Below the pieces are notes generated by a model. It ran no database searches, was not told the DNA's origin, and worked only from the letters and a program-made list of their open reading frames with translations. A stretch of 64,000 nt of DNA from an uncultured Thermoleophilaceae bacterium (lineage in GTDB: Bacteria; Actinomycetota; Thermoleophilia; Solirubrobacterales; Thermoleophilaceae), in assembly GCA_963849605.1 (NCBI GenBank), contig CAWKHX010000002.1, positions 398,424-462,423 on the forward strand, written 5' to 3'. Both the position numbers and the translations under genes were made by a program. Below, one piece after another: positions 1 to 64,000 of this stretch (position 1 is its first letter; each line of letters opens with the position of its first letter).

Positions 1-1
1 C

Positions 2-562
2 GTCGACGCGACCCGCTTCGACCGCGCGCGCGCCGTCGCCGCCGCCACCGAGCTGCTCGAAGCCCTCGGCGCCGACCTCGACACGAGCAGCCTCGCCCAG
101 ACGCCCGAGCGGATGGTGGACGCCTACATCGAGCAGCTCACGCCGCAGCCGTTCCGCGCGACCACGTTCCCGAACGACGGGGGTTACGACGAGCTCGTCG
201 TCGCCCGCGAGATCGAGTTCCACTCGCTCTGCGAGCACCACCTGCTGCCGTTCGTCGGCGTCGCGCACGTCGCGTACCTGCCCGGCGAGCGCATCGTGGG
301 GCTGTCGAAGCTCGCGCGCGTCGTCGAGTACTACGCGCGCGCGCTCCAGGTACAGGAGCGGCTGACCGTCCAGATCGCCGACTGGCTCGAGCGCGAGCTG
401 GAACCGCGCGGCGTCGGGGTCGTGCTCGAGGCCGAGCACATGTGCATGACGCTCCGCGGCGTTCAGAAGCCCGGCACGAAGACGGTGACGTCCGCGCTGC
501 ATGGACTCGTGCGCGACGACCCGCGCACGCGCCAGGAGTTCCTGACGCTCACCCGCGGCTGA
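2..562 (+). CDS. folE: GTP cyclohydrolase I, 5' end cut by window edge
   Basis: ORF 113..562 stays open in frame back to nt 2 (..AQTPERMVDAY..). It carries FolE core motifs SLCEHHLLPF and HMCMTLRGV. Confidence 0.9.
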   Translation, partial: VDATRFDRARAVAAATELLEALGADLDTSSLAQTPERMVDAYIEQLTPQPFRATTFPNDGGYDELVVAREIEFHSLCEHHLLPFVGVAHVAYLPGERIVGLSKLARVVEYYARALQVQERLTVQIADWLERELEPRGVGVVLEAEHMCMTLRGVQKPGTKTVTSALHGLVRDDPRTRQEFLTLTRG

Positions 563-566
563 GCGG

Positions 567-1217
567 CTAGGCGGACAGCCGGAAGGGCGGGTACTCGTCG
601 GTGACGAGGATGAACGCGTATGCCACCACGCGGTTCCCCCACCTCATCACGCCCACGACGTAGTCGAACAGGCCACGCGGGTAGCGACCGGTGAAGAGGA
701 TTGCGAACCACGCTGCGATGACGGCGAAGACCACGCCTATGTAGAGAAACGCCAGCACGATGTAGTGGGGAATCGCCAGGAACCACTTAACGAGCGGCAG
801 CCACCGGTTGAGACCGTGACGCGCGTCCGGGTATTCGAAGTCGAGCCGGACGTACTGCTGCTCGTCGGTCGACGGATACCGGTCGCTCAACAGCAACCCG
901 TATGCGTAGACCCGGTTGGCGAAGCGCAGGAACTCGCGGTTCCAGTCGAACCACCAGCGCGGGTATTTCTGGCGGAACAGGAGCATCAGCAGCGGCGGCA
1001 GGAACAGGAGCCCGGCGCCCGTGACGACGACGCCCGTGTAGTCCTGTCCCGAGGAGTCGTACGTGACCGTGCCCAGCGCCGTGAGCACGATCGCGATCGG
1101 GATGACGGTGAAGATTCGGAACGCGCTGCTCACACGATCGAGGTCGCGCTCCGGGTATTCGACGTCGAACTGCAGCGGATGGCCGGCGGAGGGTACCTGC
1201 GGTGGTTCGGTAGTCAT
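567..1217 (-). CDS. DUF4389-like integral membrane protein
   Basis: 216-aa ORF with several hydrophobic helices and RYP/YPPF-type motifs typical of DUF4389. Family name is from memory. Confidence 0.6.
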   Translation of the reverse strand: MTTEPPQVPSAGHPLQFDVEYPERDLDRVSSAFRIFTVIPIAIVLTALGTVTYDSSGQDYTGVVVTGAGLLFLPPLLMLLFRQKYPRWWFDWNREFLRFANRVYAYGLLLSDRYPSTDEQQYVRLDFEYPDARHGLNRWLPLVKWFLAIPHYIVLAFLYIGVVFAVIAAWFAILFTGRYPRGLFDYVVGVMRWGNRVVAYAFILVTDEYPPFRLSA

Positions 1218-1229
1218 GCGCCGAGTCTC

Positions 1230-1700
1230 TCACTGATCGGGGCCCTCGGGGACGACCACGACCGGGCGGTCGGCTCCATGGAGCACCCCGTTCGACACGC
1301 TGCCGAGCAGCGCACGCTCGGCCCCGCTGATTCCGCGACGGCCCATGACGATCGCCACGACGTCGTGCTCGCGCGCCACCGCCAAGATGCCTCGCCACGC
1401 CCGGCCTTCCGCCTGTGTAGAGAGCGGCGCAGCGGTCAGACCGGCCTCGGTCGCCAGCCGAGTCCCCTCCTCCGCGGTCGTGCGCGAGAGGTTCGCACCC
1501 ATCGCGTCCATCTGGTCAAGGCCACCCTTGAGCACCGAGGAAAGTCCAGGGACGGGCGGCACGGAGGCGACGTCCTTAAGCGACTCCCAGACGTGAAGGA
1601 CCAGGGCGGGCCGGTCGGGGAAGAGCTCGGCGGCCCGGGCGATCGCTTGCCGCGAGTTGCCCGAGCCGTCGTAGCAGAGGAGGACGGGACGCCCGCTCAG
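1230..1700 (-). CDS. universal stress protein (UspA family)
   Basis: USP fold motifs (VLLCYDGS..., IVMGRRGISG..LGSVS). The only canonical start (GTG 1826) would overlap nirK by 130 nt. CTG at 1700 forms a CTGA overlap with the nirK stop, so the start is uncertain. Confidence 0.65.
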   Translation of the reverse strand: MSGRPVLLCYDGSGNSRQAIARAAELFPDRPALVLHVWESLKDVASVPPVPGLSSVLKGGLDQMDAMGANLSRTTAEEGTRLATEAGLTAAPLSTQAEGRAWRGILAVAREHDVVAIVMGRRGISGAERALLGSVSNGVLHGADRPVVVVPEGPDQ

Positions 1701-2869
1701 TGCTTCATCTCCGTCGCCGGGGCGTTCTCGGTCGCGAGGACTCCGACCGCTCCCTTGACCATGTCGCCGAACGCGTGGGTGACGAAGGGGTAGCTGCCCT
1801 CCTGGTCGAGCGTGAACTCGACCCACCCGCCCTGCGACGGCGCGAGGTTGATCGTCTGCGCGTCGTGCCCGACCACGCCCTCGACGTGGGTCGTGTCGAA
1901 GACGGTGCCGATCACGTGGAACGCCGACCAGATCGACGGCCCGGCGTTCAGGACGTACATCCGGATCGTCTCGCCGCGCGCGACGGTGATCGGGTGGTCC
2001 TTGTACTGCGCGGCGTAGCCGTTGAAGGTGAGGACGTCAGGCGTCTTCGCCGCCATCTTGGCCGGGTCCGGGTCCTGGCCCTCCTCGCCGATGTAGAACT
2101 CCTGCTGGGTCATCCACAGCTCGCGGTCGACCGGTGCCAGGCTCTTCGGCTTGACGACCATCATGCCGACCATGCCGGCGCCGGTGTGCATCAGGACCGG
2201 GTCGGTCGCGCAGTGGTACATGAACACGCCCGGGTGCTTCGCGACGAAGCTGAAGCGGTGCGTCTCGCCCGGCTGGATCGTCTTGAAGGCCTCGTTGGGG
2301 GCGACCTCCGAGGAGTGGTAGTCGATCGAGTGCGGCATCCGCACGTCCATCTTCTTCGAAGCGCCGTTCACGAGCGTGATCTCGACCTTGTCGCCCTGGG
2401 TGACGACCATCGGCTCGGAGACGCCGGTGCCGCGGTTGAACTTGCCGTTCACCGCGTAGGACCACACACGCGTCGCGGGCTGGTCCGCCGAGACCTTCGT
2501 AACGTGCTCGTAGACGTCCACTCGGAACTTCTTCACGTCACCAGCAGGCGGCGCCGGAAGTGTCGGGTCGGGGCGCTTGTATGCCTCGACGTCGCCGCTG
2601 AAAGGCGTCGCGTGCGTCGAGGGGTCGTGGACCGCGCCGGTGGCGGCAGTGCCGGCCGCAGCGGGAGCCTGTGTGATCACCTGCTCGTCGTCGCCGCCAT
2701 TGAACGCGATGACGAGACCGATAGCCGTGATCGCCGCGCCGGCGGCGAGGATCGACATGAGCAGCGACAGGCCGTCGCGGATGTCGGTCCGCTCGGCGCG
2801 CTCCTCGAGCTCGTCGATGCGCTCGTGGTCGAGCTCGTCAATGGGTGGGTCTTCGAGTATCGGCGTCAT
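1697..2869 (-). CDS. nirK: copper-containing nitrite reductase (NirK-like), N-terminal membrane anchor
   Basis: Copper-ligand motifs PHSIDYH, YHCATDPVLMHTGAGM, SAFHVIG and FVTHAFGD. One N-terminal TM helix. ATG 2869 overlaps the upstream stop (ATGA). Confidence 0.8.
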   Translation of the reverse strand: MTPILEDPPIDELDHERIDELEERAERTDIRDGLSLLMSILAAGAAITAIGLVIAFNGGDDEQVITQAPAAAGTAATGAVHDPSTHATPFSGDVEAYKRPDPTLPAPPAGDVKKFRVDVYEHVTKVSADQPATRVWSYAVNGKFNRGTGVSEPMVVTQGDKVEITLVNGASKKMDVRMPHSIDYHSSEVAPNEAFKTIQPGETHRFSFVAKHPGVFMYHCATDPVLMHTGAGMVGMMVVKPKSLAPVDRELWMTQQEFYIGEEGQDPDPAKMAAKTPDVLTFNGYAAQYKDHPITVARGETIRMYVLNAGPSIWSAFHVIGTVFDTTHVEGVVGHDAQTINLAPSQGGWVEFTLDQEGSYPFVTHAFGDMVKGAVGVLATENAPATEMKH

Positions 2870-4038
2870 TGCTGTCTCCTTAGTTCGAGCCCTGGCCGTG
2901 CGGCCAGGTACGGCGTGAGGTTCCGCGCGGCTACCTTCGCCGGGGGCCACCACAGCGACCGTTCCGCGGTCTCTGTCGGAGCTCCCGGCTGGGTGAGGTC
3001 GTGGCGCAGGTAGTGCGGCTCGCCGCCCGTCAGCAGCAGCCCGCGCAGGACGGGTACGAAGGGTTTCGGGTCGATCTCGACTCCCGCTGCCGCGGCGATC
3101 GCCTCGGCGGCTGCGTCCGCCTGCTGGGCGGCCAGACCACCCTGCTTGACCGGGAAGGCGGTGCCGTCGCCCGCCGCGTACAGGTCATCCGCGCCGAGCA
3201 CCCGCCCATGACGGTCGGTCGCGATGAACCCGCCGATGGTCTGGGGCACCCCACGGATGTTCGGACCGCGCATCGAGGGAAGTGCGACAGCACGATCCGC
3301 TTCGACCAAGCCCGAGGGGACGGTGAGCAGTCCGTTGGCGCTAAAGCTCACCGGCCGGTGACCGGCAAGGAGTTCGATGCCGCGGTCGGCGAGCAGGCCG
3401 TCGAGCTGCTCGGACGCCTCCATGCCGAAGACCTCGAGCGGTGCGTCCTCGGGAGTGACAACGAGCAGCTCGGCCGTCGCCGCGCGCTCCGCCAGGTGGG
3501 CGGCGGTCAGCAGCGCCAGCTCGTACAGCGGCAGTAGCCACCCGGTGCCCGCGGGCGCGGCAAAGGCGAGCCTCCGGGTGATCCCGCGCTCGATGTCATC
3601 GAGTGCACGGCGAAACTCCTGTCTGAAACCGGGCGCCCCCACGGTCATTGCGCCCGGCACTCCCACACGAAGGTGGGCGCCGACCGCGAGGAGGAGGGAG
3701 TCATACGGCCGCTGCGCGCCCGACTGCATGACCAGGCGCTTGTCGGGCCAGACGCCCTCGAGCCGGTCCGATACGAGCGTCGCGCCCTGGTCGGCGGCGA
3801 TCCTCGCCAGATCGAAGTGCTGGACCCGATCCTCGCGGAAGAGTGCCGCAAGCTCCATCGGCCGGTTGACGAACTCGGAGTTCGGCGTCACGAGATCGAT
3901 TTCGACGCGCTCCTGGGCGAGTTCCCTGAGCCTGAGGAGCGCCTCGAGCGCCGCCACTCCCCCGCCAGCGATGACAACCTTGTGCGCAACAGCCGAATCG
4001 GCGTTCGCTCTCCCGGTGGGTGTCCGCATCTCGAGCAC
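2866..4038 (-). CDS. FAD-dependent pyridine nucleotide-disulfide oxidoreductase (SQR/NDH-2-like)
   Basis: N-terminal dinucleotide fold VVIAGGGVAALEA and second fold AAGDG. ATGA-coupled to nirK. A paralog lies at 7722..8898. Confidence 0.75.
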   Translation of the reverse strand: MLEMRTPTGRANADSAVAHKVVIAGGGVAALEALLRLRELAQERVEIDLVTPNSEFVNRPMELAALFREDRVQHFDLARIAADQGATLVSDRLEGVWPDKRLVMQSGAQRPYDSLLLAVGAHLRVGVPGAMTVGAPGFRQEFRRALDDIERGITRRLAFAAPAGTGWLLPLYELALLTAAHLAERAATAELLVVTPEDAPLEVFGMEASEQLDGLLADRGIELLAGHRPVSFSANGLLTVPSGLVEADRAVALPSMRGPNIRGVPQTIGGFIATDRHGRVLGADDLYAAGDGTAFPVKQGGLAAQQADAAAEAIAAAAGVEIDPKPFVPVLRGLLLTGGEPHYLRHDLTQPGAPTETAERSLWWPPAKVAARNLTPYLAARPGLELRRQQ

Positions 4039-4131
4039 GGCTACAGGATCGGTCGGTACAGACCAGGCCGCATCCGTTCGCTACCGCCGACCGCGCCCGT
4101 AGTTCTCCGCAGCCGGTTTAGATTTGGACTC

Positions 4132-5793
4132 GTGGATGCCCAGCGTCTCGAGCGGCTCATCGAGGTGGGCCGGTCGCTCGTGTCCGAGTTGCACCTGCCG
4201 AACGTGCTCGACCGGGTGCTCGAGGTCGCGCGCGACCTCACCGGCGCACGCTACGCCGCGCTGGGAATCCTCGACGAGGAGAAGCAGGAACTCGAGCAAT
4301 TCCTCACGGTCGGGATCGACGAAGAGGAGCGGAGGCGGATCGGCTCGCTGCCGCGCGGACGCGGCGTGCTGGGGCTCCTGATCAGCGATCCGGAGCCGCT
4401 CCGGCTGAATGACGTCGGGTCACATCCCGACTCGTACGGGTTCCCCCCAAACCACCCGCCCATGAAGACGTTCCTCGGTGCACCCGTCCTGATCAGGGGC
4501 GAGGCCTGGGGAAACCTGTACCTGACCGACAAGGAGGGCGGCCCGTTCACAGAGGAGGATGAGGAGGCACTCCTTGTCCTCGCTGACTGGGCGGCGATCG
4601 CGATCGACAACGCGCGTCTATACGAGGACGTGCACCGCAGGCGCGGAGAGCTCGAGCGCGCCGTCCGCGGGCTCGAGGCGACGATCGAGATCGCACGTGC
4701 ACTGGCGGGCGAGACCGAGCTCGAGCGTGTGCTTGAGCTGATCGTCAAGCGGGGCCGCGCGCTCGTCGAGGCGACGGCCGTCGTGATCATGCTGCTCGAG
4801 GGCGACGAGCTCGTCGTCAAGGCGTCCGCCGGCGACATCGCTTCGTCGGCCGAAGGCGCCCACGTCCCGGTGTCCGGCTCCCTGAGCGGCGACGTCCTCC
4901 TCACAGGGCGGCCTGAGCGCATTGAGGACGTCCAGTCGCAGCTGCGCCGCGCGCCGGTCGTCATGGCCGGCGCCACGAGCGCGCTCCTGGTCCCGCTCGT
5001 GTTCCGCGGCACCACGAACGGCGTGCTCGCCGCCTTCGACCGTCGCGCCGGAGGCCCGGAGTTCACGGCGGAGGACGAGCGGCTCATGTCGGGATTCGCG
5101 GCGAGCGCGGCGGCGGCAGTCGCGACCGCGAAGTCCGTGGCGGAGGACAGGCTGCGGCTCTCGATCGACGCGTCCGAACAGGAGCGCAAGCGGTGGGCGC
5201 GCGAGCTGCACGACGACACCCTGCAGGGACTCGCAGGCCTCGGCGTGACGCTCGGGGCCGCCCTGCGGGCGCCGTCGCAGGACGAGCTTCGCGTGGGCGT
5301 GACGGATGCGATCGAGCAGATCCGCGAGGAGGTGGCCAAGCTGCGGGCGCTGATCGCCGAGCTGCGTCCCGCCGCACTCGACGAAATCGGCCTGAGAGCC
5401 GCGGTCGAGAGCCTCGTGGAGCGCACGCTGTCGACGCAAGGGCTCGAGATCACGACGGAGATCGCCCTCGCCTCGGACGAGGGCGGAGAGCGGCTCGCGC
5501 CGGAGATCGAGAGCACGGCCTACCGGATCGTCCAGGAGGGGCTCACGAACGTCGGGAAGCACGCGGCGGCATCGACGGCGGAGGTGCGGATCGCGGAGAC
5601 GAATGGCCTGCTCGACGTGGCGGTCCGCGACGACGGCCGTGGCTTCGAGCCCTCCGCCCCGCGCTCCGGGTTCGGCCTCACGGGGATGCGGGAGCGGGTC
5701 GAGATGCTCGGCGGCACGCTCACCGTCGAGTCATCCGAAGCCGGGCTCGGGACACTCGTCAGAGCGTTCATCCCGGTCCGGCACGTGGACTAG
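4132..5793 (+). CDS. sensor histidine kinase with two GAF domains plus HisKA_3 and HATPase (DevS/DosS-like)
   Basis: Two GAF-like blocks, H-box ARELHDDTLQ, N/G boxes (QEGLTNVGKH, DDGRGF, GFGLTGMRER). I chose in-frame GTG 4132; the longer track ORF from 3673 overlaps the divergent gene. Confidence 0.8.
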   Translation: MDAQRLERLIEVGRSLVSELHLPNVLDRVLEVARDLTGARYAALGILDEEKQELEQFLTVGIDEEERRRIGSLPRGRGVLGLLISDPEPLRLNDVGSHPDSYGFPPNHPPMKTFLGAPVLIRGEAWGNLYLTDKEGGPFTEEDEEALLVLADWAAIAIDNARLYEDVHRRRGELERAVRGLEATIEIARALAGETELERVLELIVKRGRALVEATAVVIMLLEGDELVVKASAGDIASSAEGAHVPVSGSLSGDVLLTGRPERIEDVQSQLRRAPVVMAGATSALLVPLVFRGTTNGVLAAFDRRAGGPEFTAEDERLMSGFAASAAAAVATAKSVAEDRLRLSIDASEQERKRWARELHDDTLQGLAGLGVTLGAALRAPSQDELRVGVTDAIEQIREEVAKLRALIAELRPAALDEIGLRAAVESLVERTLSTQGLEITTEIALASDEGGERLAPEIESTAYRIVQEGLTNVGKHAAASTAEVRIAETNGLLDVAVRDDGRGFEPSAPRSGFGLTGMRERVEMLGGTLTVESSEAGLGTLVRAFIPVRHVD

Positions 5794-6428
5794 CGCTCGA
5801 CGATGTCGTTGTCGAGGGCGTAGCGGACCAGCTCGGCCCGCGTCGTCAGCCCCGTCTTCTGCTGCACGCGCGCCCGATGCGACTCCACCGTCCGTACGCT
5901 GAGGAAGAGCTGCTCGGCGATCTCGGGGTTGGTGTGGCCGAGCGCGATCAGCCGCAGGATGTCGACCTCCCGCTCGGTGAGGTCGTCCGGCGGCCCCGCC
6001 GGCTTCAGCGGCTCGGCCGCGATCTTCGCGCCGAGCTCCGGATGAAGGTAGGTCCGCCCCTCGGCGGCCATCCGGACCGCCTCGACGAGCTCGCTGTCGG
6101 CCGCCTCCTTCAGGACGTACCCGCGGGCGCCCGCCTGGAGAGCCTCGCGCGCGAACGCGGGATCCTCCTGCATCGTCAGCACGACGATGCTGGTGCTGGG
6201 CGAATCGCTCAGCATCTTCGGGATCGCCGGCAGGCTCGACCCGTCCGGCATGTTGAGGTCGAGCACGAGCACGTCCGGCTTGTAGCCGAGCACGGTCCGT
6301 GTCGCGGAGTCGACGTCGCCGGCCTCCGCGACGACGTCGAGATCCTCCTCGGCGTCCAGCAGCATCTTCAGGCCGCTGCGCACGACCTGATGGTCGTCGG
6401 CGATGACGATGCGGATCACGGTGAGCAC
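5790..6428 (-). CDS. NarL/LuxR-family response regulator (DevR-like)
   Basis: REC domain (IADDH..., DVLVLDLNMPD) plus LuxR HTH (LTEREVDILRLIALGHTNPEIAEQL). Convergent with the kinase, 4-nt overlap. Confidence 0.9.
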   Translation of the reverse strand: MLTVIRIVIADDHQVVRSGLKMLLDAEEDLDVVAEAGDVDSATRTVLGYKPDVLVLDLNMPDGSSLPAIPKMLSDSPSTSIVVLTMQEDPAFAREALQAGARGYVLKEAADSELVEAVRMAAEGRTYLHPELGAKIAAEPLKPAGPPDDLTEREVDILRLIALGHTNPEIAEQLFLSVRTVESHRARVQQKTGLTTRAELVRYALDNDIVER

Positions 6429-6442
6429 CCTACCCTCGCGTC

Positions 6443-7176
6443 GTGGACCTGCTCCTGCTCACGTTGGCCGCGACAGCGACGGCGGTAGTGACCGGCCTCG
6501 GGGCGGTTCCCGTGTTCTTCCTCGGTGAGCGGGCAGCGACGCTGCGGCCGTGGCTGCTGGGCTTCGCCGCGGGCGTCATGACGGTCGCCTCTGTGGTCGG
6601 CCTGCTGCTGCCGGCACTCGACGAAGGGACTGCGGGCGAGGCGATCTTGGGGGCAGCCCTCGGAGTGGCGTTCCTCCTCGCGAGCCGGTGGTGGATCGAG
6701 TCGCCGCGCTCGCGAGTCACGTACACCGCAGAGCGCCGCACCGCGCTCCTGGTGTTTCTCGTCCTGCTCGTGCACAGCCTGCCGGAGGGCTTCGCGATCG
6801 GCACCGCGTATGCCTCGGACACCGCCGGGCTCAGCCTGTTCGTGATCCTCGCGATCGGAGCGCAGAACGTCCCCGAAGGGACGAGCGTCGCGATACCGCT
6901 GGCCGCCGCGGGCTATGGCCGCGCGCGCCAGTTCTGGGCGGCCGTCGGGACGAGCGCCCCCAGCCGGTCGGCGCAGTCATCGCGTATCTGCTCGTCGAGG
7001 AGATCGAGGGTCTCTTGCCGATCTCGTTCGCCTTCGCGGCCGGCGCGATGCTCGCGCTGGTCGCGCTCGAGCTCGCCCCGTCGGCGTTCGCGTCAGGACG
7101 TGTGCGCACGGCCGTCGCCGGCATCGTGGCCGGCTCCGCCGTGATGCTCGGACTGAGCGCGCTGCTTGGCGTTTAG
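6443..7176 (+). pseudogene. ZIP-family metal transporter (ZupT-like), frame broken at a C5 run
   Basis: The N-terminal part is in the frame of ORF 6443 (..HSLPEGFAIG..QNVPEG..FWAAVGTSAP). The C-terminal part is in the frame of ORF 6550 (PQPVGAVIAYLLVEE..AAGAMLALV). The switch is at CCCCC 6957-6961. Confidence 0.8.
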
Positions 7177-7719
7177 CTTCGCGACCCAATCCACACGCAG
7201 CAGCAGGACGAGCCCGGCGAGCATCGCGATCTGAAGCGCGATGCCCCATGGCGACTTGAACGCCTCGGTCAGCGTGTCCCCAAGGCTCTCCTTGGCGAGC
7301 GACGCCGCCCCGACGTAGATCGAGTAGGAGACGAGCCGTCCGGCGAAGAACGCAACCGTCAGCGGGAGGAGGCGGACGGTGAGCAGGCCGGCCGCGATGA
7401 AGAGCTGCGCCGATGGGATCGGCGACAGCGCGAACAGCCCGAGCCCGGCTGCCGCCTTCCGAGGACTGCCGACGAGCAGCTCCTCCGCCGCGGCCAGGTG
7501 CTCGCGGCGCTCGTCCGAGAGGCGCGAGCGGAAATGCCGGGCCATCGTCGCGAGTACGTAGCGCCCGGACGCGGCGGCAAGCGCGCCGCCGAGCACGAGC
7601 GGCACCGCCGCGAGATCCGAGTTGAGCCGGAAGAAGACCAGCAGCGACCACGTGGGCGGACCGAACGCCGGCAGCAGGTTGACTGCGAAGACGGCCGCGA
7701 AGGCGAGGACGTACTCCGT
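7093..7719 (-). CDS. YqaA/DedA-like (VTT domain) membrane protein
   Basis: Starts ..EYVLAFAAVFAVNLLPAFGPPTW.. directly after the upstream stop at 7722. There is no ATG/GTG/TTG near this point (ACG at 7719). The 3' end overlaps the convergent ZIP gene by 84 nt. Confidence 0.5.
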   Translation of the reverse strand, partial: TEYVLAFAAVFAVNLLPAFGPPTWSLLVFFRLNSDLAAVPLVLGGALAAASGRYVLATMARHFRSRLSDERREHLAAAEELLVGSPRKAAAGLGLFALSPIPSAQLFIAAGLLTVRLLPLTVAFFAGRLVSYSIYVGAASLAKESLGDTLTEAFKSPWGIALQIAMLAGLVLLLRVDWVAKLNAKQRAQSEHHGGAGHDAGDGRAHTS

Positions 7720-7721
7720 GG

Positions 7722-8898
7722 CTAGCCGGGCCTGACCTCGTACTCGCGGGTCATGAGCGCCTGCTTGCGCTGGGCCTCCCGCTCGGCCGCCGCCTCGGTC
7801 TCGTGGAGATACGGCGCGAGATAGCGCCCGGCCACCTTGCTCGGCGGCCACCAGAGCGTCTCCGGCGAGGTCTGTGCGCTGTCGCCCTCGCGGCCGCTCA
7901 GGTTCGTGCGCATGAACCTGGATTCGCGGCCGGTGATCAGCTGGCCTCGCAGGACGGGCCTGAACGAGCGTGGCTCGATCGACGCGCCGGCCGCTCGGGC
8001 GATCACCTCGGCGACCGCATCCGCCTGCTGGCACGCGATGCCGCCCTGTTTGACCGGGAAGTTCGCGCCGTCGCCCGCCGCGTAGACGTTGTCGACTCCG
8101 ACCACGCGGCCGTGGTTGTCGATCGGCAGGAAGCCGTCGTCATCCTGGGGCAGTGACCGGATCGCATTGCCGCGCAGCCGCGCAAGCGTGACGACGCGGT
8201 CCGCTTCGATCTCGTCCCCGCCCGGATGCAGGACGACGCTGCCCTTGCGCGGCACCTCCGCGTGCACGGAACAACGAATGGTGATGCCTGCCTGCTCGAG
8301 CAGTTCGCGGACCTCGTCGCTCGGGCCGGGCCCGAACACGGCGAGCGGCCCGTCCTCCGGCGTAACGAAGGTCAGCTCGACACCCTCGAGCGGACATTTC
8401 GTGCGCTCGCCGCGCGGTCATCAGCGCGAGCTCGTATAGCGGCAGGGTCCAGGTCACGCCCGTCGGGACCACGAACGCGATGCGGCGCGCGTACTCGCCC
8501 TCCAGGTCCTGGATCAGGCCGTGGAGCTTCTCGCTGTCCTCCTGACCGCGGAACGTCGTCGCGTGGTCGAACGGCTCCTCGCGCCGTGCGCCCGTCGCGA
8601 TCACAAGCTTGTCGTAGCTCAGTTCGTCGCCCCCGGTCGTGCGCAGCACGCGCGAGCCGGGCGACACCGACGCGAGTCCGTCGCTGACAAGCTCGACGTT
8701 GAGATCGCGCGCGAACTTCTTCAACGGCAGGCGCTGGGCATCGCCGAGCGCAAACGGCTCGCCGACGGAGAGCGGCTTGAAAACGAAGTCGTCCTCCGGC
8801 GCGAGCATGGTGATGTCCACCCGTTCGCCCGCCAGGTCGCGAAGCGCGATCGCCGCCTCGAGAGCGGCCACTCCTCCACCTGCGATTAGGACGTGCAT
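7722..8898 (-). pseudogene. FAD-dependent oxidoreductase, paralog of 2866..4038, frameshifted
   Basis: ORF 8140..8898 (MHVLIAGGGVAALEA...LPLYELALMTARRAHEMS) continues in the frame of ORF 7722..8339 (LEGVELTFVTPEDGPLAVFGPG...). The frame change is near 8383-8397. Confidence 0.8.
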
Positions 8899-9224
8899 CT
8901 GCGGGTCCTCATTGCGCCGGGCGTCGTTGCGACGCTACCGGACGCCGGGGCCTTTTGGAATGCCTCGCCACCCGGGTCATGAGGCGCGTGTAGCGCTCGG
9001 TCCCGAGCGGCTCGGGGTCACAGCCGAGGAGGCCGCGGCAAGGGAGCTGGAGGGGGGTTGGCTTCATGGGTCGATCTTCGACCGCGTGCCTCCGGACGTC
9101 ATCCGTGTGAACGCGCAAACCGATTGCGGGTTACCACGGACCGAATGCCGTAGCGCGAGCCGATGTCCAGCCGGGCGAACGACTCGATGCTGGTCCGGCA
9201 CCGGAATCCATCAGGAGGTCCCAG

Positions 9225-9806
9225 ATGAGCAGGCTTTACGTGTACGCCGGCATCGCCGCCAGCGTGGTGATGATCGGCATCGGCATCGGATCGATCGTCG
9301 TTGGGGCGTCCGGCCGCAGCGACGTCCAGGACAAGATCCAGGACGAGCAGATCGTCGGCACCCCGGACATGAATCCGGACGACACCCGCGCCGCCGTCGA
9401 GGAGGCCGGGATCGAAACCGACGTCCCGGACTGCACTGTCGCGGATGAGGACGTCGACGATGGCGACAGCGCGAAGTGCTTCGCCGAGTACATGCGGATC
9501 CACGCACTGGAGGACACGGACGGCAAAACGTACGCCGAGATGCCGCGATTCATCGGCAAGGACGGCGAGCCGACCGCCGAGGAGTCCGAGGCCGCGATCG
9601 ACCCCAAGTCGGGCGAGCCGGTCAGCAACCCCGAGCGGAACATCTGGGTCACCGAGACGGCCCTGTCGACCGCGCTCAACACGTCGTACTTCGCGGAACA
9701 GGTCGCGACCTTCTCGATCGTGATGGGCATCTGCCTGCTGCTCGCGGGTATCGGCTTCCTGGTCCTTACGCTCCGCCTGCCATGGCGCGAGACGCACAAG
9801 AGCTGA
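9225..9806 (+). CDS. hypothetical bitopic membrane protein (TM helices at both ends, acidic central domain)
   Basis: Strong SD (AGGAGG) 6 nt before the ATG, and high GC3. Confidence 0.7.
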   Translation: MSRLYVYAGIAASVVMIGIGIGSIVVGASGRSDVQDKIQDEQIVGTPDMNPDDTRAAVEEAGIETDVPDCTVADEDVDDGDSAKCFAEYMRIHALEDTDGKTYAEMPRFIGKDGEPTAEESEAAIDPKSGEPVSNPERNIWVTETALSTALNTSYFAEQVATFSIVMGICLLLAGIGFLVLTLRLPWRETHKS

Positions 9807-11236
9807 GGCCGCTCGAGGAGGTGCCGATCGCCGCGCAGTCGCCGGCACGGTTCGAGACCGTGCTGACGGAGACGCAGTGGTCGGACCTCCTCGCGACGAT
9901 CGAGCGCGCGCGGCGCATGATCGACGCGCGCGTCATCTGGAACGTCAACTCCACGGCCCGTGGGGGCGGCGTGGCCGAGCTCCTGCAGTCGCTCGTCGCG
10001 TACGTGCGCGGGGCCGGCTTCGACTGCCGCTGGAGCGTCATCGCCGGAAACCCGGACTTCTTCGCGGTGACCAAGCGGCTCCACAACCGCCTTCACGGCG
10101 CCGCCGGGGACGGCGGTCCGCTCGCTGAGGCGGAGCGGGCGATCTACGAGCAGGTCAGCGACGAGAACGCGCGCGCCCTCCGGCGGGATGTCCGCGCGGG
10201 CGACCTCGTTCTGCTGCACGACCCGCAAACCGCCGGGCTGGTGCGGCCGCTGCTCGACCGCGGGGCACACGTGATCTGGCGCTGCCATGTCGGGCTCGAC
10301 GTGCCAAACGACTTCGCGCGGTCGGCGTGGGACTTCCTGCGGCCGTACCTGGAGGATGCGCGGGCGCACGTGTTCTCGCGCAGGGCGTTCGCCTGGGAGG
10401 ACCTCGACCCCGAGCGGCTGTTCGTCATTCCGCCCTCGATCGACGTCTTCACCCCCAAGAACCAGCCGCTCGAGCCGCAGACCGTCTCCGCGATCCTCGC
10501 GATGGCCGGCCTCGGCGCGGGCAAGCCTCCCCGCGAAGCGCCGGTGTTCACACGCACGGATGGATCCCCGGAGCGCGTCGATGCCCGTGCCGAGGTGATC
10601 GAGGACGCGGCGCTGCCGGCGTCGGTACCGATCGTGACCCAGGTCTCGCGCTGGGACCGGCTCAAGGATCCCGCCGGGGTTCTCGAGGCGTTCGCGAGCA
10701 CCATCGCACCGCAGACCGACGCGCATCTGGTGCTCGCCGGTCCCGCCGTCGCGGCGGTCGCCGACGACCCGGAGGGCGCAGAGGTGCTGCGGGAGGTGGC
10801 GGTGCAGCGCGAGCAGCTTCCCGGCGAGGTCCGGTCGCGCGTTCATCTGGCGCTGCTCCCGATGGACGACGTCGAGGAGAACGCCGCGATCGTGAACGCG
10901 CTCCAGCGCCACTCCGACGTCGTGTGCCAGAAGAGTCTCGCCGAGGGGTTCGGCCTGACGGTCGCGGAGGCGATGTGGAAGGCGCGGCCGGTCGTCGCGT
11001 CGGCGGTCGGCGGGATCCAGGATCAGATCGTCGACGGCGAGACGGGCGTGCTTGTGGACGCGCGCGACCTGGACGCCTTCGGGCGCGCCGTCACGGGCCT
11101 GCTGAACGACCCCGCACGCGCAGCGCGGCTGGGCGAGCAGGCTCGGATCCGCGTACGCGAGGCGTTCCTCGGGCCGCGCCACCTCACGCAGTACGTCGAT
11201 CTCTTCGACCACGTGCTGCGCGAAGCGGCTCGGTAG
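9782..11236 (+). CDS. GT4-family glycosyltransferase (trehalose-synthase/TreT-like)
   Basis: C-terminal GT-B motif SLAEGFGLTVAEAMWKARPVVASAVGGIQDQI. ATG 9782 is in frame within track ORF 9476..11236. Confidence 0.75.
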   Translation: MARDAQELRPLEEVPIAAQSPARFETVLTETQWSDLLATIERARRMIDARVIWNVNSTARGGGVAELLQSLVAYVRGAGFDCRWSVIAGNPDFFAVTKRLHNRLHGAAGDGGPLAEAERAIYEQVSDENARALRRDVRAGDLVLLHDPQTAGLVRPLLDRGAHVIWRCHVGLDVPNDFARSAWDFLRPYLEDARAHVFSRRAFAWEDLDPERLFVIPPSIDVFTPKNQPLEPQTVSAILAMAGLGAGKPPREAPVFTRTDGSPERVDARAEVIEDAALPASVPIVTQVSRWDRLKDPAGVLEAFASTIAPQTDAHLVLAGPAVAAVADDPEGAEVLREVAVQREQLPGEVRSRVHLALLPMDDVEENAAIVNALQRHSDVVCQKSLAEGFGLTVAEAMWKARPVVASAVGGIQDQIVDGETGVLVDARDLDAFGRAVTGLLNDPARAARLGEQARIRVREAFLGPRHLTQYVDLFDHVLREAAR

Positions 11237-11442
11237 TTACCCACACCCGGATCGCGGGTCGCTCCCGATGTCCCGCTCGGACACCCGGCGTAGCGTCACG
11301 CACATGGGCGTTGCCGGAGGCTGAGCAGCTTGCGCTCGAGGAGGAACTGGCGCGCGAGCAGTGCGCGGTTGAGCTCGCGCTGCGTGAGGACCCGTTCGGC
11401 CACGACGCGGTTCTAGCGCACGCGGCGTGCGAGTATGCGCTC

Positions 11443-11910
11443 GTGCGGCGCGTGCGCCTCCCCGACGCCAGCTTCGAGTACGACCCGGAGGACCCGGCGG
11501 GCTTCCGCAGCGGGATGGCGCGCTTCGGACGCGACCTGGGCAGTGAGGAAAGCGGGGCCACGTTGTACGAGCTGCGGCCGGGCGAGGCGGTGTGCCCGTA
11601 CCACTACGAGTACGGCGAGGAGGAGTGGGCGCTCGTGCTCGAGGGGAAGCCGTCGGTGCGCACGCCTGACGGCACCGAGCAGCTGGAGCCGCTCGACCTC
11701 GTGTTCTTCCCGAAGGGACCCGAGGGCGCGCACCAGATCCGCAATGACGGCGACGCGCGCGCACGCGTCCTGATGTGGTCGACGGTGGTGCTCCCAACGG
11801 CGACCGTCTACCCCGATAGCGACAAGATCGGCGTCTGGACCGGCAACAAGGCCGACGACGTGATGGTCCGCCGCGAGAGCGGCGTCGAGTACTTCGACCG
11901 CGAGGGCTGA
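11443..11910 (+). CDS. cupin-domain protein
   Basis: VRRVRLPDASFEYD...GEAVCPYHYEYGEEEWALVLEG...FFPKGPEGAHQ resembles small bacterial cupins. GTG 11443 chosen as start. Confidence 0.7.
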   Translation: MRRVRLPDASFEYDPEDPAGFRSGMARFGRDLGSEESGATLYELRPGEAVCPYHYEYGEEEWALVLEGKPSVRTPDGTEQLEPLDLVFFPKGPEGAHQIRNDGDARARVLMWSTVVLPTATVYPDSDKIGVWTGNKADDVMVRRESGVEYFDREG

Positions 11911-11932
11911 CGCCCGGCGCTAATGCGAACAT

Positions 11933-13129
11933 GTGTTCGTGTCAGCCGATGCGACCGTCCTCCACGCGGACCTCGACTCCTTTTACGCGTCGGTCGAGCA
12001 GCGTGACGCCCCGCGGCTGAGGGGCCGCCCGGTGATCGTCGGCGGCGGGGTCGTGCTGGCCGCCAGCTACGAGGCGAAGAAGCACGGTGTCCAGGGCGGG
12101 ATGGGCGGCTCCGAGGCTCGGCGGAGGTGCCCGCAGGCAATCGTTGTGCCGCCCCGGATGGCCGCCTACTCCGAGGCCAGCAAGGCCGTGTTCGAGATCT
12201 TCGAGCAGACCTCGCCCGTCGTCGAGCCGCTCTCGATCGACGAGGCGTTCCTCGACACGCACGGGATGGAGGCTGTGTTCGGCACGCCCGAGCAGATCGC
12301 GACCCGGCTGCGCCGCGCGGTGCGGCAGGGCGTCGGGCTTCCGATCACCGTCGGGGTCGCGCGGACCAAGTTCCTCGCGAAGGTCGCGAGCGCCGTCGCG
12401 AAGCCGGACGGCCTGCTGGTGGTGCCACCCGGCAACGAGCTCGGCTTCCTCCACCCCCTCCCCATCGAGTACCTCTGGGGCGTCGGTCCCGTGACCTCGC
12501 GCAAGCTTCGCGCAGCCGGCCTTCCGACCGTGCGGGACGTCGCCGGGGCGGACGAGCGGGCGCTCGTCGAGCTGCTCGGGCGGGCTGCCGGTCGCCACAT
12601 CCACGCGCTCGCGCACAACCGCGACCCGCGGCGCGTGCGCGGCCGGCGGCGGCGGTCGATGGGCTCGCAGCGCGCGCTAGGCCGGCGCGCGCCCAAGTCG
12701 CCCGAGGACATCGACGCCACCATCGTCGCGCTCGTCGACCGGCTCGCTCGCCGGCTGCGAGCGGCCCGCCGCGTGTGCCGGACCGTCACGCTCCGGCTGC
12801 GCTTCGACGACTACTCGCGCGCGACTCGCGCACACACGCTCTCCGAAGCCACGGCGCAGACGCAGACGATCCTCGCGACGGCGCGCAAGCTGCTCGCCGC
12901 CGCGATGCCGATGATCGAGCGGAACGGCCTCACGCTCGTCGGAGTGGCGCTCGGCAACCTCGCCGACGACGGCGCAGTCCAGCTCGCGCTGCCGCTCGAG
13001 GACCACCGCGCAGCGGCCCTCGACGTGACGCTCGACACCCTGCGCGACCGCTACGGCTCCGGGGTGGTCACGCGCGCGGTGCTGCTCGGGCGCCCCACCG
13101 GCCCGGCGGTCCCTCTGCTGCCGGACTAG
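11933..13129 (+). CDS. dinB: DNA polymerase IV (Y-family)
   Basis: VLHADLDSFYASVEQRD, SIDEAFLD and GVARTKFLAKVAS motifs. Confidence 0.9.
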   Translation: MFVSADATVLHADLDSFYASVEQRDAPRLRGRPVIVGGGVVLAASYEAKKHGVQGGMGGSEARRRCPQAIVVPPRMAAYSEASKAVFEIFEQTSPVVEPLSIDEAFLDTHGMEAVFGTPEQIATRLRRAVRQGVGLPITVGVARTKFLAKVASAVAKPDGLLVVPPGNELGFLHPLPIEYLWGVGPVTSRKLRAAGLPTVRDVAGADERALVELLGRAAGRHIHALAHNRDPRRVRGRRRRSMGSQRALGRRAPKSPEDIDATIVALVDRLARRLRAARRVCRTVTLRLRFDDYSRATRAHTLSEATAQTQTILATARKLLAAAMPMIERNGLTLVGVALGNLADDGAVQLALPLEDHRAAALDVTLDTLRDRYGSGVVTRAVLLGRPTGPAVPLLPD

Positions 13130-15237
13130 GCGACCGTCTCGGATGGCTCCGAGAACCCGAGCCGCTCATGCAGGCGCCGCAGCGGGCGCGGCGCCCACCA
13201 GTTCCATTGGCCGAGCATGCGCATCAGCGCCGGGACGAGCAGAGCGCGGATGATCGATGCGTCGATCAGGACCGCCGCGGCCTGCGCGAAGCCCACCTCC
13301 TTCATGAAGAAGATCGAGCTGCTCGTGAACGCGAGGAACACGACGGCAAGCATCACCGCCGCGGCCGTGATGACGCGGCCTGTCCGCTCGATCCCGAGCG
13401 CGACCGCCGTCTCGTTGTCCTCGCCCGCGTCGTGGTACTCCTTGATCCGCGCCAGGACAAGCACCGCGTAGTCCGTCGCCAGGCCGAACGTCGTGGCGCC
13501 GACGACCACGAGCAGGGCGGTCTCGATCGCCTCGGGCCCGTTGTAGTCGAAGAGCCCCGACCCGAAGCCGTCCTCGAACACGAGCACCGTCAATCCGAAC
13601 GCGGCCACGATGCTGAAGACGTTCATCACGAGCGTCTTGAGCGGCAGAATCACCGACCCCGTCAGCAGGAAGAGGAGGATGAACGTGCTCGTGGCGACCA
13701 GCCCGGCGACGAGCGGGGCGTGGTCGATCAGGCTCTGCTTGAAGTCGATGAACTCGGCGCTCGCGCCGCCCACACGGCTGCCAGCCCCGGCGATCGAGCG
13801 GATCGACCGGGCGGTGTCCTGTGCCGCCGAGCTGAGCGGCTCGTCGACCGGCGTCGCCTCCAGCAGTGCGAGGTCGTTTCCGAGCGGCTGCGGCCGCGAC
13901 ACCGCGCGGACGCCGGCGAGCTCGGCGGTCTCCGCGCGCACGCGCGTCACATCGGCTCGGTCCACCGTGGCGGTGATCGGAGAGTCGAGGTTCGGCGTGA
14001 ACTCGGCGTCGATCGCGTCGGTCACCGTGCGCGCGTCGCGGCCCTCTGGCACCGACTGGTTGCCGGGCTGTACGAGCGTGGCACTCGCGAGCGGCAGCGC
14101 CGCCGCCACGAGCACGAGCGAGACCGCAAGGGCGACCGAGACCGGACGCCGCATCACCATCTGAGCGACGCGGAACCACCGTCCCGAGCCAACCGGCGGC
14201 GGCGGCGCGCGCCGCAGGCTCAGCGCGTTCACGCGCTCCCCAAGCAGCGCGAGCATTGCCGGAATCGCGAGCAACGCCCCGCCCGCCGCGAGCAGGGACA
14301 CGGCGGCGGCGCCGGCTCCCATCGAATAGAGGAAGCGTTGGGGCAGGACGATCATGGCCGCCGCGGCGGCGGCGACGGTCAGCCCGCTGAAGAAGATCGC
14401 TCGGCCCGCCGTCTCGACGGTGCGCCGGTGTGCCTCCCACCCGGGCCCTGAGCGCTCGAGCTCCTCGCGGTAGCGCGACACGAGCAGCAGCCCGTAGTCC
14501 ACCGCCAGGCCAAGGCCGAGCGCCGTCGTGATGTTCAGCGCGAAGATCGAGATCTCGCTGAACTCGCTCAGCACGCGCAGGGAGAGGAACGTGCCGACGA
14601 CGGCGAATCCCCCGATCAGCAGCGGGAGCGCCGCCGCAACCATTCCTCGGAACACGAGCAGCAGCAGCAGCGCGAGGATCGGGAAGGCGATCAGCTCGGC
14701 GCGCGTCAGGTCGTCGCGCACGGTGTCGTTTACGTCGTTGAATCCGACCGCGAAGCCGCCGACGGTCAGGTCGAGCTCCTCGGACTGCAGCGTCGGCGGG
14801 ATCCGCTCCGCGGCGTCCTCGAGGTCGGCCTGGTCCGTGTGCGCGAAGTGGCCGAGTATCAGCGCGGCGCCGCCGTCGCGCGAGACGAGCTGGGGTGAGG
14901 TGCGCGGCTCGAACGGCGTCCGGACCGCGGCAATCTCTGGATCGTCCGCCAGGACCTGCGCGAGGCGCTGAATCTCGGCTCTCGCCGTCGGCGTGCGCGC
15001 GTCGCCCTCGGGCGCTCGCGCCACGACCACGAGGCCCGGCGAGGGGTCGCGGCCGAGCATCTCCGCCGCCTGGTCGACCGCCCGCGCGCTCTCCGACCCC
15101 GGATCGGTGAACCCCGCCGGCTTGAGGCGATCGGCGACGTCACCGCCCGCCACGATCGCGAGCGCGACGAACGCCACGATCCCGGTCAGGACCCACTTGG
15201 GGTGCGCGTACGTCAGGCGGGCGAGGCGGTTGAACAC
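13126..15237 (-). CDS. MMPL-family (RND superfamily) membrane transporter
   Basis: About 700 aa with two 6-TM bundles and two periplasmic loops, MMPL-like. GTG 15237 (VFNRLARLTYAHPKW) preferred over ATG 15318. Confidence 0.8.
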   Translation of the reverse strand: MFNRLARLTYAHPKWVLTGIVAFVALAIVAGGDVADRLKPAGFTDPGSESARAVDQAAEMLGRDPSPGLVVVARAPEGDARTPTARAEIQRLAQVLADDPEIAAVRTPFEPRTSPQLVSRDGGAALILGHFAHTDQADLEDAAERIPPTLQSEELDLTVGGFAVGFNDVNDTVRDDLTRAELIAFPILALLLLLVFRGMVAAALPLLIGGFAVVGTFLSLRVLSEFSEISIFALNITTALGLGLAVDYGLLLVSRYREELERSGPGWEAHRRTVETAGRAIFFSGLTVAAAAAAMIVLPQRFLYSMGAGAAAVSLLAAGGALLAIPAMLALLGERVNALSLRRAPPPPVGSGRWFRVAQMVMRRPVSVALAVSLVLVAAALPLASATLVQPGNQSVPEGRDARTVTDAIDAEFTPNLDSPITATVDRADVTRVRAETAELAGVRAVSRPQPLGNDLALLEATPVDEPLSSAAQDTARSIRSIAGAGSRVGGASAEFIDFKQSLIDHAPLVAGLVATSTFILLFLLTGSVILPLKTLVMNVFSIVAAFGLTVLVFEDGFGSGLFDYNGPEAIETALLVVVGATTFGLATDYAVLVLARIKEYHDAGEDNETAVALGIERTGRVITAAAVMLAVVFLAFTSSSIFFMKEVGFAQAAAVLIDASIIRALLVPALMRMLGQWNWWAPRPLRRLHERLGFSEPSETVA

Positions 15238-15336
15238 TGACTTGCCCCGTACTCTTGCGTAAGAACCGACCAAAATGCGGGGCAAGCGCGCGCGGTGGGT
15301 TCGCCGTGGCTGGCACAAGGGGACTAACCGCTCAAG

Positions 15337-15597
15337 ATGCTGCTGATGGTTGGCGCCTTCATCGTCCCCGTCGGGCTCATGGCGGTCTTCGGCCCGTCCT
15401 GGCCGCTCGTGGCGCTCGCCGTCGGGAGCTTCATTGCGGGCGCGTTCGCAACGGGCCTGACGCGAGCTTCAGCGGCCGGCGACCGCCAGATGGCGGAGCC
15501 GATCGACGACCTCGACCCGACCTGGCAGGCGTTCATGATCGCCGTCGAGCGCGGCGGCGCGCCAGAGCCGTACGAGCTCGATCTGCCGTTGCGCTAG
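15337..15597 (+). CDS. small hypothetical membrane protein (2 TM)
   Basis: 86-aa ORF with high GC3 and two hydrophobic helices. Confidence 0.5.
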   Translation: MLLMVGAFIVPVGLMAVFGPSWPLVALAVGSFIAGAFATGLTRASAAGDRQMAEPIDDLDPTWQAFMIAVERGGAPEPYELDLPLR

Positions 15598-16361
15598 CGC
15601 AGAGCGCGCCGGCGCCCTCTGACCCAGAAGACGACCATGACTACCGCCGGCGGCACCGTGCCGGGCAGCGAGTCGACGACCAGGAAGAGCTGGTTGAACA
15701 GCTCGGCGGCCGCGAAGGTGGCCAGCGCAGCAATCGCCTGGGGCGACCGCTCGGCGGCCAGGATGGCGCCCACCAGCCCAGCGACGAAGTAATCGCCGTA
15801 GTCCGTTGAGACATCACCGATGTCAGCGACCTGCAGTCGAGGCAGGCCGGCGGCCGGTGCGGCCGCGTTGAACTGCGCATTCTGCTCGCCGAAGAAATCC
15901 CCGAAGATGAAGATGGCGTCGATCGTGGCCATCGCGATGACCCCGAGCTTCAGGAGCATGAGAGGGGCCGCACCTGCGAGCAGCCGTCCCGCGGTCACGA
16001 CCGACCCGACGATCAGGGCGAGCCTGCTGGCACGACCGAGCGGGTCATCGGGCGCGATCAGCGCCGCCGTCAGCAGAGGCACGACGAGCACCGCCATCCA
16101 GGGCCTCGCGCCGTGCATCGCCCAGCCCAGCGCAAGTGCGCAGCCGGGCGGCACGAGGAGAAACGCGAGCCATGTGTACACGTCCGCGCTGGTGGCGGTC
16201 AGGGTGACCGTGGCCGCCACGACGACCACGGCCAGCGGCGCCACGAGCGACCACCCGCGGCCTGTGAACCGCGACAAGACGGCAGGCACTCCTGCTGCTG
16301 GGAGCGCGACGCAGAGCGCCTGGGCGGCGTCGAGCAGTGCCGTGTCGGGCTCGAAGTACAC
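15594..16361 (-). CDS. hypothetical polytopic membrane protein
   Basis: 255-aa ORF with 6-8 predicted helices. No family recognised. Confidence 0.6.
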   Translation of the reverse strand: MYFEPDTALLDAAQALCVALPAAGVPAVLSRFTGRGWSLVAPLAVVVVAATVTLTATSADVYTWLAFLLVPPGCALALGWAMHGARPWMAVLVVPLLTAALIAPDDPLGRASRLALIVGSVVTAGRLLAGAAPLMLLKLGVIAMATIDAIFIFGDFFGEQNAQFNAAAPAAGLPRLQVADIGDVSTDYGDYFVAGLVGAILAAERSPQAIAALATFAAAELFNQLFLVVDSLPGTVPPAVVMVVFWVRGRRRALR

Positions 16362-16387
16362 CGTGCTGAAGGTGGCAAGCTAGCGGC

Positions 16388-16825
16388 GTGAACCCGCGCT
16401 TCAGGGTCATCGCACGGCGGACGGCCGTCGTCGCCGCCGTCGCGTCGCAACTCTTCTTCGTCGCGCGCGGCTACTGGGCGGACCACAAGGAGTTCGCGTT
16501 TCAGATGTTCCCGGAGTCGAGCACCTGGCGGGCGGACGTGGTCCGAGTGACCGCCGACGGCCGGCGCGTGCCCGTCGAAACTCCGTGGGCGGGGTACCGG
16601 TGGGCCGAGCTGGTGCCGAACGAGGGACTGAGTTACCCCTCAATTCGCCGCCACGCGACCGCCGGGCTCGACAACCAGCTCGCGTTTCTCGACTCCGCGC
16701 TCGACTGGGTGGCCGAGAACACTCCGCGCGACCATGAGACCCGGTACCTCGAGGCCACCGTCACGTCCTGGCACAACGACGACCAGCCGCAAGTCTCAGT
16801 CCTGCGAAGTGAGACGCGGCAGTGA
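16388..16825 (+). CDS. small N-terminally anchored protein, first gene of the HTTM operon (SdpA-like by position only)
   Basis: 145 aa with one TM helix. Its stop overlaps the GTG start of the HTTM gene (GTGA). Confidence 0.6.
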   Translation: MNPRFRVIARRTAVVAAVASQLFFVARGYWADHKEFAFQMFPESSTWRADVVRVTADGRRVPVETPWAGYRWAELVPNEGLSYPSIRRHATAGLDNQLAFLDSALDWVAENTPRDHETRYLEATVTSWHNDDQPQVSVLRSETRQ

Positions 16826-17959
16826 CCACCGTCGAGCTCGGTGCGCAGCGATCGATCGGCGCCCTGACGGCGGCGTTCGACGACCTGCTCGGCCGTCCGG
16901 TCAGCATCCGGGCCCTCGAGCTGCTCAGGGTGCTGGTCGGCCCGGTCGTGCTCCTGCACCTGCAGCCGTTCCTCTCCGACAGCCTGGACGGGCGCATCTA
17001 CAGCGACGCCTTCCACGAGCCCTACGCGGCGTGGTATCCGGAGGCGCCCGACGTGGTCTACACCGGCTTGCTCTGGCTGGCCGCCCTGGCCGCCGTCGCC
17101 ATGTCGCTCGGCCTGCTCACGCGCGTGGCCACGGCGACGACCTTCGCGATCGTCACCTACAACCTGTTCCTATCGACCACCCACTTCCACAACAACCGCG
17201 CGTACCTGGTGATCGTGCTGGGGCTGCTGACCGTCGCGCCGTGTGGACGAGAGCTGTCAGTGGACGCGTGGCTTCGCCGCCGCCGGGGGCAACCGGTGCC
17301 GGACCTCCGGGCGCCGGCCTGGCCGCTCTGGCTGCTGCGGTTCGAGTGCGCGGCGATCTACGGCGCATCTGGACTGAGCAAGCTGGTGGATCCCGACTGG
17401 TTCGGCGGCACCGTGAGCTGGCAGCGAGTCGTGCGGGCGCGCGACGACCTGGAGGCGTGGCCGCTGCCAGACTGGGCGATCTCCCTGCTCACCGACCGGA
17501 CCTTCCACACCGGGGCGGCCAAGTTCATCGTGCTCACCGAGCTGTTCATCGCGATCGGGCTGTGGCTGCGCCGCACCCGCTACGCGGCCGTGTGGGTGGC
17601 CGTCGTCTTCCACGTGATGATCGAGGCGTCGGCGTCGGTGCAGGTCTTCTCGCTTCTCGGCATAGCGGTGCTCTTGGTCTGGGCGACACCTTCGACGCGC
17701 GATCGCGTCATTCGCATCGATCCGACAAGCGCCGGGCACCGGCGATTGTGCGCGGTGGTCCGTGCGCTCGACTGGCTGGCCCGGTTCCGCGTCGAAACAG
17801 CTCCACCCCGCTCCGCGCTTGAGGTCGTGGACCGGGACGGCACGAGGCTGCGCGGAGCCGCCGGCCACCGGGATGGTCTTCAGTCGGCTTCCGCTGACGG
17901 CCTGGTTCGCCCTCCCGACCCTGCTCCTCCCCGGCGTCCGCCGCGCCCCCGCGCGATGA
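16822..17959 (+). pseudogene. HTTM-domain (SdpB / vitamin-K-dependent gamma-carboxylase-like) membrane protein with a degenerate DCC/DUF393-like C-terminal tail, frame change near 17850-17875
   Basis: Multi-pass HTTM-like N-terminus (RALELLRVLVGP.., HFHNNRAYL). After ..EVVDRDGTRLRGAA the coding signal (GC3 about 90% by hand count) moves to the frame of ORF 17762..17959. That frame ends in an ATGA overlap with the next gene. Confidence 0.65.
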
Positions 17960-19729
17960 TCGGCGGTCGGGTGTTGCGGGCCGGTCTGACCCTGGCCCTG
18001 ATCCTGGTCGCGTCGTTCGCGGTCGCGGCCCCGCCGGAGGACTGCCCGTCCGTTACAGCGGCCGAGCTGCGGCACTCGGCGCAGGCCGGTGTCGATTGGT
18101 TCGTCAGGAACCAGGATCCCGACGGCACGTGGCTCTACCTGTACGACGCGGAGGACGACTCGACGTCGCCCGAGTACAACGAGGTTCGCCATGCCGGAGC
18201 GACGATGGGCCTCTACCAGGCCGCGGCGGCCGGGCTGCCGCGGGCGGCGCGCTCCGCCGACCGGGGTCTCGAATGGGCGCTCGACAACGTGGTCGAACAC
18301 GAGGACTGGTCCGCGTTCGGCGGGACGGGGCGAGTGACAACCGGCGCGACGGCGCTCCTGGCCGCCGGGCTGACGTACCGGAGGGAGATCACGGGCGACA
18401 CCCGCTACGACCATCTGATGCGCCGGCTCGGGCGCTTCCTGCTCGGCCAGATGGAGCCGTCCGGCGCCGTCTCCGCAAGCTACTCCGAAGCGGACGACGC
18501 CCCGGTGGCTGGCGATTACTCGAAGTACTACACGGGCGAGGCGTACTGGGCCCTGGGCCGTCTGCACACGGCGTTCCCTGGCCAGGGCTGGGGCGAAGCG
18601 GCCGATCGCATCGGCGGCTACCTGGCGAAGTCGCGTGACGATGTCGAGGACTACTGGCCGGCGATTCCCGACCACTGGGCGGCCTACGGGGCCAGCGAGA
18701 CGGTGGAGTTCCCCGAACGCGGCGACCCGCCGCTCACCGACGACGAGCTGGACTATGCGCGCCGGCAGGCCGGGCTGTTCGGCGTGGGTGTCCGCTGGGT
18801 CGCTCAGCAGGCGGGACCCTGGGGCGAGCTCGTGCGCGGGGGCGACACCCCGCGTGGCGGCGGCTACGGGGTGATGAGCGAGGCGCTCACCGGCTGGTGG
18901 CTGACCGCAATGGCGGACCCGCGGCTGTCGGGCCTGCGTGAGCCGGTCGCCCACCGCGCGATGTGCGTGGCCGGACATGCCGTCGAGGCGCAATCGGATG
19001 CCGAGGACGCGGCCGGCGCCGCGCGGCCCGGGCGGGTCGAGGGCGCGTGGTTCCACCACGGCGAGACCCGTATGGACGACCAGCAGCACGCGCTCGCCGG
19101 GCTGCTGAGGACCACTCCGATCGCGGAGGCAAGCGCGGAAGGCTCGTCCGATTCCGGCGATGACGCACCGTCGTGCTGGCTGTGGGCACTCGTGCTCGTC
19201 CTCGCGCTCAACCCGGCGCGCGCCGCGTTCGCCGTCCCGCGCGGCCAACAGGACGCCGCGGGAGGTCCTCGAGGTGTCCGTGACGGGCGGTGCGATCGGC
19301 GGCCTCGCCGTCGTCGCGGCCGCGGCGCTAGCCGACCCGCTGCTGAACGCATTGGACGTCAGCGAACCGTCGTTCCGTGTCGCCGCGGGGATCGTCGCCG
19401 GGCTCGCCGGGATCAGCGACCTGTTCAGGCGACCGCCTCTGCCGGAGCCCGCGCTGCCCGGCCGCCGCGCAGCGCTCGTCCCCATCGCGATTCCAGCCGT
19501 GGCCCGCCCGGCCCTGCTCATTGTCGCCATCGGCGCCGGCGCCGACCAGGGCGTCCTCGTCAGCCTCGGCGCGATGGCGGCCGGTGTCGCGCTGCTGGCC
19601 GGGCTCGTCGCGAGCGTGCCTCAGGAGGGACCCCACGGCCGCGTCCTCCTGTGGGCGAGCCGGCTGCTGGCCGCGGGCCTGGTCGCCGGCGGCGCGATCC
19701 TCACCGTCGACGGGATCTTGGACGTCTAG
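17956..19729 (+). pseudogene. secreted alpha/alpha-toroid (prenyltransferase / terpene-cyclase-repeat-like) domain fused to a MarC-like 6-TM domain, frame change at GGG 19260-19262
   Basis: Signal-like MIGGRVLRAGLTLALILVASFAVAAP and the QW-like motif QDPDGTW. No stop lies in frame before MarC TM1 (LVLALNPARAAF). The rest of MarC (LDVSEPSFRVAAGIVAGL.., ALVPIAIPAV..) is in the frame of ORF 19160..19729. Confidence 0.6.
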
Positions 19730-19752
19730 CTGACGCTACTCCCGCCGCGTGG

Positions 19753-20499
19753 TCATGCCACGCGGTCGGAGCCGGCGTACACGTTCAGGCGGCCCTGTCG
19801 CGCGAACCCACAGAGGGTCATGTCGAGTTCGTCGGCGAGCTGTACGGCCAGCGAGGTCGGCGCGCCGACTCCCACCAGGATCGGTGCGCCGGCGACCGCC
19901 GCCTTCTGCACCAGCTCGAACGCCAGCCGGCCGCTGACGCAGAGGACGTGCCCATGAAGCGGCAGCAGCCCTTCGCGCAGCGCATGGCCGATCACCTTGT
20001 CCATCGCGTTGTGGCGGCCCACGTCCTCGCGCACGAGCCGCAGCTCGCCGTCCGCCGCGAACAACCCGGTCGCATGCACGCCACCCGTGAGCTCGAACCC
20101 CGGCTGTGTGAGCCGATTCGGGAGATCGGCGAGGAGCTCGCGCGACAGAACCGGCCCCGGCGGCAGTGGCGGCGCGTCGACCGCCACCTCGTCGATTGCG
20201 CCCTTGCCGCAGACTCCGCACGACGACGTCGTGTAGAAGCGGCGCCGATCGATGCGGCGGCTCAGCGTTCCCTTGACGTCGACCGTGTTCGCCGCGAGGT
20301 CGTCGGAGAGCCCGACCTCGCATGCCCTGTCGATGAGGCGCTCGCCGTAGAGGAAGCCGAGCGCCAACTCGTCGTCGTGACCGGGCGTGCGCATCGTCAC
20401 CGCGACCGGCTCGCCGGCGACCCGTATCTCGAGTGGCTCTTCGACGGCGACCGCGTCCATCACGCCGTCGCGCTCGACCATCGTGTGATGCCTGCTCAT
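19753..20499 (-). CDS. fdhD: formate dehydrogenase accessory sulfurtransferase FdhD
   Basis: SSCGVCGKG and GRHNAMDKVIG motifs. ATGA overlap with the upstream molybdoenzyme gene. Confidence 0.9.
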   Translation of the reverse strand: MSRHHTMVERDGVMDAVAVEEPLEIRVAGEPVAVTMRTPGHDDELALGFLYGERLIDRACEVGLSDDLAANTVDVKGTLSRRIDRRRFYTTSSCGVCGKGAIDEVAVDAPPLPPGPVLSRELLADLPNRLTQPGFELTGGVHATGLFAADGELRLVREDVGRHNAMDKVIGHALREGLLPLHGHVLCVSGRLAFELVQKAAVAGAPILVGVGAPTSLAVQLADELDMTLCGFARQGRLNVYAGSDRVA

Positions 20500-22796
20500 G
20501 CGGCGCTCCGCTCCAGTCTGATCACGATCGACTTCGAGGTTGGAGTGTTGCTGCCCTCGGCGGTGCTGTCGAGCGGGACGAGCGCGTTCGCCTCCGGGAA
20601 GTAGGCAGCCGCGCATCCGCGCGCGGTGGGGTAACTCGTCGCACGAAACCGCTCGGCGCGGCGCTCGCCGTCGTCCCACTCGCCCACGAGGTCGACATGG
20701 TCACCGTCGCTCAGGCCGCGCTCCTCGAGATCCGCCGGGTGGACCAGCACCACCCTGCGGCCGCCCTTCACGCCCCGATAGCGGTCGTTAAGCCCGTAGA
20801 TCGTCGTGTTGTACTGATCGTGCGAGCGCATCGTCTGGAGCAGCAGGCGTCCCTCGGCCGGCCGAATCGCCTCGAGCTTGTTGACGGACAGCCGCGCACG
20901 GCCCGTCGACGTCGGGAACCGCAGCTCATCCCGAGGCGGGTGCGGCAGGACGAAGCCGTCCGGAAGCCGCTCCTCGAAGCGCTCGAAGCCGGGCACGACC
21001 TGCTCGATCTTCGCGCGCACGCGCGAGTAGTCGGCCTCGAACTCAGACCACGGGATCGGCGGATCGCCGTCGAGCACGCGTCGGGCGAGGCCGCAGACGA
21101 TCGCGACCTCGGAGCGGAGCGCCGCTGAGGCCGGCTCCAGGCGCCCGCGCGACGCATGCACCAGGCTCATCGAGTCCTCGACGGAGACGACCTGCTCGCC
21201 GGACGCCTGCACGTCGCGGTCGCTCCGCGCGAGCGCGGGAAGGATCAGCGCCTGGTCGCCGGTCACGAGGTGAGACCGGTTCAGCTTCGTGGACACCTGC
21301 ACCGTCAGCCGCATGCGCCGCAGCGCGTCCGCGGTTGCATCCGTGTCCGGCGCGGCGCGCAGGAAGTTGCCTCCGAGAGCCATGAACACGCGCGCCCTCC
21401 CCGTGCTCATCGCGCGGATGCTGTCCACGACGTCGAAGCCCGGCTCGCGGGGCGGGCCGAACCCGAACGCCTCTCCCAGGCGGTCCAGGAAGCCGGCCGT
21501 CGGGCGCTCGCAGATGCCCATCGTGCGGTCGCCCTGCACGTTGCTGTGGCCGCGAACGGGGCAGAGCCCCGCGCCCCGGCGGCCGATGTTGCCGCGCAGG
21601 AGCAGGAAGTTCACGATCTCGCGGATCGTCGCGACGGCGTTGCGGTGCTGCGTCAGGCCCATCGCCCAGCACACCACGGTCCGCTCGGATGCGATCACGA
21701 GCTCCGCGGCCTCCTCGATCTCCGCGCGCGCGAGGCCGGTCGCGTACTCCACGTCGGCCCACGACAGCGCCTCGAGCTCGCGCCGCAGCTCGTCGAAGCC
21801 GTCGCAATGCGCCCCGACGAAGTCCCGGTCGAGCGCGTCCGCGTCGAGGACCAGCCGATTCAGCGCCTTGAAGAGCGCGAGGTCGCCGTTCACGCGCACC
21901 TGCAGGAAGAGGTCCGACAGCTGCGTCCCGCGCCCGACGAGTCCCCGCACGGTCTGCGGGTTCTTGAACCGCATCAGGCCGGGCTCCGGCAGCGGGTTCA
22001 CGGTCACGATGCGCGCGCCACGCCGCTTGGCCGTCTCGAGCGAGGTGAGCATGCGCGGGTGGTTCGTGCCCGGGTTCTGGCCGACTACGAGGATCAGGTC
22101 GGCGGCATGGATGTCGTCGAGCGAAACGCTCCCCTTGCCCACGCCCAGCGTCTCCGTGAGCGCGTAGCCGCTCGACTCATGGCAGAGGTTCGAGCAGTCG
22201 GGCAGGTTGTTCGTCCCGAACGCGCGGACGAAGAGCTGGTAGCAGAAGGCCGCCTCGTTGCTCGTTCGCCCGGAGGTGTAGAAGATCGCTTCGTCCGGCG
22301 AGTCGAGCCGGCCGAGCTCGTCCGCGATCAGGCCGAAGGCGTCGTCCCAGGCGATCGGCTCGTAGCGGTCTGAGCCGGAGCGCTTGACCATCGGCTCGGT
22401 CAGCCGCCCGCGCTGTCCCAGCCAGTAGTCCGACTGCTCCGCGAGCTGGCTGATGTCGTAGCGCTCGAAGAACGCGCGCGTCAGATGAGCCTTCGTCGCC
22501 TCCTCCGCCACGGCCTTGACGCCCTGCTCGCAGAAGTCGGCAACGTGCTGGTCCTCGGACTCGGGCCACGCGCACGCCGGGCAGGCGAAGCCGTCCTTCT
22601 GGTTGACGCGCCTGAGCGTGCGGGCCGAACGCACCGGCCCCATCGCCCCAAGCGCGGTGCGCAGCGATTTGAGGACCGACCGCGGCCCGGCGGCGACCTT
22701 CGCCGGCGCGACTACTCGAGGCGAGCGGTCCTCATCGGGCACCGGTTCAGTAAACCAGTGCCGAGCAACGCGTTGGTAACACCCCGCCCGACACAC
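20496..22796 (-). CDS. FdhF/YdeP-family molybdopterin oxidoreductase
   Basis: GFACPACAWPE, NNLPDCSNLCHESSG and a C-terminal MopB barrel. The exact start is uncertain. Confidence 0.85.
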   Translation of the reverse strand: MCRAGCYQRVARHWFTEPVPDEDRSPRVVAPAKVAAGPRSVLKSLRTALGAMGPVRSARTLRRVNQKDGFACPACAWPESEDQHVADFCEQGVKAVAEEATKAHLTRAFFERYDISQLAEQSDYWLGQRGRLTEPMVKRSGSDRYEPIAWDDAFGLIADELGRLDSPDEAIFYTSGRTSNEAAFCYQLFVRAFGTNNLPDCSNLCHESSGYALTETLGVGKGSVSLDDIHAADLILVVGQNPGTNHPRMLTSLETAKRRGARIVTVNPLPEPGLMRFKNPQTVRGLVGRGTQLSDLFLQVRVNGDLALFKALNRLVLDADALDRDFVGAHCDGFDELRRELEALSWADVEYATGLARAEIEEAAELVIASERTVVCWAMGLTQHRNAVATIREIVNFLLLRGNIGRRGAGLCPVRGHSNVQGDRTMGICERPTAGFLDRLGEAFGFGPPREPGFDVVDSIRAMSTGRARVFMALGGNFLRAAPDTDATADALRRMRLTVQVSTKLNRSHLVTGDQALILPALARSDRDVQASGEQVVSVEDSMSLVHASRGRLEPASAALRSEVAIVCGLARRVLDGDPPIPWSEFEADYSRVRAKIEQVVPGFERFEERLPDGFVLPHPPRDELRFPTSTGRARLSVNKLEAIRPAEGRLLLQTMRSHDQYNTTIYGLNDRYRGVKGGRRVVLVHPADLEERGLSDGDHVDLVGEWDDGERRAERFRATSYPTARGCAAAYFPEANALVPLDSTAEGSNTPTSKSIVIRLERSAA

Positions 22797-22824
22797 GGCG
22801 CAAACATGCGCCGCGATGGGTCCG

Positions 22825-23832
22825 TTAGATCCGCAGCTCGCTGGGGACGATCGAAAGCTCGAGCGCGCGATCGGCCCGCAGGACGTAGAGCGTGACCGGC
22901 CGGCCGATCACCTCTCCGACCATCAGGCGCTGGAGATCGTCCACGCCCTCCACGCCGTGGCCGTCTACGGCGACGATGAGGTCCTCGGGCCTGAGCCCGG
23001 CGTGCTCGGCGGGGCTGTCGCGCACGACCTCGACCACTTCGATGCCGGTTGGCCTCCCGACCTGCTCGCGCAGGCGCGGCGGTATCGGCCGGGGCCCGCC
23101 GGCGATCCCGAGGTAGGCCCGAAGGACGCGGCCTTCGCTCATCAGCTGCCCGATGATCCGGCGCGTCGCGCTGTTGATCGGAACGGCTAGGCCCAGGCCG
23201 ACGCCGGCGACCGCGGTGTTCACGCCGACGACGCGTCCGCTTCCGTCGCCCAGCGCGCCGCCGGAGTTGCCCGGGTTGAGCGCCGCGTCGGTCTGAATCA
23301 CGTTGTCCACGACGCGGACGGCGCCGCGCGGCCCCACGGGCAGCGAGCGCCCGAGCGCCGAGACCACCCCCGCCGTCACCGAGCCCGTGAACCCATAGGG
23401 GTTTCCGATCGCCACGACGAGCTGGCCGACGCGCAGTTGCTCGGCATCGCCCAGCTCGGCCGCCGGCAGGTCGCCGTCGTGCGTTCGCAGCACGGCGAGG
23501 TCGGAGAGCGGGTCGGCGCCGACGACCGCGAAGGGGAGCTCGCGCCCGTCGCTGAACGACGCGCGTCCGGAGCTGCGCGATGCGCCCTCGACGACGTGCG
23601 CGGACGTGATCAAGAAGCCATCGGGCGAGATCACCACGCCGCTGCCGCCTCCGGCTCGGCGGCCGCGGTGCGAGATCCGGAGGTTGGCCACCGTCGGGGT
23701 CAGGAACTGCGCAACGGCCGCCACCGTCCGCGAGTACGCATCCAGCGCCTCGCTCTCGGACGGGAGCCGCCGGTCGCGCGGATCGTGTTCTTCACGCCCC
23801 GCTTCTGAGGAGACGAGCCTGAGCGTCCTCAT
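22825..23832 (-). CDS. S1C (HtrA/DegP-like) serine protease with PDZ domain, no signal peptide
   Basis: Catalytic triad context TSAHVV, DLAVL and GNSGGAL, followed by a PDZ-like C-terminus. Confidence 0.85.
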   Translation of the reverse strand: MRTLRLVSSEAGREEHDPRDRRLPSESEALDAYSRTVAAVAQFLTPTVANLRISHRGRRAGGGSGVVISPDGFLITSAHVVEGASRSSGRASFSDGRELPFAVVGADPLSDLAVLRTHDGDLPAAELGDAEQLRVGQLVVAIGNPYGFTGSVTAGVVSALGRSLPVGPRGAVRVVDNVIQTDAALNPGNSGGALGDGSGRVVGVNTAVAGVGLGLAVPINSATRRIIGQLMSEGRVLRAYLGIAGGPRPIPPRLREQVGRPTGIEVVEVVRDSPAEHAGLRPEDLIVAVDGHGVEGVDDLQRLMVGEVIGRPVTLYVLRADRALELSIVPSELRI

Positions 23833-23841
23833 ACGCAGAGC

Positions 23842-25113
23842 CTACGCCCCGCGAGTCGTGGCCCCGCCCGTCTCGAACGGCATCACCGTGATGCCGTTGA
23901 TGAAGTTGCCGAGCACGTAGGCCGGCTCGCCGACCTCGAGCGCTGGGAAACGGCCGAGCAGCTCGGCGAAGAGCGTCTTCAGCTGCATCCGGGCCAGCGC
24001 CGCGCCCATGCAGAAGTGCGGCCCGCCGCCTCCGAAGCCGACATGGCGGTTGGGATCGCGCGAGATGTCGAACTCGTTCGGCCGCTCGAACGCCGACTCG
24101 TCGCGGTTCGCTGCGGGGTAGAACATCACGACCTTCTCGCCGGCCGCGATCGCCTGGCCGGCGACCTCGGTGTCACGCGTCGCGGTCCTGCGGAAGGTCA
24201 TCACGGGCGACGCCCAGCGGACGAACTCCTCGACCGCCGTCTCGACTCGGCCGTCGAGATCGCTCATCAGGAACTCCCGCTGGTCGGGGAAGTCGCACAG
24301 CGCGCGCATCGCATGCGAGGTCGTGTGGCGCGTCGTGTCGTTGCCGGCCACCGAGAGCAGCACGACGAAGGCCCCGATCTCCGCATCGGTCAGACGATCG
24401 CCGTCGACCTCGGCCTGCACGAGGTCGGTGATCAGGTCGTCGGCCGGCCGCTCCCGCCGCTCCGCGCAGAGGCGGAACGAGATCCCGGTCATGATCGTCA
24501 TCGACTCGGTTACGACCTCGAGCGGCGTCCGCCCGGCGAGGAAATCGGGGTCGTTCCATGAGACCGCGGCATCGACGCCCCACAGCACCGCCTCCCGGTC
24601 CTCCTCCGGGACGCCGAGCATCCGCATGATGGTCATCATCGGCAGCCGCTTGGCGACGGCCTCGACGAAGTCGCCCTCGACCCCGTCGCCGAGGTCGTCG
24701 ACGATCGTCCTGGCGTCGGCGCGGATGCCGTCCTCGATGCGTTTGACGGCCCGCGGCTTGAACCCCTCCGCGACCAGCTTGCGCAGGGTCGCGTGGCGCG
24801 GGTCGTCCATCGCGAGGAAGGACTGCGACGCCTCGAGGAGCTCCGCCGGGATGTCCTCGAACATCACCCCCTGCCCCGAGCGGAACCGATCCGGGTCGCG
24901 CGAGACCTCGCGCACGTCGTCGTAGCGCACGATCGCCCAGTAGCCGCCGGTGCCCTCGGACTCGGGTAGGAGCTGCGACTCCGGCTGACGGTGCCAGGAG
25001 ACGGGCGCGCTCGCCCGGAGCTCCGCGAAGCCGTCCTCGCGCTCGGACGGCGGCAGCGCCCAGAACTCCATCGACGAGAGGTCTACGGGCGCGGTGTGCG
25101 CATGCCCCGTCAT
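23842..25113 (-). CDS. cytochrome P450
   Basis: Heme-thiolate loop FGGGGPHFCMGAALAR, an EXXR-type motif, and I-helix AGNDTT. Confidence 0.9.
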   Translation of the reverse strand: MTGHAHTAPVDLSSMEFWALPPSEREDGFAELRASAPVSWHRQPESQLLPESEGTGGYWAIVRYDDVREVSRDPDRFRSGQGVMFEDIPAELLEASQSFLAMDDPRHATLRKLVAEGFKPRAVKRIEDGIRADARTIVDDLGDGVEGDFVEAVAKRLPMMTIMRMLGVPEEDREAVLWGVDAAVSWNDPDFLAGRTPLEVVTESMTIMTGISFRLCAERRERPADDLITDLVQAEVDGDRLTDAEIGAFVVLLSVAGNDTTRHTTSHAMRALCDFPDQREFLMSDLDGRVETAVEEFVRWASPVMTFRRTATRDTEVAGQAIAAGEKVVMFYPAANRDESAFERPNEFDISRDPNRHVGFGGGGPHFCMGAALARMQLKTLFAELLGRFPALEVGEPAYVLGNFINGITVMPFETGGATTRGA

Positions 25114-27740
25114 GTTGGGCGCGTGAGCCCGAGGTCGGCCGCGGCGGCGGCCGCCTGTGCGCGCGAGCCGACGTCGAGCTTGCGCAGGATCGCCGAGACG
25201 TGGTGGTCGACCGTGCGTACGGACACCACCAGCCGTTCGGCGATCTCGGCGTTGCGCAAACCCTCCGCTAGAAGCCCGAGCACCTCCATCTCCCGGGCGG
25301 TGAGCTGCGCCGGGTTGCGGCTCGTCCGCGGCCGCGGACCACGCGGAAGGTTGCGAACGCCGCGCTGCCGCATGCGGCGCGTGACCACCTTCGCGGTCGC
25401 GTGCGCGCCCATCTCGTACAGGGATTCGAGCGCCTTCCGGCGGTGTTCGTCATCTCCGTCCGCGGCGGTCAGCGCCCACTGGTACCGACATCCGAGCTCA
25501 GACCACAGCTCGCACGCCCCACGCCAATCGCCGGCGACGGTAAGAGCACACGGCTCAGCAATGTCGGTCGGAGGTGGCTCGTCCGAACCGGCACGGTGGC
25601 GCCAGAGCGCGAGCTCGCCGGACATCCACCCGACCCGGTCTCCGACGGCCAAGTCCCACGCTCGCTGCGTCTCCTCGAGAGCGGCTTCGTCCCGGCCCTC
25701 GATCCAGGCCGCTTCGGCCCGCGCGATCGCGACGGGCCCCAGGCGCGGGATCTGACCGGAGCGCTCTGCCAGCTCGAGGGCACGGTCGAGCGGCTCCCAC
25801 TGTCCGGGCTCCCCGCGTCGCGCACGCAGCCGTCCGAGCACCGTCAGGGCAAGGGTCGTGGCGGGACCGATGCCGCCCAGGCGCAGCACGAATTCAACCG
25901 AGTCGGCGGCGCGCGTCCACTCGCCCCGCTCCAGGGCACACTCGGCCCGGACTGAGAACAGGTAGGGGCTCGTTCCTCCGAGGTCCTGCCGGTCACAGAA
26001 CTCGATCGCTGTATCGATCAGGCGCTCTGCCTCGTCGAATTGCCAGCGCCGACCCGCATCCCGCGCCAGGAAGACGTACGCCGCCCCCTCCACGACCGGA
26101 TGCCCTCCGGCGCGTGCGAGCTCGATGCTTTGCTGGAGCATCTCGCGGCCACTCGTCTCGTCTTGTGCGAGCTCCGCCGCGCCCATCCGGCCGAGCGCCT
26201 CGGCGATGGGGTGGGTGTCGCCGAGTCTCTCCCCTAGCTCGATAGCGCGCCGGCCCCACGCGGCTGCTTCCACGCGGTTACCGTCAGTGGCGTACACGAG
26301 CGACAGTCCGGCGTACGCATGTGCAAGCTCACTTCCGGGCTCGATCGCCTCTAGCACGGCGATCGAGTCGCGCGCCGCAGCCTCTGCCTCCTGCCGTCTG
26401 CCGATGAGCCACAGCGGCCAGACGAGCGCACGCAGGGCATCGCCCTCCCGCCGCTTGTCCCCGGCCTCGGCGTAGATCCGCGCGGCTCGACGGCAAAGGT
26501 CGATGGCATCCGTCGCTCGCCCAACCGTCCTGCACTCCTCCGCGGCACGGTCCAGCAGATGCGCGCGTGTCTTCGCCGGTAGATCTTCCGCATAGCGGAG
26601 AGCGCGCTCGTACTGCGCAGCCGCCTCGCGGTGCGCACCGAGTGCGGACGCGTGCTCTGCGGCGGCGGGCGCGTAGCGCTGCACGGCCTTCGCGTCGCCT
26701 GCGGCATCGGCATGGTGGGCGAGCTCCGCGAGGTCGGTCCCGGGTCGGTTCGGGTCAGAGAGCGCCTCCAGCGCTGCGCGATGGAGCTTCAGCCGCCTCC
26801 TCGGGGGGATCACCTCTTCGACCGCGAGCCGCGCGAGGTCGTGACGGAAGGAGATCGACTCGCCATCCGCCGTGAGCACGCCGGACGCGAGACAGGCGTC
26901 GAGCGCGTCGACCTCATTCGGGGCCAGGAGCTCCAGCAACCAGAGCTCGGTGGCCTGAGAACTGATGGCGACCGCGTCGAGGAGGTGGCGCGCAGGGGCG
27001 GGTAGACGACTCGCGCGCGCGATCACCGCGTCGCGAACCGTCTGGGGAACGTCCTCGTCGCCCGCCGCAAGCGCCTCGGTGACGAAGAACGGGTTGCCGC
27101 CGGTCGCGCGGTAGAGCTCTGAACCGTCGATCGCGTGCGACGCGGCCAAGTGCGCGACCGCCTCTGCCGAAAGAGGGTCCAGATGCAGGCGCTTGACAGA
27201 GGGCTCACGGCCGAGCTCACCGAGCACCGCGCGGAGTGTGTGCTCCCGCGGGAGCTCGTCGTCGCGATACGTGGCAAGTACCAGCGCCGGAACCGATGTC
27301 ACCCGGCTGATGAGCATCCGAAGCACGTCGAGCGAAGCCTCGTCCGCCCAGTGAAGATCCTCGAGAACGAGTGCCGTCGGTCGTCGTGCCAGCTCGCGCA
27401 GAAGCGCAGTCGCGATCTCGTACGGCTTGGCGCCCTCTTCGACGAGCGCCTCCATCTCGCCGCCGGCCTGTGCGGCCACGTCCGAGAACGGGCCCAGCGG
27501 CCGCGGCGTGAACAGGGGATCGCAGCCGCCCCACATGAACCTCGGCTGCGCGCCCTGCCGCGCTCGGAACGTACGCAGCAGCGACGTCTTGCCGATACCC
27601 GCCTCGCCCACAATCAGCACCGCACGCCCTCCGGCTGTCTCGACAGCCGCGACTTCCGCTGTCAGCGAGTCGAGGGCGGCGGAGCGTTCGAGGAGCCCCT
27701 CGCTGCGATCGACCTCCAGGTCGATACCCGTTTCATGCAT
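25110..27740 (-). CDS. large ATP-binding LuxR-family regulator (LAL/MalT-like: AAA, TPR-like, HTH)
   Basis: Walker A GEAGIGKTS, long helical-repeat middle, C-terminal LTAREMEVLGLLAEGLRNAEIAERL. ATG 27740 (MHETGID) is preceded by GGAGGA. ATGA overlap with the P450 gene. Confidence 0.85.
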   Translation of the reverse strand: MHETGIDLEVDRSEGLLERSAALDSLTAEVAAVETAGGRAVLIVGEAGIGKTSLLRTFRARQGAQPRFMWGGCDPLFTPRPLGPFSDVAAQAGGEMEALVEEGAKPYEIATALLRELARRPTALVLEDLHWADEASLDVLRMLISRVTSVPALVLATYRDDELPREHTLRAVLGELGREPSVKRLHLDPLSAEAVAHLAASHAIDGSELYRATGGNPFFVTEALAAGDEDVPQTVRDAVIARASRLPAPARHLLDAVAISSQATELWLLELLAPNEVDALDACLASGVLTADGESISFRHDLARLAVEEVIPPRRRLKLHRAALEALSDPNRPGTDLAELAHHADAAGDAKAVQRYAPAAAEHASALGAHREAAAQYERALRYAEDLPAKTRAHLLDRAAEECRTVGRATDAIDLCRRAARIYAEAGDKRREGDALRALVWPLWLIGRRQEAEAAARDSIAVLEAIEPGSELAHAYAGLSLVYATDGNRVEAAAWGRRAIELGERLGDTHPIAEALGRMGAAELAQDETSGREMLQQSIELARAGGHPVVEGAAYVFLARDAGRRWQFDEAERLIDTAIEFCDRQDLGGTSPYLFSVRAECALERGEWTRAADSVEFVLRLGGIGPATTLALTVLGRLRARRGEPGQWEPLDRALELAERSGQIPRLGPVAIARAEAAWIEGRDEAALEETQRAWDLAVGDRVGWMSGELALWRHRAGSDEPPPTDIAEPCALTVAGDWRGACELWSELGCRYQWALTAADGDDEHRRKALESLYEMGAHATAKVVTRRMRQRGVRNLPRGPRPRTSRNPAQLTAREMEVLGLLAEGLRNAEIAERLVVSVRTVDHHVSAILRKLDVGSRAQAAAAAADLGLTRPT

Positions 27741-27789
27741 GTCCTCCAACCATGATCGTAGGACCGTCGCCAGTCCCGCAACCAGCAGA

Positions 27790-29149
27790 ATGGCCCGCAT
27801 GCCGCTGAGCGAACTGTTGCGGACCGCGGTCGAGACAGGCGATTGGGCGCAGCTGCGACCACGGTTCGCCGACGACGCGGTGCTCGACACGAGCAGCGAG
27901 ATGGGCCGAAGGCAAGTGAACGGCGCCGACGCGATCGTCGCGCACCTCTCGGTCCCGGGCCCGGGAGAGATCCACGACTGGCAGGCCGAGGAGTGGCCCG
28001 CCGGCGTCGCGCTCAGCTTCGAATGGGAGGGCGCGGACGACCGGGATCGGCGCCGCTGGTACGTGCGGACGAACACGGACGGTGAGGTGACGGAGATCTG
28101 GAGCACGGCTGCGCGCCCGACCGGGGGTGTCGCGCCTGCGGTCAGCCCGCCGCCGTCACTGCTCGACGAGCTCGGCGCGACGCGGCTCGAACCGCTCGCC
28201 CATGGCGGCAATTCCGGGGCGGCGCTGGTCAGGGCGTTCCGCGACGACGGTGGCGCGTTCGTCCTGAAGCGGGTGAGCGCAGCCGGGCGCCGACTGGCTC
28301 GCGCGCGCGACGCACGACGAGGGGCGCACGGCCCAGCTCTACCTGGCCGGGGCGTTCGGCCGGATGCCGGCCGCGATCAGCCACGGCATCGTCGCGGTCG
28401 AACGATCCGGGGATGCCGCCTGGATCGCGATGCGCGACGTCCAGCCGCACCTCCTCCCGCCGAACGCGCGCCTCTCGCGCGAGGAGAGCCGGCGAATCCT
28501 CACCGCCGCAGCCGAGCTCCATCGCACGTTCCGGGACGGCGTTCCGCCCGGCCCCGCCACCCTCGCCGACCGGATCGGGATGTCCTCGCCCGGAGTGGCC
28601 GATGCGGAGCGGCCCCACCCGGACCTCCTGCCGAAGCAGTTCGAGCAGGGCTGGGATGCCTTCGGCGAGCTGGTGCCCGCCGACGTCGGCGACGTCGTGC
28701 TCGACCTGACGCGCCGCCCGGACGCGCTCGCCGACGCCCTGCTCCGTGCTCACGGCGGGCCGACGCTGATCCACGGCGACCTGCGCGGCGACAACCTCGG
28801 TTTCGACGGCAGCCGCCTCGTGCTGATCGACTGGGACCTCGCAACCGCCGGCACGCCCACCGTCGAGTTCTCCTGGTACCTGGCGCACTCCGCGCGCCGG
28901 ATCGACGCCGAGCACGACGAGCTCGAAGCCGACCATCGCTCCACGCAGGGCGATGAGCTGAGCGACGACGAGGTCGAGCTCGGCATGGTCTCCGGGCTCG
29001 TTCAGTACGGCTGGCGCATCGCGCATAGCGCGCGCGTGCATCCCGATCCGGCGGAGACCGAGTGGGGCCGGCGTGAGCTCGACTGGTGGGTGCCGCGCGC
29101 GCGAACGGCGCTCGAGCGCCTCGGCGGCGCGCCCTCGGCTACTTCTTGA
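27790..29149 (+). pseudogene. SnoaL/NTF2-like domain fused to an APH/choline-kinase-type phosphotransferase, frame change at 28285-28288
   Basis: N-terminus MARMPLSELLRTAVETGDW..; kinase motifs HGDLRGDNL and IDWD. FVLKRVSAAG (frame of ORF 27427) continues as ADWLARATHDEGR.. (frame of ORF 28364). Confidence 0.7.
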
Positions 29150-31307
29150 TCCGGCGCGACTTCGGCGGGTCGCCCAGGCGCTTGCCGCCGTAGATCACGT
29201 CGCCGTTCTTGCGCTGGTAGGTGAGCCACGACAGCGCCGGGCGCTGGCTCACGCCCGGCTTGCTGTAGTCGCACACGCCGCCGGGGAACGCTTCCTGGAG
29301 GCGCTGCCACTGCTCGTCGGTGAACTCGACCGGGTAGTCGTCCCGGCGCATCGGCTTGAGCTGGCATTTCATGACGTCGTCGGTCATCGGCTCGTCGGCC
29401 CCGAGCCGGGGCGTCCCATACGCGGCGACCGTCTGGTCGCACACCTCCGACGGCTGCTCGTTCCCGTGCCCGTCGGTGCAGCGCGCGGCCACCGCGTCGG
29501 GCTTGTTCTCAATGATCTTCTTGGCCAGCGGCACCTTGCGGTGGTCCGCGTCGACGCGCTCCAGCCAGCCGTCGATGGCGAACACGGCGTCCTGGGAGAA
29601 GGACGGATCGCCCACCAGCGGCACCTGCCCGCGCCAAAGGATTTGGTTGGCGGCGGTGCCGAAGTTGCGCAGGAGACGCGCGCGCATGGCGTACGTGCGG
29701 AAGACGTCGTGGAAGGCGCCGGGGTCGGGGCCCCGGAGGTCGATGATCGCGACCTTGTCGAGGTTGTTCGCAGAGTTGATCGCACCGGTTCGGTAGAGCC
29801 GTCTGAGCGCGACCGGGTCAGCAGCGGTCCGCTCCGCCGTGATGTTGAGGTCGAGGTCCCCGCCGCCGATGTGCGTGTTGAAGTCGACGAACTGCGCCGC
29901 CGAGATGCGTCCCTGCCGGAGGCCCTTCATGCCGTACTGGATGCCGACGTTGTCGAAGCCCCGGCGCGCGAATCCCTGCGGATCGCGGCCGAAGGCATTG
30001 ACCATGTAGTCCTGGAGCGTGCAGCGCACGCCGTCGGGGTTGGTGTTCTCGTCGTAGACCTGATCCTCGGGAACGCCCGGGCACGGGCGCGTCGGCTCAC
30101 CCGAGTTCGGGATCACCGTCGTGAACGTGACCGGATTCGCCGGGTTCGGGTGGTCGAAGAACGCGGTCGTCGCGTTCGCGTCGTAGGTGACCCCGGGATC
30201 CCACCGCATCGGGCTCTCGAGGTACTGGAGCCCGAAGTAGTACTCCTCGTACTGCATCGCGGACGACCACACGTCCGTGAACGAGCACTGGGGCGTGATG
30301 CCCTGGTAGATGCCGGGATAGGCGTTCGCGACCTGATGCTGGACGAGCGAACCGCCGGAGCAGCCGCTGCCGATCGTCCAGCGCGCGGTCCCGTAGGTGT
30401 CGATGACGTGCTCCTTCGTCATCACGAGCGACTCGGCCTGCGTCAACAGGTTGCAGTTGTGCCCGGCGTGGTCGAGCGCGTGCGACATCACGATGAAGCC
30501 GCCGCCCAGGACCTTCGGCAGGAGAACGCTCGGCGCCTCGGCTGACATGTACTGCGTGTCGCACGAGAAGCCGTGCGTGATGACGAGCCGCCGGTTCGAC
30601 TGGGGCTGCGGCGCATTCGCCGTCCACGGCTGCTCGGGGTCGAACAGGGTCGCGATCGCGTACTGGTCGCGGTCGAGGTAGCCGACCTCGAGGCGGATGA
30701 TGAACGGCACCGTCACGCCCTCGGTGGTCGTCGTGGTCTCGATTTGATCTTCGGGCGGCGGGTTCTCCGGGTCGTACTCCTCGAACGGGCCGCCGTCACT
30801 GTTCGACGAGATGCCCGGAAGCGCCTGGCCATCCTGAGACGCGCCCTTCGGCAGGTAGAAGAAGCGGAACGACGTGGGCTCGTTGCACTGGTCGTCCTCC
30901 GCCGTGTCCTGGCACGCCCAGGGCTGGATCTGCGGGCCGGCGAGCACGGGGCCGCCGATCGGATGGTTCCGGACCGCCAGCCGCGCCGCACCACCGTGAC
31001 GGACGCGCGCCACGAGCCGCGTCTTGCCGTCGCGCAGATCGGTGACGAGCCCCTGCAGCCGGCGGCGCCCGACCCGGTCGAGGGACCTGGTGACATTCCG
31101 CCGGCCCGCGAACAGCTTCACGCGCGAGGCGCGGACTCCGCGGGGGACCTTCACCTGGACGAGCGCGTCGCCGCCGGACACCAGGTCGGCGCGGTTGGAG
31201 AGCACCTTGATCTTCGGCACCGGGGTCGCGGCACCGGCCGATGGCGTGCCAAGCACCGCCCCCGCCAGGCACGCGCCCACCAACAGCATCGCCCGCTTCC
31301 TCACCAC
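29139..31307 (-). CDS. secreted alpha/beta-hydrolase-like protein, tannase/feruloyl-esterase-like (possibly DUF6351)
   Basis: Signal peptide RKRAMLLVGACLAGAVLGTPSAGA and nucleophile-elbow-like GSGCSGGS. Start is approximate (GTG 31307 / ATG 31289). Confidence 0.65.
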   Translation of the reverse strand: MVRKRAMLLVGACLAGAVLGTPSAGAATPVPKIKVLSNRADLVSGGDALVQVKVPRGVRASRVKLFAGRRNVTRSLDRVGRRRLQGLVTDLRDGKTRLVARVRHGGAARLAVRNHPIGGPVLAGPQIQPWACQDTAEDDQCNEPTSFRFFYLPKGASQDGQALPGISSNSDGGPFEEYDPENPPPEDQIETTTTTEGVTVPFIIRLEVGYLDRDQYAIATLFDPEQPWTANAPQPQSNRRLVITHGFSCDTQYMSAEAPSVLLPKVLGGGFIVMSHALDHAGHNCNLLTQAESLVMTKEHVIDTYGTARWTIGSGCSGGSLVQHQVANAYPGIYQGITPQCSFTDVWSSAMQYEEYYFGLQYLESPMRWDPGVTYDANATTAFFDHPNPANPVTFTTVIPNSGEPTRPCPGVPEDQVYDENTNPDGVRCTLQDYMVNAFGRDPQGFARRGFDNVGIQYGMKGLRQGRISAAQFVDFNTHIGGGDLDLNITAERTAADPVALRRLYRTGAINSANNLDKVAIIDLRGPDPGAFHDVFRTYAMRARLLRNFGTAANQILWRGQVPLVGDPSFSQDAVFAIDGWLERVDADHRKVPLAKKIIENKPDAVAARCTDGHGNEQPSEVCDQTVAAYGTPRLGADEPMTDDVMKCQLKPMRRDDYPVEFTDEQWQRLQEAFPGGVCDYSKPGVSQRPALSWLTYQRKNGDVIYGGKRLGDPPKSRRIKK

Positions 31308-31435
31308 CAGGGGGAATCTACTCGGCTGCGGATTACGGGTGCGGGTACCCGCCCCCACGGACACAGGGCTCCCCCACTGTCTCGACGGCGCGCCGAACGT
31401 ACCGTCGGCTCGACCCCAATTCGGAGGAGCTCACC

Positions 31436-32074
31436 ATGAAGACCGCACTCAAGATCATCGGAGCCTCGTTCGTCGCTTTGGCCGTTCTCGGCGGCGCCAT
31501 TTACGCCGCCGCGCAGGCACTCGAGACGAACAAGACTCACACCGACAGGATCTCCCGAACAGTCGACCACGTCGTAATCAAGGCTGAGTCGGGCGACATC
31601 GAGGTCGTACCGGGCGGACGTTCCGTCGAGGTCGAGCGGACGGAGCACTACGTGCTCGACTCACCCGACGAGAGCCGGACCCTGGAGGATGGAGTCCTGA
31701 CGATCGAAAGCGAATGCGACAGCGTCCTCCCGCCCTTCTGCGCGTCGGACTACCGCGTCGAGGTGCCTGACGGCGTGACCGTCGACGTGCGAACGTACGT
31801 TGGCGACATCGACGTCGAGGCGATCACCGGGCGGCGGATCGAGGCCCGCGCATACGTGGGCGATGTCCACGTCGATGCGGCTCGCAAGGGCGACGTCACG
31901 GCTCGCACGAACGTCGGTGATGTCGACGTCGAGATGCCGCGAGGCACCTACGCCATCGATTCGGACACGGCGGTCGGCGACTCGGACGTCGCGGGCCTGA
32001 TCGCCTTTGACCGAGCGCAGCATGCGCTGGACGCGCGTGCCGACGTGGGAACCGTCGACGTAGCGGCTCGGTAA
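31436..32074 (+). CDS. DUF4097-like beta-repeat protein with N-terminal TM anchor
   Basis: GGAGGAG SD before ATG 31436. Repeated VGD(I/V)(D/H)V strands (YVGDIDVEA, YVGDVHVDA, NVGDVDVEM). Confidence 0.7.
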   Translation: MKTALKIIGASFVALAVLGGAIYAAAQALETNKTHTDRISRTVDHVVIKAESGDIEVVPGGRSVEVERTEHYVLDSPDESRTLEDGVLTIESECDSVLPPFCASDYRVEVPDGVTVDVRTYVGDIDVEAITGRRIEARAYVGDVHVDAARKGDVTARTNVGDVDVEMPRGTYAIDSDTAVGDSDVAGLIAFDRAQHALDARADVGTVDVAAR

Positions 32075-32221
32075 TTCGTGGACTGCGTGGTCGGCGAGGC
32101 CCTACACTCACCCTTGAGGGTCGGGCCTCGCCCGACCGCAGCAGTGCCCCGCGTTTCAGCAGTCGTTGCCTAGCCGCATCCTCCGCGTTTCGCAGTGCAC
32201 ATACCCCGGAGGAGGACAGAA

Positions 32222-32389
32222 ATGGCCTCAAGCGGCAAGCGGAAGACGACGATGGCGAAGCTCAACCGTGAGCGCAAGCTGATCGAGAAGCGGGTGCAGA
32301 AGCAGGCCAAGAAGCAGGCGCGCCGGCTGGCGGCGGAATCGCCCACCGGGCCGCCGGCCACGGAAGCCCTGGGCCCCGACGAGCAGTAG
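32222..32389 (+). CDS. small, highly basic Lys/Arg-rich protein (55 aa)
   Basis: GGAGGAGG SD 6 nt before ATG 32222. Sequence MASSGKRKTTMAKLNRERKLIEKRVQKQAKKQARR.. Confidence 0.55.
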   Translation: MASSGKRKTTMAKLNRERKLIEKRVQKQAKKQARRLAAESPTGPPATEALGPDEQ

Positions 32390-32396
32390 CCGGTCC

Positions 32397-33365
32397 ATGG
32401 CCTCGAGGTGGGCCGATCTCAGGGCATTCGGTCACCGGCACCGCACCGCGGTCACGATCGTGGGATCGGTCGGGACGGCGGCGGCGATCGTCGTTGCGCT
32501 GGCAGGGCACCGCGACGAGTTCGAGCAAGCGCTCTCGGCGGTTCCGCTGTGGCTGCTCGCGGTGGCAACGCTGCTTCAGATTGCGGCTCTGCTGGCCCGC
32601 AGCGAGGCGTGGCATCTGACGATCGAGGCCGCCGGCGGGCGCGTCGAGCGGCGCGTGCTGTTCCGCGCTTCGAGCGTGCAGGTCCTGGGCGGCGTCATCA
32701 ACGGGCATCTCGGCGTCGCTGCGCGAATCGCAGCGCTCCGGCGCTCCTCGCCGGACGTGAGCCCCCAGGTGCCGACCCTGATCGCCGCCGAGTTTCCGAT
32801 CATCGCCGTGGAGGCCGCCCTGGCGGCGCTGACTTCGTTCACGCTCATCGGGCCGCTCGGACTTCCGTGGTGGTTGCCGCTGATCCTGCTGGGGGTGATC
32901 GGCGCGGCGAGCGCCGGGCTACGGCATCTCGCGCTCCGCAAGGGCCGCGAACTGTGGAAAGGACTCGCCGTCCTGCGAAGCCTGCGCGGGGGAAGCCGCG
33001 TCGTCGCGTTCGTCCTGGTCGCGGTCTTCGCTCAGATCTTCCGCAACTGGATGCTCCTCCACGCCGTCGGCGTCGACGCATCGTTCTTCGACGCGATCGC
33101 CGTTCTGATCGCGTTGGTGACGCTCAGCCAGCTGCCGGTCGGACCGAGCGTGGGAGCGGCGGCGGCCGTGCTGATACTCGGCAGCGACGGGGTGGCCGCG
33201 GCGGCTGCCGCGGGCGTCTTGCTGACGGCCACGGGCACCGCCGGCGGGCTCTGCTTCGCCGCCTGGGCGGGCGCAGACCGGCTGTGGGTGGGGCGCGACC
33301 GCGCTCGCGCAAACGAGCCCGCGAGAATCGCGGGCTCGTCCGGGTCGGCGTCGATCACCTCCTAG
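32397..33365 (+). CDS. UPF0104 / lysylphosphatidylglycerol-synthase-TM-region-like (flippase-like) membrane protein
   Basis: 322 aa with about 8 helices. Family assignment is by general resemblance only. Confidence 0.6.
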   Translation: MASRWADLRAFGHRHRTAVTIVGSVGTAAAIVVALAGHRDEFEQALSAVPLWLLAVATLLQIAALLARSEAWHLTIEAAGGRVERRVLFRASSVQVLGGVINGHLGVAARIAALRRSSPDVSPQVPTLIAAEFPIIAVEAALAALTSFTLIGPLGLPWWLPLILLGVIGAASAGLRHLALRKGRELWKGLAVLRSLRGGSRVVAFVLVAVFAQIFRNWMLLHAVGVDASFFDAIAVLIALVTLSQLPVGPSVGAAAAVLILGSDGVAAAAAAGVLLTATGTAGGLCFAAWAGADRLWVGRDRARANEPARIAGSSGSASITS

Positions 33366-33679
33366 CGATTCCGTCTGTGCCTCGCGTGGTGTGCTCCCCG
33401 CTTGCGGTTGCTCGCCACGTACCTGTCTTTGGACGTGTCGTACGGGTCGAGACCCGCCGCCGCGCGCAGGGCGGAGATCGCGTCCCACGTCGGGCCGGTG
33501 GGCGGCTCGACCCACACGTGCGTGTCCTTGGACACGTCGTACGGGTCCAGGCCGGCCGCCGTGCGCAGGGTGGCGATTGCCTCCGACGTCGGGCCGGAGT
33601 CGGCCGACGCGACAGACGCGGGGCCGAGGGCTGCGAGCACTGCGGCGAGCCCAATAATGCGTGTGCAGACCTTGAGCAT
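33362..33679 (-). CDS. small secreted protein with two tandem 28-30 aa repeats
   Basis: SD-like AAAGGA before ATG 33679 and signal peptide MLKVCTRIIGLAAVLAALGPASVASA. Repeats are EAIATLRTAAGLDPYDVSKD and DAISALRAAAGLDPYDTSKD. Confidence 0.65.
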   Translation of the reverse strand: MLKVCTRIIGLAAVLAALGPASVASADSGPTSEAIATLRTAAGLDPYDVSKDTHVWVEPPTGPTWDAISALRAAAGLDPYDTSKDRYVASNRKRGAHHARHRRNR

Positions 33680-33735
33680 GGTGGTCCTTTCGGTCGTGGG
33701 GCTCATCACGACGACCGTACGAGCGCGCTCGTGCC

Positions 33736-34002
33736 GTGGCATCGGCAGAACTGCCCAGATTGCGGCTGTGCGCCGCCTATGTTGGGCGGACGGTCCCGAG
33801 CCCGACGTATGCTCACTTCGTGCGCGCGCTTCTGGACGGCGGACCGCTGACAGGCAGGGACGTCGAAGTCGAGCCCGTGGAGGGGCGGCCGCCGAAGACG
33901 ATCGACCTTCCCGACGAGAAGGGCGGCACATACCGGTACTGCCTGGAGCAGTGGACCCAGGAGGGCATGACCGCGACGTACACCTTTCTCTACGCCGTCT
34001 AG
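33736..34002 (+). CDS. small hypothetical protein (60-88 aa, start uncertain)
   Basis: Very high GC3 from about 33790 onward (..VRALLDGGPLTGRDVEVEPVEG..YRYCLEQWTQEG..). Ends 14 nt before the next gene. Confidence 0.5.
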   Translation: MASAELPRLRLCAAYVGRTVPSPTYAHFVRALLDGGPLTGRDVEVEPVEGRPPKTIDLPDEKGGTYRYCLEQWTQEGMTATYTFLYAV

Positions 34003-34016
34003 GCAAGCGACCGTCG

Positions 34017-34886
34017 ATGAGTGAGGACGGAAGCGCCGTCGCCCGGGCAAAAGCGCAGGTGGCCGCCGTGCGCGACGACCCGAGCGGGCGTCTTGCATTG
34101 ATCACGCGGACGTACCACGGCCCGACCGGTCGCGCCCCGCAGCACCTCCCGTTCAGGCGGGCGGCGCTCTCGTTCATGCACTGGCAGGTGCAACGGGGCG
34201 TTCTCAACCCAATGGACAGCTCGCCGCCCGGCAGCCCGTGGTGGCGCAGCATCAACGAACGCCTGCTGCTGGATGGATGCGAGTCCGTCGCGCTCACGGC
34301 TGGCCTGTCAGGGCAGCACCCTTCCCCGAGCGTCCGGCTGTGGCTCGCGTTCATCGAGACGCCGACTGCGCGGAACTGGTACCGGGCCCACAACGCGAGC
34401 ATCGTCACCGCTTATCTGGAACACCGGGGGCTCGCCGAGGCGGAAAGCGTGCCAGAGCGCTTCTTCATGAATGTCGCGCTCGGTCGCGTCCTGTATGCCC
34501 ACGCCCTCGTCGGCGCGCGACGGCTGGCGCTGGGACGGTTCGCACCGCTCGGGCGCCTGCTCGGCGATCCGCGGCTCGGGATGGCGGGGGCGTTCCTTTC
34601 GCTCGGTCGCGTGCTCCCCGACCGCTATCCGCTCGCCGATGACGTCGATACCTACCTCGCCGACGAGAATCGTCTCGGGCGGCTACTCGACTATTCCGTG
34701 ATCACTCCTCGGCTCCAGCGCGTGTACGAATGGTCGGCCGCGGAGCTTGGCGAACCACGCCTGCTCGACCTGATTCGTGACGGGAACCCCATCTACGCCT
34801 GGCCGTTCGAGGAGCGACACGTATGGCACGCGCCGGACATGCCACTGGCGGGACGGGTCCTCGAACGGGCGACCAGAACGCGGTAA
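34017..34886 (+). CDS. hypothetical helical protein (289 aa), no family recognised
   Basis: In-frame ATG 34017 (MSEDGSAV..) within track ORF 33402..34886, with coding-like composition. Confidence 0.6.
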   Translation: MSEDGSAVARAKAQVAAVRDDPSGRLALITRTYHGPTGRAPQHLPFRRAALSFMHWQVQRGVLNPMDSSPPGSPWWRSINERLLLDGCESVALTAGLSGQHPSPSVRLWLAFIETPTARNWYRAHNASIVTAYLEHRGLAEAESVPERFFMNVALGRVLYAHALVGARRLALGRFAPLGRLLGDPRLGMAGAFLSLGRVLPDRYPLADDVDTYLADENRLGRLLDYSVITPRLQRVYEWSAAELGEPRLLDLIRDGNPIYAWPFEERHVWHAPDMPLAGRVLERATRTR

Positions 34887-34973
34887 GCGCACCCTTGCAT
34901 TCGAGCATCGGGGGTGGGAGAGTCGAGTTACCGGGCCCGGCGGCGGTGCCGGGCCGCAATTGGAAGGATTCGC

Positions 34974-35336
34974 ATGGCTGATCGCCTGCTGTTCATCAGC
35001 TGGGGCAAGCCTGTCCCGGGTCGCGAGGAACGCGGACTCGAAGTCTTCAACGAGGCCATCGGCATCTGCGGACGGATGCAGCAGGAGGGCCGCATCGAGA
35101 AGTTCGACGTTGTGCTGTTCCAGCCCAACGGCGACCTCAACGGCTACATCCAGCTCCACGGATCGGCGGAGCAGATCGCCGCTGTCCACGAGGACGAGGA
35201 GTTCCGGCGCAACACCGTCGATGCGAGCCTGGTTGTCAACCAGCTTCGCCACATCGATGGTGTGACGAACGAGGAAATCGCTCGCCAGATGTCGCTGTAC
35301 CAGGAGAGCGTCGCCCGAGTTCCCCAGGCCGTCTGA
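34974..35336 (+). CDS. hypothetical small soluble protein (120 aa)
   Basis: GGAAGGA SD-like motif before ATG 34974. Sequence MADRLLFISWGKPVPGREERGLEVFNEA.. Confidence 0.6.
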   Translation: MADRLLFISWGKPVPGREERGLEVFNEAIGICGRMQQEGRIEKFDVVLFQPNGDLNGYIQLHGSAEQIAAVHEDEEFRRNTVDASLVVNQLRHIDGVTNEEIARQMSLYQESVARVPQAV

Positions 35337-35615
35337 CCTTGATGGCGCATCCGTCTAGGCCCGGTGCCACCCTGTCGGGATCGACGAGGATCCCCGACAC
35401 CCGCTGATCGCCGCTCACATCGAAGCGATCGCGAACCGGGCCGAGACGGATGCAAAGCGGCTCGCTTCGACCCTGCTAGGACGCTCTTGGCCGGGCGGAC
35501 CGCGGGACCGGAGTGAGCCCGTGGCGCTTCATTGGGTCCGCCGCTGGGGGCCGAGCAGGGTTGGCCCGTCGGCGCCGGCGTGCACTTGCACCACCGGCCT
35601 CTGCGCCATCTGCAA

Positions 35616-36251
35616 CTAGCCGATTAGGCCCAGCCGCATCGCCTTCGCGACGGCGCCGGCCCGGTCGCGCACGTCGAGCTTGCCGTAGACGTTCTGGAAG
35701 TGCGTCCGGACGGTGGCCCGGCTTAGAACCAGCTCGTCGGCGATCGCCGGCCCACCGTGTCCGTTCGCCGCGAGCTGCAACAGCTCGAGCTCTCGCGGCG
35801 TGAGCGGCTCAGCGGGCTGAAGCTCATCCGGGAACAGCGCCAGCTCCTCACCAGACAAGCTGGCCGGCGCGAACCCAGCGAGGTAAAGGCCGGGCATCGC
35901 CTCAGCGATCCCTCGCGCGGCGACTGTCACGGGAGCCCTGTCACCGCCTTCCAGCGTGAGGGCCTTCAGGGCCACCTGGCCTTCGTCGCACATATGGGCC
36001 CACGCCGTCTCGAAAGTCGTCATGGCGAACGGCACGACGATGTCGGGCACTCGGCGTGACAGGAGCTCGCCGCGGCTCAGTCGCAGTGTCATGCATGCGG
36101 CTGTGTTGGCATGTCTGAAGCGGCGGCTCTCGTCCATCAGCACGAGCGGGACCGGGCTGCGAGCGAAGGTCGGGGTCCAGCGGCCGCGGCTGGTTGCGGG
36201 CGCCCTGCACGACGTCGGTCGCACGTTCCAGCGCGTGGAGCAACCCCCCAC
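35616..36251 (-). CDS. PAS-like sensor domain plus LuxR-type HTH regulator
   Basis: SPVPLVLMDESRRFRHANTAA (PAS N-cap) and LTPRELELLQLAANGHGGPAIADEL (LuxR HTH). The N-terminus may lie in another frame (ATG 36255, MGGGLLHALERATDVV..), with a switch at the G run 36172-36175. Confidence 0.7.
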   Translation of the reverse strand: MGGCSTRWNVRPTSCRAPATSRGRWTPTFARSPVPLVLMDESRRFRHANTAACMTLRLSRGELLSRRVPDIVVPFAMTTFETAWAHMCDEGQVALKALTLEGGDRAPVTVAARGIAEAMPGLYLAGFAPASLSGEELALFPDELQPAEPLTPRELELLQLAANGHGGPAIADELVLSRATVRTHFQNVYGKLDVRDRAGAVAKAMRLGLIG

Positions 36252-36321
36252 CCATTTGGCGCAAAAATACGTCTTTTGACCGAGTTCCGCGCCGCCTCGG
36301 CCTGGGAACTCTGTTCACAGG

Positions 36322-37689
36322 ATGAATCCGCGGGGCGCGGGGGGCGCGGAGGGCCGACCGGCGGGATCGGCTGGCGTCGCCGCGCCCGTAGAGGGCGTCA
36401 AGAATGTCGTGCGGCTCGAGTCGGGCTCCAGTCCCGGCCCGGCGGGTGCTGAGGAGGTGCTCGAGCGCCTGGCCCGTGCCGGGCAGTTCCGGGACGAGGA
36501 GAGCGCCGAGCACGTGGAACGGGTGAGCCGGACCTGCGCTCTCATCGCTCGCGAGCTTGGCTGGGAGGGACCGGGGTGTGGCGGGCTCAGGGTCGCTGCC
36601 GCGATGCACGACATCGGCAAGGTCGGCGTGCCCGATGCGATCCTGCAGAAGCCGGGCACCCTCTCGCCGGACGAGCGACGCGTGGTCGAAGCGCACACGC
36701 AGATCGGGTACGAGATCCTCGCGGGCTCCGACAACCCGGTGCTGGAGCTCGCCGCTACCGTCGCGCTGACTCACCACGAGCGGTTCGACGGCGAGGGGTA
36801 TCCGCGCGGGCTGACGGCGAATGAGATCCCTGAGGCCGGGCGGATCACGGCCGTCGCGGACGTCTTCGACGCTCTCACGAACAACAGGGCGTACCGGAGC
36901 GCATTCAGCATCCCAGAGGGTCTCGAAAAGATTCGCGCTGGGCGAGGCAGTCACTTCGACCCCGCCGTGGTGGACGCCTTCGAGGCGGCGCTTCCGGAGA
37001 TCGAAGCCGTACGCGAGCTCTATCCGGATGCTCCGGACGCCGGAAGCGCGAATCCGATCTTCGTCAGCCCTGAGCGGCCTATTCGCACGCTGATCGCCAT
37101 CCCTCACGGGGCGGTCGCGCGCGGACTCGAGCTGCTCCTTCGAGGGGAGGGCATCGAGGTCGCAGGCAGCGCGGATTCCGCTGATGTCGCCGAGGCGCTC
37201 CTGGCGCGCCGACCCGTCGACGTCGTCGTCCTCGACCCCGCCGTCAACCGCGAGGACGCGAACCGGGTCGCCCAGACGGCGAAGAGCTGCGGCGCAGCGG
37301 TTTTGCTGTACACGAGCGCGTCGACGGCCCCGCTCGGCGTCGCGGACGCCGCCGGGACGGTGGCCGCAGAGGGGACGCCGGCCGAGTTCGTGACCGCGAT
37401 CCGCACCGTCGCGCGCGGCGAGACGTACACGGACCCGCGACTCTCACCCGGCGGCACCGACGATGCGCGCGCGACGGCGGCAACGCTCACGACCCGCGAG
37501 CGCGAGGTGTGCACGCTCCTCGCCACGGGACTCAGCGGAGAGGAGATCGCGGAGAGGCTCTTTCTCTCCGCCGAGACCGTGCGCACGCACATTCGCAACG
37601 CGATGCAGCGGCTGGGCGTGAAGACGCGCTCGCACCTGATCGCGCGGGCGATCACGACAGGAGAGATTCCCAGCGATCGCCGCGTTTGA
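36322..37689 (+). CDS. HD-GYP phosphodiesterase domain fused to a degenerate receiver domain and a LuxR HTH
   Basis: AAMHDIGK and HHERFDGEGYPRG (HD-GYP). REC-like block IRTLIAIPHG..VVVLDP.. lacks the acidic pair. C-terminal LTTREREVCTLLATGLSGEEIAERL. Confidence 0.8.
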   Translation: MNPRGAGGAEGRPAGSAGVAAPVEGVKNVVRLESGSSPGPAGAEEVLERLARAGQFRDEESAEHVERVSRTCALIARELGWEGPGCGGLRVAAAMHDIGKVGVPDAILQKPGTLSPDERRVVEAHTQIGYEILAGSDNPVLELAATVALTHHERFDGEGYPRGLTANEIPEAGRITAVADVFDALTNNRAYRSAFSIPEGLEKIRAGRGSHFDPAVVDAFEAALPEIEAVRELYPDAPDAGSANPIFVSPERPIRTLIAIPHGAVARGLELLLRGEGIEVAGSADSADVAEALLARRPVDVVVLDPAVNREDANRVAQTAKSCGAAVLLYTSASTAPLGVADAAGTVAAEGTPAEFVTAIRTVARGETYTDPRLSPGGTDDARATAATLTTREREVCTLLATGLSGEEIAERLFLSAETVRTHIRNAMQRLGVKTRSHLIARAITTGEIPSDRRV

Positions 37690-37787
37690 GGTATGTAGGC
37701 CAGCCGAGAGGCTCCGATACATGAGCACCGAGCAGGACCAAGGCCAGATGGTCCGCTCGGAATAAATAGAGAGCGCATTTTGCGGAG

Positions 37788-37816
37788 GGCCCCCGATAGG
37801 GGGTCTTCTGCGTTCT
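37788..37816 (+). terminator. candidate intrinsic terminator
   Basis: 7-bp GC stem GGCCCCC/GGGGGTC with loop GATA, followed by TTCTGCGTTCT. About 100 nt after the stop at 37689. Confidence 0.45.
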
Positions 37817-37851
37817 AGGGTTGGAGGCAACGTCTAGCCAGGAGGTTGCTG

Positions 37852-38172
37852 ATGCCCAAGTTCCTGATCGAGGCCTCGTACACGCCGGAGGGCGCCAAGG
37901 GTCTCCAGAGTGCGGGCGGGACAAGCAGGCGGGATGCCGTGGCGAAGGTCGCGGAGAGCGTTGGGGGCCAACTCGAGAGCTTCCACTTCGCCTTTGGCGA
38001 CTGCGATGCCTACGTGATCGTGGACCTTCCCGACAACGAAAGCGCCGCGGCCGTCGCGCTCACCGTCAATGCGAGTGGCGGGGCGACGACAAAGACGGTG
38101 GTACTTCTGACGCCGGAGGAAGTCGACGCGGCCGCGAAGCGCTCGGTTGACTACCGCGCGCCCGGAGCCTGA
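37852..38172 (+). CDS. GYD-domain protein
   Basis: AGGAGG SD then ATG 37852. Sequence MPKFLIEASYTPEGAKGL...GDCDAYVIVDLPDNESAAAV. Confidence 0.8.
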   Translation: MPKFLIEASYTPEGAKGLQSAGGTSRRDAVAKVAESVGGQLESFHFAFGDCDAYVIVDLPDNESAAAVALTVNASGGATTKTVVLLTPEEVDAAAKRSVDYRAPGA

Positions 38173-38314
38173 ACGCATCTGGCCCCGCAGGCAGTCCCGT
38201 TTGCCTGGCAGTGCGTTGCCTTGTCGCGTGGGTCGCGGTTGGCGTGCTACCGCTGTTAGGCCAAAGGACTGCTAGCCGCAGGGCCAGCTCCAACTATCAG
38301 CGTACTCCTGCTGG

Positions 38315-39022
38315 TCAAGCGTGCGCTGCTTGACCCGCCCGTGACGCTTCTTTAATGAGGTCGGCCACCGCTTCCGGCTGCGACTGATAGATCGCGTGGC
38401 TGCCCTCGGCCTCGACCACGGTTGAGCCCGCCCGCTCGGACATGGATCGCTGAGCCGGCGGCGGGATCATCCGGTCTTCCGTCGTGAGGAGGTACCAGCT
38501 TGGCTTGTTCCGCCACGCCGCCTCGCTGATCGTGCCGCTCAGGGCTCCAAGGCCCCACGGGACCTGCGAGTCCGCCATGAATTCCGCCTCGTCGGCATCC
38601 ACGTCTGCCGCGAACGAGTCGTGGAACTTCTCTCTGTCGAGGAACAGGAAGCCGTCCGCCGGGGGCAGAATGGGCGGCACGGGCGCGTCGGGTGGCGGGT
38701 CAGCGATCAGCGTTTGCACCGATTCACCCGTGTCCGGCACGAAGCCCGCGATGTAGACCAGCGTCTCCACATTGGGGTCGTTGCCAGCTTCCGTTATCAC
38801 CGCGCCGCCATACGAATGGCCGACGAGCGTGACCGGTCCGTCCAGCGCATTGATGGCGCGCCGGGTCACGGCGGCGTCATCTTCGAGCGAAACCGTCGGA
38901 TTCTGGACGACGCTTACGTTGTAGCCGTCGTCCTTCAGGAGGCGGTACACAGCCTCCCATCCGGATCCGTCCACGAAGCCTCCGTGAACGAGAACAACGT
39001 TCCTGGCTGGGCCTGTAGCCAT
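38315..39022 (-). CDS. alpha/beta hydrolase
   Basis: VVLVHGGF and nucleophile elbow GHSYGG. Confidence 0.85.
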   Translation of the reverse strand: MATGPARNVVLVHGGFVDGSGWEAVYRLLKDDGYNVSVVQNPTVSLEDDAAVTRRAINALDGPVTLVGHSYGGAVITEAGNDPNVETLVYIAGFVPDTGESVQTLIADPPPDAPVPPILPPADGFLFLDREKFHDSFAADVDADEAEFMADSQVPWGLGALSGTISEAAWRNKPSWYLLTTEDRMIPPPAQRSMSERAGSTVVEAEGSHAIYQSQPEAVADLIKEASRAGQAAHA

Positions 39023-39094
39023 GAGGAACTCCTTACTTCGGGGCCGTATCGCCGACCCTACGCCTCTTGCCCAGGCACGTGCAAGCGCGTCGCG

Positions 39095-39646
39095 CTACGT
39101 CAGCGACGTGGTGAAGAAGCGCTGCACCGCTTCGAGGGGCTGGGTGCTTTGTTTTGCTCGACTCAAGATAAGCGCGCCCTCGAGAGCTGCGAGAAGTACT
39201 GAGGCATCGTCCTCTGCGGTTGACTCCTGGACGCCGAACTTGACCAAGGCGGCACGTACCGTGTCACGCCACTGATCGAGGAGAGCGCGAGCCTCTTCCC
39301 GTAGCCGGTCATTTCCGCCGGCATCGATGACGGTCGCGGCGAGGGGGCATCCCATCGTGAAGTTGCTCTCGACGAGCACTTGGTGCCACGGAGCGAAAAT
39401 TGCGTCGATCGCTTCGGCCAGAGTGGCCGCGTCAGCGAGCCCTGACTCGGTGTCGGCCAGCACCTCGGCGCCGGCCAGGTTGAGGGCCTCGGTGATGAGC
39501 TGCGTCTTCCCGCCCGGGAAGTAGCGCTGGAGGGACCCGCGAGGGCCGTCGGCATGGGCAACGATCTGGCGAAGGCCGACGCCGTGGACACCGCGTTCGC
39601 GAACTAGCGCGGCCGCACTGCGCACGATGCGGTCACGGGCGTTCAT
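39095..39646 (-). CDS. TetR-family transcriptional regulator
   Basis: N-terminal HTH RDRIVRSAAALVRERGVHGVGLRQIVAHADGPRGSLQRYF. ATG 39646 chosen as start. Confidence 0.85.
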   Translation of the reverse strand: MNARDRIVRSAAALVRERGVHGVGLRQIVAHADGPRGSLQRYFPGGKTQLITEALNLAGAEVLADTESGLADAATLAEAIDAIFAPWHQVLVESNFTMGCPLAATVIDAGGNDRLREEARALLDQWRDTVRAALVKFGVQESTAEDDASVLLAALEGALILSRAKQSTQPLEAVQRFFTTSLT

Positions 39647-39664
39647 GAAGACAGCGTATCGGGG

Positions 39665-39722
39665 CGCGATGACAGTCGTCATCGGTGCTTGCTATCGTCG
39701 CGATGACAGTCGTCATCGGTGC
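39665..39722. promoter_or_regulatory. two identical 24-bp direct repeats, each containing the 16-bp palindrome GATGACAGTCGTCATC (candidate TetR operators)
   Basis: CGCGATGACAGTCGTCATCGGTGC occurs at 39665-39688 and 39699-39722, in the divergent TetR/hydrolase intergenic region. Confidence 0.7.
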
Positions 39723-39734
39723 AAAGGAGCGCAC

Positions 39735-40571
39735 ATGCATTCGCCCATCTCTCCACTCTTTCGAGTCTGCGACGGGGTGCGGATTCGGTTCGCTGACAAC
39801 GAGGCGGACTCGTCGGGAGTGACCGTGTTGATGTTGAGCCCATGGCCGGAGAGCCTCTGGGCGTTCCGAAGGATCTGGGACCGGGTGTCGGACGCCGCGC
39901 ACGTGGTCGCGATCGACCTGCCGGGCTTTGGCCACTCAGACGGTCGCCCGGAGCTGATCGCACCGGATGCGATGGGCAAGTTCCTTGCGCGCCTCATCGA
40001 GGAATGGGGCCTGGGAGCGCCGCACGTAGTCGGTCCGGACGTGGGCACCGCCGCCGCGTTGTTCTTGGCGGCCAATGCTCCTGACCGTGTCACGAGCTTG
40101 ACCATCGGTGGAGGCGCGGTGCGTACGCCCATCGATGCCGGCGGCGCGCTCAAGGATGTCATCGAGGCCCCGAGCCTCGACGCCGTCCGACAGCTCGATG
40201 CCCGAGCCAACATCGGGTTCGCCGTCGAGCCCGCGGCCGGTGCCGACAGCGAGCCCGACGTCCATGAGGACTACGTCAGCGCGTACGACCTCGGGCGCTT
40301 TGCCGAGTCCGCTCGCTTTGTCCGCCACTACCCCGAGCAGAACCCGGTGCTGCGCGATCTCTTGCCTTCGATCACCACGCCGGCGCAGATCGTCGCCGGA
40401 CGCGAGGACGACTTGGTGCCGTGGTCCAACAACGAGTACCTCGCCGACCTGCTGCCCAACAGCGAGATCCACCCACTCGATGCCGGCCACTTCGCGTGGG
40501 AGCAGGCGTCCGATGAGTACGGCCGTCTCATCGTCGATTGGGTCAGCGGTGGCTTCCGCGGACTCACCTGA
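39735..40571 (+). CDS. alpha/beta hydrolase (likely target of the divergent TetR)
   Basis: AAGGAG SD then ATG 39735. Contains DLPGFGHSD. The nucleophile-elbow position reads GPDVG (Asp in place of Ser). Confidence 0.8.
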   Translation: MHSPISPLFRVCDGVRIRFADNEADSSGVTVLMLSPWPESLWAFRRIWDRVSDAAHVVAIDLPGFGHSDGRPELIAPDAMGKFLARLIEEWGLGAPHVVGPDVGTAAALFLAANAPDRVTSLTIGGGAVRTPIDAGGALKDVIEAPSLDAVRQLDARANIGFAVEPAAGADSEPDVHEDYVSAYDLGRFAESARFVRHYPEQNPVLRDLLPSITTPAQIVAGREDDLVPWSNNEYLADLLPNSEIHPLDAGHFAWEQASDEYGRLIVDWVSGGFRGLT

Positions 40572-41484
40572 TCGGCGGCGGAACTCCGTCTGCCGTGGCC
40601 GCGAGATCAGGATCCCAACCGCACACCGCGCAGCCGTGGCGGAACGCGGCCCGCCCGAATTCCACCGCCGCGGCGTGCGGATCGGGGCTGTCCCGGATCT
40701 CGTCCCAGTCCAGCACGTACTCGCCGAGCTCTGCGTCCCAATGGCCCGCGGCGGGGCTTAGGTCGGCGTCCCCGAAGCCGTCGGGCGGTGGATAGGCGAA
40801 GGCGAAAAACGCGGCCCGCTCGTGGTTGGGATCCCCGGGCCACCAGCCGATCGCTATTTGCTCGGCATCCCCTCCGTTGCGCATGATGAAGTCGTCGGAG
40901 GGAGCATCGGCCGGCTGGCCCGAGAAGAAGTTGACCGCGAGGTCGAAGGTGCCCCACCAGGCGTTGACCGGCGTCGAGCGTCCGCGAAACGGCGCGCGGA
41001 GGTCCGCCAGGACGAGCGCCGCCTGTGTGGCCGCCGCGAAGTAGGTCGCGACCTGGTCGGGATCGTAGGTCGCGTGCTGGTGGTCCTGGTCCAGCGGCGC
41101 CGTCCACGGCACCTCCTGTGGCGTCGGGTTGATCTCGACGGCGCCGCCGAGTCGCCCGACGGCCTCGAGCACCTCGCGCGTCACTTCGGCGACCGGACGG
41201 TTGGGCGTCAGGGCAATCCGCGTCTCGCGGCCGTCCGAGTGCTCCACCAACGCCTCATGCGTGCGCAAGTCGAGCGCCGCGACAATCGCGCCGGAGCCGT
41301 CCGGGGTCGGCAGCGCCAGCGTCTCCCACCCGCGCGCGGTCAGCCGCAGGGCGGCGTGCTGGAGCTGCGGTTCGGGCGGGGCCAGCTGGACCGCAAGCTT
41401 TCCGAGTACCTGGGTGTGCGCGTGGAGCGTGTCACAGGTCTCGCTCCACGAGTCGTAGCTCAGCGCTGGCCAGCCAGTGGACAT
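40564..41484 (-). CDS. DUF5996-family protein
   Basis: WPALSYDSWSETCDTLHAHTQVLGKLAV.. matches my memory of the DUF5996 N-terminus. Confidence 0.6.
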   Translation of the reverse strand: MSTGWPALSYDSWSETCDTLHAHTQVLGKLAVQLAPPEPQLQHAALRLTARGWETLALPTPDGSGAIVAALDLRTHEALVEHSDGRETRIALTPNRPVAEVTREVLEAVGRLGGAVEINPTPQEVPWTAPLDQDHQHATYDPDQVATYFAAATQAALVLADLRAPFRGRSTPVNAWWGTFDLAVNFFSGQPADAPSDDFIMRNGGDAEQIAIGWWPGDPNHERAAFFAFAYPPPDGFGDADLSPAAGHWDAELGEYVLDWDEIRDSPDPHAAAVEFGRAAFRHGCAVCGWDPDLAATADGVPPPIR

Positions 41485-41538
41485 GCTCAAAACGCTACTC
41501 CCCCTATTCGTTCGCATCACGCCGGCTCGGTTGGCGGG

Positions 41539-42038
41539 CTATCGGGTGACCGTTCCGGTGAAGGTCTCCCGGCCCTCCCCGTGTCTCGACACGAATACCG
41601 TTTTCAGCTGGCCTCCACCGCTGAGTCCCTCAAAGCGACCGCTGCCTCTCACGACCTCCCAATCGCCGCCCAGTCTCGGCCAGATCCGGTCGGAGTGAAG
41701 CTGATCGTCAGGCTGCCACTCGGGCAGTGGAACAGCCTCACTATTTCCTGATCCGGGAGCTGCACGGGCGCGTCGCGGAATGTTCCTCCTCGACAAAAAG
41801 CTGAGTCGCCGATGGTCGACGCGGGAAGAACCTGGCCCGTCGTCGTCTCCTCGGGGCTTTTGAGGGGCTCCAGGTGCGTCTTGATCACGATTGGCTCACC
41901 GCCCGCTTCGGCGGTCGTCCCGGTCTCTTCTGCGCCGGTAGTCGTTCCGCCCTCGTCGTCGTCATCGTCCCCACAGGCTGCGAGACCCACTGGCGTTACA
42001 ACCAGAGCCAGTGCCAGCAACAGCTTTACTCCGCCCAA
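41539..42038 (-). pseudogene. lipoprotein, frame change near 41687-41699
   Basis: Lipobox LAAC after the signal peptide (ORF 41649..42038). The C-terminus ..DRIWPRLGGDWEVVRGSGRFEGLSGGG.. is in the frame of ORF 41539..41796. Confidence 0.65.
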
Positions 42039-42091
42039 CTCGAGCCGCCTAGGGGTTGCGTGGAGGCAAGCCTCTCAGACGCCGCGATAAG

Positions 42092-42135
42092 CAAGCGTGA
42101 AGGTGAGCGACGGGACTCGAACCCGCGACCGCCTG
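42092..42135 (-). repeat. 44-nt exact copy of the tRNA-His 3' half (att-like, copy 1)
   Basis: GGTGAGCGACGGGACTCGAACCCGCGACCGCCTGGACCACAACC is identical to 49501-49544 and 53614-53657. Confidence 0.9.
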
Positions 42136-42227
42136 GACCACAACCCGGGGGCCCCTAGGTCACCTGGACTCACCTACGGCTCTGTAGAGCCACATCAGTT
42201 CCCTCAGATGATCTCAGGTTCCCTCAT

Positions 42228-42251
42228 ATTGAGTCCACGATTGAGTCCACG
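42228..42251 (+). repeat. perfect tandem 12-mer ATTGAGTCCACG x2 (candidate arm-type recombinase/RDF site)
   Basis: Seen directly. Related pairs occur at 49221-49243 and 49626-49649. Confidence 0.6.
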
Positions 42252-42359
42252 GATTCTGAGCGACTCCAGCCACAGTCGAGTCTGTAACGTCGCGGGCCTC
42301 CCTCGAGACGAAGGCTCTCCCAGTGGTCTCCGACGCGACTCAGATATTCGCGCAGACCC

Positions 42360-43592
42360 TCATGTCCTCGGCCGCACGCACCGTGCACTCGAGGCCGTGC
42401 GCTTTTCGATCCAGTTCACGCCGGCGTGGTCGGTCAGGCCGTGAAGGACGATCGACAGGAAGACCGTCAGGGCCGCGAGGTTGAAGATGCGCTCGCCCTC
42501 CGCGATGCCCGCGCCCAGCACGAGTAGCGAGAACGTCATCGAGGCCACGCCCTTCGGTCCGAACCAGGCCATGAACCAGCGTTCGGGCGAGGTGGCGTCA
42601 CTGCCGGCGAGCGACAGGTGGACGGCCAGGGGCCGGGCGACAAAGAGCACGAAGAGGGCAATTCCAACTGCGGCCAGGCCGTCGTCGAAGAGGCCTTCGG
42701 CGGTGAGGAGTGAGCCGAAGACGACGAAGATGCCGAGCTTCACCACCTCGATCACGTCCTCGGCGCGGCGCTCGAACGCCTCGCGCAGGTCGGGGCGCAG
42801 GATCCCGAGCGTGATCGCACACACGAAGACCGCGATCAGCCCGTTGCCCTCGGGCGGAAGGACGGCTACGCCATAGGCGCTGAACGCGATGCCGAGGCTG
42901 TACATCGCCTTCTCGTGCTGGCTGATCTCCGTGCCGAGAGCGAGCCGCTGGGGCATGAGCTTGGACCCCACGAAGCCCACAAGCACTCCGGCGGCGAAGC
43001 CGACGGACAGGTCCTGGAGCACGAACTCCCACCAGGTGAAATCGCCCTCGTCCGGGTCGAGCGCGATCACGAGCGCCAGCACGGCCGGCAGCGCCAGGCC
43101 ATCGTTAAGACCCGACTCCAGGTTCAGCGAGTGGCGAATGCGCTTCGGCACCCGCGGGTTCGTGACGACCCCCGAGGAGAGCACCGGGTCGGTCGGGGAA
43201 AGCAGCGCGCCTATGAGGAAGGCTTCGGTCCAACTGAGGTCGGTGAGCCCCTTCGCGGCCAGTGCGACGAAGACGCATGTGAGCGGCATCGCGAATACGA
43301 GCTTGCGCAGGGGGAGATGCCAGTGGCGCTGGAGGAGCTCCGCCTCCACCTCGAGCCCGTCCCTGAACAGGATCAGGATCAGCGCGACGATCGCGAGCGA
43401 CTGCACGAAGCCCGAGCCGGCATCGAACTCGAGCACCTCCGCGCCACCCTCGCCGAGCGCGAAGCCCGCCACCACGAACAGCGCAGTCAGTGACAGAAAG
43501 CTCCGCTTGGCGAGCCCCGACAGGAGGGCGCCGACGACCAGCAGGCCACCGAGCACGGCCACCGCCACCTCGAAGGCATGAAAGTCGTGCAC
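42360..43592 (-). CDS. cation:proton antiporter (CPA1/NhaP-like)
   Basis: About 410 aa with about 12 TM helices and motifs LSPTDPV and ESGLNDG. GTG 43592 chosen as start. Confidence 0.8.
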   Translation of the reverse strand: MHDFHAFEVAVAVLGGLLVVGALLSGLAKRSFLSLTALFVVAGFALGEGGAEVLEFDAGSGFVQSLAIVALILILFRDGLEVEAELLQRHWHLPLRKLVFAMPLTCVFVALAAKGLTDLSWTEAFLIGALLSPTDPVLSSGVVTNPRVPKRIRHSLNLESGLNDGLALPAVLALVIALDPDEGDFTWWEFVLQDLSVGFAAGVLVGFVGSKLMPQRLALGTEISQHEKAMYSLGIAFSAYGVAVLPPEGNGLIAVFVCAITLGILRPDLREAFERRAEDVIEVVKLGIFVVFGSLLTAEGLFDDGLAAVGIALFVLFVARPLAVHLSLAGSDATSPERWFMAWFGPKGVASMTFSLLVLGAGIAEGERIFNLAALTVFLSIVLHGLTDHAGVNWIEKRTASSARCVRPRT

Positions 43593-43602
43593 GCCGCGTA
43601 TC

Positions 43603-44616
43603 TTGCCGCGAGTGGTCCACCTCCGGATAGTCGCCCCGGCCGACCTGGCACCGAAGGTGGTCGAGCTCCTCTGCGCCGAGGGCTCCGTCCTCAACGTGAT
43701 CACCCTCCCGGGCGCAGCGCAGAAGCCGGCGGGCGACGTGATCCTCTGCGACGTCACGCCCGAGGACGCCAGCGTGATCATCGGCGATCTCAAGGAGCTG
43801 GGGATCCCGGCGGTCGGGTCAATCGCGATCGAGAAGATCGACAGCGTGATCTCCGACGCGGCCAAGGCGGCCGAGCGTCACGCCCCCGGGTTGCCGGGCG
43901 ATGCGGTCGTCTGGGAGGAGGTCGAGGCGCGGACTTCGGAGAACGTCGAGCTCTCCTGGAACTTCGTCGTCTTCATGGTGCTCGCGGTGCTGATCGCGAT
44001 GGCCGGCATCTTTCTCGACTCGCCGATCCTGATCATCGGGGCGATGGTCGTTGGCCCGGAGTTCGGGCCGCTGGCCGGGCTCTGCGTGGCCCTCGTCCAG
44101 CGCCAGCCCGAGACGGCCATGAGGTCGTTCAAGGCGCTGGCGGTCGGCTTTCCGGTGGCCATCACCGCGGGCTTCCTGATGTCGGTGGCCATTAAGGAGC
44201 TGGGGCTGGCGCCGGACGGCTTCTCGCCGGACAACCGCGAGTTCACCGAGTTCATCACCCACCCCGACTTCTTCTCGTTTCTGGTGGCCTTCCTGGCCGG
44301 GGTGGCGGGAGTGCTGTCGCTGACCTCCGCCAAGTCGGGCGCGCTAATCGGGGTGCTGATCTCCGTGACCACGATTCCAGCCGCGGCCAACATTGGCGTT
44401 GCCGCGGCCTACGGGGACGCGAGCGAGTGGCGCGGAGCGATGGCCCAGCTGACCGTGAACCTCGTGATGATTGTGCTGGCGGGCGTCGGGACCCTCTTCA
44501 TCCAGCGCCGCTATTACCGCAAGCGGCGAATCAGGCACCTGAGCGACCCCGACCGCGAGAAAGCGGGCCTGCCCATCGGACACTCGCTCCGCTCAACCAG
44601 AAGGCAGCGTCCCTGA
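43603..44616 (+). CDS. DUF389-domain membrane protein
   Basis: Soluble N-terminal domain plus a TM block IIGAMVVGPEFGPLAG typical of DUF389. Confidence 0.7.
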   Translation: MPRVVHLRIVAPADLAPKVVELLCAEGSVLNVITLPGAAQKPAGDVILCDVTPEDASVIIGDLKELGIPAVGSIAIEKIDSVISDAAKAAERHAPGLPGDAVVWEEVEARTSENVELSWNFVVFMVLAVLIAMAGIFLDSPILIIGAMVVGPEFGPLAGLCVALVQRQPETAMRSFKALAVGFPVAITAGFLMSVAIKELGLAPDGFSPDNREFTEFITHPDFFSFLVAFLAGVAGVLSLTSAKSGALIGVLISVTTIPAAANIGVAAAYGDASEWRGAMAQLTVNLVMIVLAGVGTLFIQRRYYRKRRIRHLSDPDREKAGLPIGHSLRSTRRQRP

Positions 44617-44690
44617 TCGCCGCAAGAGCGGCCCCGGCGCGGACGGCGTCGTCGGGTGCCGAGCAGGGTGCGCGTTCTTACACTCATCTC

Positions 44691-46097
44691 ATGGCTCGCG
44701 CTGGTCTTCGCATGTATGGCGTTACGGCGATCGAGGTCGTATTCGCCACGGCCGTCGCATCGCTGGGCGTGGCGATTCTCGACGGTGTCGCTCCGGCGGT
44801 CGGGCTTGGGGTCTTGTACTTGCTCGCGGTCGCGTTCGTTGCGTTTCGTCGCGGAGAGGTGCCGGCACTGGCGACCGCGGTCCTGTCGGCGCTGGTGTTC
44901 AACTTCCTGTTCATCGACCCGCGCTACCGGCTGGCGATCTCGCAGTCGGATGATCTGGTGGCGCTCGTTGTGTTCCTCGTTGTCGCGGCGGTGGTAGGCC
45001 GGCTTGCGGCGACGGCGCGGGCGCGTGCCGGGGAGGCGCAGGCGAGGGCGCGGGAGGCGGAGCGCCATGAACGAGTTGCACAGTTGCTCGCCGAAGCGGC
45101 GTCGTCGCTCCTCGTGGGCGGTCCGGTGGAGCAGGAGCTGGCCGGCGAGGAGAGCCGGCTAGGTGCAGCGTTTGCGCAGGCAGGATTGCGCGTGTCGCTG
45201 TCGCCGGTCCCGGCACCTCACAGCGGCGAGGTGTCGACGAGCCTGAGGACCTCGACGCGGAGCGGCTGGTTGTATGGGGATTCCGCGCACGGCTGGGACA
45301 GGGACGCGCTCGGGCGCCTTTGCGAGCCGCTGCGGCGACTGTTCGACCTCGCTTTGGAGCGCGAGCGGGTAGCGGAGCTGTCGACGGAGGCGGAGGCGGC
45401 AACCCGCGCGGATGTGGCGAAGACCGCAGTGCTGCACGCGATCTCGCACGATCTGCGATCACCGTTGACCGCGATCACGACGGCGCTCGCCGGCCTGCGC
45501 GACTCGGAGCATGAGCGTGACCGCGACGAGCTCCTATCGGTGCTCGACGAGGAGACGCAGCGGCTTAACCGGATGGTCACGGACCTTCTCGATCTGTCAC
45601 GGATCGAGGCCGGCGCTCTCCATCCGCAAACCGACTGGTGCGACCTGCGTGACGTCGTGACGAGCGCTTTGGCCGACGCCCGTTCGGGGCGCGGGGGTCA
45701 TCCGGTCGAAGTTCGCCTGCCGGACGACCTTCCGCTAGTGCGGGCGGACGCGGCGCAGGTCGAGCGGGTGTTCGCGAACTTGATCGAGAACGCGTTCAAG
45801 TTCTCGGCGAGCGGGGCGTCCGTGGAGATCAGCGGCGGCACCGGCGGCTCGAAGGTGTTCGTGCGCGTCGCGAACCGCGGCCGACCGATCCCTCAGAGTC
45901 AGCGCCGCTATGTGTTCGAGCCGTTCTTCCGCGGCCGCGAGGGTGCGGTCGGCGCGGGGCTCGGGCTGGCGATCTGCCGCGGCTTCGTCGAGGCGAACGG
46001 CGGTCAGATCGCGTTGCAGTCCGCGCGCGAGGACGCGACAGCGTTCGCGGTGAGTTTTCCGTTGGCGGCGCAGCCGAGCATGTCCCATGAGCGCTGA
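44691..46097 (+). CDS. KdpD-like sensor histidine kinase lacking the N-terminal KdpD/Usp sensor domains
   Basis: DUF4118-like TM region (..FNFLFIDPRY..), H-box HAISHDLRSPL, HATPase boxes (NLIENAFKF, GAGLGLAIC). Confidence 0.8.
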   Translation: MARAGLRMYGVTAIEVVFATAVASLGVAILDGVAPAVGLGVLYLLAVAFVAFRRGEVPALATAVLSALVFNFLFIDPRYRLAISQSDDLVALVVFLVVAAVVGRLAATARARAGEAQARAREAERHERVAQLLAEAASSLLVGGPVEQELAGEESRLGAAFAQAGLRVSLSPVPAPHSGEVSTSLRTSTRSGWLYGDSAHGWDRDALGRLCEPLRRLFDLALERERVAELSTEAEAATRADVAKTAVLHAISHDLRSPLTAITTALAGLRDSEHERDRDELLSVLDEETQRLNRMVTDLLDLSRIEAGALHPQTDWCDLRDVVTSALADARSGRGGHPVEVRLPDDLPLVRADAAQVERVFANLIENAFKFSASGASVEISGGTGGSKVFVRVANRGRPIPQSQRRYVFEPFFRGREGAVGAGLGLAICRGFVEANGGQIALQSAREDATAFAVSFPLAAQPSMSHER

Positions 46098-46776
46098 CGG
46101 CCCGCGCGTTCTGGTCGTTGACGACGAGCCGCAAATCCTCCGTGGCCTGAAGGTCGTGCTCCGCCAGGCCGGGTTCGAGGTTGAGACGGCGGCGACCAAA
46201 AGCGAGGCGCTCGACCGCGTCGCCGTGCGCCCGCCGGAGATCCTGGTACTAGACCTGATCCTCCCGGACGGCAGCGGCGTCGACGTTTGCGAGGAGGTGC
46301 GCGGCTGGAGCCGGCTGCCGATCATCGTCTTGTCGGCGGTGGGCGACGAGCGCGAGAAGGTACGCGCGCTCGACGCGGGCGCGGACGACTACCTGACGAA
46401 GCCGTTCGGCACGGACGAGCTGCTGGCGCGACTGCGCGCGCTCATGCGCCGCTCCGGCGACGCCGGCCAGCCGGTGATTTCGCTTGGCGACCTGTCGATC
46501 GACGTGGCCGGCCACACCGTCATGCGCGGCGGCGAGCAGATCCACCTCACGCCGCTCGAGTTCGACCTCTTGCGCGTGCTCGCGCTCCACGCCGGCAAGC
46601 TGGTCACGCACCGACAGCTCTTGACCGAGGTGTGGGGGCCGGAGTACGTCGACGAGACGCACTACCTGCGGGTACATATCGCGCACATCCGGGCGAAGCT
46701 CCAGCCGGACGCGTCGAGCCCGCGCTACCTCGTGACCGATCCGGGCGTCGGCTACCGGCTGCGCGAGCCTGCTTGA
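46087..46776 (+). CDS. OmpR-family response regulator (KdpE-like)
   Basis: REC domain (VLVVDDEPQI.., LVLDLILPDGSG) plus winged helix (LTPLEFDLLRVLA.., GVGYRL). Overlaps the kinase gene by 11 nt. Confidence 0.9.
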   Translation: MSADGPRVLVVDDEPQILRGLKVVLRQAGFEVETAATKSEALDRVAVRPPEILVLDLILPDGSGVDVCEEVRGWSRLPIIVLSAVGDEREKVRALDAGADDYLTKPFGTDELLARLRALMRRSGDAGQPVISLGDLSIDVAGHTVMRGGEQIHLTPLEFDLLRVLALHAGKLVTHRQLLTEVWGPEYVDETHYLRVHIAHIRAKLQPDASSPRYLVTDPGVGYRLREPA

Positions 46777-46846
46777 CGAAATCTCTACGCGCGCGCCCGG
46801 AAACTTGACCCGGGCTTGACGGCGCGGCGGGTGTACTCCAGCGTGG

Positions 46847-48763
46847 ATGACCACGACTGCAGAGGAGCCGGCGCGACCAACGTCGGTGAACGTGCTCGCG
46901 CTAGCGGCGCTCGGGGTCGTCTTCGGCGACATCGGGACGAGCCCGCTGTACGCGATGCAGGCCACCTTCGCCGAGGACGGCGGTGGGGTGAAGGTGACAG
47001 AGGCAGACGTCTACGGAGTGATCTCGCTCGTGGCCTGGTCGCTGACGCTGATGGTCTCGATCAAGTTCGTCACGTTCATCATGCGCGCCGACAACGAGGG
47101 CGAGGGCGGCGTAATGGCGCTCTTCGCGCTTCTGCGCCGCGCCGATATCGGCGGCCGCAGGGTGAAGCTGTCGCTCTTGTCCGCGGGCCTTGTCGGCGTC
47201 GCCCTCTTCTACGCGGACGGGATGCTCACGCCAGCGATCTCGGTGCTATCGGCGGTAGAGGGCATCGAAGTCGCGGCCCCGAGCTTGTCGTCGATCATCC
47301 TGCCCTGCACCATCGCGGTGGTGGCCGGACTGTTCGCGATCCAGCGCCACGGCACGACAACTGTCGGGCGCCTGTTCGCGCCGATCATCGGCCTGTGGTT
47401 CGCGGCACTCGCAGCGGCCGGCATCGCGGAGATCGTCAAGCATCCGGACGCGCTGCTCGGCCTGTCACCGACCTATGCCGTCGAGTTCTTCGCGGCACAG
47501 CCGCTGGAGGCGTTCCTCGCACTCGGTGCGGTCGTGCTCGTCTTCACCGGGTCGGAAGCACTGTACGCGGACATGGGCCACTTCGGCCGCCGTGCGATCA
47601 GCCGGGCATGGTTCTTCGTCGCGTTCCCGGCGCTGATGCTCAACTACGTCGGCCAGGCGTCGCTCATCCTCCACTCGCCCGACGCCGTCTCTAACCCCTT
47701 CTACCTCTTGATCCCGGACTGGTCGCGGGTGCCGATGATCGTGCTGGCTACCTGCGCGACGCTGATCGCCTCTCAGGCGGTCATCTCGGGCGCGTTCTCG
47801 GTGACGCGGCAGGTCGTCCAGCTCGGCTTCCTGCCACGCGTCGACATCAAGCACACCTCCGCGGAGACGATCGGGCAGGTCTACCTCCCGGCCGTCAACT
47901 GGACGCTGTTCGTCTTGGTCGTCGGGGTCGTGCTCAGCTTCGGCTCCTCGTCGCAGCTCGCAACCGCCTACGGCATCGCCGTCACCGGCACGCTCCTGAT
48001 CGACTCGATCCTGTTCCTGGCCGTCGCGCGTGTGCTGTGGCGAAAGCCGCGCTGGATGATCGCCGCCGGGATCATCGGGTTCGTCGCCGCCGATCTCCTC
48101 TTTCTCGCCGCCAACCTGCCCAAGATCACCCACGGCGGCTGGTTCCCTCTGCTTGTCGGCGCCGTCGTCCTCCTGCTGCTCACGACCTGGGACCAAGGCC
48201 GCCGGCGCGTAACCGACCGCCGCGTCGCCGCCGAGGGGCCGCTGCGCGGCTTCATCGAGGAGATGCACAGCGGAAGGCGGCCCGCGACACAGCTGCCGGG
48301 GGCCGCTGTCTACTTGAACCCGTCGCCCGACACGACACCGCTGGCGCTGCGCGTCAGCCAGACACGCCTCCACGCGATCCCCGAAGAGGTCGTGATCGTG
48401 ACCGTCGAGACCACGAACCAGCCGCACGTCCGGCCCGTAGAAAGGATCGTGTGGGACGACCTCGGCTACGCCCACGACGGCTACAGCCACATGACACTGC
48501 GATTCGGCTACCAAGACGCCCCCGACGTGCCAAGGGCGCTCGGCGCGGCGCGACGGGCCGACCTCCTGGAGGTGGACTTCAACCCCTACCACGCGACCTA
48601 CTACCTCTCGCAGATGAGCCTCGTTCCCACCGACGAAGGCGGGATGCCGCGCTGGCGCAAAGCCCTTTTCATGGCGATGGCCCGCAACGCAGCCAGTCCC
48701 GCCAGCTACTTCAACCTGCCCCCCGAGCGTGTAGTCACGCTCGGCTCACAGATCCGGTTCTGA
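46847..48763 (+). CDS. kup: KUP/HAK/KT potassium uptake transporter
   Basis: LGVVFGDIGTSPLYAM and GEGGVMAL signatures. 638 aa. Confidence 0.9.
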   Translation: MTTTAEEPARPTSVNVLALAALGVVFGDIGTSPLYAMQATFAEDGGGVKVTEADVYGVISLVAWSLTLMVSIKFVTFIMRADNEGEGGVMALFALLRRADIGGRRVKLSLLSAGLVGVALFYADGMLTPAISVLSAVEGIEVAAPSLSSIILPCTIAVVAGLFAIQRHGTTTVGRLFAPIIGLWFAALAAAGIAEIVKHPDALLGLSPTYAVEFFAAQPLEAFLALGAVVLVFTGSEALYADMGHFGRRAISRAWFFVAFPALMLNYVGQASLILHSPDAVSNPFYLLIPDWSRVPMIVLATCATLIASQAVISGAFSVTRQVVQLGFLPRVDIKHTSAETIGQVYLPAVNWTLFVLVVGVVLSFGSSSQLATAYGIAVTGTLLIDSILFLAVARVLWRKPRWMIAAGIIGFVAADLLFLAANLPKITHGGWFPLLVGAVVLLLLTTWDQGRRRVTDRRVAAEGPLRGFIEEMHSGRRPATQLPGAAVYLNPSPDTTPLALRVSQTRLHAIPEEVVIVTVETTNQPHVRPVERIVWDDLGYAHDGYSHMTLRFGYQDAPDVPRALGAARRADLLEVDFNPYHATYYLSQMSLVPTDEGGMPRWRKALFMAMARNAASPASYFNLPPERVVTLGSQIRF

Positions 48764-48767
48764 GCAC

Positions 48768-49178
48768 ATGCTGACGAGCACGATCGTCGTCGGCTACACC
48801 GCGAGCGACGGAGCTGCCAGAGCACTCGCGCAGGCGGCCCAGCTCGTCGAGCCCCCGGGCAAACTCCTAATCGTGCACGTGCTCGAGCCCGCGCAGGCCA
48901 TCAGCTCGCGCATCGAACCGGTCACGCTCAAGAAACGCCAAGGTCAGCGCGCCATCCTGGAGCACGCCCGAAGGCTTGCCGATCCAGCCGGTACCGACAT
49001 CGAGACGATCCCGGCAGTCGGAGACCCAGCTCCCGAGCTCTTGCGGATCGCCGACGAACGTGGCGCCGGGCTAATCGCGGTCGGACGCGGGCGGGCGCAT
49101 CGCCTGGAACTCCGGCGCCAGTCCGTCTGCGAGAAACTCTTGCGCGAAACGAGTAGGTGCGTACTCGTCGTGCCATAA
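48768..49178 (+). CDS. universal stress protein
   Basis: IVVGYTASDGA.., LIAVGRGR.., CVLVVP. Confidence 0.8.
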   Translation: MLTSTIVVGYTASDGAARALAQAAQLVEPPGKLLIVHVLEPAQAISSRIEPVTLKKRQGQRAILEHARRLADPAGTDIETIPAVGDPAPELLRIADERGAGLIAVGRGRAHRLELRRQSVCEKLLRETSRCVLVVP

Positions 49179-49220
49179 CCGCAGAGGGGCTCGCGTCGCG
49201 TGCCGCGGTGGCTTACACAA

Positions 49221-49243
49221 ATTGAGGCCATATTGAGACCACG
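49221..49243 (+). repeat. tandem ATTGAGGCCAT / ATTGAGACCACG pair, related to 42228-42251
   Basis: Seen directly. Lies at the tRNA-proximal end of island B, in the same orientation as the distal pair. Confidence 0.55.
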
Positions 49244-49500
49244 GGCGAGACCGCTGGCCCGCGCGTGTACTCAGAAGGCAGGCCGTTGCAGGGGTTTTCC
49301 ACTTGAGACTACGAGAGGTCCGGGTCGGACCCCGAAATGGAGACCAGGAGCTCACTTGCGGCACTCGAACCCCCCAAACCATCGTTTTTGCAGCGCTTTC
49401 CACGTAAGGCCGCTAGGAGACCCGGCCGGACTCTCAAGCGAAGACCAAGCACTCACATTCGGCCGCTAAGCGTCTGAAACCCCTGATTTGCAGGGAAAAG

Positions 49501-49544
49501 GGTGAGCGACGGGACTCGAACCCGCGACCGCCTGGACCACAACC
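49501..49544 (-). repeat. 44-nt exact copy of the tRNA-His 3' half (att-like, copy 2)
   Basis: Identical to copies 1 and 3. It also shares the flanking AG (49545-49546) and the nearby TTGCAGGG motif with copy 3. Confidence 0.9.
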
Positions 49545-49673
49545 AGTGGGTAATGGGTCAGGTGAGTCCTATCTGCGCTTGCTAGAGCGGATCACATCCT
49601 CTGAGGTCATCTCAGTTCCGCTCATATTGGAGCCACCAACGGAGCCACGCTGACGCTCCCGTCGCGATTGCCA

Positions 49674-50081
49674 TCAGCGTTTCGCGTTCCGGCCAGAGCT
49701 AGCGCCACGCGTTGTCTTCGCAGCGGCACCGGACGCCGGCCTCGACGCCCGCTGCTTTCGGGCTTCTCGGCGTGGTGCGGCACCGACGAGCGACACCGAG
49801 CGGTCTCCGAAGACGGCCTCGATCTTCAACTTCCCGCCGAGCGCGCCGACGTAGCCGGCCAAGGTCGACAGGTGGATGTCGCCCTCGCGCTCGATCCGCG
49901 AGATGTTCGCCTGGGACACCTTCATCCGTTTCGCGAGCTCGGTCTGGCTCACCCCGCGCTCACCGCGCGCGTCAGCAAGCTCAAGCGCGACCTCCATCGC
50001 CCGCTTGTGCTCGTCGACCCGCGCCCGCCGCTTCGGATCGCGGTCGATCGGGTCACTCAGCTTCTTGAACTTGTTAGCCAT
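49674..50081 (-). CDS. higA: XRE-family HTH antitoxin (HigA-like) with basic C-terminal tail
   Basis: HTH VSQTELAKRMKVSQANISRIE. Lies downstream of the toxin with a 1-nt overlap (TGATG). Confidence 0.7.
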   Translation of the reverse strand: MANKFKKLSDPIDRDPKRRARVDEHKRAMEVALELADARGERGVSQTELAKRMKVSQANISRIEREGDIHLSTLAGYVGALGGKLKIEAVFGDRSVSLVGAAPRREARKQRASRPASGAAAKTTRGASSGRNAKR

Positions 50082-50431
50082 CAGATCTCCCCTTCGCGCC
50101 GTAGCTGGTCGAGGTGCTCCGCATAGAGCCTGTCCGCCTCCGGGATCATCCGGCGGTACCAGTCAGTCCACTCACCGCGCTTGTCGCCCCCGATCAACAG
50201 GATCGCCGACCGGCGCGGATCGAACGCGAACAACACGCGGATCGTGCCCGCCCTGAGCTCCTTCATGTTCTTGTGTCGTGAGCCCTCGAGCGTGTCGACG
50301 GCCGGCCTCCCGAGCGCCGGGCCACGCTCCTCGAGCAGCTCGACAGCCGCCCGCAACAGCTCTTGGTCGCTGGCGCTCAGGGAGTCCCACCAATCGCCGA
50401 ACTCGTCTGTGTACTCGACGTCCCATGACAC
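50081..50431 (-). CDS. higB: RelE/ParE-superfamily toxin (HigB / Gp49-like)
   Basis: 116 aa, ..MKELRAGTIRVLFAFDPRRSAILLIGGDKRG... Toxin-first gene order as in higBA. Confidence 0.7.
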   Translation of the reverse strand: MSWDVEYTDEFGDWWDSLSASDQELLRAAVELLEERGPALGRPAVDTLEGSRHKNMKELRAGTIRVLFAFDPRRSAILLIGGDKRGEWTDWYRRMIPEADRLYAEHLDQLRREGEI

Positions 50432-50531
50432 GACCGAAGTATAACGTCAACATTGTAGAACGCAAGCATTGTTACAAAAGTTGTTACTTTCGTCGCCAAC
50501 CGGCAACACACGAGCACGTACCGTGGGCCGA
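50432..50531. promoter_or_regulatory. AT-richer divergent promoter/operator region of higBA
   Basis: On the minus strand: TTGCGT, 16 nt, TATACT, then 11 nt to the higB ATG (near-leaderless). Direct GTAACAA x2 and ACAATG x2 repeats lie just upstream. Confidence 0.4.
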
Positions 50532-50855
50532 ATGAGACGCACGATCACGGCCTCTGACTTCGGTTGGCCCGAGCCCATCCCGGAACAGCTTGAGCAGCGC
50601 AAGCGAATCTCCGACCGAGCCGTGTTGCTCGGCCACATCGACCACATCATTCGTCCGCCAGCCTGGGTCTACGAGGAGATGGAGCTGGCGATTAGGCACG
50701 CCCTCGCAGGCAATCGCACGGCGAAGATCGAAAGCCGCGACGGCAGCGACTACGTCGCCGCCGACTTGCTCGAGCGCTGGGAACTCGAGGAACTGCTTGA
50801 GACGTACGCCCGACCGGCAGACGACCCCGGTTATCGCGACGGTCGGGGTCTTTAG
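50532..50855 (+). CDS. hypothetical protein (107 aa)
   Basis: In-frame ATG 50532 (MRRTITASDFGWPEP..) within track ORF 50469..50855. Confidence 0.5.
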   Translation: MRRTITASDFGWPEPIPEQLEQRKRISDRAVLLGHIDHIIRPPAWVYEEMELAIRHALAGNRTAKIESRDGSDYVAADLLERWELEELLETYARPADDPGYRDGRGL

Positions 50856-51081
50856 GGTCCCTGATGGGTCCTAACTCGAACCCGAACGCCGGTCCGGTTC
50901 TAGCTTTGCTTCAGTGCCTTGATCGGCGAACTCGAGCGCCCTGATCGAGCAGGCCGCCCGCGTCCTTCCGCCGCGTGCGGCCTCGCCCACTCGTGATCGT
51001 CTTCGGATCGAGCGCTCGCAACGAAGGACGCTGACCTGCGTGTCGAAGCTCGTGACCGCCCCACGCCCTCGCCGACCGGGC

Positions 51082-51861
51082 TCAGGGAGTGCCGGTGCCC
51101 GGCGCGCAGCCGGCCTGGTCGAGACAGCGTCCTTGCATGTCGATGTGGCTGACGTCGACGCTCTCTAGCTGCCGGCCATCTGCGTCGTAGGCAACCATTC
51201 TCTCCAGGGCGCGCCAGCCGTCGACCATCAGGACGAATCCGCCGTTTACGCCCGCGTCAACAAGCGGTGCCCCGTTGGCGTACTCGAGCTCGACCCGATC
51301 GACCGAGCGCGCTGTGACGCCAAGGAGCGGAAAGCGGCCTCGTTGGTCGAAGAACTCCCCCGACCCGACGGGTGTCGGTCCAAGGACGACGGCCGCGTGC
51401 TCATCGAACCGCTCGCGCCAGCCCTCAATCGTGGCACCGATTCCGACGCCCTTGTCGAGGGCGAAGTCCAGGACTGTCTCTCCGCCGGGCAGCCGGTGTC
51501 GTGTCACGTAGAGCCCTATACCGTCGGTCTCGGCGATGCGACGGCCCCCTTGCTCTCGCACCCATGCTGGCGCGTCGTCTTCCGGCCGCAGGGCGCGTCC
51601 CGGCGCGTCGTCATCCTCGCCCGCGACCCAGCCCGCGAACGCGCCCGTGAGGTCGTCGATTGCGGCGCGCGTCGTCGGGACCGCGTACGCACCGCCACTC
51701 GCGAGGACGACGATGGCCGACATAATCGCCAGCGTCCGTAGCCCCGGGGTACGGCCGCCACCCATCAGTGAGGGGCGCCTGCGTGCTGTTTCGTCTTCGG
51801 CGGCCACGCGGGCGAACTCGCCTGCGAGGTCGTTGAGAAATTGAGTACGGTGCTTGGTCAC
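51082..51861 (-). CDS. putative single-pass anti-sigma factor
   Basis: Overlaps the ECF sigma gene stop by 4 nt. It has a short cytoplasmic N-terminus, one TM helix (LAIMSAIVVLASGGAYAV) and an extracytoplasmic domain. Confidence 0.6.
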   Translation of the reverse strand: MTKHRTQFLNDLAGEFARVAAEDETARRRPSLMGGGRTPGLRTLAIMSAIVVLASGGAYAVPTTRAAIDDLTGAFAGWVAGEDDDAPGRALRPEDDAPAWVREQGGRRIAETDGIGLYVTRHRLPGGETVLDFALDKGVGIGATIEGWRERFDEHAAVVLGPTPVGSGEFFDQRGRFPLLGVTARSVDRVELEYANGAPLVDAGVNGGFVLMVDGWRALERMVAYDADGRQLESVDVSHIDMQGRCLDQAGCAPGTGTP

Positions 51862-52433
51862 GGTGCGACCTCCGGTCGGGCGTTCATGTCAACGGCGTCG
51901 GCCAGGCGGCGCAGAGCCCGCGAGACGCGCGCGCGGGCGGTTTGCTCTGATATGCCGAGTGTGTCGGCGACCTCCGGGTAGGGCCTCTCCTCGATGATCC
52001 TCAGGCGAAGGGCCTCGCGCTGGTCGCCGGATAAGTCTGAGAACGCGGTGGCGATCCGACCGCGCAGATCCGCCAGTCCAGCTAGCTCAACCACCCTTCC
52101 GTAGTCATCGTCGGCGATGGGGGGCACCTGAATGCCGAGGCGCTCGACCGCCTTGCGCCGCACCATGCCCTTGCGGTTGTAGTGGCTCAGCTGGTGGCGG
52201 GCGATCCCATAGAGCCAACCCGCTGCCTCTGCGTCGGCAGAGCCGCGAAAGCGGCGGCGGTGCATGAACGCCTGCGCAAACGTCTCGGCGGTGAGGTCAC
52301 GCGCCACCTCGATGTCGAAGGTGCGCCGAGCGAAGAAGACAAGCAACTCGTCAGCGGTTGCACCGTAAACCTCCTCGAATGCGGAGGGATCGGTGCGTGC
52401 TCGCCGCAGGCTGGCTGCAAGTCCAATTGTCAT
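51858..52433 (-). CDS. ECF-type RNA polymerase sigma factor
   Basis: Region 2 (..DLTAETFAQAF..WLYGIARH) and region 4 (LSGDQREALRLRIIEERPYPEVADTLGISEQTARARVSRALRRL). Confidence 0.85.
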   Translation of the reverse strand: MTIGLAASLRRARTDPSAFEEVYGATADELLVFFARRTFDIEVARDLTAETFAQAFMHRRRFRGSADAEAAGWLYGIARHQLSHYNRKGMVRRKAVERLGIQVPPIADDDYGRVVELAGLADLRGRIATAFSDLSGDQREALRLRIIEERPYPEVADTLGISEQTARARVSRALRRLADAVDMNARPEVAP

Positions 52434-52574
52434 CTCAGCGTATAGGTGCCACAACCCCGTCCGTCTGTGACGAGCTCGAGCCACCGGCCCCCACGGTGGG
52501 CCGGAACGGCAACCGTCTTACCCCCCGGGAGTCGCCGTGCCGAGCCGCAGGTCGAAGGCAAAAAGATCTTGCAG

Positions 52575-53126
52575 CTACGGCTTCTCGGCGGAGAACACCG
52601 AGAAGATCCCGCTGGTATGGATTCCCACGTTTACGAAACCAGCAGAGTGGAGCCATTCCCGCAGCGCGCGCTCATCGCCGACGCAACCGAAACCGCCGAC
52701 ACCGGGTCTGACTCTGAGCCGATCCAGCAGCCGCTCGCCGCGGACAATCGTCGAGCCGACTAGTTGACCGCTCGGCCGAAGGCAGCGCGCCGCTTCGTGC
52801 AGCGCAGCTTCGGGATGATCGAAGCAATGCAGACCGAAATACGACAGGAAGAGATCGGCCTCGCCATCCGACAGCGGCAGGCTGCTCGCGTCCGCGTCCG
52901 CGAAGACCGGCTGTAGCAGGCCGCGCGCTGCTGCCCTCCGGCGGGCGCGCGCGAGCATTGCGGGCACGAGGTCGAAGCCGAGGTAGCGCACGCGCTGCTC
53001 GGGGCGCACTCGCCTAAGCGCCACACCAGAACCACACGGACAGTCCACGATCGTCGACTCATCCGGCACATCGCCGATCGCTTGCATGCTGGCGTAGTAA
53101 GGGCGGATGTCACTCCCCCAGATCAC
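52575..53126 (-). CDS. class I SAM-dependent methyltransferase (N-terminus unresolved)
   Basis: Motif I VDCPCGSG and a Methyltransf_11-like core. The frame is open and coding-like up to about 53270, but the first canonical start is GTG 53126. Confidence 0.65.
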   Translation of the reverse strand: MIWGSDIRPYYASMQAIGDVPDESTIVDCPCGSGVALRRVRPEQRVRYLGFDLVPAMLARARRRAAARGLLQPVFADADASSLPLSDGEADLFLSYFGLHCFDHPEAALHEAARCLRPSGQLVGSTIVRGERLLDRLRVRPGVGGFGCVGDERALREWLHSAGFVNVGIHTSGIFSVFSAEKP

Positions 53127-53613
53127 GCCTGCAACGAGGCGCGACAGGCGCTCGCGCTCGATGTAGCCGCTGTAGCCCGCTCCGAACAGCCCAGAAAACA
53201 GCTTGCGGTTTCGCTCGACGGCAGCCGTGATGACCGGGGTACGGGCGCGCCCGCGACCTGGCTCAAGCGGCGCTTCTGCTCAACTCGAAAAGGAGGCGTC
53301 TCGATCCGCTCATCGAGGCGCCCGCCTTGGACGAGGAGCAGGTGCCAGATGCTTGCGCCCGATTACTCCTGCTTCGCGCGAGAACCAGACGCAGCTCCCG
53401 GCATTCCCTCAGCGTTCAGCGCAAACGAAGGCACGAATGGAACAGCGGTGGTCCAGGCGGTCCCTGGCCGTCCAAGCGATCCGTGAAAGTGGCTAGTTTG
53501 CAGGGAGTTCCAGGCAGAACGGCCTCACGCGTTAGGTGACACGGAACTCCACTCCTTGGTCACAGGCCCTTGTCGTCTGGCCGACACAGACCGCCAGTTT
53601 GCAGGGATTTAGG

Positions 53614-53687
53614 GGTGAGCGACGGGACTCGAACCCGCGACCGCCTGGACCACAACCAGGAGCTCTACCAACTGAGCTACGCCCACC
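53614..53687 (-). tRNA. tRNA-His: tRNA-His (anticodon GUG) with encoded G-1
   Basis: Hand-folded cloverleaf: G-1, acceptor GTGGGCG/CGCTCAC, anticodon loop TTGTGGT, T-loop TTCGAGT, discriminator C. Confidence 0.9.
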
Positions 53688-53723
53688 AGGCGTGAGCCAA
53701 TCTAGCAGCGGTTCGGGGCGTTG

Positions 53724-54002
53724 CTAGAGCGGCGGAGTGATGACCGGGACGGCCTCCTCGGCGACCGCCTCGACCACCTCGGACGGCTCCGACTCCTCGC
53801 GCGCGCACACGATTCGGAAGGCGCCGGTGCCGATCTCAGGGTCGGGGCGGACCGGCAGCCCGCGGATCGTGTCCCAGCCCAGCCGCTCGACCTCGAACGG
53901 ATTCATCGCAACCGCAACAGCGGGAAATGGGCAGTTGGAGTTATGTGCGTCTATCGCACGACTGATCGCTTCGAGATTCTTGACCTCGGAGTCCTTCGCC
54001 AT
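53724..54002 (-). CDS. small hypothetical protein (92 aa)
   Basis: ATG 54002 (MAKDSEVKNLEAISRAIDAH..) lies 2 nt after the upstream stop. High GC3. Confidence 0.55.
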   Translation of the reverse strand: MAKDSEVKNLEAISRAIDAHNSNCPFPAVAVAMNPFEVERLGWDTIRGLPVRPDPEIGTGAFRIVCAREESEPSEVVEAVAEEAVPVITPPL

Positions 54003-54004
54003 CG

Positions 54005-54976
<972 letters not shown>

Positions 54977-55001
54977 TCGCTGGAGCGTACCGACCGAGGG
55001 G

Positions 55002-55310
55002 TCAGTCGCGGATCGTGAAGTGCGAGTGCAGGCCGGTCAGCTCGAGCAGCCTCATCACGGGCGCACTGGGCCTCGTCAGCACCACCTCGAGGTTCCTTTC
55101 GTGCGCTCGGTTGTTGAGCCGCACCAGCTCCTGGAGGCCGGACGAGTCCATGAAGACCACGTCGCGCAGGTCGATCTCCGCGCGCTCCCAGGGCTCGGAC
55201 GCCCCCTCCACCGCCTCGCGGAAATTGCCCACCGAGCCCATGTCGAACTCGCCCGCGAGCTTGACCATGAGGGTGGTCCCCTCGACCTTCGTCTCGATCT
55301 TGAGCAACAT
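55002..55310 (-). CDS. STAS-domain anti-sigma-factor antagonist
   Basis: 102 aa, ..[17 protein letters not shown].. (SpoIIAA-like). Confidence 0.8.
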
Positions 55311-55317
55311 CTCGAAG

Positions 55318-55390
55318 CGCCCCGGGCAGGATTCGAACCTGCGGCCCGCTGCTTAGAAGGCAGCCGCTCTGTCCACTGAGCTACCGGGGC
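55318..55390 (-). tRNA. tRNA-Arg: tRNA-Arg (anticodon UCU)
   Basis: Hand-folded: acceptor GCCCCGG/CCGGGGC, anticodon loop CTTCTAA, T-loop TTCGAAT. Confidence 0.85.
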
Positions 55391-55829
55391 CATCCATCAG
55401 GGTAAGGCGTACGGCGGGGGATCCAGCGGGGGACGTTCGCCTTGTAGCGCCGGTATTCCTCCCCGAAGCGGCGCTCGACCGCCGGCTCCTCGTACGCGAC
55501 GAAGAACACCTGGTTGACCACCACGAAGATCGCCGCCCAGATCGCGATCGCGGTCGAGCCGAAGATCAGCGCCTCCCCGAGCAGCACCGCAAGGACTCCG
55601 GCGATCATCGGGTTGCGCATGCGCATAGGGCCCTCGGCGACGAGCGTCGGTCGGTCCCATGGCGCGAGCGTCCCTCCCGATGCGCGCGAACGGTCCAGCC
55701 GAACCCGCAACGAGCGGACCCGACGACCGAGCGGTCGACTCCGTTCCGCGCAATCAGGACCGCCGGCACGACGACCGCGACCGTGCAAGGCAACAGCACA
55801 ATCGCCCGCGCATGTCGCCAGGCGGCCAA
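55381..55829 (-). pseudogene. ICMT/PEMT-like membrane methyltransferase, frame change near 55672-55695
   Basis: C-terminus ..GGTLAPWDRPTLVAEGPMRMRNPMIAG..FGEEYRRY is in the frame of ORF 55381. N-terminus ..AIVLLPCTVAVVVPAVLIARNG.. is in the frame of ORF 55605. The gene is wedged between two tRNA genes. Confidence 0.6.
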
Positions 55830-55830
55830 G

Positions 55831-55903
55831 TCGGGGCGCCCGGATTTGAACCGGGGACCTCCGCCACCCAAAGGCGGCGCGCTACCAGGCTGCGCCACGC
55901 CCC
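55831..55903 (-). tRNA. tRNA-Pro: tRNA-Pro (anticodon UGG)
   Basis: Hand-folded: acceptor GGGGCGT/CGCCCCG, anticodon loop TTTGGGT, T-loop TTCAAAT. Confidence 0.85.
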
Positions 55904-56012
55904 GATGGGGGCGAGTCTAGGCGTCCACTGGGCTGCAGCTACTTAAAGCCTGCAACGCGGCTTGCCGAACGAACTACCGAGGCCGCCCGCCACGCCCTCC
56001 CTACACGGACGT

Positions 56013-56577
56013 ATGGAGATGACTCGGAGCAACGGACATGCTCGCCGGTATGCGCTCGCCGCCATCGCGGCGGTGGGAGCGTTGGCCCTCGCACCGGCGT
56101 CGGCGTCGGCCGAGCTGCCATCACAAGTACGCGTACCCGGCGGACCTCAGCCAGAAGACCGTCAAGCGGACCACGCTCTGCCTGCTGAACCACCAGCGGA
56201 AGCTTCACGGCCGCCGCGCCCTCGAGCCGAACCGAAAGCTGGCGCGGGCCGCGCGCAAGCACGCGCGCGACATGGTCGAGCGCAGGTACTTCTCTCATAC
56301 GGCCCCCGGCGGCGCCAGCTTCGTCGACCGGATCATGCGCGAGGACTACGTGAACCCTGGCGAGGGCTGGACACTCGGCGAGAACCTCGCATGGGGCAGC
56401 TACCAGCTCGCCACGCCCAAGTCGATCGTCCGGTCATGGATGCACAGCCCGGGCCACCGGGCGAACATCCTGAACCCGGACTTCCACGAGCTCGGCGTCG
56501 GCGTCGTGGAAGGAGCGCCAGAGCCGGGCGTCGAGAGCGCCGCGACGTACGCCACTTCGTTCGGCACGCGCTTGTAG
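56013..56577 (+). pseudogene. secreted CAP/SCP/PR-1-domain protein, frame change near 56105-56120
   Basis: Signal peptide MEMTRSNGHARRYALAAIAAVGALALAPASASA is in one frame. The CAP core (..MVERRYFSHT..GENLAWG..WMHSPGHRANIL) is in the frame of ORF 56038. Confidence 0.7.
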
Positions 56578-56607
56578 CCCACCCACCGCGCTAGGGTCCG
56601 GCGCCGC

Positions 56608-57831
56608 ATGGCCGAGATCCGTCCGCTGCACGCCGTCCGCTACGAACCGTCCGCCGTCGGGTCGCTCGACGCGGTCGCCGCGCCGCCGTACGACGTCATC
56701 GACAGCGACATGCGGGCGAAGCTCGTCAAGAAGAGCCCGTTCAACGTGGTCGAGATCGACCTGCCGGTCGCCGACGACGGCGGCGATGCCTACCTCCATG
56801 CGCAGACGATCTACGAGCACTGGCTTCAGCAGGGCATCCTCATCCACGAGCGCGAGGATTCGATCTGGGCACTGACTCAGAGCTACAAGGGCCCCGACGG
56901 ACGGGACTACCTACGACACGGGTTCTTCGCGCGCGTGCGCGTGGAGGAATACGGCCCCGGCCGCATCCGGCCCCACGAGCGCACGCACCCGGGGCCGAAG
57001 GAGGACCGCCTCAACCTGACCCGCGCGACGCGCGCGAACCTGTCCCCCATCTTCAGCCTGTTCGCGGACCCGGAGGGCGCGGCCTGGAACGCGCTCGAGC
57101 CGCACACGAGCGAGGAGCCGTTCGACGAGACCCGCGACGACGACGGCACGCACAACCGCCTGTGGCGGATCACCGATGCGGCGACGATCGAGCGGGTCGC
57201 GGAGGTGCTCGCCGACAAGGAGCTCCTGATCGCCGACGGCCATCACCGCTACGAGACCGCGCGCGTGTATGCCGAGGAGGTCGGCGGCGAGGGCGAGCAC
57301 AGCTACGTCCTGATGTTCCTGTGCAGCCTGGGCGACCCGGGCCTGACCATCTTCCCCACCCACCGCCTGCTCACGGACCTGAAGGACTCCGCCGTCCAGG
57401 AGCGCCTGGGCGCGGCGATCAAGGAGCACTTCGAGGTCACGCCGATCGACCAGTCCGAACTCGAGCCGCCGTCGGACCTGCCCGGCATCGCGATGGGCTA
57501 CATGGACTCCCACCTCAAGCAGGCCTTCCGCCTGACCCGCCCCGACGACGATCGCCTCGACACGCGCGTGCTCGAGAATCTGATCCTGAGGGACACGCTC
57601 GGCATGACGGATGACGACATCGACCACAAGCGCGGGCTCGACTACTCGAAGAACACCGACGACGCGGTCGACGCCGTGCTCAGCGGCCGCGCCGACGCGG
57701 CCTTCTACATGCGCGGGATCCCGGTCGAGCAGGTGAAGGAGATCGCCGGCGCGGGCGAGTCGATGCCGCCCAAGTCCACCTACTTCTACCCCAAGATCCC
57801 AACGGGCTTGGTCTTTAATCCCCTCGAGTGA
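56608..57831 (+). CDS. DUF1015-domain protein
   Basis: MAEIRPLHAVRY...APPYDVI and ..ADGHHRYETA.. signatures. Confidence 0.8.
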   Translation: MAEIRPLHAVRYEPSAVGSLDAVAAPPYDVIDSDMRAKLVKKSPFNVVEIDLPVADDGGDAYLHAQTIYEHWLQQGILIHEREDSIWALTQSYKGPDGRDYLRHGFFARVRVEEYGPGRIRPHERTHPGPKEDRLNLTRATRANLSPIFSLFADPEGAAWNALEPHTSEEPFDETRDDDGTHNRLWRITDAATIERVAEVLADKELLIADGHHRYETARVYAEEVGGEGEHSYVLMFLCSLGDPGLTIFPTHRLLTDLKDSAVQERLGAAIKEHFEVTPIDQSELEPPSDLPGIAMGYMDSHLKQAFRLTRPDDDRLDTRVLENLILRDTLGMTDDDIDHKRGLDYSKNTDDAVDAVLSGRADAAFYMRGIPVEQVKEIAGAGESMPPKSTYFYPKIPTGLVFNPLE

Positions 57832-58382
57832 CAAAGATCTACACGCGCAAGGGTGACGACGGCTCGACGGGCCTCTGGTACGGCGGCCGAGTGGCCAAGT
57901 CCGGCGGCCGCCCGGAGGCATACGGCGCGGTCGACGAAGCCTGTTCGGCACTCGGGCTGTGCCGGGCCGCTGCCGAGGACGCCGAGCTGAACGCCGACAT
58001 CCTGCGGCTTCAGAACGAGCTCTTCGTCGCGGGCGCCGAGCTCGCGACCGCGCCCGAGGCGGCAAAGCGCCTCCAGGAGGGCGTCTCCAAGGTGACGCCC
58101 GACATGGTCGACGCGCTCGAAGAGGTGATCGACCGTTACATGGAGCGAGTGGACCTGCCGCCCAAGTTCGTGATCCCCGGCGGGACCGAGCTGTCCGCCC
58201 GGCTCGACGTGGCTCGCGCGGCTGTTCGCCGCGCTGAACGCCGGGTAGTGGATCTGAAGCTCGCCGGGGACCTGCCCGACGACACGGTGTTGCGCTACCT
58301 CAATCGCGCATCCGACGCGGTGTACGCGATGGCTCGGTACGCCGACACCGATCAACCTGAGCTTTTCGAAGGGAGAAAATGA
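57828..58382 (+). CDS. PduO-type ATP:cob(I)alamin adenosyltransferase
   Basis: IYTRKGDDGSTGL N-terminus and a helical-bundle core. 4-nt overlap with the upstream gene. Confidence 0.85.
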   Translation: MTKIYTRKGDDGSTGLWYGGRVAKSGGRPEAYGAVDEACSALGLCRAAAEDAELNADILRLQNELFVAGAELATAPEAAKRLQEGVSKVTPDMVDALEEVIDRYMERVDLPPKFVIPGGTELSARLDVARAAVRRAERRVVDLKLAGDLPDDTVLRYLNRASDAVYAMARYADTDQPELFEGRK

Positions 58383-58777
58383 GAGCGATCGCCCGCCGCG
58401 CAGACGGCACCCTCAAGCACGAGATCGAGTTCGGCAGCGACCACCACGTGGTCGCGGACGAGGCCGAGGCCGACGGCGGGACGGACGAGGGCCCCAGCCC
58501 CCAGGAGCTGCTCGCGGCGAGCCTCGCCTCGTGCAGCGCGATCACGATGGAGATGTATGCCAACCGCAAGGGCTGGGACATCGGCGAGGTAATCGTGGAC
58601 GTCGACTACGAGCCCGCGCAGCGTGGCTCGCCGACCAGGTTCCACATGACGGTCAAGCTGCCGAAGGAGCTGCCACAGGATCAGCGCCAGCGCCTGATGC
58701 AGATCGTCGCCAAGTGCCCCGTCCACCGCACGCTGGAGGGCGAGGTCATGTTCGACGAGAAGCTCGAGCTCGTGTGA
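58379..58777 (+). CDS. OsmC-family protein
   Basis: ..PQELLAASLASCSAIT.. and ..KCPVHRTL.. (the two conserved Cys contexts). Confidence 0.85.
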   Translation: MRAIARRADGTLKHEIEFGSDHHVVADEAEADGGTDEGPSPQELLAASLASCSAITMEMYANRKGWDIGEVIVDVDYEPAQRGSPTRFHMTVKLPKELPQDQRQRLMQIVAKCPVHRTLEGEVMFDEKLELV

Positions 58778-59337
58778 CGACGGCGGCCGACCTCCGGCCG
58801 CTGCTTCTCTCGCCCGAGGCGGCGGCCGCGCTGGACGCCCCCGGGACCAAGGACGCTGCGGTACTGGTGCCGCTCTACCTCGACAGCGGTGCGCTGCACG
58901 CGGTCTTCACCAAGCGGCGTGACGACCTCAGGCGCCACGCCGGCGAGATCTCGTTCCCCGGCGGCCGCCAGGACTTCCCCGACGAGGACCTGCGGACCAC
59001 CGCGCTGCGCGAGGCGGAGGAGGAGATCGGCCTCGCGCCCGCCGACGTCGAGCTGGTCGGCGCGCTCGAGCCGGTCGGCACCTTCGTGACGAACTACAAG
59101 ATCCACCCGTTCGTCGGGGTGATCAAGCCGGGCCATTCTTGGACGCCGCAGCCGACGGAGGTCGAGGAGGTGCTCGAGCTGTCGCTGCCGGACCTCCGGC
59201 GAGGCTTCGCGAGTCAGAGGCTGATCCGCAAGGGGGTCCCGTTCAAGACGCCGACATACACCGTGCGCGACTACTTCGTCTGGGGCGCCACGGCCCGGAT
59301 CGTCGAGCACTTGTTACGGCGCTTGGAAGACATCTAG
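58774..59337 (+). CDS. NUDIX hydrolase (CoA pyrophosphatase-like)
   Basis: NUDIX box GGRQDFPDEDLRTTALREAEEEIGL. GTG 58774 overlaps the OsmC stop (GTGTGA). Confidence 0.85.
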   Translation: MTTAADLRPLLLSPEAAAALDAPGTKDAAVLVPLYLDSGALHAVFTKRRDDLRRHAGEISFPGGRQDFPDEDLRTTALREAEEEIGLAPADVELVGALEPVGTFVTNYKIHPFVGVIKPGHSWTPQPTEVEEVLELSLPDLRRGFASQRLIRKGVPFKTPTYTVRDYFVWGATARIVEHLLRRLEDI

Positions 59338-59354
59338 GGGTATCCTCGGCCGAG

Positions 59355-60083
59355 ATGGAACGCGCCAGCCTCCGACCCGTTCCGCAGCGTCCTGCCGGGC
59401 CGGTCGACCCGGCCGAGGCGCTCGCGCACGTCGAGGGCACCCTGCCGGGACTCGACGACCCCGCGCGCCGGGCGCTCGCGCTCGTCGACCTGGTCGGCCG
59501 GACGCGACCCGAAGTGTCCGCAGAGACGGACATCTCCGAGGCGGACCTGGCTGAGGCGCTCGCGCGCGCCCGCAAGGCGCTGCGCCGCGCCGCGTTCCCG
59601 CTCCCAGGGAGCGGCTGGTGCGAGCGTGCGGAGCGGTTGCTCTCAGACGAGCTCGACGGCGTGCTCGCAGATCCCGGGCCGCGCCGACTGGCGGCGCACC
59701 TTGCGAACTGCGACCGCTGCGTCGAGCACGAGCGGCGGCTGTGGCAGGCGCGTGACCAGCTCGTCCTGACCTTCGACGCCGCGCGCGCCCCGGAACCCGC
59801 ACCCGAGATCGCGGACGAGCCCGATCACGAGCCGGTCGAGGCGCCCGACCCCGAGCTGCGACTCGTAGAGGTTCCCGCCCCGGAGGTGCCCGCCCCCGCG
59901 GACCCGGAGCCAGCCGAACCCGAGCCCGTCGAGCCGGAGCCGGCGGAGCCGATCCCCGCGGCGGCCGAGTCCGAGAGCTCTCTGCGCGGCCTCGCATGGG
60001 CCGCCTTCATGGCGATCGCAGTGCTGCTGGCGGTCGTCTCGCTCGCCCTCACGGCCTACGCGATCGCCGGCGGCGGCATCTAG
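59355..60083 (+). CDS. membrane-anchored zf-HC2 (ZAS-type) anti-sigma-like protein with an N-terminal sigma-region-4-like HTH and a Pro/Glu-rich linker
   Basis: HLANCDRCVEHE (H-x3-C-x2-C), the linker PAPEVPAPADPEPAEPEPVEPEPAEP, and a C-terminal TM helix. Confidence 0.65.
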   Translation: MERASLRPVPQRPAGPVDPAEALAHVEGTLPGLDDPARRALALVDLVGRTRPEVSAETDISEADLAEALARARKALRRAAFPLPGSGWCERAERLLSDELDGVLADPGPRRLAAHLANCDRCVEHERRLWQARDQLVLTFDAARAPEPAPEIADEPDHEPVEAPDPELRLVEVPAPEVPAPADPEPAEPEPVEPEPAEPIPAAAESESSLRGLAWAAFMAIAVLLAVVSLALTAYAIAGGGI

Positions 60084-60454
60084 CCGCCCAACACCTCCGC
60101 CACGGCCGCGGCGAGGTCGTCGCCGGGTGAGACCACCGCGCACGGAATCCTGAACGTCGCGCGCGCACGCGCGACTATCTCCTCGCCTCCCGGATGGTCG
60201 GACGAACGCTCGTACACGAGGCCGCGCACGGGCGTGTCGACCAGATACTCGACGAGCGACGCGAGGCGGTCGCCATGGAGCGCCTCCGGCCCGGACTCGC
60301 CGAAGAGCCAGCACACGACGGTCACGCCCTCCAGCCGCGGCGTGAGGGTCGCGAGCCTGTCGGGATCGACGCCGTCCGCCTCCTCGACGACGTGCCCGGA
60401 CGACTCCAGCTCGCGGGCGCGGCCCGGCTCCCCCACCACCAGGATTCGCGCCAC
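60080..60454 (-). CDS. hypothetical small soluble protein (124 aa)
   Basis: GTG 60454 ([11 protein letters not shown]..) shares one nucleotide with the upstream stop (TAGTG). Confidence 0.5.
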
Positions 60455-60744
60455 TACTCGTCCTTCAGGTCCCGCGCGCGCTCCTGCTGGTCGAGCAGGT
60501 CCCGCTCGACCTCGAGCCGGATCTCGTCCTCCGTCAGCTCCGGCCGCCCGGTGCGGCGCCGGCGCTCGTTCGACGCCTCGAGCATCTCGTCGATGTCCTC
60601 GATCTCGAGCCGGATCTCGTCCTCGTAGGAGCGCGTCGGCTGCCAGTCGAGCACGTCGGCGCCCGTCCCCGGATACCACTTGCCGATCGCGAGGAAAACG
60701 ACCAGCAGAAGCGCCAGCGCGATGAGGACGGCGAGCAACTCCAC
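60454..60744 (-). CDS. small N-terminally anchored protein with a charged, internally repeated tail
   Basis: [21 protein letters not shown].. followed by [15 protein letters not shown] and [13 protein letters not shown]. Confidence 0.55.
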
Positions 60745-60768
60745 CGCACGAGTCTACGATCTGCGCCA

Positions 60769-61971
60769 ATGACGAACGCCTGGATAGTCGACGCGCTCCG
60801 CACCCCGATCGGCCGCTACGGCGGCGAGCTGGCGACCGTGCGGCCGGACGACCTCGCGGCGCGGGTGATCGAAGCCGCGGTCGAGCGGAACGGGATCGAC
60901 GGCTCGGCCGTCGAGGACGTCTACTTCGGCTGCACCAACGGCGCGGGCGAGGACAACCGCAACGTCGCCCGAATGGGCGCCCTGCTGGCCGGGCTGCCCG
61001 TCGAGGTGCCGGGCGTGACCGTCAACCGCCTATGCGCGTCCGGGCTCGAGGCGATCGCGCAGGGCGCGCGCTCGATCATGACCGGCGACGGCGACATCCT
61101 GCTGGCGGGCGGGGTCGAGTCGATGACCAGGTCACCCTTCGTGATGCTGAAGCCCGACCGCGCGTTCCCCCGCGGCGAGCGCGAGCTGGTCGACACGACA
61201 ATCGGCTGGCGGTTCGTCAACCCGCGGATGGAGGAGAACTACTCGACCGAGTCAATGGGCGGCACGGCCGAGAACGTCGCCGCGCGCTACGACGTCTCAC
61301 GCGAGGACCAAGACGCTTTCGCCCTCGAGTCGCATCGACGCGCGATCGCCGCGCGCGAGGCCGGGAAGTTCGACGAGGAGATCGTCACCGTCGACGCGCC
61401 GCAGCCGAAGGGGCCGCCGGTGACCGTCCACTCCGACGAGGGGCCGCGCGCGGACACGACGCTCGAGAAGCTCGCAAAGCTCCGCCCGGCGTTCCGCGAG
61501 GGCGGCACCGTCACCGCGGGTAACTCCTCGCAGATCAACGACGGCGCGGCGTGCCTGGTGCTCGCCTCGGACGAGGGGCTCAAGCAGCTGGGCGACCCGC
61601 AGCCGCTCGCGCGCGTCGTGTCGGTCGGGGCCGCCGGGGTCGACCCCGCCTACATGGGCGTCGGCCCGGTGCCGGCGATGCGGAAGGCGCTCGGCCGCGC
61701 CGGCGTGTCGGTCGAAGACCTCGACCTGGTCGAGCTGAACGAGGCTTTCGCGGCGCAGGTCCTCGCGTCGATGCGCGAGCTCGAGATCCCGCACGAGAAG
61801 CTGAACGTGAACGGCGGGGCGATCGCGCTCGGCCACCCGCTCGGCTGCTCGGGCGCGCGCCTCGTGACGACCCTGACATGGGAGATGCGCCGCCGCGGGG
61901 CCAAGCTGGGCGCAGCGACCATGTGCATCGGCGTCGGCCAAGGGCTGGCGATGGTCGTCGAGGCCGCCTAA
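60769..61971 (+). CDS. acetyl-CoA C-acetyltransferase (thiolase II)
   Basis: [38 protein letters not shown]. Confidence 0.9.
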
Positions 61972-62004
61972 AGGGGTCAGACCCTCCCCGGGGGTCTGAC
62001 CCCT
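61972..62004 (+). terminator. stem-loop (12-13 bp perfect stem) immediately after the thiolase stop
   Basis: AGGGGTCAGACC(C) ..loop.. (G)GGTCTGACCCCT. There is no clear T-tract after it. Confidence 0.55.
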
Positions 62005-62024
62005 TCGGGTACGGTCGCTCGTGC

Positions 62025-62423
62025 ATGAGCACGAGCATCGAAGTCGTCAACCAGGCCTACCACGCGTTCAAGGCCCTCGATGCCGAGGCTCTGACCGCGC
62101 TCGCCGACCCGGAGATCGAGTTCGGCACCTCCGCGGCCGCCCCGGGCGGCACCTATCGCGGCCATACGGGCATCAGGCGCTACGTCAAGGAGATCGAGGG
62201 CGCGTTCGGTAGCCGCTGGGACGCCGAGGTAGAGCGGATCGCGGACGTCGGCGATGACCGCGTGATCCTGGTCGCGCGCATCTTCGGCCAGGGCAAGGCC
62301 GGGGAGCAGCTAGAGCTGCACGTCGCGCACGTCTGGGAGCTGAGGGACGGGAAGCTGCTGCGCGGCACCGTGTACCTCGACCCCGAGGCGGCGCTCGACG
62401 CGGTCGAAGCCGCGACGCGCTAG
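62025..62423 (+). CDS. SnoaL/NTF2-like small protein
   Basis: MSTSIEVVNQAYHAFKALDAEAL.. with ATG 62025 in frame within track ORF 61551..62423. Confidence 0.7.
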   Translation: MSTSIEVVNQAYHAFKALDAEALTALADPEIEFGTSAAAPGGTYRGHTGIRRYVKEIEGAFGSRWDAEVERIADVGDDRVILVARIFGQGKAGEQLELHVAHVWELRDGKLLRGTVYLDPEAALDAVEAATR

Positions 62424-62584
62424 GTCGGGATCTCGTCCGGGACCCGCTCGCGCTCGTCCTGGGTCAGCTCTTCCAGCGCAGTCAGGAAGTGCTCGAGCGC
62501 CTGTGCGCGCTCGAGGTCGCCGACGATGAAGGCCTGTTCGACGCAGGCCCACACCTGGTGCATGAGCTGTACTCGGTCCGTCAT
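62420..62584 (-). CDS. small hypothetical protein (54 aa), below the ORF-track size cutoff
   Basis: My own translation: MTDRVQLMHQVWACVEQAFIVGDLERAQALEHFLTALEELTQDERERVPDEIPT. GGAGAA lies about 8 nt upstream. High GC3. Confidence 0.4.
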   Translation of the reverse strand: MTDRVQLMHQVWACVEQAFIVGDLERAQALEHFLTALEELTQDERERVPDEIPT

Positions 62585-62668
62585 AGGAGGGCTTCTCCGA
62601 AGCTACACCCGTGATACCCGACTCGCAGCCCCAACCCTGCTGTTTGGCCGTATGTACGATGCCGCGTC

Positions 62669-63827
62669 TTGATCGACTTCGAGCTCACCGACGAGCAGCG
62701 CCTGATCCGGGAGACCGCGCGGGATTTCGCCGACGGGGAGATCATCCCCGTGGCCCGGGATAACGACCGCAACGAGCGGTTCGACCTCGACCTGGTCAAG
62801 AAGATCGCCGACATGGGCTTCCTCGGGGCGATCGTCGCCGAGGAGTACGGCGGCCGCGGGCTCGACTACCTGACGTACGGGCTGATCGTGGAGGAGATCG
62901 GGCGCGGCGACTCGTCCGCCCGCACCGTCGTCTCGGTCCAGACCTCGCTCGTCTGCAGCTCGATCGAGCGCTGGGGCACCGAGGAGCAGAAGCACGAGTG
63001 GCTCCCGCGGCTGTGCTCGGGCGAGATCCTCGGCTGCTTCGGCCTGACCGAGCCGAACACGGGCTCCGACGCGGCGAACCTCTCCACGCGCGCGAAGAAG
63101 ATCGACGGCGGCTGGTCGATCTCCGGCCAGAAGCAGTGGATCTCGATGGGGAACTACGCAAAGGTCGCGCTCGTCTTCGCCCAGACCGAGCCGGAGAAGA
63201 AGCACAAGGGCCTCGCCGCCTTCCTCGTCCCCACCGACTCCGACGGGTTCTCCTCCAGCGAGATCCACGGCAAGCTCGGCCTGCGCGCGTCGGACACGGC
63301 GGAGCTGTCATTGGACGCGGTCGAGGTGCTCGGACGAAGCGTTGCTCGGCGAGATCGGCGACGGCTTCAAGGTCGCGATGAGCGCACTCGACTCGGGCCG
63401 TTTCAGCGTGGCCGCAGGGTGCGTCGGGATCTGCCAGGGCTGCGTCGACGCGTCGGTCGAGTACTCGAAGCAGCGGATCCAGTTCGACCGGCCGATCGCG
63501 AGCTTCCAGCTCGTGCAGGAGATGATCGCCGACATGGTCGTGGACACGCACGCGGCCCGGTCGCTCGTTTGGCAGGCCGGGTGGCTGAAGGACCAGAAGC
63601 GGCCGAACACGATGGAGACCTCGGTCGCGAAGCTCTTCGCCACCGAGGCTGCCGTGCGCTCCGCCAACAACGCGATCCAGGTTCATGGCGGCTCGGGCTA
63701 CGTCGACGACTATCCCGTCGAGCGCTACCTGCGCGACGCGCGCGTCACGACCCTCTACGAAGGAACCTCGCAGATCCAGAAGCTCATCATCGGGCGCGCC
63801 GCGACCGGTGTGAACGCGATGACCTGA
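62669..63827 (+). pseudogene. acyl-CoA dehydrogenase (short/butyryl-type), frame change near 63328-63332
   Basis: ..GLTEPNTGSDA..LSLDAVEV (frame of ORF 62669) continues as (P)DEALLGEIGDGFKV..YEGTSQIQKLIIGR (frame of ORF 63342). Removing T 63330 restores GTG CCG GAC GAA GCG. Confidence 0.8.
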
Positions 63828-63831
63828 GCCG

Positions 63832-64000
63832 GTGAGCGTGCCGAGCCGCCTGGGCGTCGTCGGCGCCGGCACGATGGGTGCCGGGATCGCTCAACTGGGC
63901 GCGCTCGCCGGAATCGAGACCCACGTGCACGATCCCGTCGCGGACGCGCTCGCGAACGGGATCGAGAAGACCCGCGCCAACCTCGCCAAGGGGGCCGAGC
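63832..64000 (+). CDS. 3-hydroxyacyl-CoA (3-hydroxybutyryl-CoA) dehydrogenase, 3' end cut by window edge
   Basis: My own translation: VSVPSRLGVVGAGTMGAGIAQLGALAG.. (NAD-binding GxGxxG). Confidence 0.75.
   Translation, partial: MSVPSRLGVVGAGTMGAGIAQLGALAGIETHVHDPVADALANGIEKTRANLAKGAE

Follow-up and report, generated by a model that had tools for sequence, protein, structure and literature searches.

A conserved, uncharacterised membrane operon of soil Actinomycetota encoding a small membrane protein, an HTTM protein and a toroid–MarC-like fusion

The window, i.e., the whole 64,000-nucleotide stretch of DNA from an uncultured Thermoleophilaceae bacterium that was analysed here, contains a real, widely conserved and uncharacterised cytoplasmic-membrane operon of soil Actinomycetota. 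The operon consists of three translationally coupled genes. These encode, in this order, a 145-aa single-pass membrane protein, an HTTM protein that is a relative of the vitamin-K-dependent carboxylase (GGCX), and a 590-aa protein in which a toroid is joined to a MarC-like domain.

Operon structure, conservation and frame breaks

The three genes lie on the forward strand and overlap one another by four nucleotides. The TGA stop codon of the first gene (16388..16825), at 16823-16825, forms a GTGA with the GTG start codon of the HTTM gene (16822..17959), at 16822, and an ATGA at 17956-17959 joins the stop of the HTTM gene to the start of the fusion gene (17956..19729). Translational coupling had been predicted from these two overlaps. 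Both are present, and the relatives L001-L003 show identical 4-nt stop/start overlaps. All of the peptides quoted in the original prediction were found as well, namely VIRIDPTSAGHRRLCAVVRALD in the frame that begins at 16822, MVFSRLPLTAWFALPTLLLPGVRR in the frame of 17762-17959, QDPDGTW, the EGSSDSGDDAPS linker and LVLALNP in the frame that begins at 17956, and SFRVAAGIV, VPIAIPAV and TVDGILDV in the frame of 19160-19729.

In 66 of the 84 loci that were chosen by the fusion gene, and in all six that were chosen by the HTTM gene, the small and HTTM genes are located directly 5′ of the fusion gene, and in 65 of the 84 the small gene is 5′ of the HTTM gene; in one relative, the genes of the module are instead arranged divergently. 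The predicted conservation of the neighbourhood is thus borne out (66/84 and 6/6). The prediction spoke of four genes, but the core comprises three; the fourth gene that often accompanies it is another one, at 15594..16361 of the opposite strand. This gene ('up'), divergent from the operon, encodes a 255-aa polytopic membrane protein with no match to Pfam, NCBIfam or PDB profiles. It adjoins the module in 38 of the 84 loci (~45%), and also in L088 and L089, in one of three arrangements: upstream divergent, upstream co-directional, or downstream convergent. Across 87 loci, neither a fifth conserved gene nor a gene for a precursor peptide of at least 70 aa was found; the same 87 loci gave no SdpC-like substrate gene near the operon, as had been stated before. 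The association between the HTTM and fusion genes is frequent rather than absolute, since 18 of the 84 loci have no HTTM gene within 6 kb of the fusion, and since a split toroid/MarC-like pair stands alone in L086 and L087.

In the window, both the HTTM frame and the fusion frame are broken. Alignment of the DNA with L001, L003 and L004 locates an extra G at ~17858-17860 of the forward strand (GCC[G]CCGG), within the HTTM gene, and alignment with L001 and L003 locates another at ~19243-19244 of the same strand (CGCGC[G]GCC), within the fusion gene. That is, the two frame changes claimed earlier are real in the window sequence, and the two sites then flagged for resequencing are each a 1-nt insertion relative to the relatives. 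Deletion of one base at the first site results in ...LRGAPATGMVFSRL..., in agreement with the relative P0002, and deletion of one base at the second results in ...AVPRANRTPREV..., which is colinear with L001. The versions of close relatives are unbroken, at 378 aa for the HTTM protein and 591 aa for the fusion. A +1 break of the same kind also splits at least three ordinary genes of the window, those for an acyl-CoA dehydrogenase, an APH-family phosphotransferase and a Pyr_redox_2 protein. Because the relatives are intact and these ordinary genes are broken in the same way, we read the two breaks as assembly errors; both are most likely single-G insertions from the assembly, rather than signs of pseudogenes, and we accordingly regard the HTTM and fusion genes of the organism as intact. 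It is highly improbable that the operon is decaying in its host through real frameshifts, or is expressed via programmed +1 frameshifting, as two breaks in neighbouring genes less than 1.4 kb apart might suggest, given the breaks in ordinary genes, a codon-position GC signal that carries on in the shifted frame up to the normal stop, breaks at different positions of these genes in other, related long-read 'contig_' assemblies, and the absence of the extra base from relatives, which implies that there is no conserved slippery site. In long-read metagenome assemblies, single-base insertions recurrently interrupt high-GC genes of this sort, and apparent 'split' or 'fused' architectures in such assemblies need to be compared with relatives.

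Features of the three proteins

The 145-aa protein has an Arg-rich N-terminus, one transmembrane helix and an alpha/beta domain of ~115 aa. Its AlphaFold2 model (mean pLDDT 69) begins with a helix (residues 3-26) and continues with strands and a further helix. Residues 28-47 (GYWxDHKEFAFQMFPESSTW), right after the transmembrane helix, are almost invariant. Not one of its 2,153 homologues has a Pfam family, and the 10 Pfam families matched by 35 family members at E<=10 do not include DUF5819. Searches with the small protein gave no NCBIfam match, SdpA included, no structural match to GGCX, and no detectable similarity to the GGCX lumenal domain.

The HTTM protein, 378 aa long after removal of one base, is 93% identical to the 378-aa relatives P0001 and P0003, and 92% identical to P0002. 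Its identification as a member of the HTTM family was confirmed by a search with PF05090, which gave 87.2 bits against a cut-off of 27.7. The Pfam envelope of the domain proper, residues 25-289 (16894..17688), spans profile positions 2-256 of 259, and all 29 relatives tested match the same profile. In a phmmer comparison with the GGCX chains of the PDB, human GGCX was aligned at E=2e-3. K187, W193 and N125 of the window protein fall on K218, W223 and N159 of GGCX, respectively, and all three are invariant among the 29 relatives; K187, a putative catalytic lysine, is encoded at 17380-17382, within the HTTM domain. The position of GGCX His160 is occupied by Arg126, which is likewise invariant in the family. 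The alignment ends at GGCX residue 228, and the second half of the domain (the region of Asp263, Phe286, Phe299, Tyr395 and Met401) is unaligned. Cys141 is invariant and Cys176 is nearly so, and family members show weak, sub-threshold matches to MauE and DoxX.

The HTTM domain is followed by a conserved C-terminal tail of ~90 aa (17689..17959), which is recognisable by its invariant columns (DWLARFRVE ... SRLPxTAWxALPxLxLP) and has no assigned family; in one relative, whose HTTM protein is 324 aa long, this tail is much shorter. The tail had been described as DCC-like, and each of the comparisons made argues against that assignment. Pfam gives no DCC1-like (PF04134/DUF393) match to the tail at E<=1, nor to any of the 29 relatives at E<=10; hhalign found nothing against a DCC1-like probe, validated by its own PF04134 score of 120 bits; and the Smith-Waterman score against DCC1-like sequence has a z of -0.9 relative to shuffled tails. 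Moreover, the tail has no CxxC, and its single Cys is R, G, A or D in relatives. The combination of HTTM with a C-terminal DCC domain, earlier thought to be undescribed, has in any case already been reported for a Melghirimyces protein (bioRxiv 10.64898/2026.08.19.745780).

The fusion protein is 590 aa long once one base is removed. In L001-L003 it is a single 591-aa ORF that requires no frame correction, so the earlier claim that toroid and MarC form one polypeptide holds; as judged from these sequences, the fusion is a genuine single protein. Among its 1,443 homologues, the best 120 are ~590 aa long with identities of 62-88%, at a coverage of 94-100% in almost every case; altogether, ~1,400 proteins and 477 species genomes have the fusion as one ORF. 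In distant relatives, the MarC-like part is a separate gene of 172-204 aa that overlaps the toroid gene; fused and split forms coexist.

The N-terminus of the fusion (17956..18030) is, according to hydropathy and to a helix at residues 2-23 of the model, a probable signal peptide or signal anchor (MIGGRVLRAGLTLALILVASFAVAA), after which comes a conserved PPExCP motif, APPExCP in the family. Residues ~30-395 (18043..19140), with QW-like repeats, are predicted to form an extracytoplasmic (alpha/alpha)6 toroid. The block-mean pLDDT of the AlphaFold2 model is mostly 85-97 over these residues, with dips near 220-240 and 290-300. Foldseek assigns the model a probability of 1.0 to (alpha/alpha)6 barrels, with E-values of ~1e-5 and target-normalised TM-scores mostly of 0.5-0.65. 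The model thus agrees with the outward-facing toroid with a signal-like N-terminus that had been proposed. The matches are generic, and include sugar epimerases, glycosidases and terpene cyclases (8PAJ and MstE among the latter). With a diverse profile of the toroid family, the repeat motif gives a match to the cyclase 8PAJ (E=1.1e-4). Against the Pfam families SQHop_cyclase and Prenyltrans the toroid scores 12.8-14.1 bits, below the 26.1 required, and four of 32 relatives match at E<=0.1. The invariant residues of the toroid are W48, W241, E310, Q347, D375, Q378 and H379, and C30 and C338 are near-invariant; there is no DxDD, the invariant acidic motif being MDDQQH.

The MarC/NAAT-like domain (19177..19729) comprises 183 aa with ~5-6 hydrophobic segments by hydropathy, and the AlphaFold2 pLDDT is <50 in this region. 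It contains LNPxR in TM1, VPIAIPxxxRP in TM4 and VDGI at the C-terminus, and no conserved Cys. The window copy scores 18.5-19.3 bits against PF01914, below the cut-off of 23.9, but 30 of 32 fusion relatives match this profile at E<=0.1, with a best value of 1.2e-5, and some carry a precomputed PF01914 match; the window copy and P0122 cover the same region of the profile, ~50-157. The MarC blocks recognised at the outset thus appear to belong to a divergent, MarC-like six-helix domain, for which weak PF01914 matches recur across the family.

Proposed function and alternative readings

The best explanation of these data, in which we place an even degree of confidence, is that of an intact, conserved operon encoding a two-subunit, menaquinol-dependent, GGCX-like enzyme on the outer face of the membrane, which works with the toroid–MarC protein. 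The small and HTTM proteins would be the two subunits, an assumption made by analogy with the DUF5819 and HTTM pair that is predicted to mimic a whole GGCX, and the near-invariant stretch after the transmembrane helix of the small protein might complete the quinone or active-site pocket. The outward orientation is suggested by the Arg-rich N-terminus of the small protein, by the signal-like N-terminus and Cys pair of the toroid, and by the homology to GGCX. At the outer face of the membrane, menaquinol and O2 would be used to generate a strong base, which would deprotonate, and probably carboxylate or otherwise modify, a substrate. This substrate would bear an anionic group, in view of the invariant Arg126 at the position of His160. 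The toroid–MarC protein would be the obligatory partner of this enzyme: its six-helix carrier domain may pass a lipid or small molecule through the membrane or release it from there, and its toroid may hold or further process the carried molecule beside the HTTM active site.

Several observations count against this model. At the position of His160, without which GGCX does not carboxylate, the window protein has Arg; GGCX D263, F299 and Y395 have no alignment; and no similarity of the small protein to DUF5819, to SdpA or to the lumenal domain of GGCX was detected. The MarC-like domain of the window is sub-threshold in Pfam and has a poor AlphaFold2 model, and the structural matches of the toroid are generic, while the loci that lack an HTTM gene within 6 kb (18/84) speak against an obligatory partnership.

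These same loci are an argument for two unrelated functions that merely lie side by side, the toroid–MarC protein then being a self-contained transporter with an extracytoplasmic domain that binds or acts upon a sugar, glycan or amino acid. The 18 contexts are varied (in L034, e.g., a ribosomal-protein/secY/adk block), the split pair occurs alone twice, the top Foldseek matches of the toroid are sugar epimerases/isomerases and glycoside hydrolases, and the characterised members of the MarC/NAAT family carry neutral amino acids (PMC4608589). Nevertheless, the genes remain adjacent in different classes of Actinomycetota even where the proteins are only 54-60% identical, stay so after the switch to divergent operons, and share 4-nt stop/start overlaps; we consider this reading unlikely.

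Distinctly unlikely, in our assessment, is a quinone-linked redox or thiol module, in which the HTTM protein, like its clan relatives DoxX, MauE and LMF1, would pass electrons between menaquinone and an envelope client, with the toroid and its Cys pair as client or adaptor. This is close to the idea of the original prediction, whose broader wording, an envelope modification/redox module, is plausible. The weak MauE and DoxX matches, the conserved cysteines of the HTTM protein (141, 176) and of the toroid (30, 338), and the loss of the carboxylation residue His160 are consistent with it; the Lys/Trp/Asn triad specific to GGCX is invariant, however, the proteins are free of CxxC motifs, the tail gives no DCC-like signal and relatives do not keep its Cys, and the MarC-like domain is devoid of conserved Cys.

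A system akin to SdpAB, which would mature a peptide toxin or RiPP, is very unlikely. In sdpAB and yitPO, the gene for a small protein likewise precedes that for an HTTM protein (PMC6818787), and HTTM proteins are found in linaridin clusters too (PMC9927463). Of the kinship with SdpAB that had been proposed, the shared HTTM domain stands, but the score against TIGR04033 (SdpB) is 15.5 bits for a cut-off of 178.4, and neither SdpA nor DUF5819 is matched. The neighbourhood contains no conserved precursor, immunity or other cluster gene, and the window has no spare intergenic space. Moreover, a relative of the fusion is encoded in 477 species genomes, those listed belonging to Thermoleophilia, Acidimicrobiia and some Actinomycetes, and the 80 listed loci are each from a different species genome; a housekeeping role thus fits better than a toxin or RiPP.

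The GGCX-like enzyme with its toroid–MarC partner can be extended to a more specific, and doubtful, proposal: that the small, HTTM and fusion proteins, along with the 255-aa protein where present, make up one undescribed envelope machine of soil Actinomycetota. With menaquinol and O2 as the driving force, strong-base chemistry of the GGCX type (carboxylation or a related C-H activation) would act outside the cytoplasm on a lipid or small molecule that a NAAT-type carrier delivers and a terpenoid-cyclase-like toroid holds; an isoprenoid quinone or another polyprenyl compound would be a candidate substrate. If true, this would define a new role for bacterial vitamin-K-dependent enzymes, and place a MarC-family domain in a functional context for the first time.

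Comparison with known systems

In GGCX, Lys218 is the general base and Trp223 its stacking partner, and Asn159 also has a role (PMC12647623). The window protein shares the HTTM membrane domain and keeps all three residues, but differs in the Asn159/His160 pair, which serves substrate Glu carboxylate binding and carboxylation and is here N125 and Arg126. It is also half the size of GGCX: it ends at residue 378, lacks the C-terminal lumenal 'clamp' that binds the propeptide, and carries an unrelated tail of 90 aa; it has no known substrates with a propeptide.

An architectural parallel is the pair of a DUF5819 protein and an HTTM–DCC1-like protein from Melghirimyces thermohalophilus, which is predicted to reconstitute a GGCX-like complex (bioRxiv 10.64898/2026.08.19.745780). 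Like the operon described here, this pair and the Bacillus subtilis pairs SdpA/SdpB and YitP/YitO combine a small protein, which has an N-terminal transmembrane helix and an extracytoplasmic domain, with an HTTM protein that is encoded beside it and carries an extra C-terminal segment. The likeness to the Melghirimyces pair is one of architecture and gene position alone, as here the small protein is without DUF5819 and the tail without a DCC1-like match. The Bacillus systems differ in that here SdpA is not matched, the SdpB model falls far below its cut-off, and there is no gene of the SdpC/YitM type. MloH, cited in PMC12647623 and bioRxiv 10.64898/2026.08.19.745780 as a bacterial HTTM enzyme whose carboxylation chemistry has been shown, has its HTTM domain fused to a DUF5819-like region and is encoded in a PKS–NRPS cluster, in contrast to the separate small partner and the lack of a biosynthetic cluster here.

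The C-terminal part of the fusion resembles the MarC/NAAT family (TC 2.A.95; SnatA and E. coli MarC; LysE superfamily) in its length of ~185 aa, its probable six hydrophobic segments, the NP motif in the first helix and P..P...RP in the fourth, and the weak Pfam MarC matches across the family. It differs in that the window copy is sub-threshold, and in its link, by fusion or by translational coupling, to an extracytoplasmic toroid of 370 aa, an arrangement of which the literature searches made found no report. The toroid, in turn, shares the (alpha/alpha)6 barrel and QW-like repeats (AVxWLxxNQxxDGxW) with the terpenoid-cyclase and prenyltransferase toroids, i.e., squalene-hopene cyclase (2SQC), the single-domain cyclase 8PAJ, MstE and AprG. 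The identity in Foldseek is 10-16%, however, the window motif is T(R/Q)MDDQQH rather than DxDD, the window toroid is probably extracytoplasmic and membrane-tethered, and sugar epimerases and glycosidases of the same fold match equally well.

Bacterial GGCX homologues have so far been linked to the maturation of a toxin (SdpB) and to linaridin clusters, and one of them, MloH, is an antibiotic carboxylase. The Melghirimyces, SdpAB and YitPO systems all lack a toroid–MarC partner. Through the operon, a large HTTM subfamily, spread over hundreds of mostly uncultured soil species, gains a fixed and unexpected partner, an outward toroid fused or coupled to a MarC-type carrier. This link makes experiments concrete, and gives the poorly understood MarC family its first genomic context.

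Gene layout and frame breaks

The operon opens with a small gene on the plus strand (16388-16825), a 145-codon open reading frame ending in TGA. As originally predicted, this stop overlaps the GTG at 16822 that begins the HTTM gene, which is in turn joined to the gene for the toroid–MarC fusion protein by an ATGA overlap at 17956-17959. The GC content of the region is 70-75%, and long spurious open reading frames are frequent in such high-GC DNA; an example in the window is a stop-free frame of 1,260 codons that extends from 16822 to 20604. The gene models were therefore compared with those of relatives. All peptides quoted in the original prediction were located, each in the frame assigned to it, and the two frame changes it had reported each correspond to one extra G relative to the DNA of related contigs.

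With the in-frame translation of the HTTM gene as query, more than 2,000 homologues were recovered, the closest being 378 aa long and 92-93% identical. These match the window to about residue 348 only, and then run on as ...RLRGAPATAMVFSRLPLTAWFALPTLLLP..., a sequence that in the window lies in the +1 frame. DNA alignment with three related contigs places the extra G at about 17858-17860 (GCC[G]CCGG), and similar alignments place that of the fusion gene at about 19243-19244 (CGCGC[G]GCC). Deletion of one base per site yields proteins of 378 aa (16822-17959) and 590 aa (17956-19729), both colinear with their relatives.

At least three further +1 breaks were found in the window: at about 63310 in an acyl-CoA dehydrogenase, whose N-terminal and middle domains lie in one frame and whose C-terminal domain lies in the next; at about 8410 on the minus strand, where one frame matches the Pyr_redox_2 profile at positions 1-114 and the following frame matches it at 165-278; and at about 28270, in an APH-family phosphotransferase that is likewise split between frames. 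The offset is identical in all five breaks and fits one extra base each. In related assemblies of long-read style ('contig_' names), the operon genes are broken at other positions, and the fusion gene, scattered over two to five frames, has been annotated as a set of short genes (L088:6155-7970, L089:6134-7916 and L004:7152-8937, three loci of relatives); automatic annotation of the fusion family is therefore unreliable there. Finally, the codon-position GC signal persists past each break, up to a normal stop. Because ordinary genes are broken in the same manner, with a shared offset, because the sites differ among relatives, and because the GC signal is uninterrupted, we conclude that both operon breaks are most likely insertion errors of the assembly, which seems to carry systematic single-base insertions. 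A pseudogene or a programmed frameshift was rejected on these grounds and because the relatives are intact.

The HTTM protein and its small partner

The assignment of the 378-aa protein to the HTTM family was confirmed by Pfam (87 bits). Using phmmer, residues 21-199 align with the human vitamin-K-dependent carboxylase, GGCX (E=2e-3), such that K187 falls on Lys218, the general base of GGCX, W193 on Trp223, and N125 on Asn159, while R126 is opposite His160 (roles of the GGCX residues from PMC12647623). None of these four residues varies among 29 relatives, and the Lys/Trp/Asn triad is kept. No alignment with the GGCX active site past residue 228 was obtained with a family profile or with the C-terminal half alone, and the profile, being narrow, lost even the GGCX match. 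By homology to GGCX, the active site would face the non-cytoplasmic side.

Two other proposals for this protein fared less well. Its kinship with SdpB does not extend beyond the HTTM domain, since the SdpB model scores 15.5 bits versus a cut-off of 178.4. The C-terminal 90 aa, which had been described as a DCC/DUF393-like tail, are well conserved, and their single Cys is not conserved in relatives. We rejected this assignment because no DCC1-like signal emerged when the tail and 29 relatives were each scanned with Pfam, or when hhalign and a Smith-Waterman comparison against shuffled sequences were run with a Pfam-validated DCC1-like probe.

For the 145-aa protein, 2,153 homologues were found, and Pfam and NCBIfam searches returned no family. 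The AlphaFold2 model (pLDDT 69) consists of an N-terminal transmembrane helix, residues 3-26, followed by a small alpha/beta domain with no fold match in the PDB (best E=0.36). DUF5819, SdpA and the GGCX clamp were considered as identities and set aside, given the empty family searches and the lack of any better structural match. The Arg-rich N-terminus suggests an N-in, C-out orientation. Directly behind the helix, residues 28-47 (GYWxDHKEFAFQMFPESSTW) form the best-conserved stretch of the protein, yet are of low confidence when it is modelled alone, as would fit an interface segment.

The toroid–MarC fusion

In close relatives, the toroid and the MarC-like domain are encoded by a single uninterrupted 591-aa open reading frame, as the original prediction had proposed for the window. 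We found 1,443 homologues of the fusion; the best 120, labelled 'SnatA (MarC family)' by JGI, are about 590 aa long, nearly all with 94-100% query coverage. The proposed signal-like N-terminus and toroid are also upheld. The AlphaFold2 model is confident for most of residues 30-395, where block means of pLDDT are mostly 85-97 and dip near 220-240 and 290-300; Foldseek matches it to (alpha/alpha)6 barrels at 10-16% identity. These belong to N-acylglucosamine 2-epimerase type sugar epimerases, GH76 and GH88 glycoside hydrolases, and terpene cyclases; because the matches are generic, with all classes at E ~1e-5, membership in any one enzyme family was dropped. The toroid has no Pfam family of its own, and its only sequence-level link runs through the QW-like repeat, by which a profile of diverse family members matches 8PAJ, a single-domain squalene-hopene/tetraprenyl-curcumene cyclase (E=1.1e-4), as well as squalene-hopene cyclase (SHC). 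A DxDD motif is absent. Among relatives of 28-66% identity, W48, G130, W241, E310, Q347, G364, D375, Q378 and H379 are invariant, and C30 and C338 nearly so. This conserved Cys pair and the preceding signal or anchor suggest that the toroid is extracytoplasmic.

The last 183 aa of the fusion contain about six hydrophobic segments, for which the AlphaFold2 model is poor. Pfam MarC is matched by 30 of 32 relatives; the window copy itself scores 18.5-19.3 bits, under the cut-off of 23.9. MarC proteins, also known as the NAAT family (TC 2.A.95), belong to the LysE superfamily; the best-studied member of the family carries glycine and alanine (PMC4608589, PMC12003319).

Conservation of the module and relation to known systems

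When one genome was scanned for each species, 477 genomes proved to encode a relative of the fusion. The best 80 are all metagenome-assembled; among the groups named in their record titles are Thermoleophilaceae, Solirubrobacterales and Acidimicrobiia, together with some Actinomycetes such as Jiangellaceae and Asanoa. The conserved neighbourhood anticipated for the operon is found for the three genes: the HTTM gene is directly 5' of the fusion in 66 of 84 loci, preceded by the small gene in 65 of these, and the fusion is downstream in all six loci selected via the HTTM protein. The other 18 of the 84 loci place the fusion in unrelated contexts. Clustering of the fusion family at 50% gives 1,616 clusters. 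The best 150 include fusions of full length (about 525-625 aa, with identities as low as 32%), proteins of about 375-410 aa that have the toroid alone, and numerous shorter fragments. Wherever a toroid-only gene was examined, it is overlapped or immediately followed by a gene for a membrane protein of 172-204 aa; in the two cases with DNA, this protein is homologous to the MarC-like domain (33-36% identity, E=3e-8). In GCA_041447055.1, the pair [HTTM <- small] is divergent from [toroid -> MarC-like]. Fusion and fission, and a linkage that survives rearrangement, argue for a functional unit; functional coupling of these linked genes is probable. On a short metagenome contig (L085), a FeS_assembly_P (DUF59/SufT-like) gene at 85-573 replaces the small and HTTM genes directly upstream of a toroid-only gene, the toroid and MarC-like pair being split there. 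In another locus, L089, a further HTTM gene lies some 4 kb beyond the downstream side of the module (10008-10610). It is a distant paralogue that shares 30% identity with the window protein, its Pfam HTTM match being on a 186-aa called fragment, and it is followed from 10624 by a 382-aa gene with no recorded family assignment, cut by the locus end.

To look for any additional conserved gene or a peptide precursor, all open reading frames of at least 70 aa from 87 loci were clustered; nothing beyond four components recurred in more than 11 loci. The fourth component is a polytopic membrane protein of 255 aa, encoded divergently on the minus strand (15594-16361), which adjoins the module in 38 of 84 loci and does so in one of three arrangements. 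It was assigned no family by NCBIfam, by Pfam scans of 21 members or by a profile search of the PDB. By eye, three of its motifs (ID...GDFF, DYGDFFVAGLVG and PPAL, also written ATIDAIFIFGDFF, TDYGDYFVAGLVG and LPGTVPPA(L/V)) follow one another as they do in GxGD intramembrane aspartyl proteases such as presenilin and signal peptide peptidase. This possible resemblance, a lead only, found no support in the Pfam and PDB profile searches. An 86-codon open reading frame between the MMPL gene and this gene (15337-15597, plus strand), with two hydrophobic segments and no family match, may encode a real small membrane protein. None of the Pfam-assigned flanking genes (DinB-type polymerase, MMPL transporter, FdhD, molybdopterin oxidoreductase and HtrA-like protease; 11933-15318 and 19753-23832) recurs beside the module in other loci.

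The operon is a genuine envelope module, widespread and uncharacterised, whose anatomy as described we hold with high confidence. A mechanism can be put forward tentatively, by analogy, and we regard it as possible rather than probable. In a predicted complex resembling the whole of GGCX, a DUF5819 protein (a transmembrane helix plus a domain) pairs with an HTTM–DCC1-like protein, and its residues would touch the quinone pocket (bioRxiv 10.64898/2026.08.19.745780). Likewise, the small and HTTM proteins could form a two-subunit enzyme that, with menaquinol and O2, would produce a strong base on the outer face of the membrane. Because Arg126 replaces His160 of GGCX, the substrate would be anionic but different from that of GGCX. 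Its delivery, retention or further processing would fall to the toroid–MarC protein.

The pairing of an HTTM protein with a small partner is a known, though uncharacterised, theme, as in sdpAB/yitPO (PMC6818787); further HTTM examples are DUF5819 + HTTM and MloH (bioRxiv 10.64898/2026.08.19.745780) and linaridin clusters (PMC9927463). There is also a record of an HTTM protein that ends in a DCC1-like domain (bioRxiv 10.64898/2026.08.19.745780), so the claim that such an architecture was undescribed fails. The original reading is accurate as an observation; its interpretation stands for HTTM, toroid, fusion and linkage, and falls for the DCC tail, SdpB and this novelty. Neither the toroid–MarC fusion family nor its linkage to HTTM was described in the literature searched. 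The present system resembles the DUF5819 pair in that a small protein with a transmembrane helix and a domain accompanies an HTTM protein, whose tail here is not demonstrably DCC; what is new is the conserved toroid–MarC partner of a bacterial, GGCX-like two-component HTTM system.

Follow-up and report, generated by a model that had tools for sequence, protein, structure and literature searches.

Two tandem islands lacking integrase genes at the tRNA-His gene of an uncultured Thermoleophilaceae bacterium

In a stretch of 64,000 nucleotides from an uncultured Thermoleophilaceae bacterium (GCA_963849605.1, CAWKHX010000002.1:398424-462423; hereafter the window), two groups of genes lie between exact copies of the 3' half of a tRNA-His gene, which raises the question of how they came to be there and whether they can still move. 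A 44-mer is present on the plus strand of the whole window in three exact copies (42102-42145, 49501-49544 and 53614-53657), against none expected by chance (100 shuffles). The first-pass annotation had the number of copies and the positions of the second and third right, but placed the first at 42092-42135, 10 nt too low. Between copies 2 and 3 the identity extends over 47 nt (49500-49546 and 53613-53659).

As annotated, the third copy lies inside an intact tRNA-His(GTG) on the minus strand (53612-53686), called by ARAGORN and recognized by the Rfam tRNA model (63.9 bits, E 3.9e-12); its 3' half (53614-53657) would be the attL-type junction of the nearer island, B. The other two copies, also in minus-strand orientation, lack the tRNA 5' half, as had been noticed. 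Copy 1 reaches at best 18.6 bits with the Rfam tRNA model (gathering score 47), its anticodon arm unaligned, and the tRNA-His that ARAGORN reports at 42102-42177 is regarded as spurious; for copy 2, an 18-nt tmRNA fragment of 7.8 bits is the sole tRNA-clan match in Rfam. Since the Rfam scores are low or absent despite the ARAGORN call, copies 1 and 2 are truncated halves and not genes, and neither is an additional functional tRNA-His gene with a complete cloverleaf above the Rfam tRNA threshold. Copy 1 (42102-42145) is the putative distal, attR-type site of island A, namely a displaced tRNA-His 3' half, and copy 2 (49500-49546) the putative junction of A and B and distal att site of B.

Comparison with relatives indicates what the locus looked like beforehand. 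The ancestral 3' trailer of the tRNA-His gene, ATAAGCAAGCGTGAA (42087-42101, minus strand), now lies 11.5 kb from the tRNA, and in three relatives (L077, L081 and L070) it directly follows the intact tRNA-His (AAGCAAGC joined to the gene), an arrangement that we read as the unoccupied-site configuration. In L080 and L072, an outermost truncated copy is followed by the ancestral trailer; the upstream flank of L080 is 87% identical to that of the window, and its insert is a different one, of 1.4 kb. The proposed search for empty sites thus recovered the unoccupied configuration, but no relative was close enough to show a clean empty site between flanks shared on both sides; downstream, gene order diverges in L077, L072 and L122. 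Scanning genomes with the 44-mer returned at least 119 tiles, nearly all from Thermoleophilia and with several contigs carrying more than one copy, counts that are lower bounds from a biased sample, given that exact 44-mers were demanded. The comparison of composition that had also been suggested lends no independent support, the G+C and GC3 of the islands being those of the flanks.

Island A opens, inside copy 1, with a putative P arm (42146-42252, minus strand) that contains the palindrome GGCTCTGTAGAGCC (42178-42191) and two tandem copies of a 12-nt repeat, ATTGAGTCCACG (42228-42251), placed at an offset (~82 nt from the core) and with a period (12 nt) shared by most other truncated copies. 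In the integrase frame of relatives, this arm reads GLNRGLNMREPEII followed by a stop, perhaps a final remnant of an integrase tail; A-like arms were found in L121/L122/L127 and L124. The cargo (42360-49178, both strands) comprises, according to Pfam, a Na+/H+ exchanger (42360-43865, minus), a DUF389 protein (43603-44616, plus), a histidine kinase with DUF4118 (44427-46097, plus), an OmpR-type response regulator (46087-46776, plus), the K+ transporter Kup (46847-48763, plus) and Usp (48768-49178, plus), in agreement with the genes named earlier (antiporter, DUF389, kinase/regulator pair, Kup and USP), and it has no homology to any of the 119 other tRNA-His tiles listed. The tRNA-proximal, or P', arm (49179-49499, minus strand) contains the degenerate A-type repeats TTGAGACCACG (49233-49243) and TTGAGACTACG (49303-49313), as well as TTTGCAGGGA (49487-49496). 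Three A-type matches with at most two mismatches, two on the plus and one on the minus strand, are found in its 322 nt, where ~0.08 would be expected as estimated from the window-wide rate, and in L120 the corresponding position is occupied by an intact A-type tandem repeat.

The P arm assigned to island B by comparison with relatives (49547-49650, minus strand) carries an imperfect palindrome, CGCTTGCTAGAGCG (49576-49589), and the repeats GGAGCCAC(C/G) (49629-49637 and 49641-49649); in the relatives' integrase frame it reads GSVGGSNMSGTEMTSEDVIRSSKRR followed by a stop, similar to integrase tails such as GAGSNSGSNLSTT. L120 has a B-like arm with 89% identity along 170 nt, core included. Within the cargo (49674-53126, both strands), Pfam recognizes the HigBA pair (HTH_3, HigA-like, 49674-50081, and Gp49/HigB, 50081-50431, both minus), an ECF sigma factor (51858-52484, minus) and a methyltransferase (52575-53126, minus), all as first annotated; a hypothetical ORF (50469-50855, plus) is also present, and the ORF taken for an anti-sigma factor (51082-51861, minus) encodes a 259-aa protein with no Pfam match. 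The sigma factor and 259-aa module is 93% identical to one in L128 that lies beside a tRNA-Leu array, so that the cargo of B is a mosaic; this homology breaks at ~51072, and L121/L122 have a 40-nt segment (50873-50911) in common with the island, though in a different setting. The genes of island B are also present, in identical order, on a contig obtained in a separate sequencing run. The tRNA-proximal arm of B (53127-53611, minus strand) contains a 12-nt direct repeat, AGTTTGCAGGGA (at 53495 and 53596). Part of the core also recurs in this arm, in inverted orientation, over 15 nt (53448-53462), and no B-type repeats were found there.

The distal ends of the two islands had been described as 70–75% identical. 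Their similarity is real (alignment score 26, against -12.6 ± 4.7 for shuffles) but lower, at about two-thirds identity over 107 nt and ~75% across the innermost ~50 nt. The motif TTGCAGGG does occur at both tRNA-proximal ends, as reported, 5 nt from the 44-mer in island A and 7 nt in island B, but it adjoins tRNA-His class-wide. A tandem repeat is present in 22 of 29 truncated copies among the matches listed (20 if a low-complexity run and a repeat with two or more mismatches are excluded), mostly with a 12-nt period and a start 77–84 nt away from the core; the repeat sequences are of at least 12 kinds. In L026 the repeats fall outside the integrase ORF, in L053 and L060 an in-frame stop lies within them, and they recur in the opposite arm of L024, L128, L120 and, degenerately, island A, so that they appear to act at the DNA level, as putative arm-type integrase sites. 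We regard the ~105 bp inside each distal repeat as a probable attP P arm that overlaps the 3' end of an integrase gene, from a family of tRNA-His-specific integrative elements that appears widespread in Thermoleophilia. The arm repeats of A differ from those of B, so that each island would depend on an integrase with its own arm specificity; A has repeats in both arms, B in the distal arm only.

Related elements show where such an integrase gene would have been. In L019 and L021, full-length Phage_integrase proteins end inside the P arm, and the arms of the window islands are homologous to this arm and to the one that carries the 3' end of the integrase gene in L040; in L026, the integrase gene ends ~390 nt from the core. 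An excisionase-type HTH_17 gene lies upstream of the integrase in L019, and a complete relative (L071/L026) combines integrase, HTH_17 protein and an AAA_25 ATPase. At least 4,543 full-length homologues of the integrase were found at E ≤ 1e-20, and in the sequences examined, the closest 60 of the 120 listed, many have tails of tandem tetrapeptides that are translated arm repeats.

No integrase or excisionase gene is found in the islands. The earlier report of no recombinase, excisionase or conjugation ORF was borne out: Pfam detected neither a recombinase nor an excisionase gene among all plausible ORFs of 42146-53611, no recombinase among the ~58 ORFs of the window and no conjugation, FtsK-type transfer or replication genes among the island ORFs. 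An integrase HMM, sensitive enough to detect an unrelated XerC-like integrase at 6e-21, had no match at E ≤ 10 in the six-frame ORFs of the whole window. The islands are thus not self-mobile tyrosine-integrase elements, since the Phage_integrase domain is absent, nor ICEs or AICEs, since transfer and replication genes are. Neither an integrase with arm repeats matching those of A or B nor an integrase-bearing version of either island was found, and both islands seem to have lost the whole gene, save for the possible 3'-tail trace in the arm.

A duplicated tRNA 3' half and repeated putative arm-type sites beside the core are present in the islands, and each interval, ending distally in a displaced tRNA 3' half, has the anatomy of a site-specifically integrated element. 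The shared arm family, the displaced halves, the unoccupied configuration in relatives and the absence of a recombinase uphold the original view of two related integrated elements. We consider it probable that they are CIME-type islands (CIME, cis-mobilizable element), left by two successive site-specific integrations into the tRNA-His 3' half, with the integrase since lost. Their parents would be members of an element family that is common among Thermoleophilia, with excisionase-like genes and genes for tyrosine integrases of ~400–470 aa running into the attachment site, and the circular form would be ordered as integrase 3' end, two tandem 12-nt repeats, short palindrome, ~44-bp core and second arm. 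As the core is a copy of the tRNA-His 3' half, recombination with the tRNA gene would rebuild the tRNA from element DNA, while the original 3' half and the trailer behind it would end up at the distal border of the insert. Island A would have been the first to insert, and island B would have followed with the rebuilt gene as its target, which would place core copy 2 between the islands; the excisionase/integrase module would have been deleted from both, down to the arm repeats. What is left over would be cargo between att sites with intact cores, namely K+/Na+ homeostasis genes in A and HigBA, the ECF sigma module and the methyltransferase in B.

A different and rather unlikely reading is that integrase-less units with a conserved ~150-bp recombination module of core and P arm are the normal travelling form, still excised, captured and reshuffled by integrases encoded elsewhere or incoming, with the tRNA-His locus as a cassette array. 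In fact, the integrase gene is absent from 14 of 20 family elements among the matches listed, with only a 46–62 aa fragment in 3 of the 20, and in most integrase-less elements homology ends a few nt from the repeats, not randomly within the former 1.2-kb gene. A-type arms (window island A, L122/L127 and L124) and GAGCTACCAATT-type arms (L053, L060 and L076) accompany unrelated cargo, L024 and L128 have matching repeats in both arms, and L128 has an integrase-less element of the same design at tRNA-Leu. However, neither a circular junction nor one and the same unit in two different genomic contexts was found, nor an integrase cognate to A or B, the proximal arm of B has no repeats and the exact-core requirement favours well-preserved ends. 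Moreover, integrase-less elements accumulate because they are unable to excise, which alone is enough to explain their dominance. Integron cassettes offer an analogy, since they too are promoter-independent cargo units, stacked and with a conserved recombination site at the end, but it rests solely on the commonness of integrase-less units: the window has no intI, attI or attC, and its sites are tRNA halves with arm repeats, so that it is not an integron cassette array.

It is more doubtful still that the islands never had an integrase of their own in this genome but were assembled in it, with blocks of cargo swapped in between cores and arms already in place as arrays of att modules recombined, homologously or illegitimately. 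The module that B shares with L128, with its break point, the 40-nt segment in L121/L122 and the unstable gene order left of copy 1 among relatives would fit such exchange, but the islands are bounded exactly as a single integration predicts, the integrase-like tail frame is still readable in the arms of both, and a mosaic cargo is equally expected from exchange in the parents before integration. An origin without any mobile element, through duplication of the tRNA 3' half on the spot or an artefact of assembly, would account for the bare presence of repeats and nothing more, and is effectively refuted by the core-plus-arm unit beside integrase genes in many independent assemblies, the ancestral trailer displaced exactly to the place that integration predicts and the independent-run contig with the genes of island B.

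If A and B are integrated elements that lost their integrase, they would be unable to move alone and are most likely now fixed cargo islands, although they could in principle be excised by a cognate integrase that a related element brings in. Of the two, A looks the more competent, as it keeps repeats in both arms, and the history of B may include more than one insertion plus one deletion, given its mosaic cargo. Leftover islands of this kind are already well known, whereas for this element family of soil Thermoleophilia bacteria no earlier description seems to exist.

Within the same phylum, pSAM2/SLP1-type actinomycete elements have a xis-int pair beside attP, an identity segment from the tRNA anticodon loop to the 3' end, and replication and transfer genes; the window islands have neither replication or transfer genes nor an integrase. 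A close parallel is offered by the CIMEs of the ICESt1/ICESt3 arrays of Streptococcus thermophilus, with the accretion model (definition in PMC5704250). Like these, the window islands lie in tandem at the 3' end of the target gene, with a proposed history of integration, decay and further integration alongside, and they share the bounds of CIMEs (exact repeats of 44–47 nt flanking both, with the ancestral trailer at the far end) and their gene content (no integrase, excisionase or transfer genes). They differ in host (Thermoleophilia) and target (tRNA-His), in parents with no recognizable conjugation genes and in an array with no integrase-bearing partner; moreover, cis-mobilization of CIMEs was shown experimentally, whereas the window islands are known from sequence. 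In Dehalococcoides, about half (15) of the tandem ssrA islands have no integration module, and the authors suggested that they are CIMEs or fixed islands (PMC3146451). There too the islands follow one small RNA gene in tandem, bounded by a direct repeat of its 3' end with extra conserved sequence adjoining, but the enzyme is a serine recombinase (DsiB, CcrB-like) acting with a 20-bp ssrA repeat (PMC3146451), as opposed to a tyrosine integrase, a tRNA core of 44–47 bp and paired arm repeats. Tycheposons of Prochlorococcus are tyrosine-recombinase elements at tRNA genes, where newcomers push older ones inward, earlier events are betrayed by integrase fragments and additional partial tRNAs and the cargo is adaptive (bioRxiv 10.1101/2020.12.28.424599). 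Phylum and integrase lineage differ, and the integrase frame of the family described here runs into the arm repeats, but the L071/L026 element, with integrase, HTH_17 protein and AAA_25 ATPase, has a comparably small module.

We identified three exact copies of a 44-nt core, GGTGAGCGACGGGACTCGAACCCGCGACCGCCTGGACCACAACC, in the window (42102–42145, 49501–49544 and 53614–53657), where none would be expected by chance; copies 2 and 3 have 47 nt in common. The first-pass annotation had given the correct number of copies and the correct positions of the second and third, but had placed the first 10 nt too low. Its claim that only the third copy belongs to an intact tRNA gene was borne out. By ARAGORN and Rfam, copy 3 forms the 3' half of a tRNA-His(GTG) on the minus strand (53612–53686); the other two are truncated, since both fail as tRNAs in Rfam scoring: copy 1 reaches 18.6 bits where the gathering score is 47, its anticodon arm is unaligned, and the sole tRNA-clan match in copy 2 is an 18-nt tmRNA fragment (7.8 bits). 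An ARAGORN tRNA-His at copy 1 (42102–42177) was discarded after this scoring. Left of copy 1, the search revealed no additional core or arm, even in degenerate form. The genes for tRNA-Arg(TCT) (55317–55390) and tRNA-Pro(TGG) (55830–55904) are located on the same strand, 1.6–2.2 kb upstream of tRNA-His, and no repeated halves of either were seen in the window.

The copies delimit island A (between copies 1 and 2) and island B (between copies 2 and 3), whose distal ends, the ~105 bp inside the side far from the tRNA, had been described as roughly 70–75% identical. They are indeed related, with an identity far above that of shuffled controls, but it amounts to about two-thirds overall and to about 75% only in the inner ~50 nt. 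A scan for exact, intact copies of the 44-mer in one genome per species returned at least 119 tiles of 8 kb, those listed being nearly all from Thermoleophilia (Solirubrobacterales, Thermoleophilaceae, Conexibacteraceae), with several contigs carrying more than one core copy. Among the listed copies with enough flank, 100 belong to intact tRNA-His genes and 28–29 are truncated. In a simple screen of the listed tiles, a tandem repeat adjoins the core in 22 of 29 truncated copies (20 once a low-complexity run and a copy with two or more mismatches are dropped). These repeats mostly have a period of 12 nt, start 77–84 nt from the core and usually follow a short palindrome (consensus GGCTCTnTAGAGCC); their sequence varies by element, with at least 12 types. 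Both window islands fit this pattern exactly, A with two copies of ATTGAGTCCACG and B with two copies of GGAGCCAC. We also noticed a T(T/A)GCAG-type hexamer at a distance of 17–19 nt from the core; 37 of the 100 tRNA copies have it, as do 15 of 28 that are truncated, compared with a background of 4%.

In two relatives (L019 and L021), a protein of 400–470 aa reads into this arm. It contains Phage_integrase and SAM-like or central domains, as well as the catalytic motifs HDLRHTF...LGH..TT.IYA.Y, and its tail is encoded by the tandem repeats (GVQFGVQSEANS...); in L019, an HTH_17 excisionase-type gene is present upstream. The integrase family is large (4,543 or more proteins with E ≤ 1e-20), and many of the 60 closest full-length homologues read (of 120 listed) have a C-terminus of tandem tetrapeptides and then LSETE.NS, a tail that is the translated arm. 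A complete relative of 10.3 kb (L071/L026) encodes the integrase, an HTH_17 protein and an AAA_25 ATPase, with no recognisable conjugation genes. On sequence grounds, the ~105-bp distal ends can be read as the P arm of an attP site, overlapped by the 3' end of an integrase gene. That the repeats are a mere peptide repeat of the integrase is ruled out by L026, in which they lie outside the integrase ORF, by in-frame stops within those of L053 and L060, and by their recurrence in the opposite, tRNA-proximal arm of L024, L128 and L120. The repeats probably act at the DNA level and, because of these same occurrences, are read as putative arm-type sites that the integrase would bind.

The proximal arm of island A contains degenerate repeat copies at 49233 and 49303 (three matches, including one on the opposite strand, against an estimated 0.08 or so expected); no B-type repeats were found in the proximal arm of B. 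Other motifs were observed in these proximal arms. A 12-nt direct repeat, AGTTTGCAGGGA, is present in B at 53495–53506 and 53596–53607, 101 nt apart, and TTTTGCAGCG and TTTGCAGGGA are about 100 nt apart in A (~49386 and 49487); these pairs look like core-less 'orphan trailers'. Also in B, GTGGTCCAGGCGGTC (53448–53462) is a 15-nt inverted copy of core positions 26–40, 152 nt from the core, and may represent a secondary core-type site or have arisen by chance (E about 0.02).

A hidden Markov model built from the three full-length integrases gave no match at E ≤ 10 in the six-frame ORFs of the whole window, and the same model finds an unrelated XerC-like integrase in another contig (L047) at 6e-21. 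In the Pfam scan of ~58 ORFs across the 64 kb, recombinase, transposase and transfer genes were all absent. Both scans agree, across the window, with the earlier observation that the islands contain no recombinase. The integrase-frame reading within the arms resembles the integrase tail (GLNRGLNMREPEII in A and GSVGGSNMSGTEMTSEDVIRSSKRR in B, each followed by a stop) and seems to be the sole trace of an integrase gene in the islands. Only ~105 nt in A and ~25 nt in B separate the repeats from cargo genes and, therefore, the rest of the gene appears to have been removed.

Insertion is also reflected in the flanks. The trailer ATAAGCAAGCGTGAA adjoins copy 1 in the window, but directly follows an intact tRNA-His in L077, L081 and L070, which is the unoccupied-site configuration, and stands after the outermost truncated copy in L080 and L072. 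The upstream flanks of L077, L080 and L081 have 83–88% identity to the window, and in L080 this site is occupied by another insert, of 1.4 kb. The comparison with relatives proposed in the first-pass annotation thus returned intact tRNAs with the same trailer, but no perfectly clean empty-site allele, since gene order past the trailer differs among the window and its relatives. Left of copy 1 (~33400–42100), gene order is unconserved: in L121 and L122 the core is joined ~1.25 kb from a homologue of window 32117–33292, in L072 only 50 nt separate the joined trailer and core from a GYD-domain gene homologous to that at 37839–38172, and in L077 a DUF5996 gene is 5.4 kb from the tRNA. These ~9 kb, in which no att sites could be recognised, may be variable DNA as well.

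Core repeats, arm, arm-integrase link, integrase absence and displaced trailer were all observed in the window or its family, and the family arm, the trailer and the missing integrase support the interpretation of integrase-less islands formed by integration into the tRNA 3' half. We infer that A integrated first and B then into the rebuilt tRNA; the excisionase/integrase module would have been deleted in both, and the islands would now be fixed unless a matching integrase arrives. The predicted junctions are GATTTGCAGGGAAAAG, core and CGGGGGCCCCTAGG for a circle of A; CAGTTTGCAGGGATTTAGG, core and AGTGGGTAATGGG for a circle of B; CAGTTTGCAGGGATTTAGG, core and CGGGGGCCCC for a joint A+B circle; and AAGCAAGCGTGAA, core and AGGAGCTCTACC for the restored attB. 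The repeats of A and B differ and, therefore, different integrases would be needed, that for A carrying two copies of TTGAGTCCACG at its 3' end/arm (tail ...GLNRGLNM...) and that for B two copies of GGAGCCAC (tail ...GS.GGSNMS...). The island structure agrees with the definition of a cis-mobilisable element (CIME), in which integration and transfer genes are lost and attL and attR are kept (PMC5704250). The closest described situations are the tandem ssrA islands of Dehalococcoides, which likewise lack an integration module in 15 cases and were suggested to be CIMEs or fixed islands (PMC3146451), and the tRNA-flanked islands of Prochlorococcus, in which newcomers push older elements inward and fragmented integrases and extra partial tRNAs are retained (bioRxiv 10.1101/2020.12.28.424599). 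A prophage identity is unsupported, as scans of virus contigs with the 44-mer and the arm pattern gave no match.

Integrase loss is frequent in the family. Among 20 distinct arm-bearing elements, three have a full-length integrase (L019, L021 and L026), three a C-terminal remnant of 46–62 aa (L040, L075 and L095) and 14 none, including both window islands and, from metagenomes, the A-like L121/L122/L127 and L124 and the B-like L120. When metagenomes were scanned with a degenerate pattern of the A and B arms, five contigs with A-like or B-like arms emerged, none of the five with an integrase. One arm type is joined to unrelated cargo in different elements, and homology mostly stops within a few nt of the repeats. 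These patterns fit elements that accumulate after losing the integrase, because excision is impossible without it, with a bias added by the intact-core search. They also fit arms under selection in integrase-less units that are still mobilised. Against continued mobilisation, the proximal arm of B is devoid of B-type repeats, and no circular junction, second genomic context or cognate integrase was found for A or B. The integrase with a matching flank envisaged at first pass did not emerge from the metagenome and protein searches: a query combining a synthetic integrase C-terminus with the A and B tails retrieved loosely similar fragments (e.g., P0152, P0193), but neither a GLNRGLNM nor a GSVGGSNMS tail.

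An integrase-less element of the same design is present at tRNA-Leu(GAG) in L128 (1537–1720 and 7129–7215), with a truncated 3' half (90% identity over 49 nt), the palindrome GGCTCTCTAGAGCC, and matching TGTTATC repeats in both arms; its 5.5-kb island has SIR2_2 and DUF6602 genes. A similar arm beside a similar tRNA-like half was seen in L123, L125 and L126. We consider it rather unlikely that the loci downstream of tRNA-His (and tRNA-Leu) in Thermoleophilia are cassette arrays, a tRNA-anchored likeness of integron cassettes, in which integrase-less units would be the main mobile form, each closed by a ~150-bp module of a tRNA half and an arm whose 12-nt repeats would set the specificity. The large integrase family, with reading frames that traverse this arm, would then take up, excise and exchange such units in trans.

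Remnants were also observed elsewhere. In L024 (4330–4440), a C-terminal integrase fragment stands by the tRNA-proximal arm of a 2.27-kb AbiEi/AbiEii element and a tail remnant in its distal arm, which suggests two elements fused by deletion. The best 120 matches to the integrase C-terminus (P0121–P0240) are all of 86–273 aa, and 21 or more of these proteins come from contigs of over 10 kb; 3' remnants of this family therefore seem very common in soil metagenomes, with a possible bias from search ranking.

Thermoleophilia, a class of soil bacteria, are abundant but have been studied little, and this integrative element family is apparently undescribed in them, as no account of it turned up in a limited literature search. 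The interest lies mainly in the family-level pattern and less in the window locus itself. The att architecture (44-bp tRNA-His core, palindrome, and paired 12-nt repeats into which the 3' end of the integrase gene extends) could help to locate islands in metagenome-assembled genomes and, if integrase scarcity reflects function rather than decay, the family would be a tractable case of trans-mobilised cargo cassettes. For the source genome, the result marks the tRNA-His locus as an insertion hotspot and accounts for the arrival there of two adaptive gene sets, a module for K+/Na+ homeostasis that includes a two-component system of its own (A) and a toxin-antitoxin pair with an ECF sigma module (B).

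With the exception of the 259-aa 'anti-sigma' protein, for which Pfam gave no match, the cargo previously listed was confirmed by Pfam. The cargo of A or B is absent from all 119 other tRNA-His tiles listed. Base composition and GC3 are uninformative, since they do not separate islands from flanks. Exact-protein look-ups gave no match for the flank proteins and Kup, and matched island B proteins only on short contigs of one sequencing run. The sigma and 259-aa module, part of B, has 93% identity to a module neighbouring the L128 element. Within B, a 40-nt segment (50873–50911) has 90% identity to a stretch in an unrelated context of L121/L122 (L122 608–647); it contains the T-arm-like CTCGAACCCG, is near the end of the L128 homology (~51072), and may mark an internal junction that has decayed, in which case island B would be composite.
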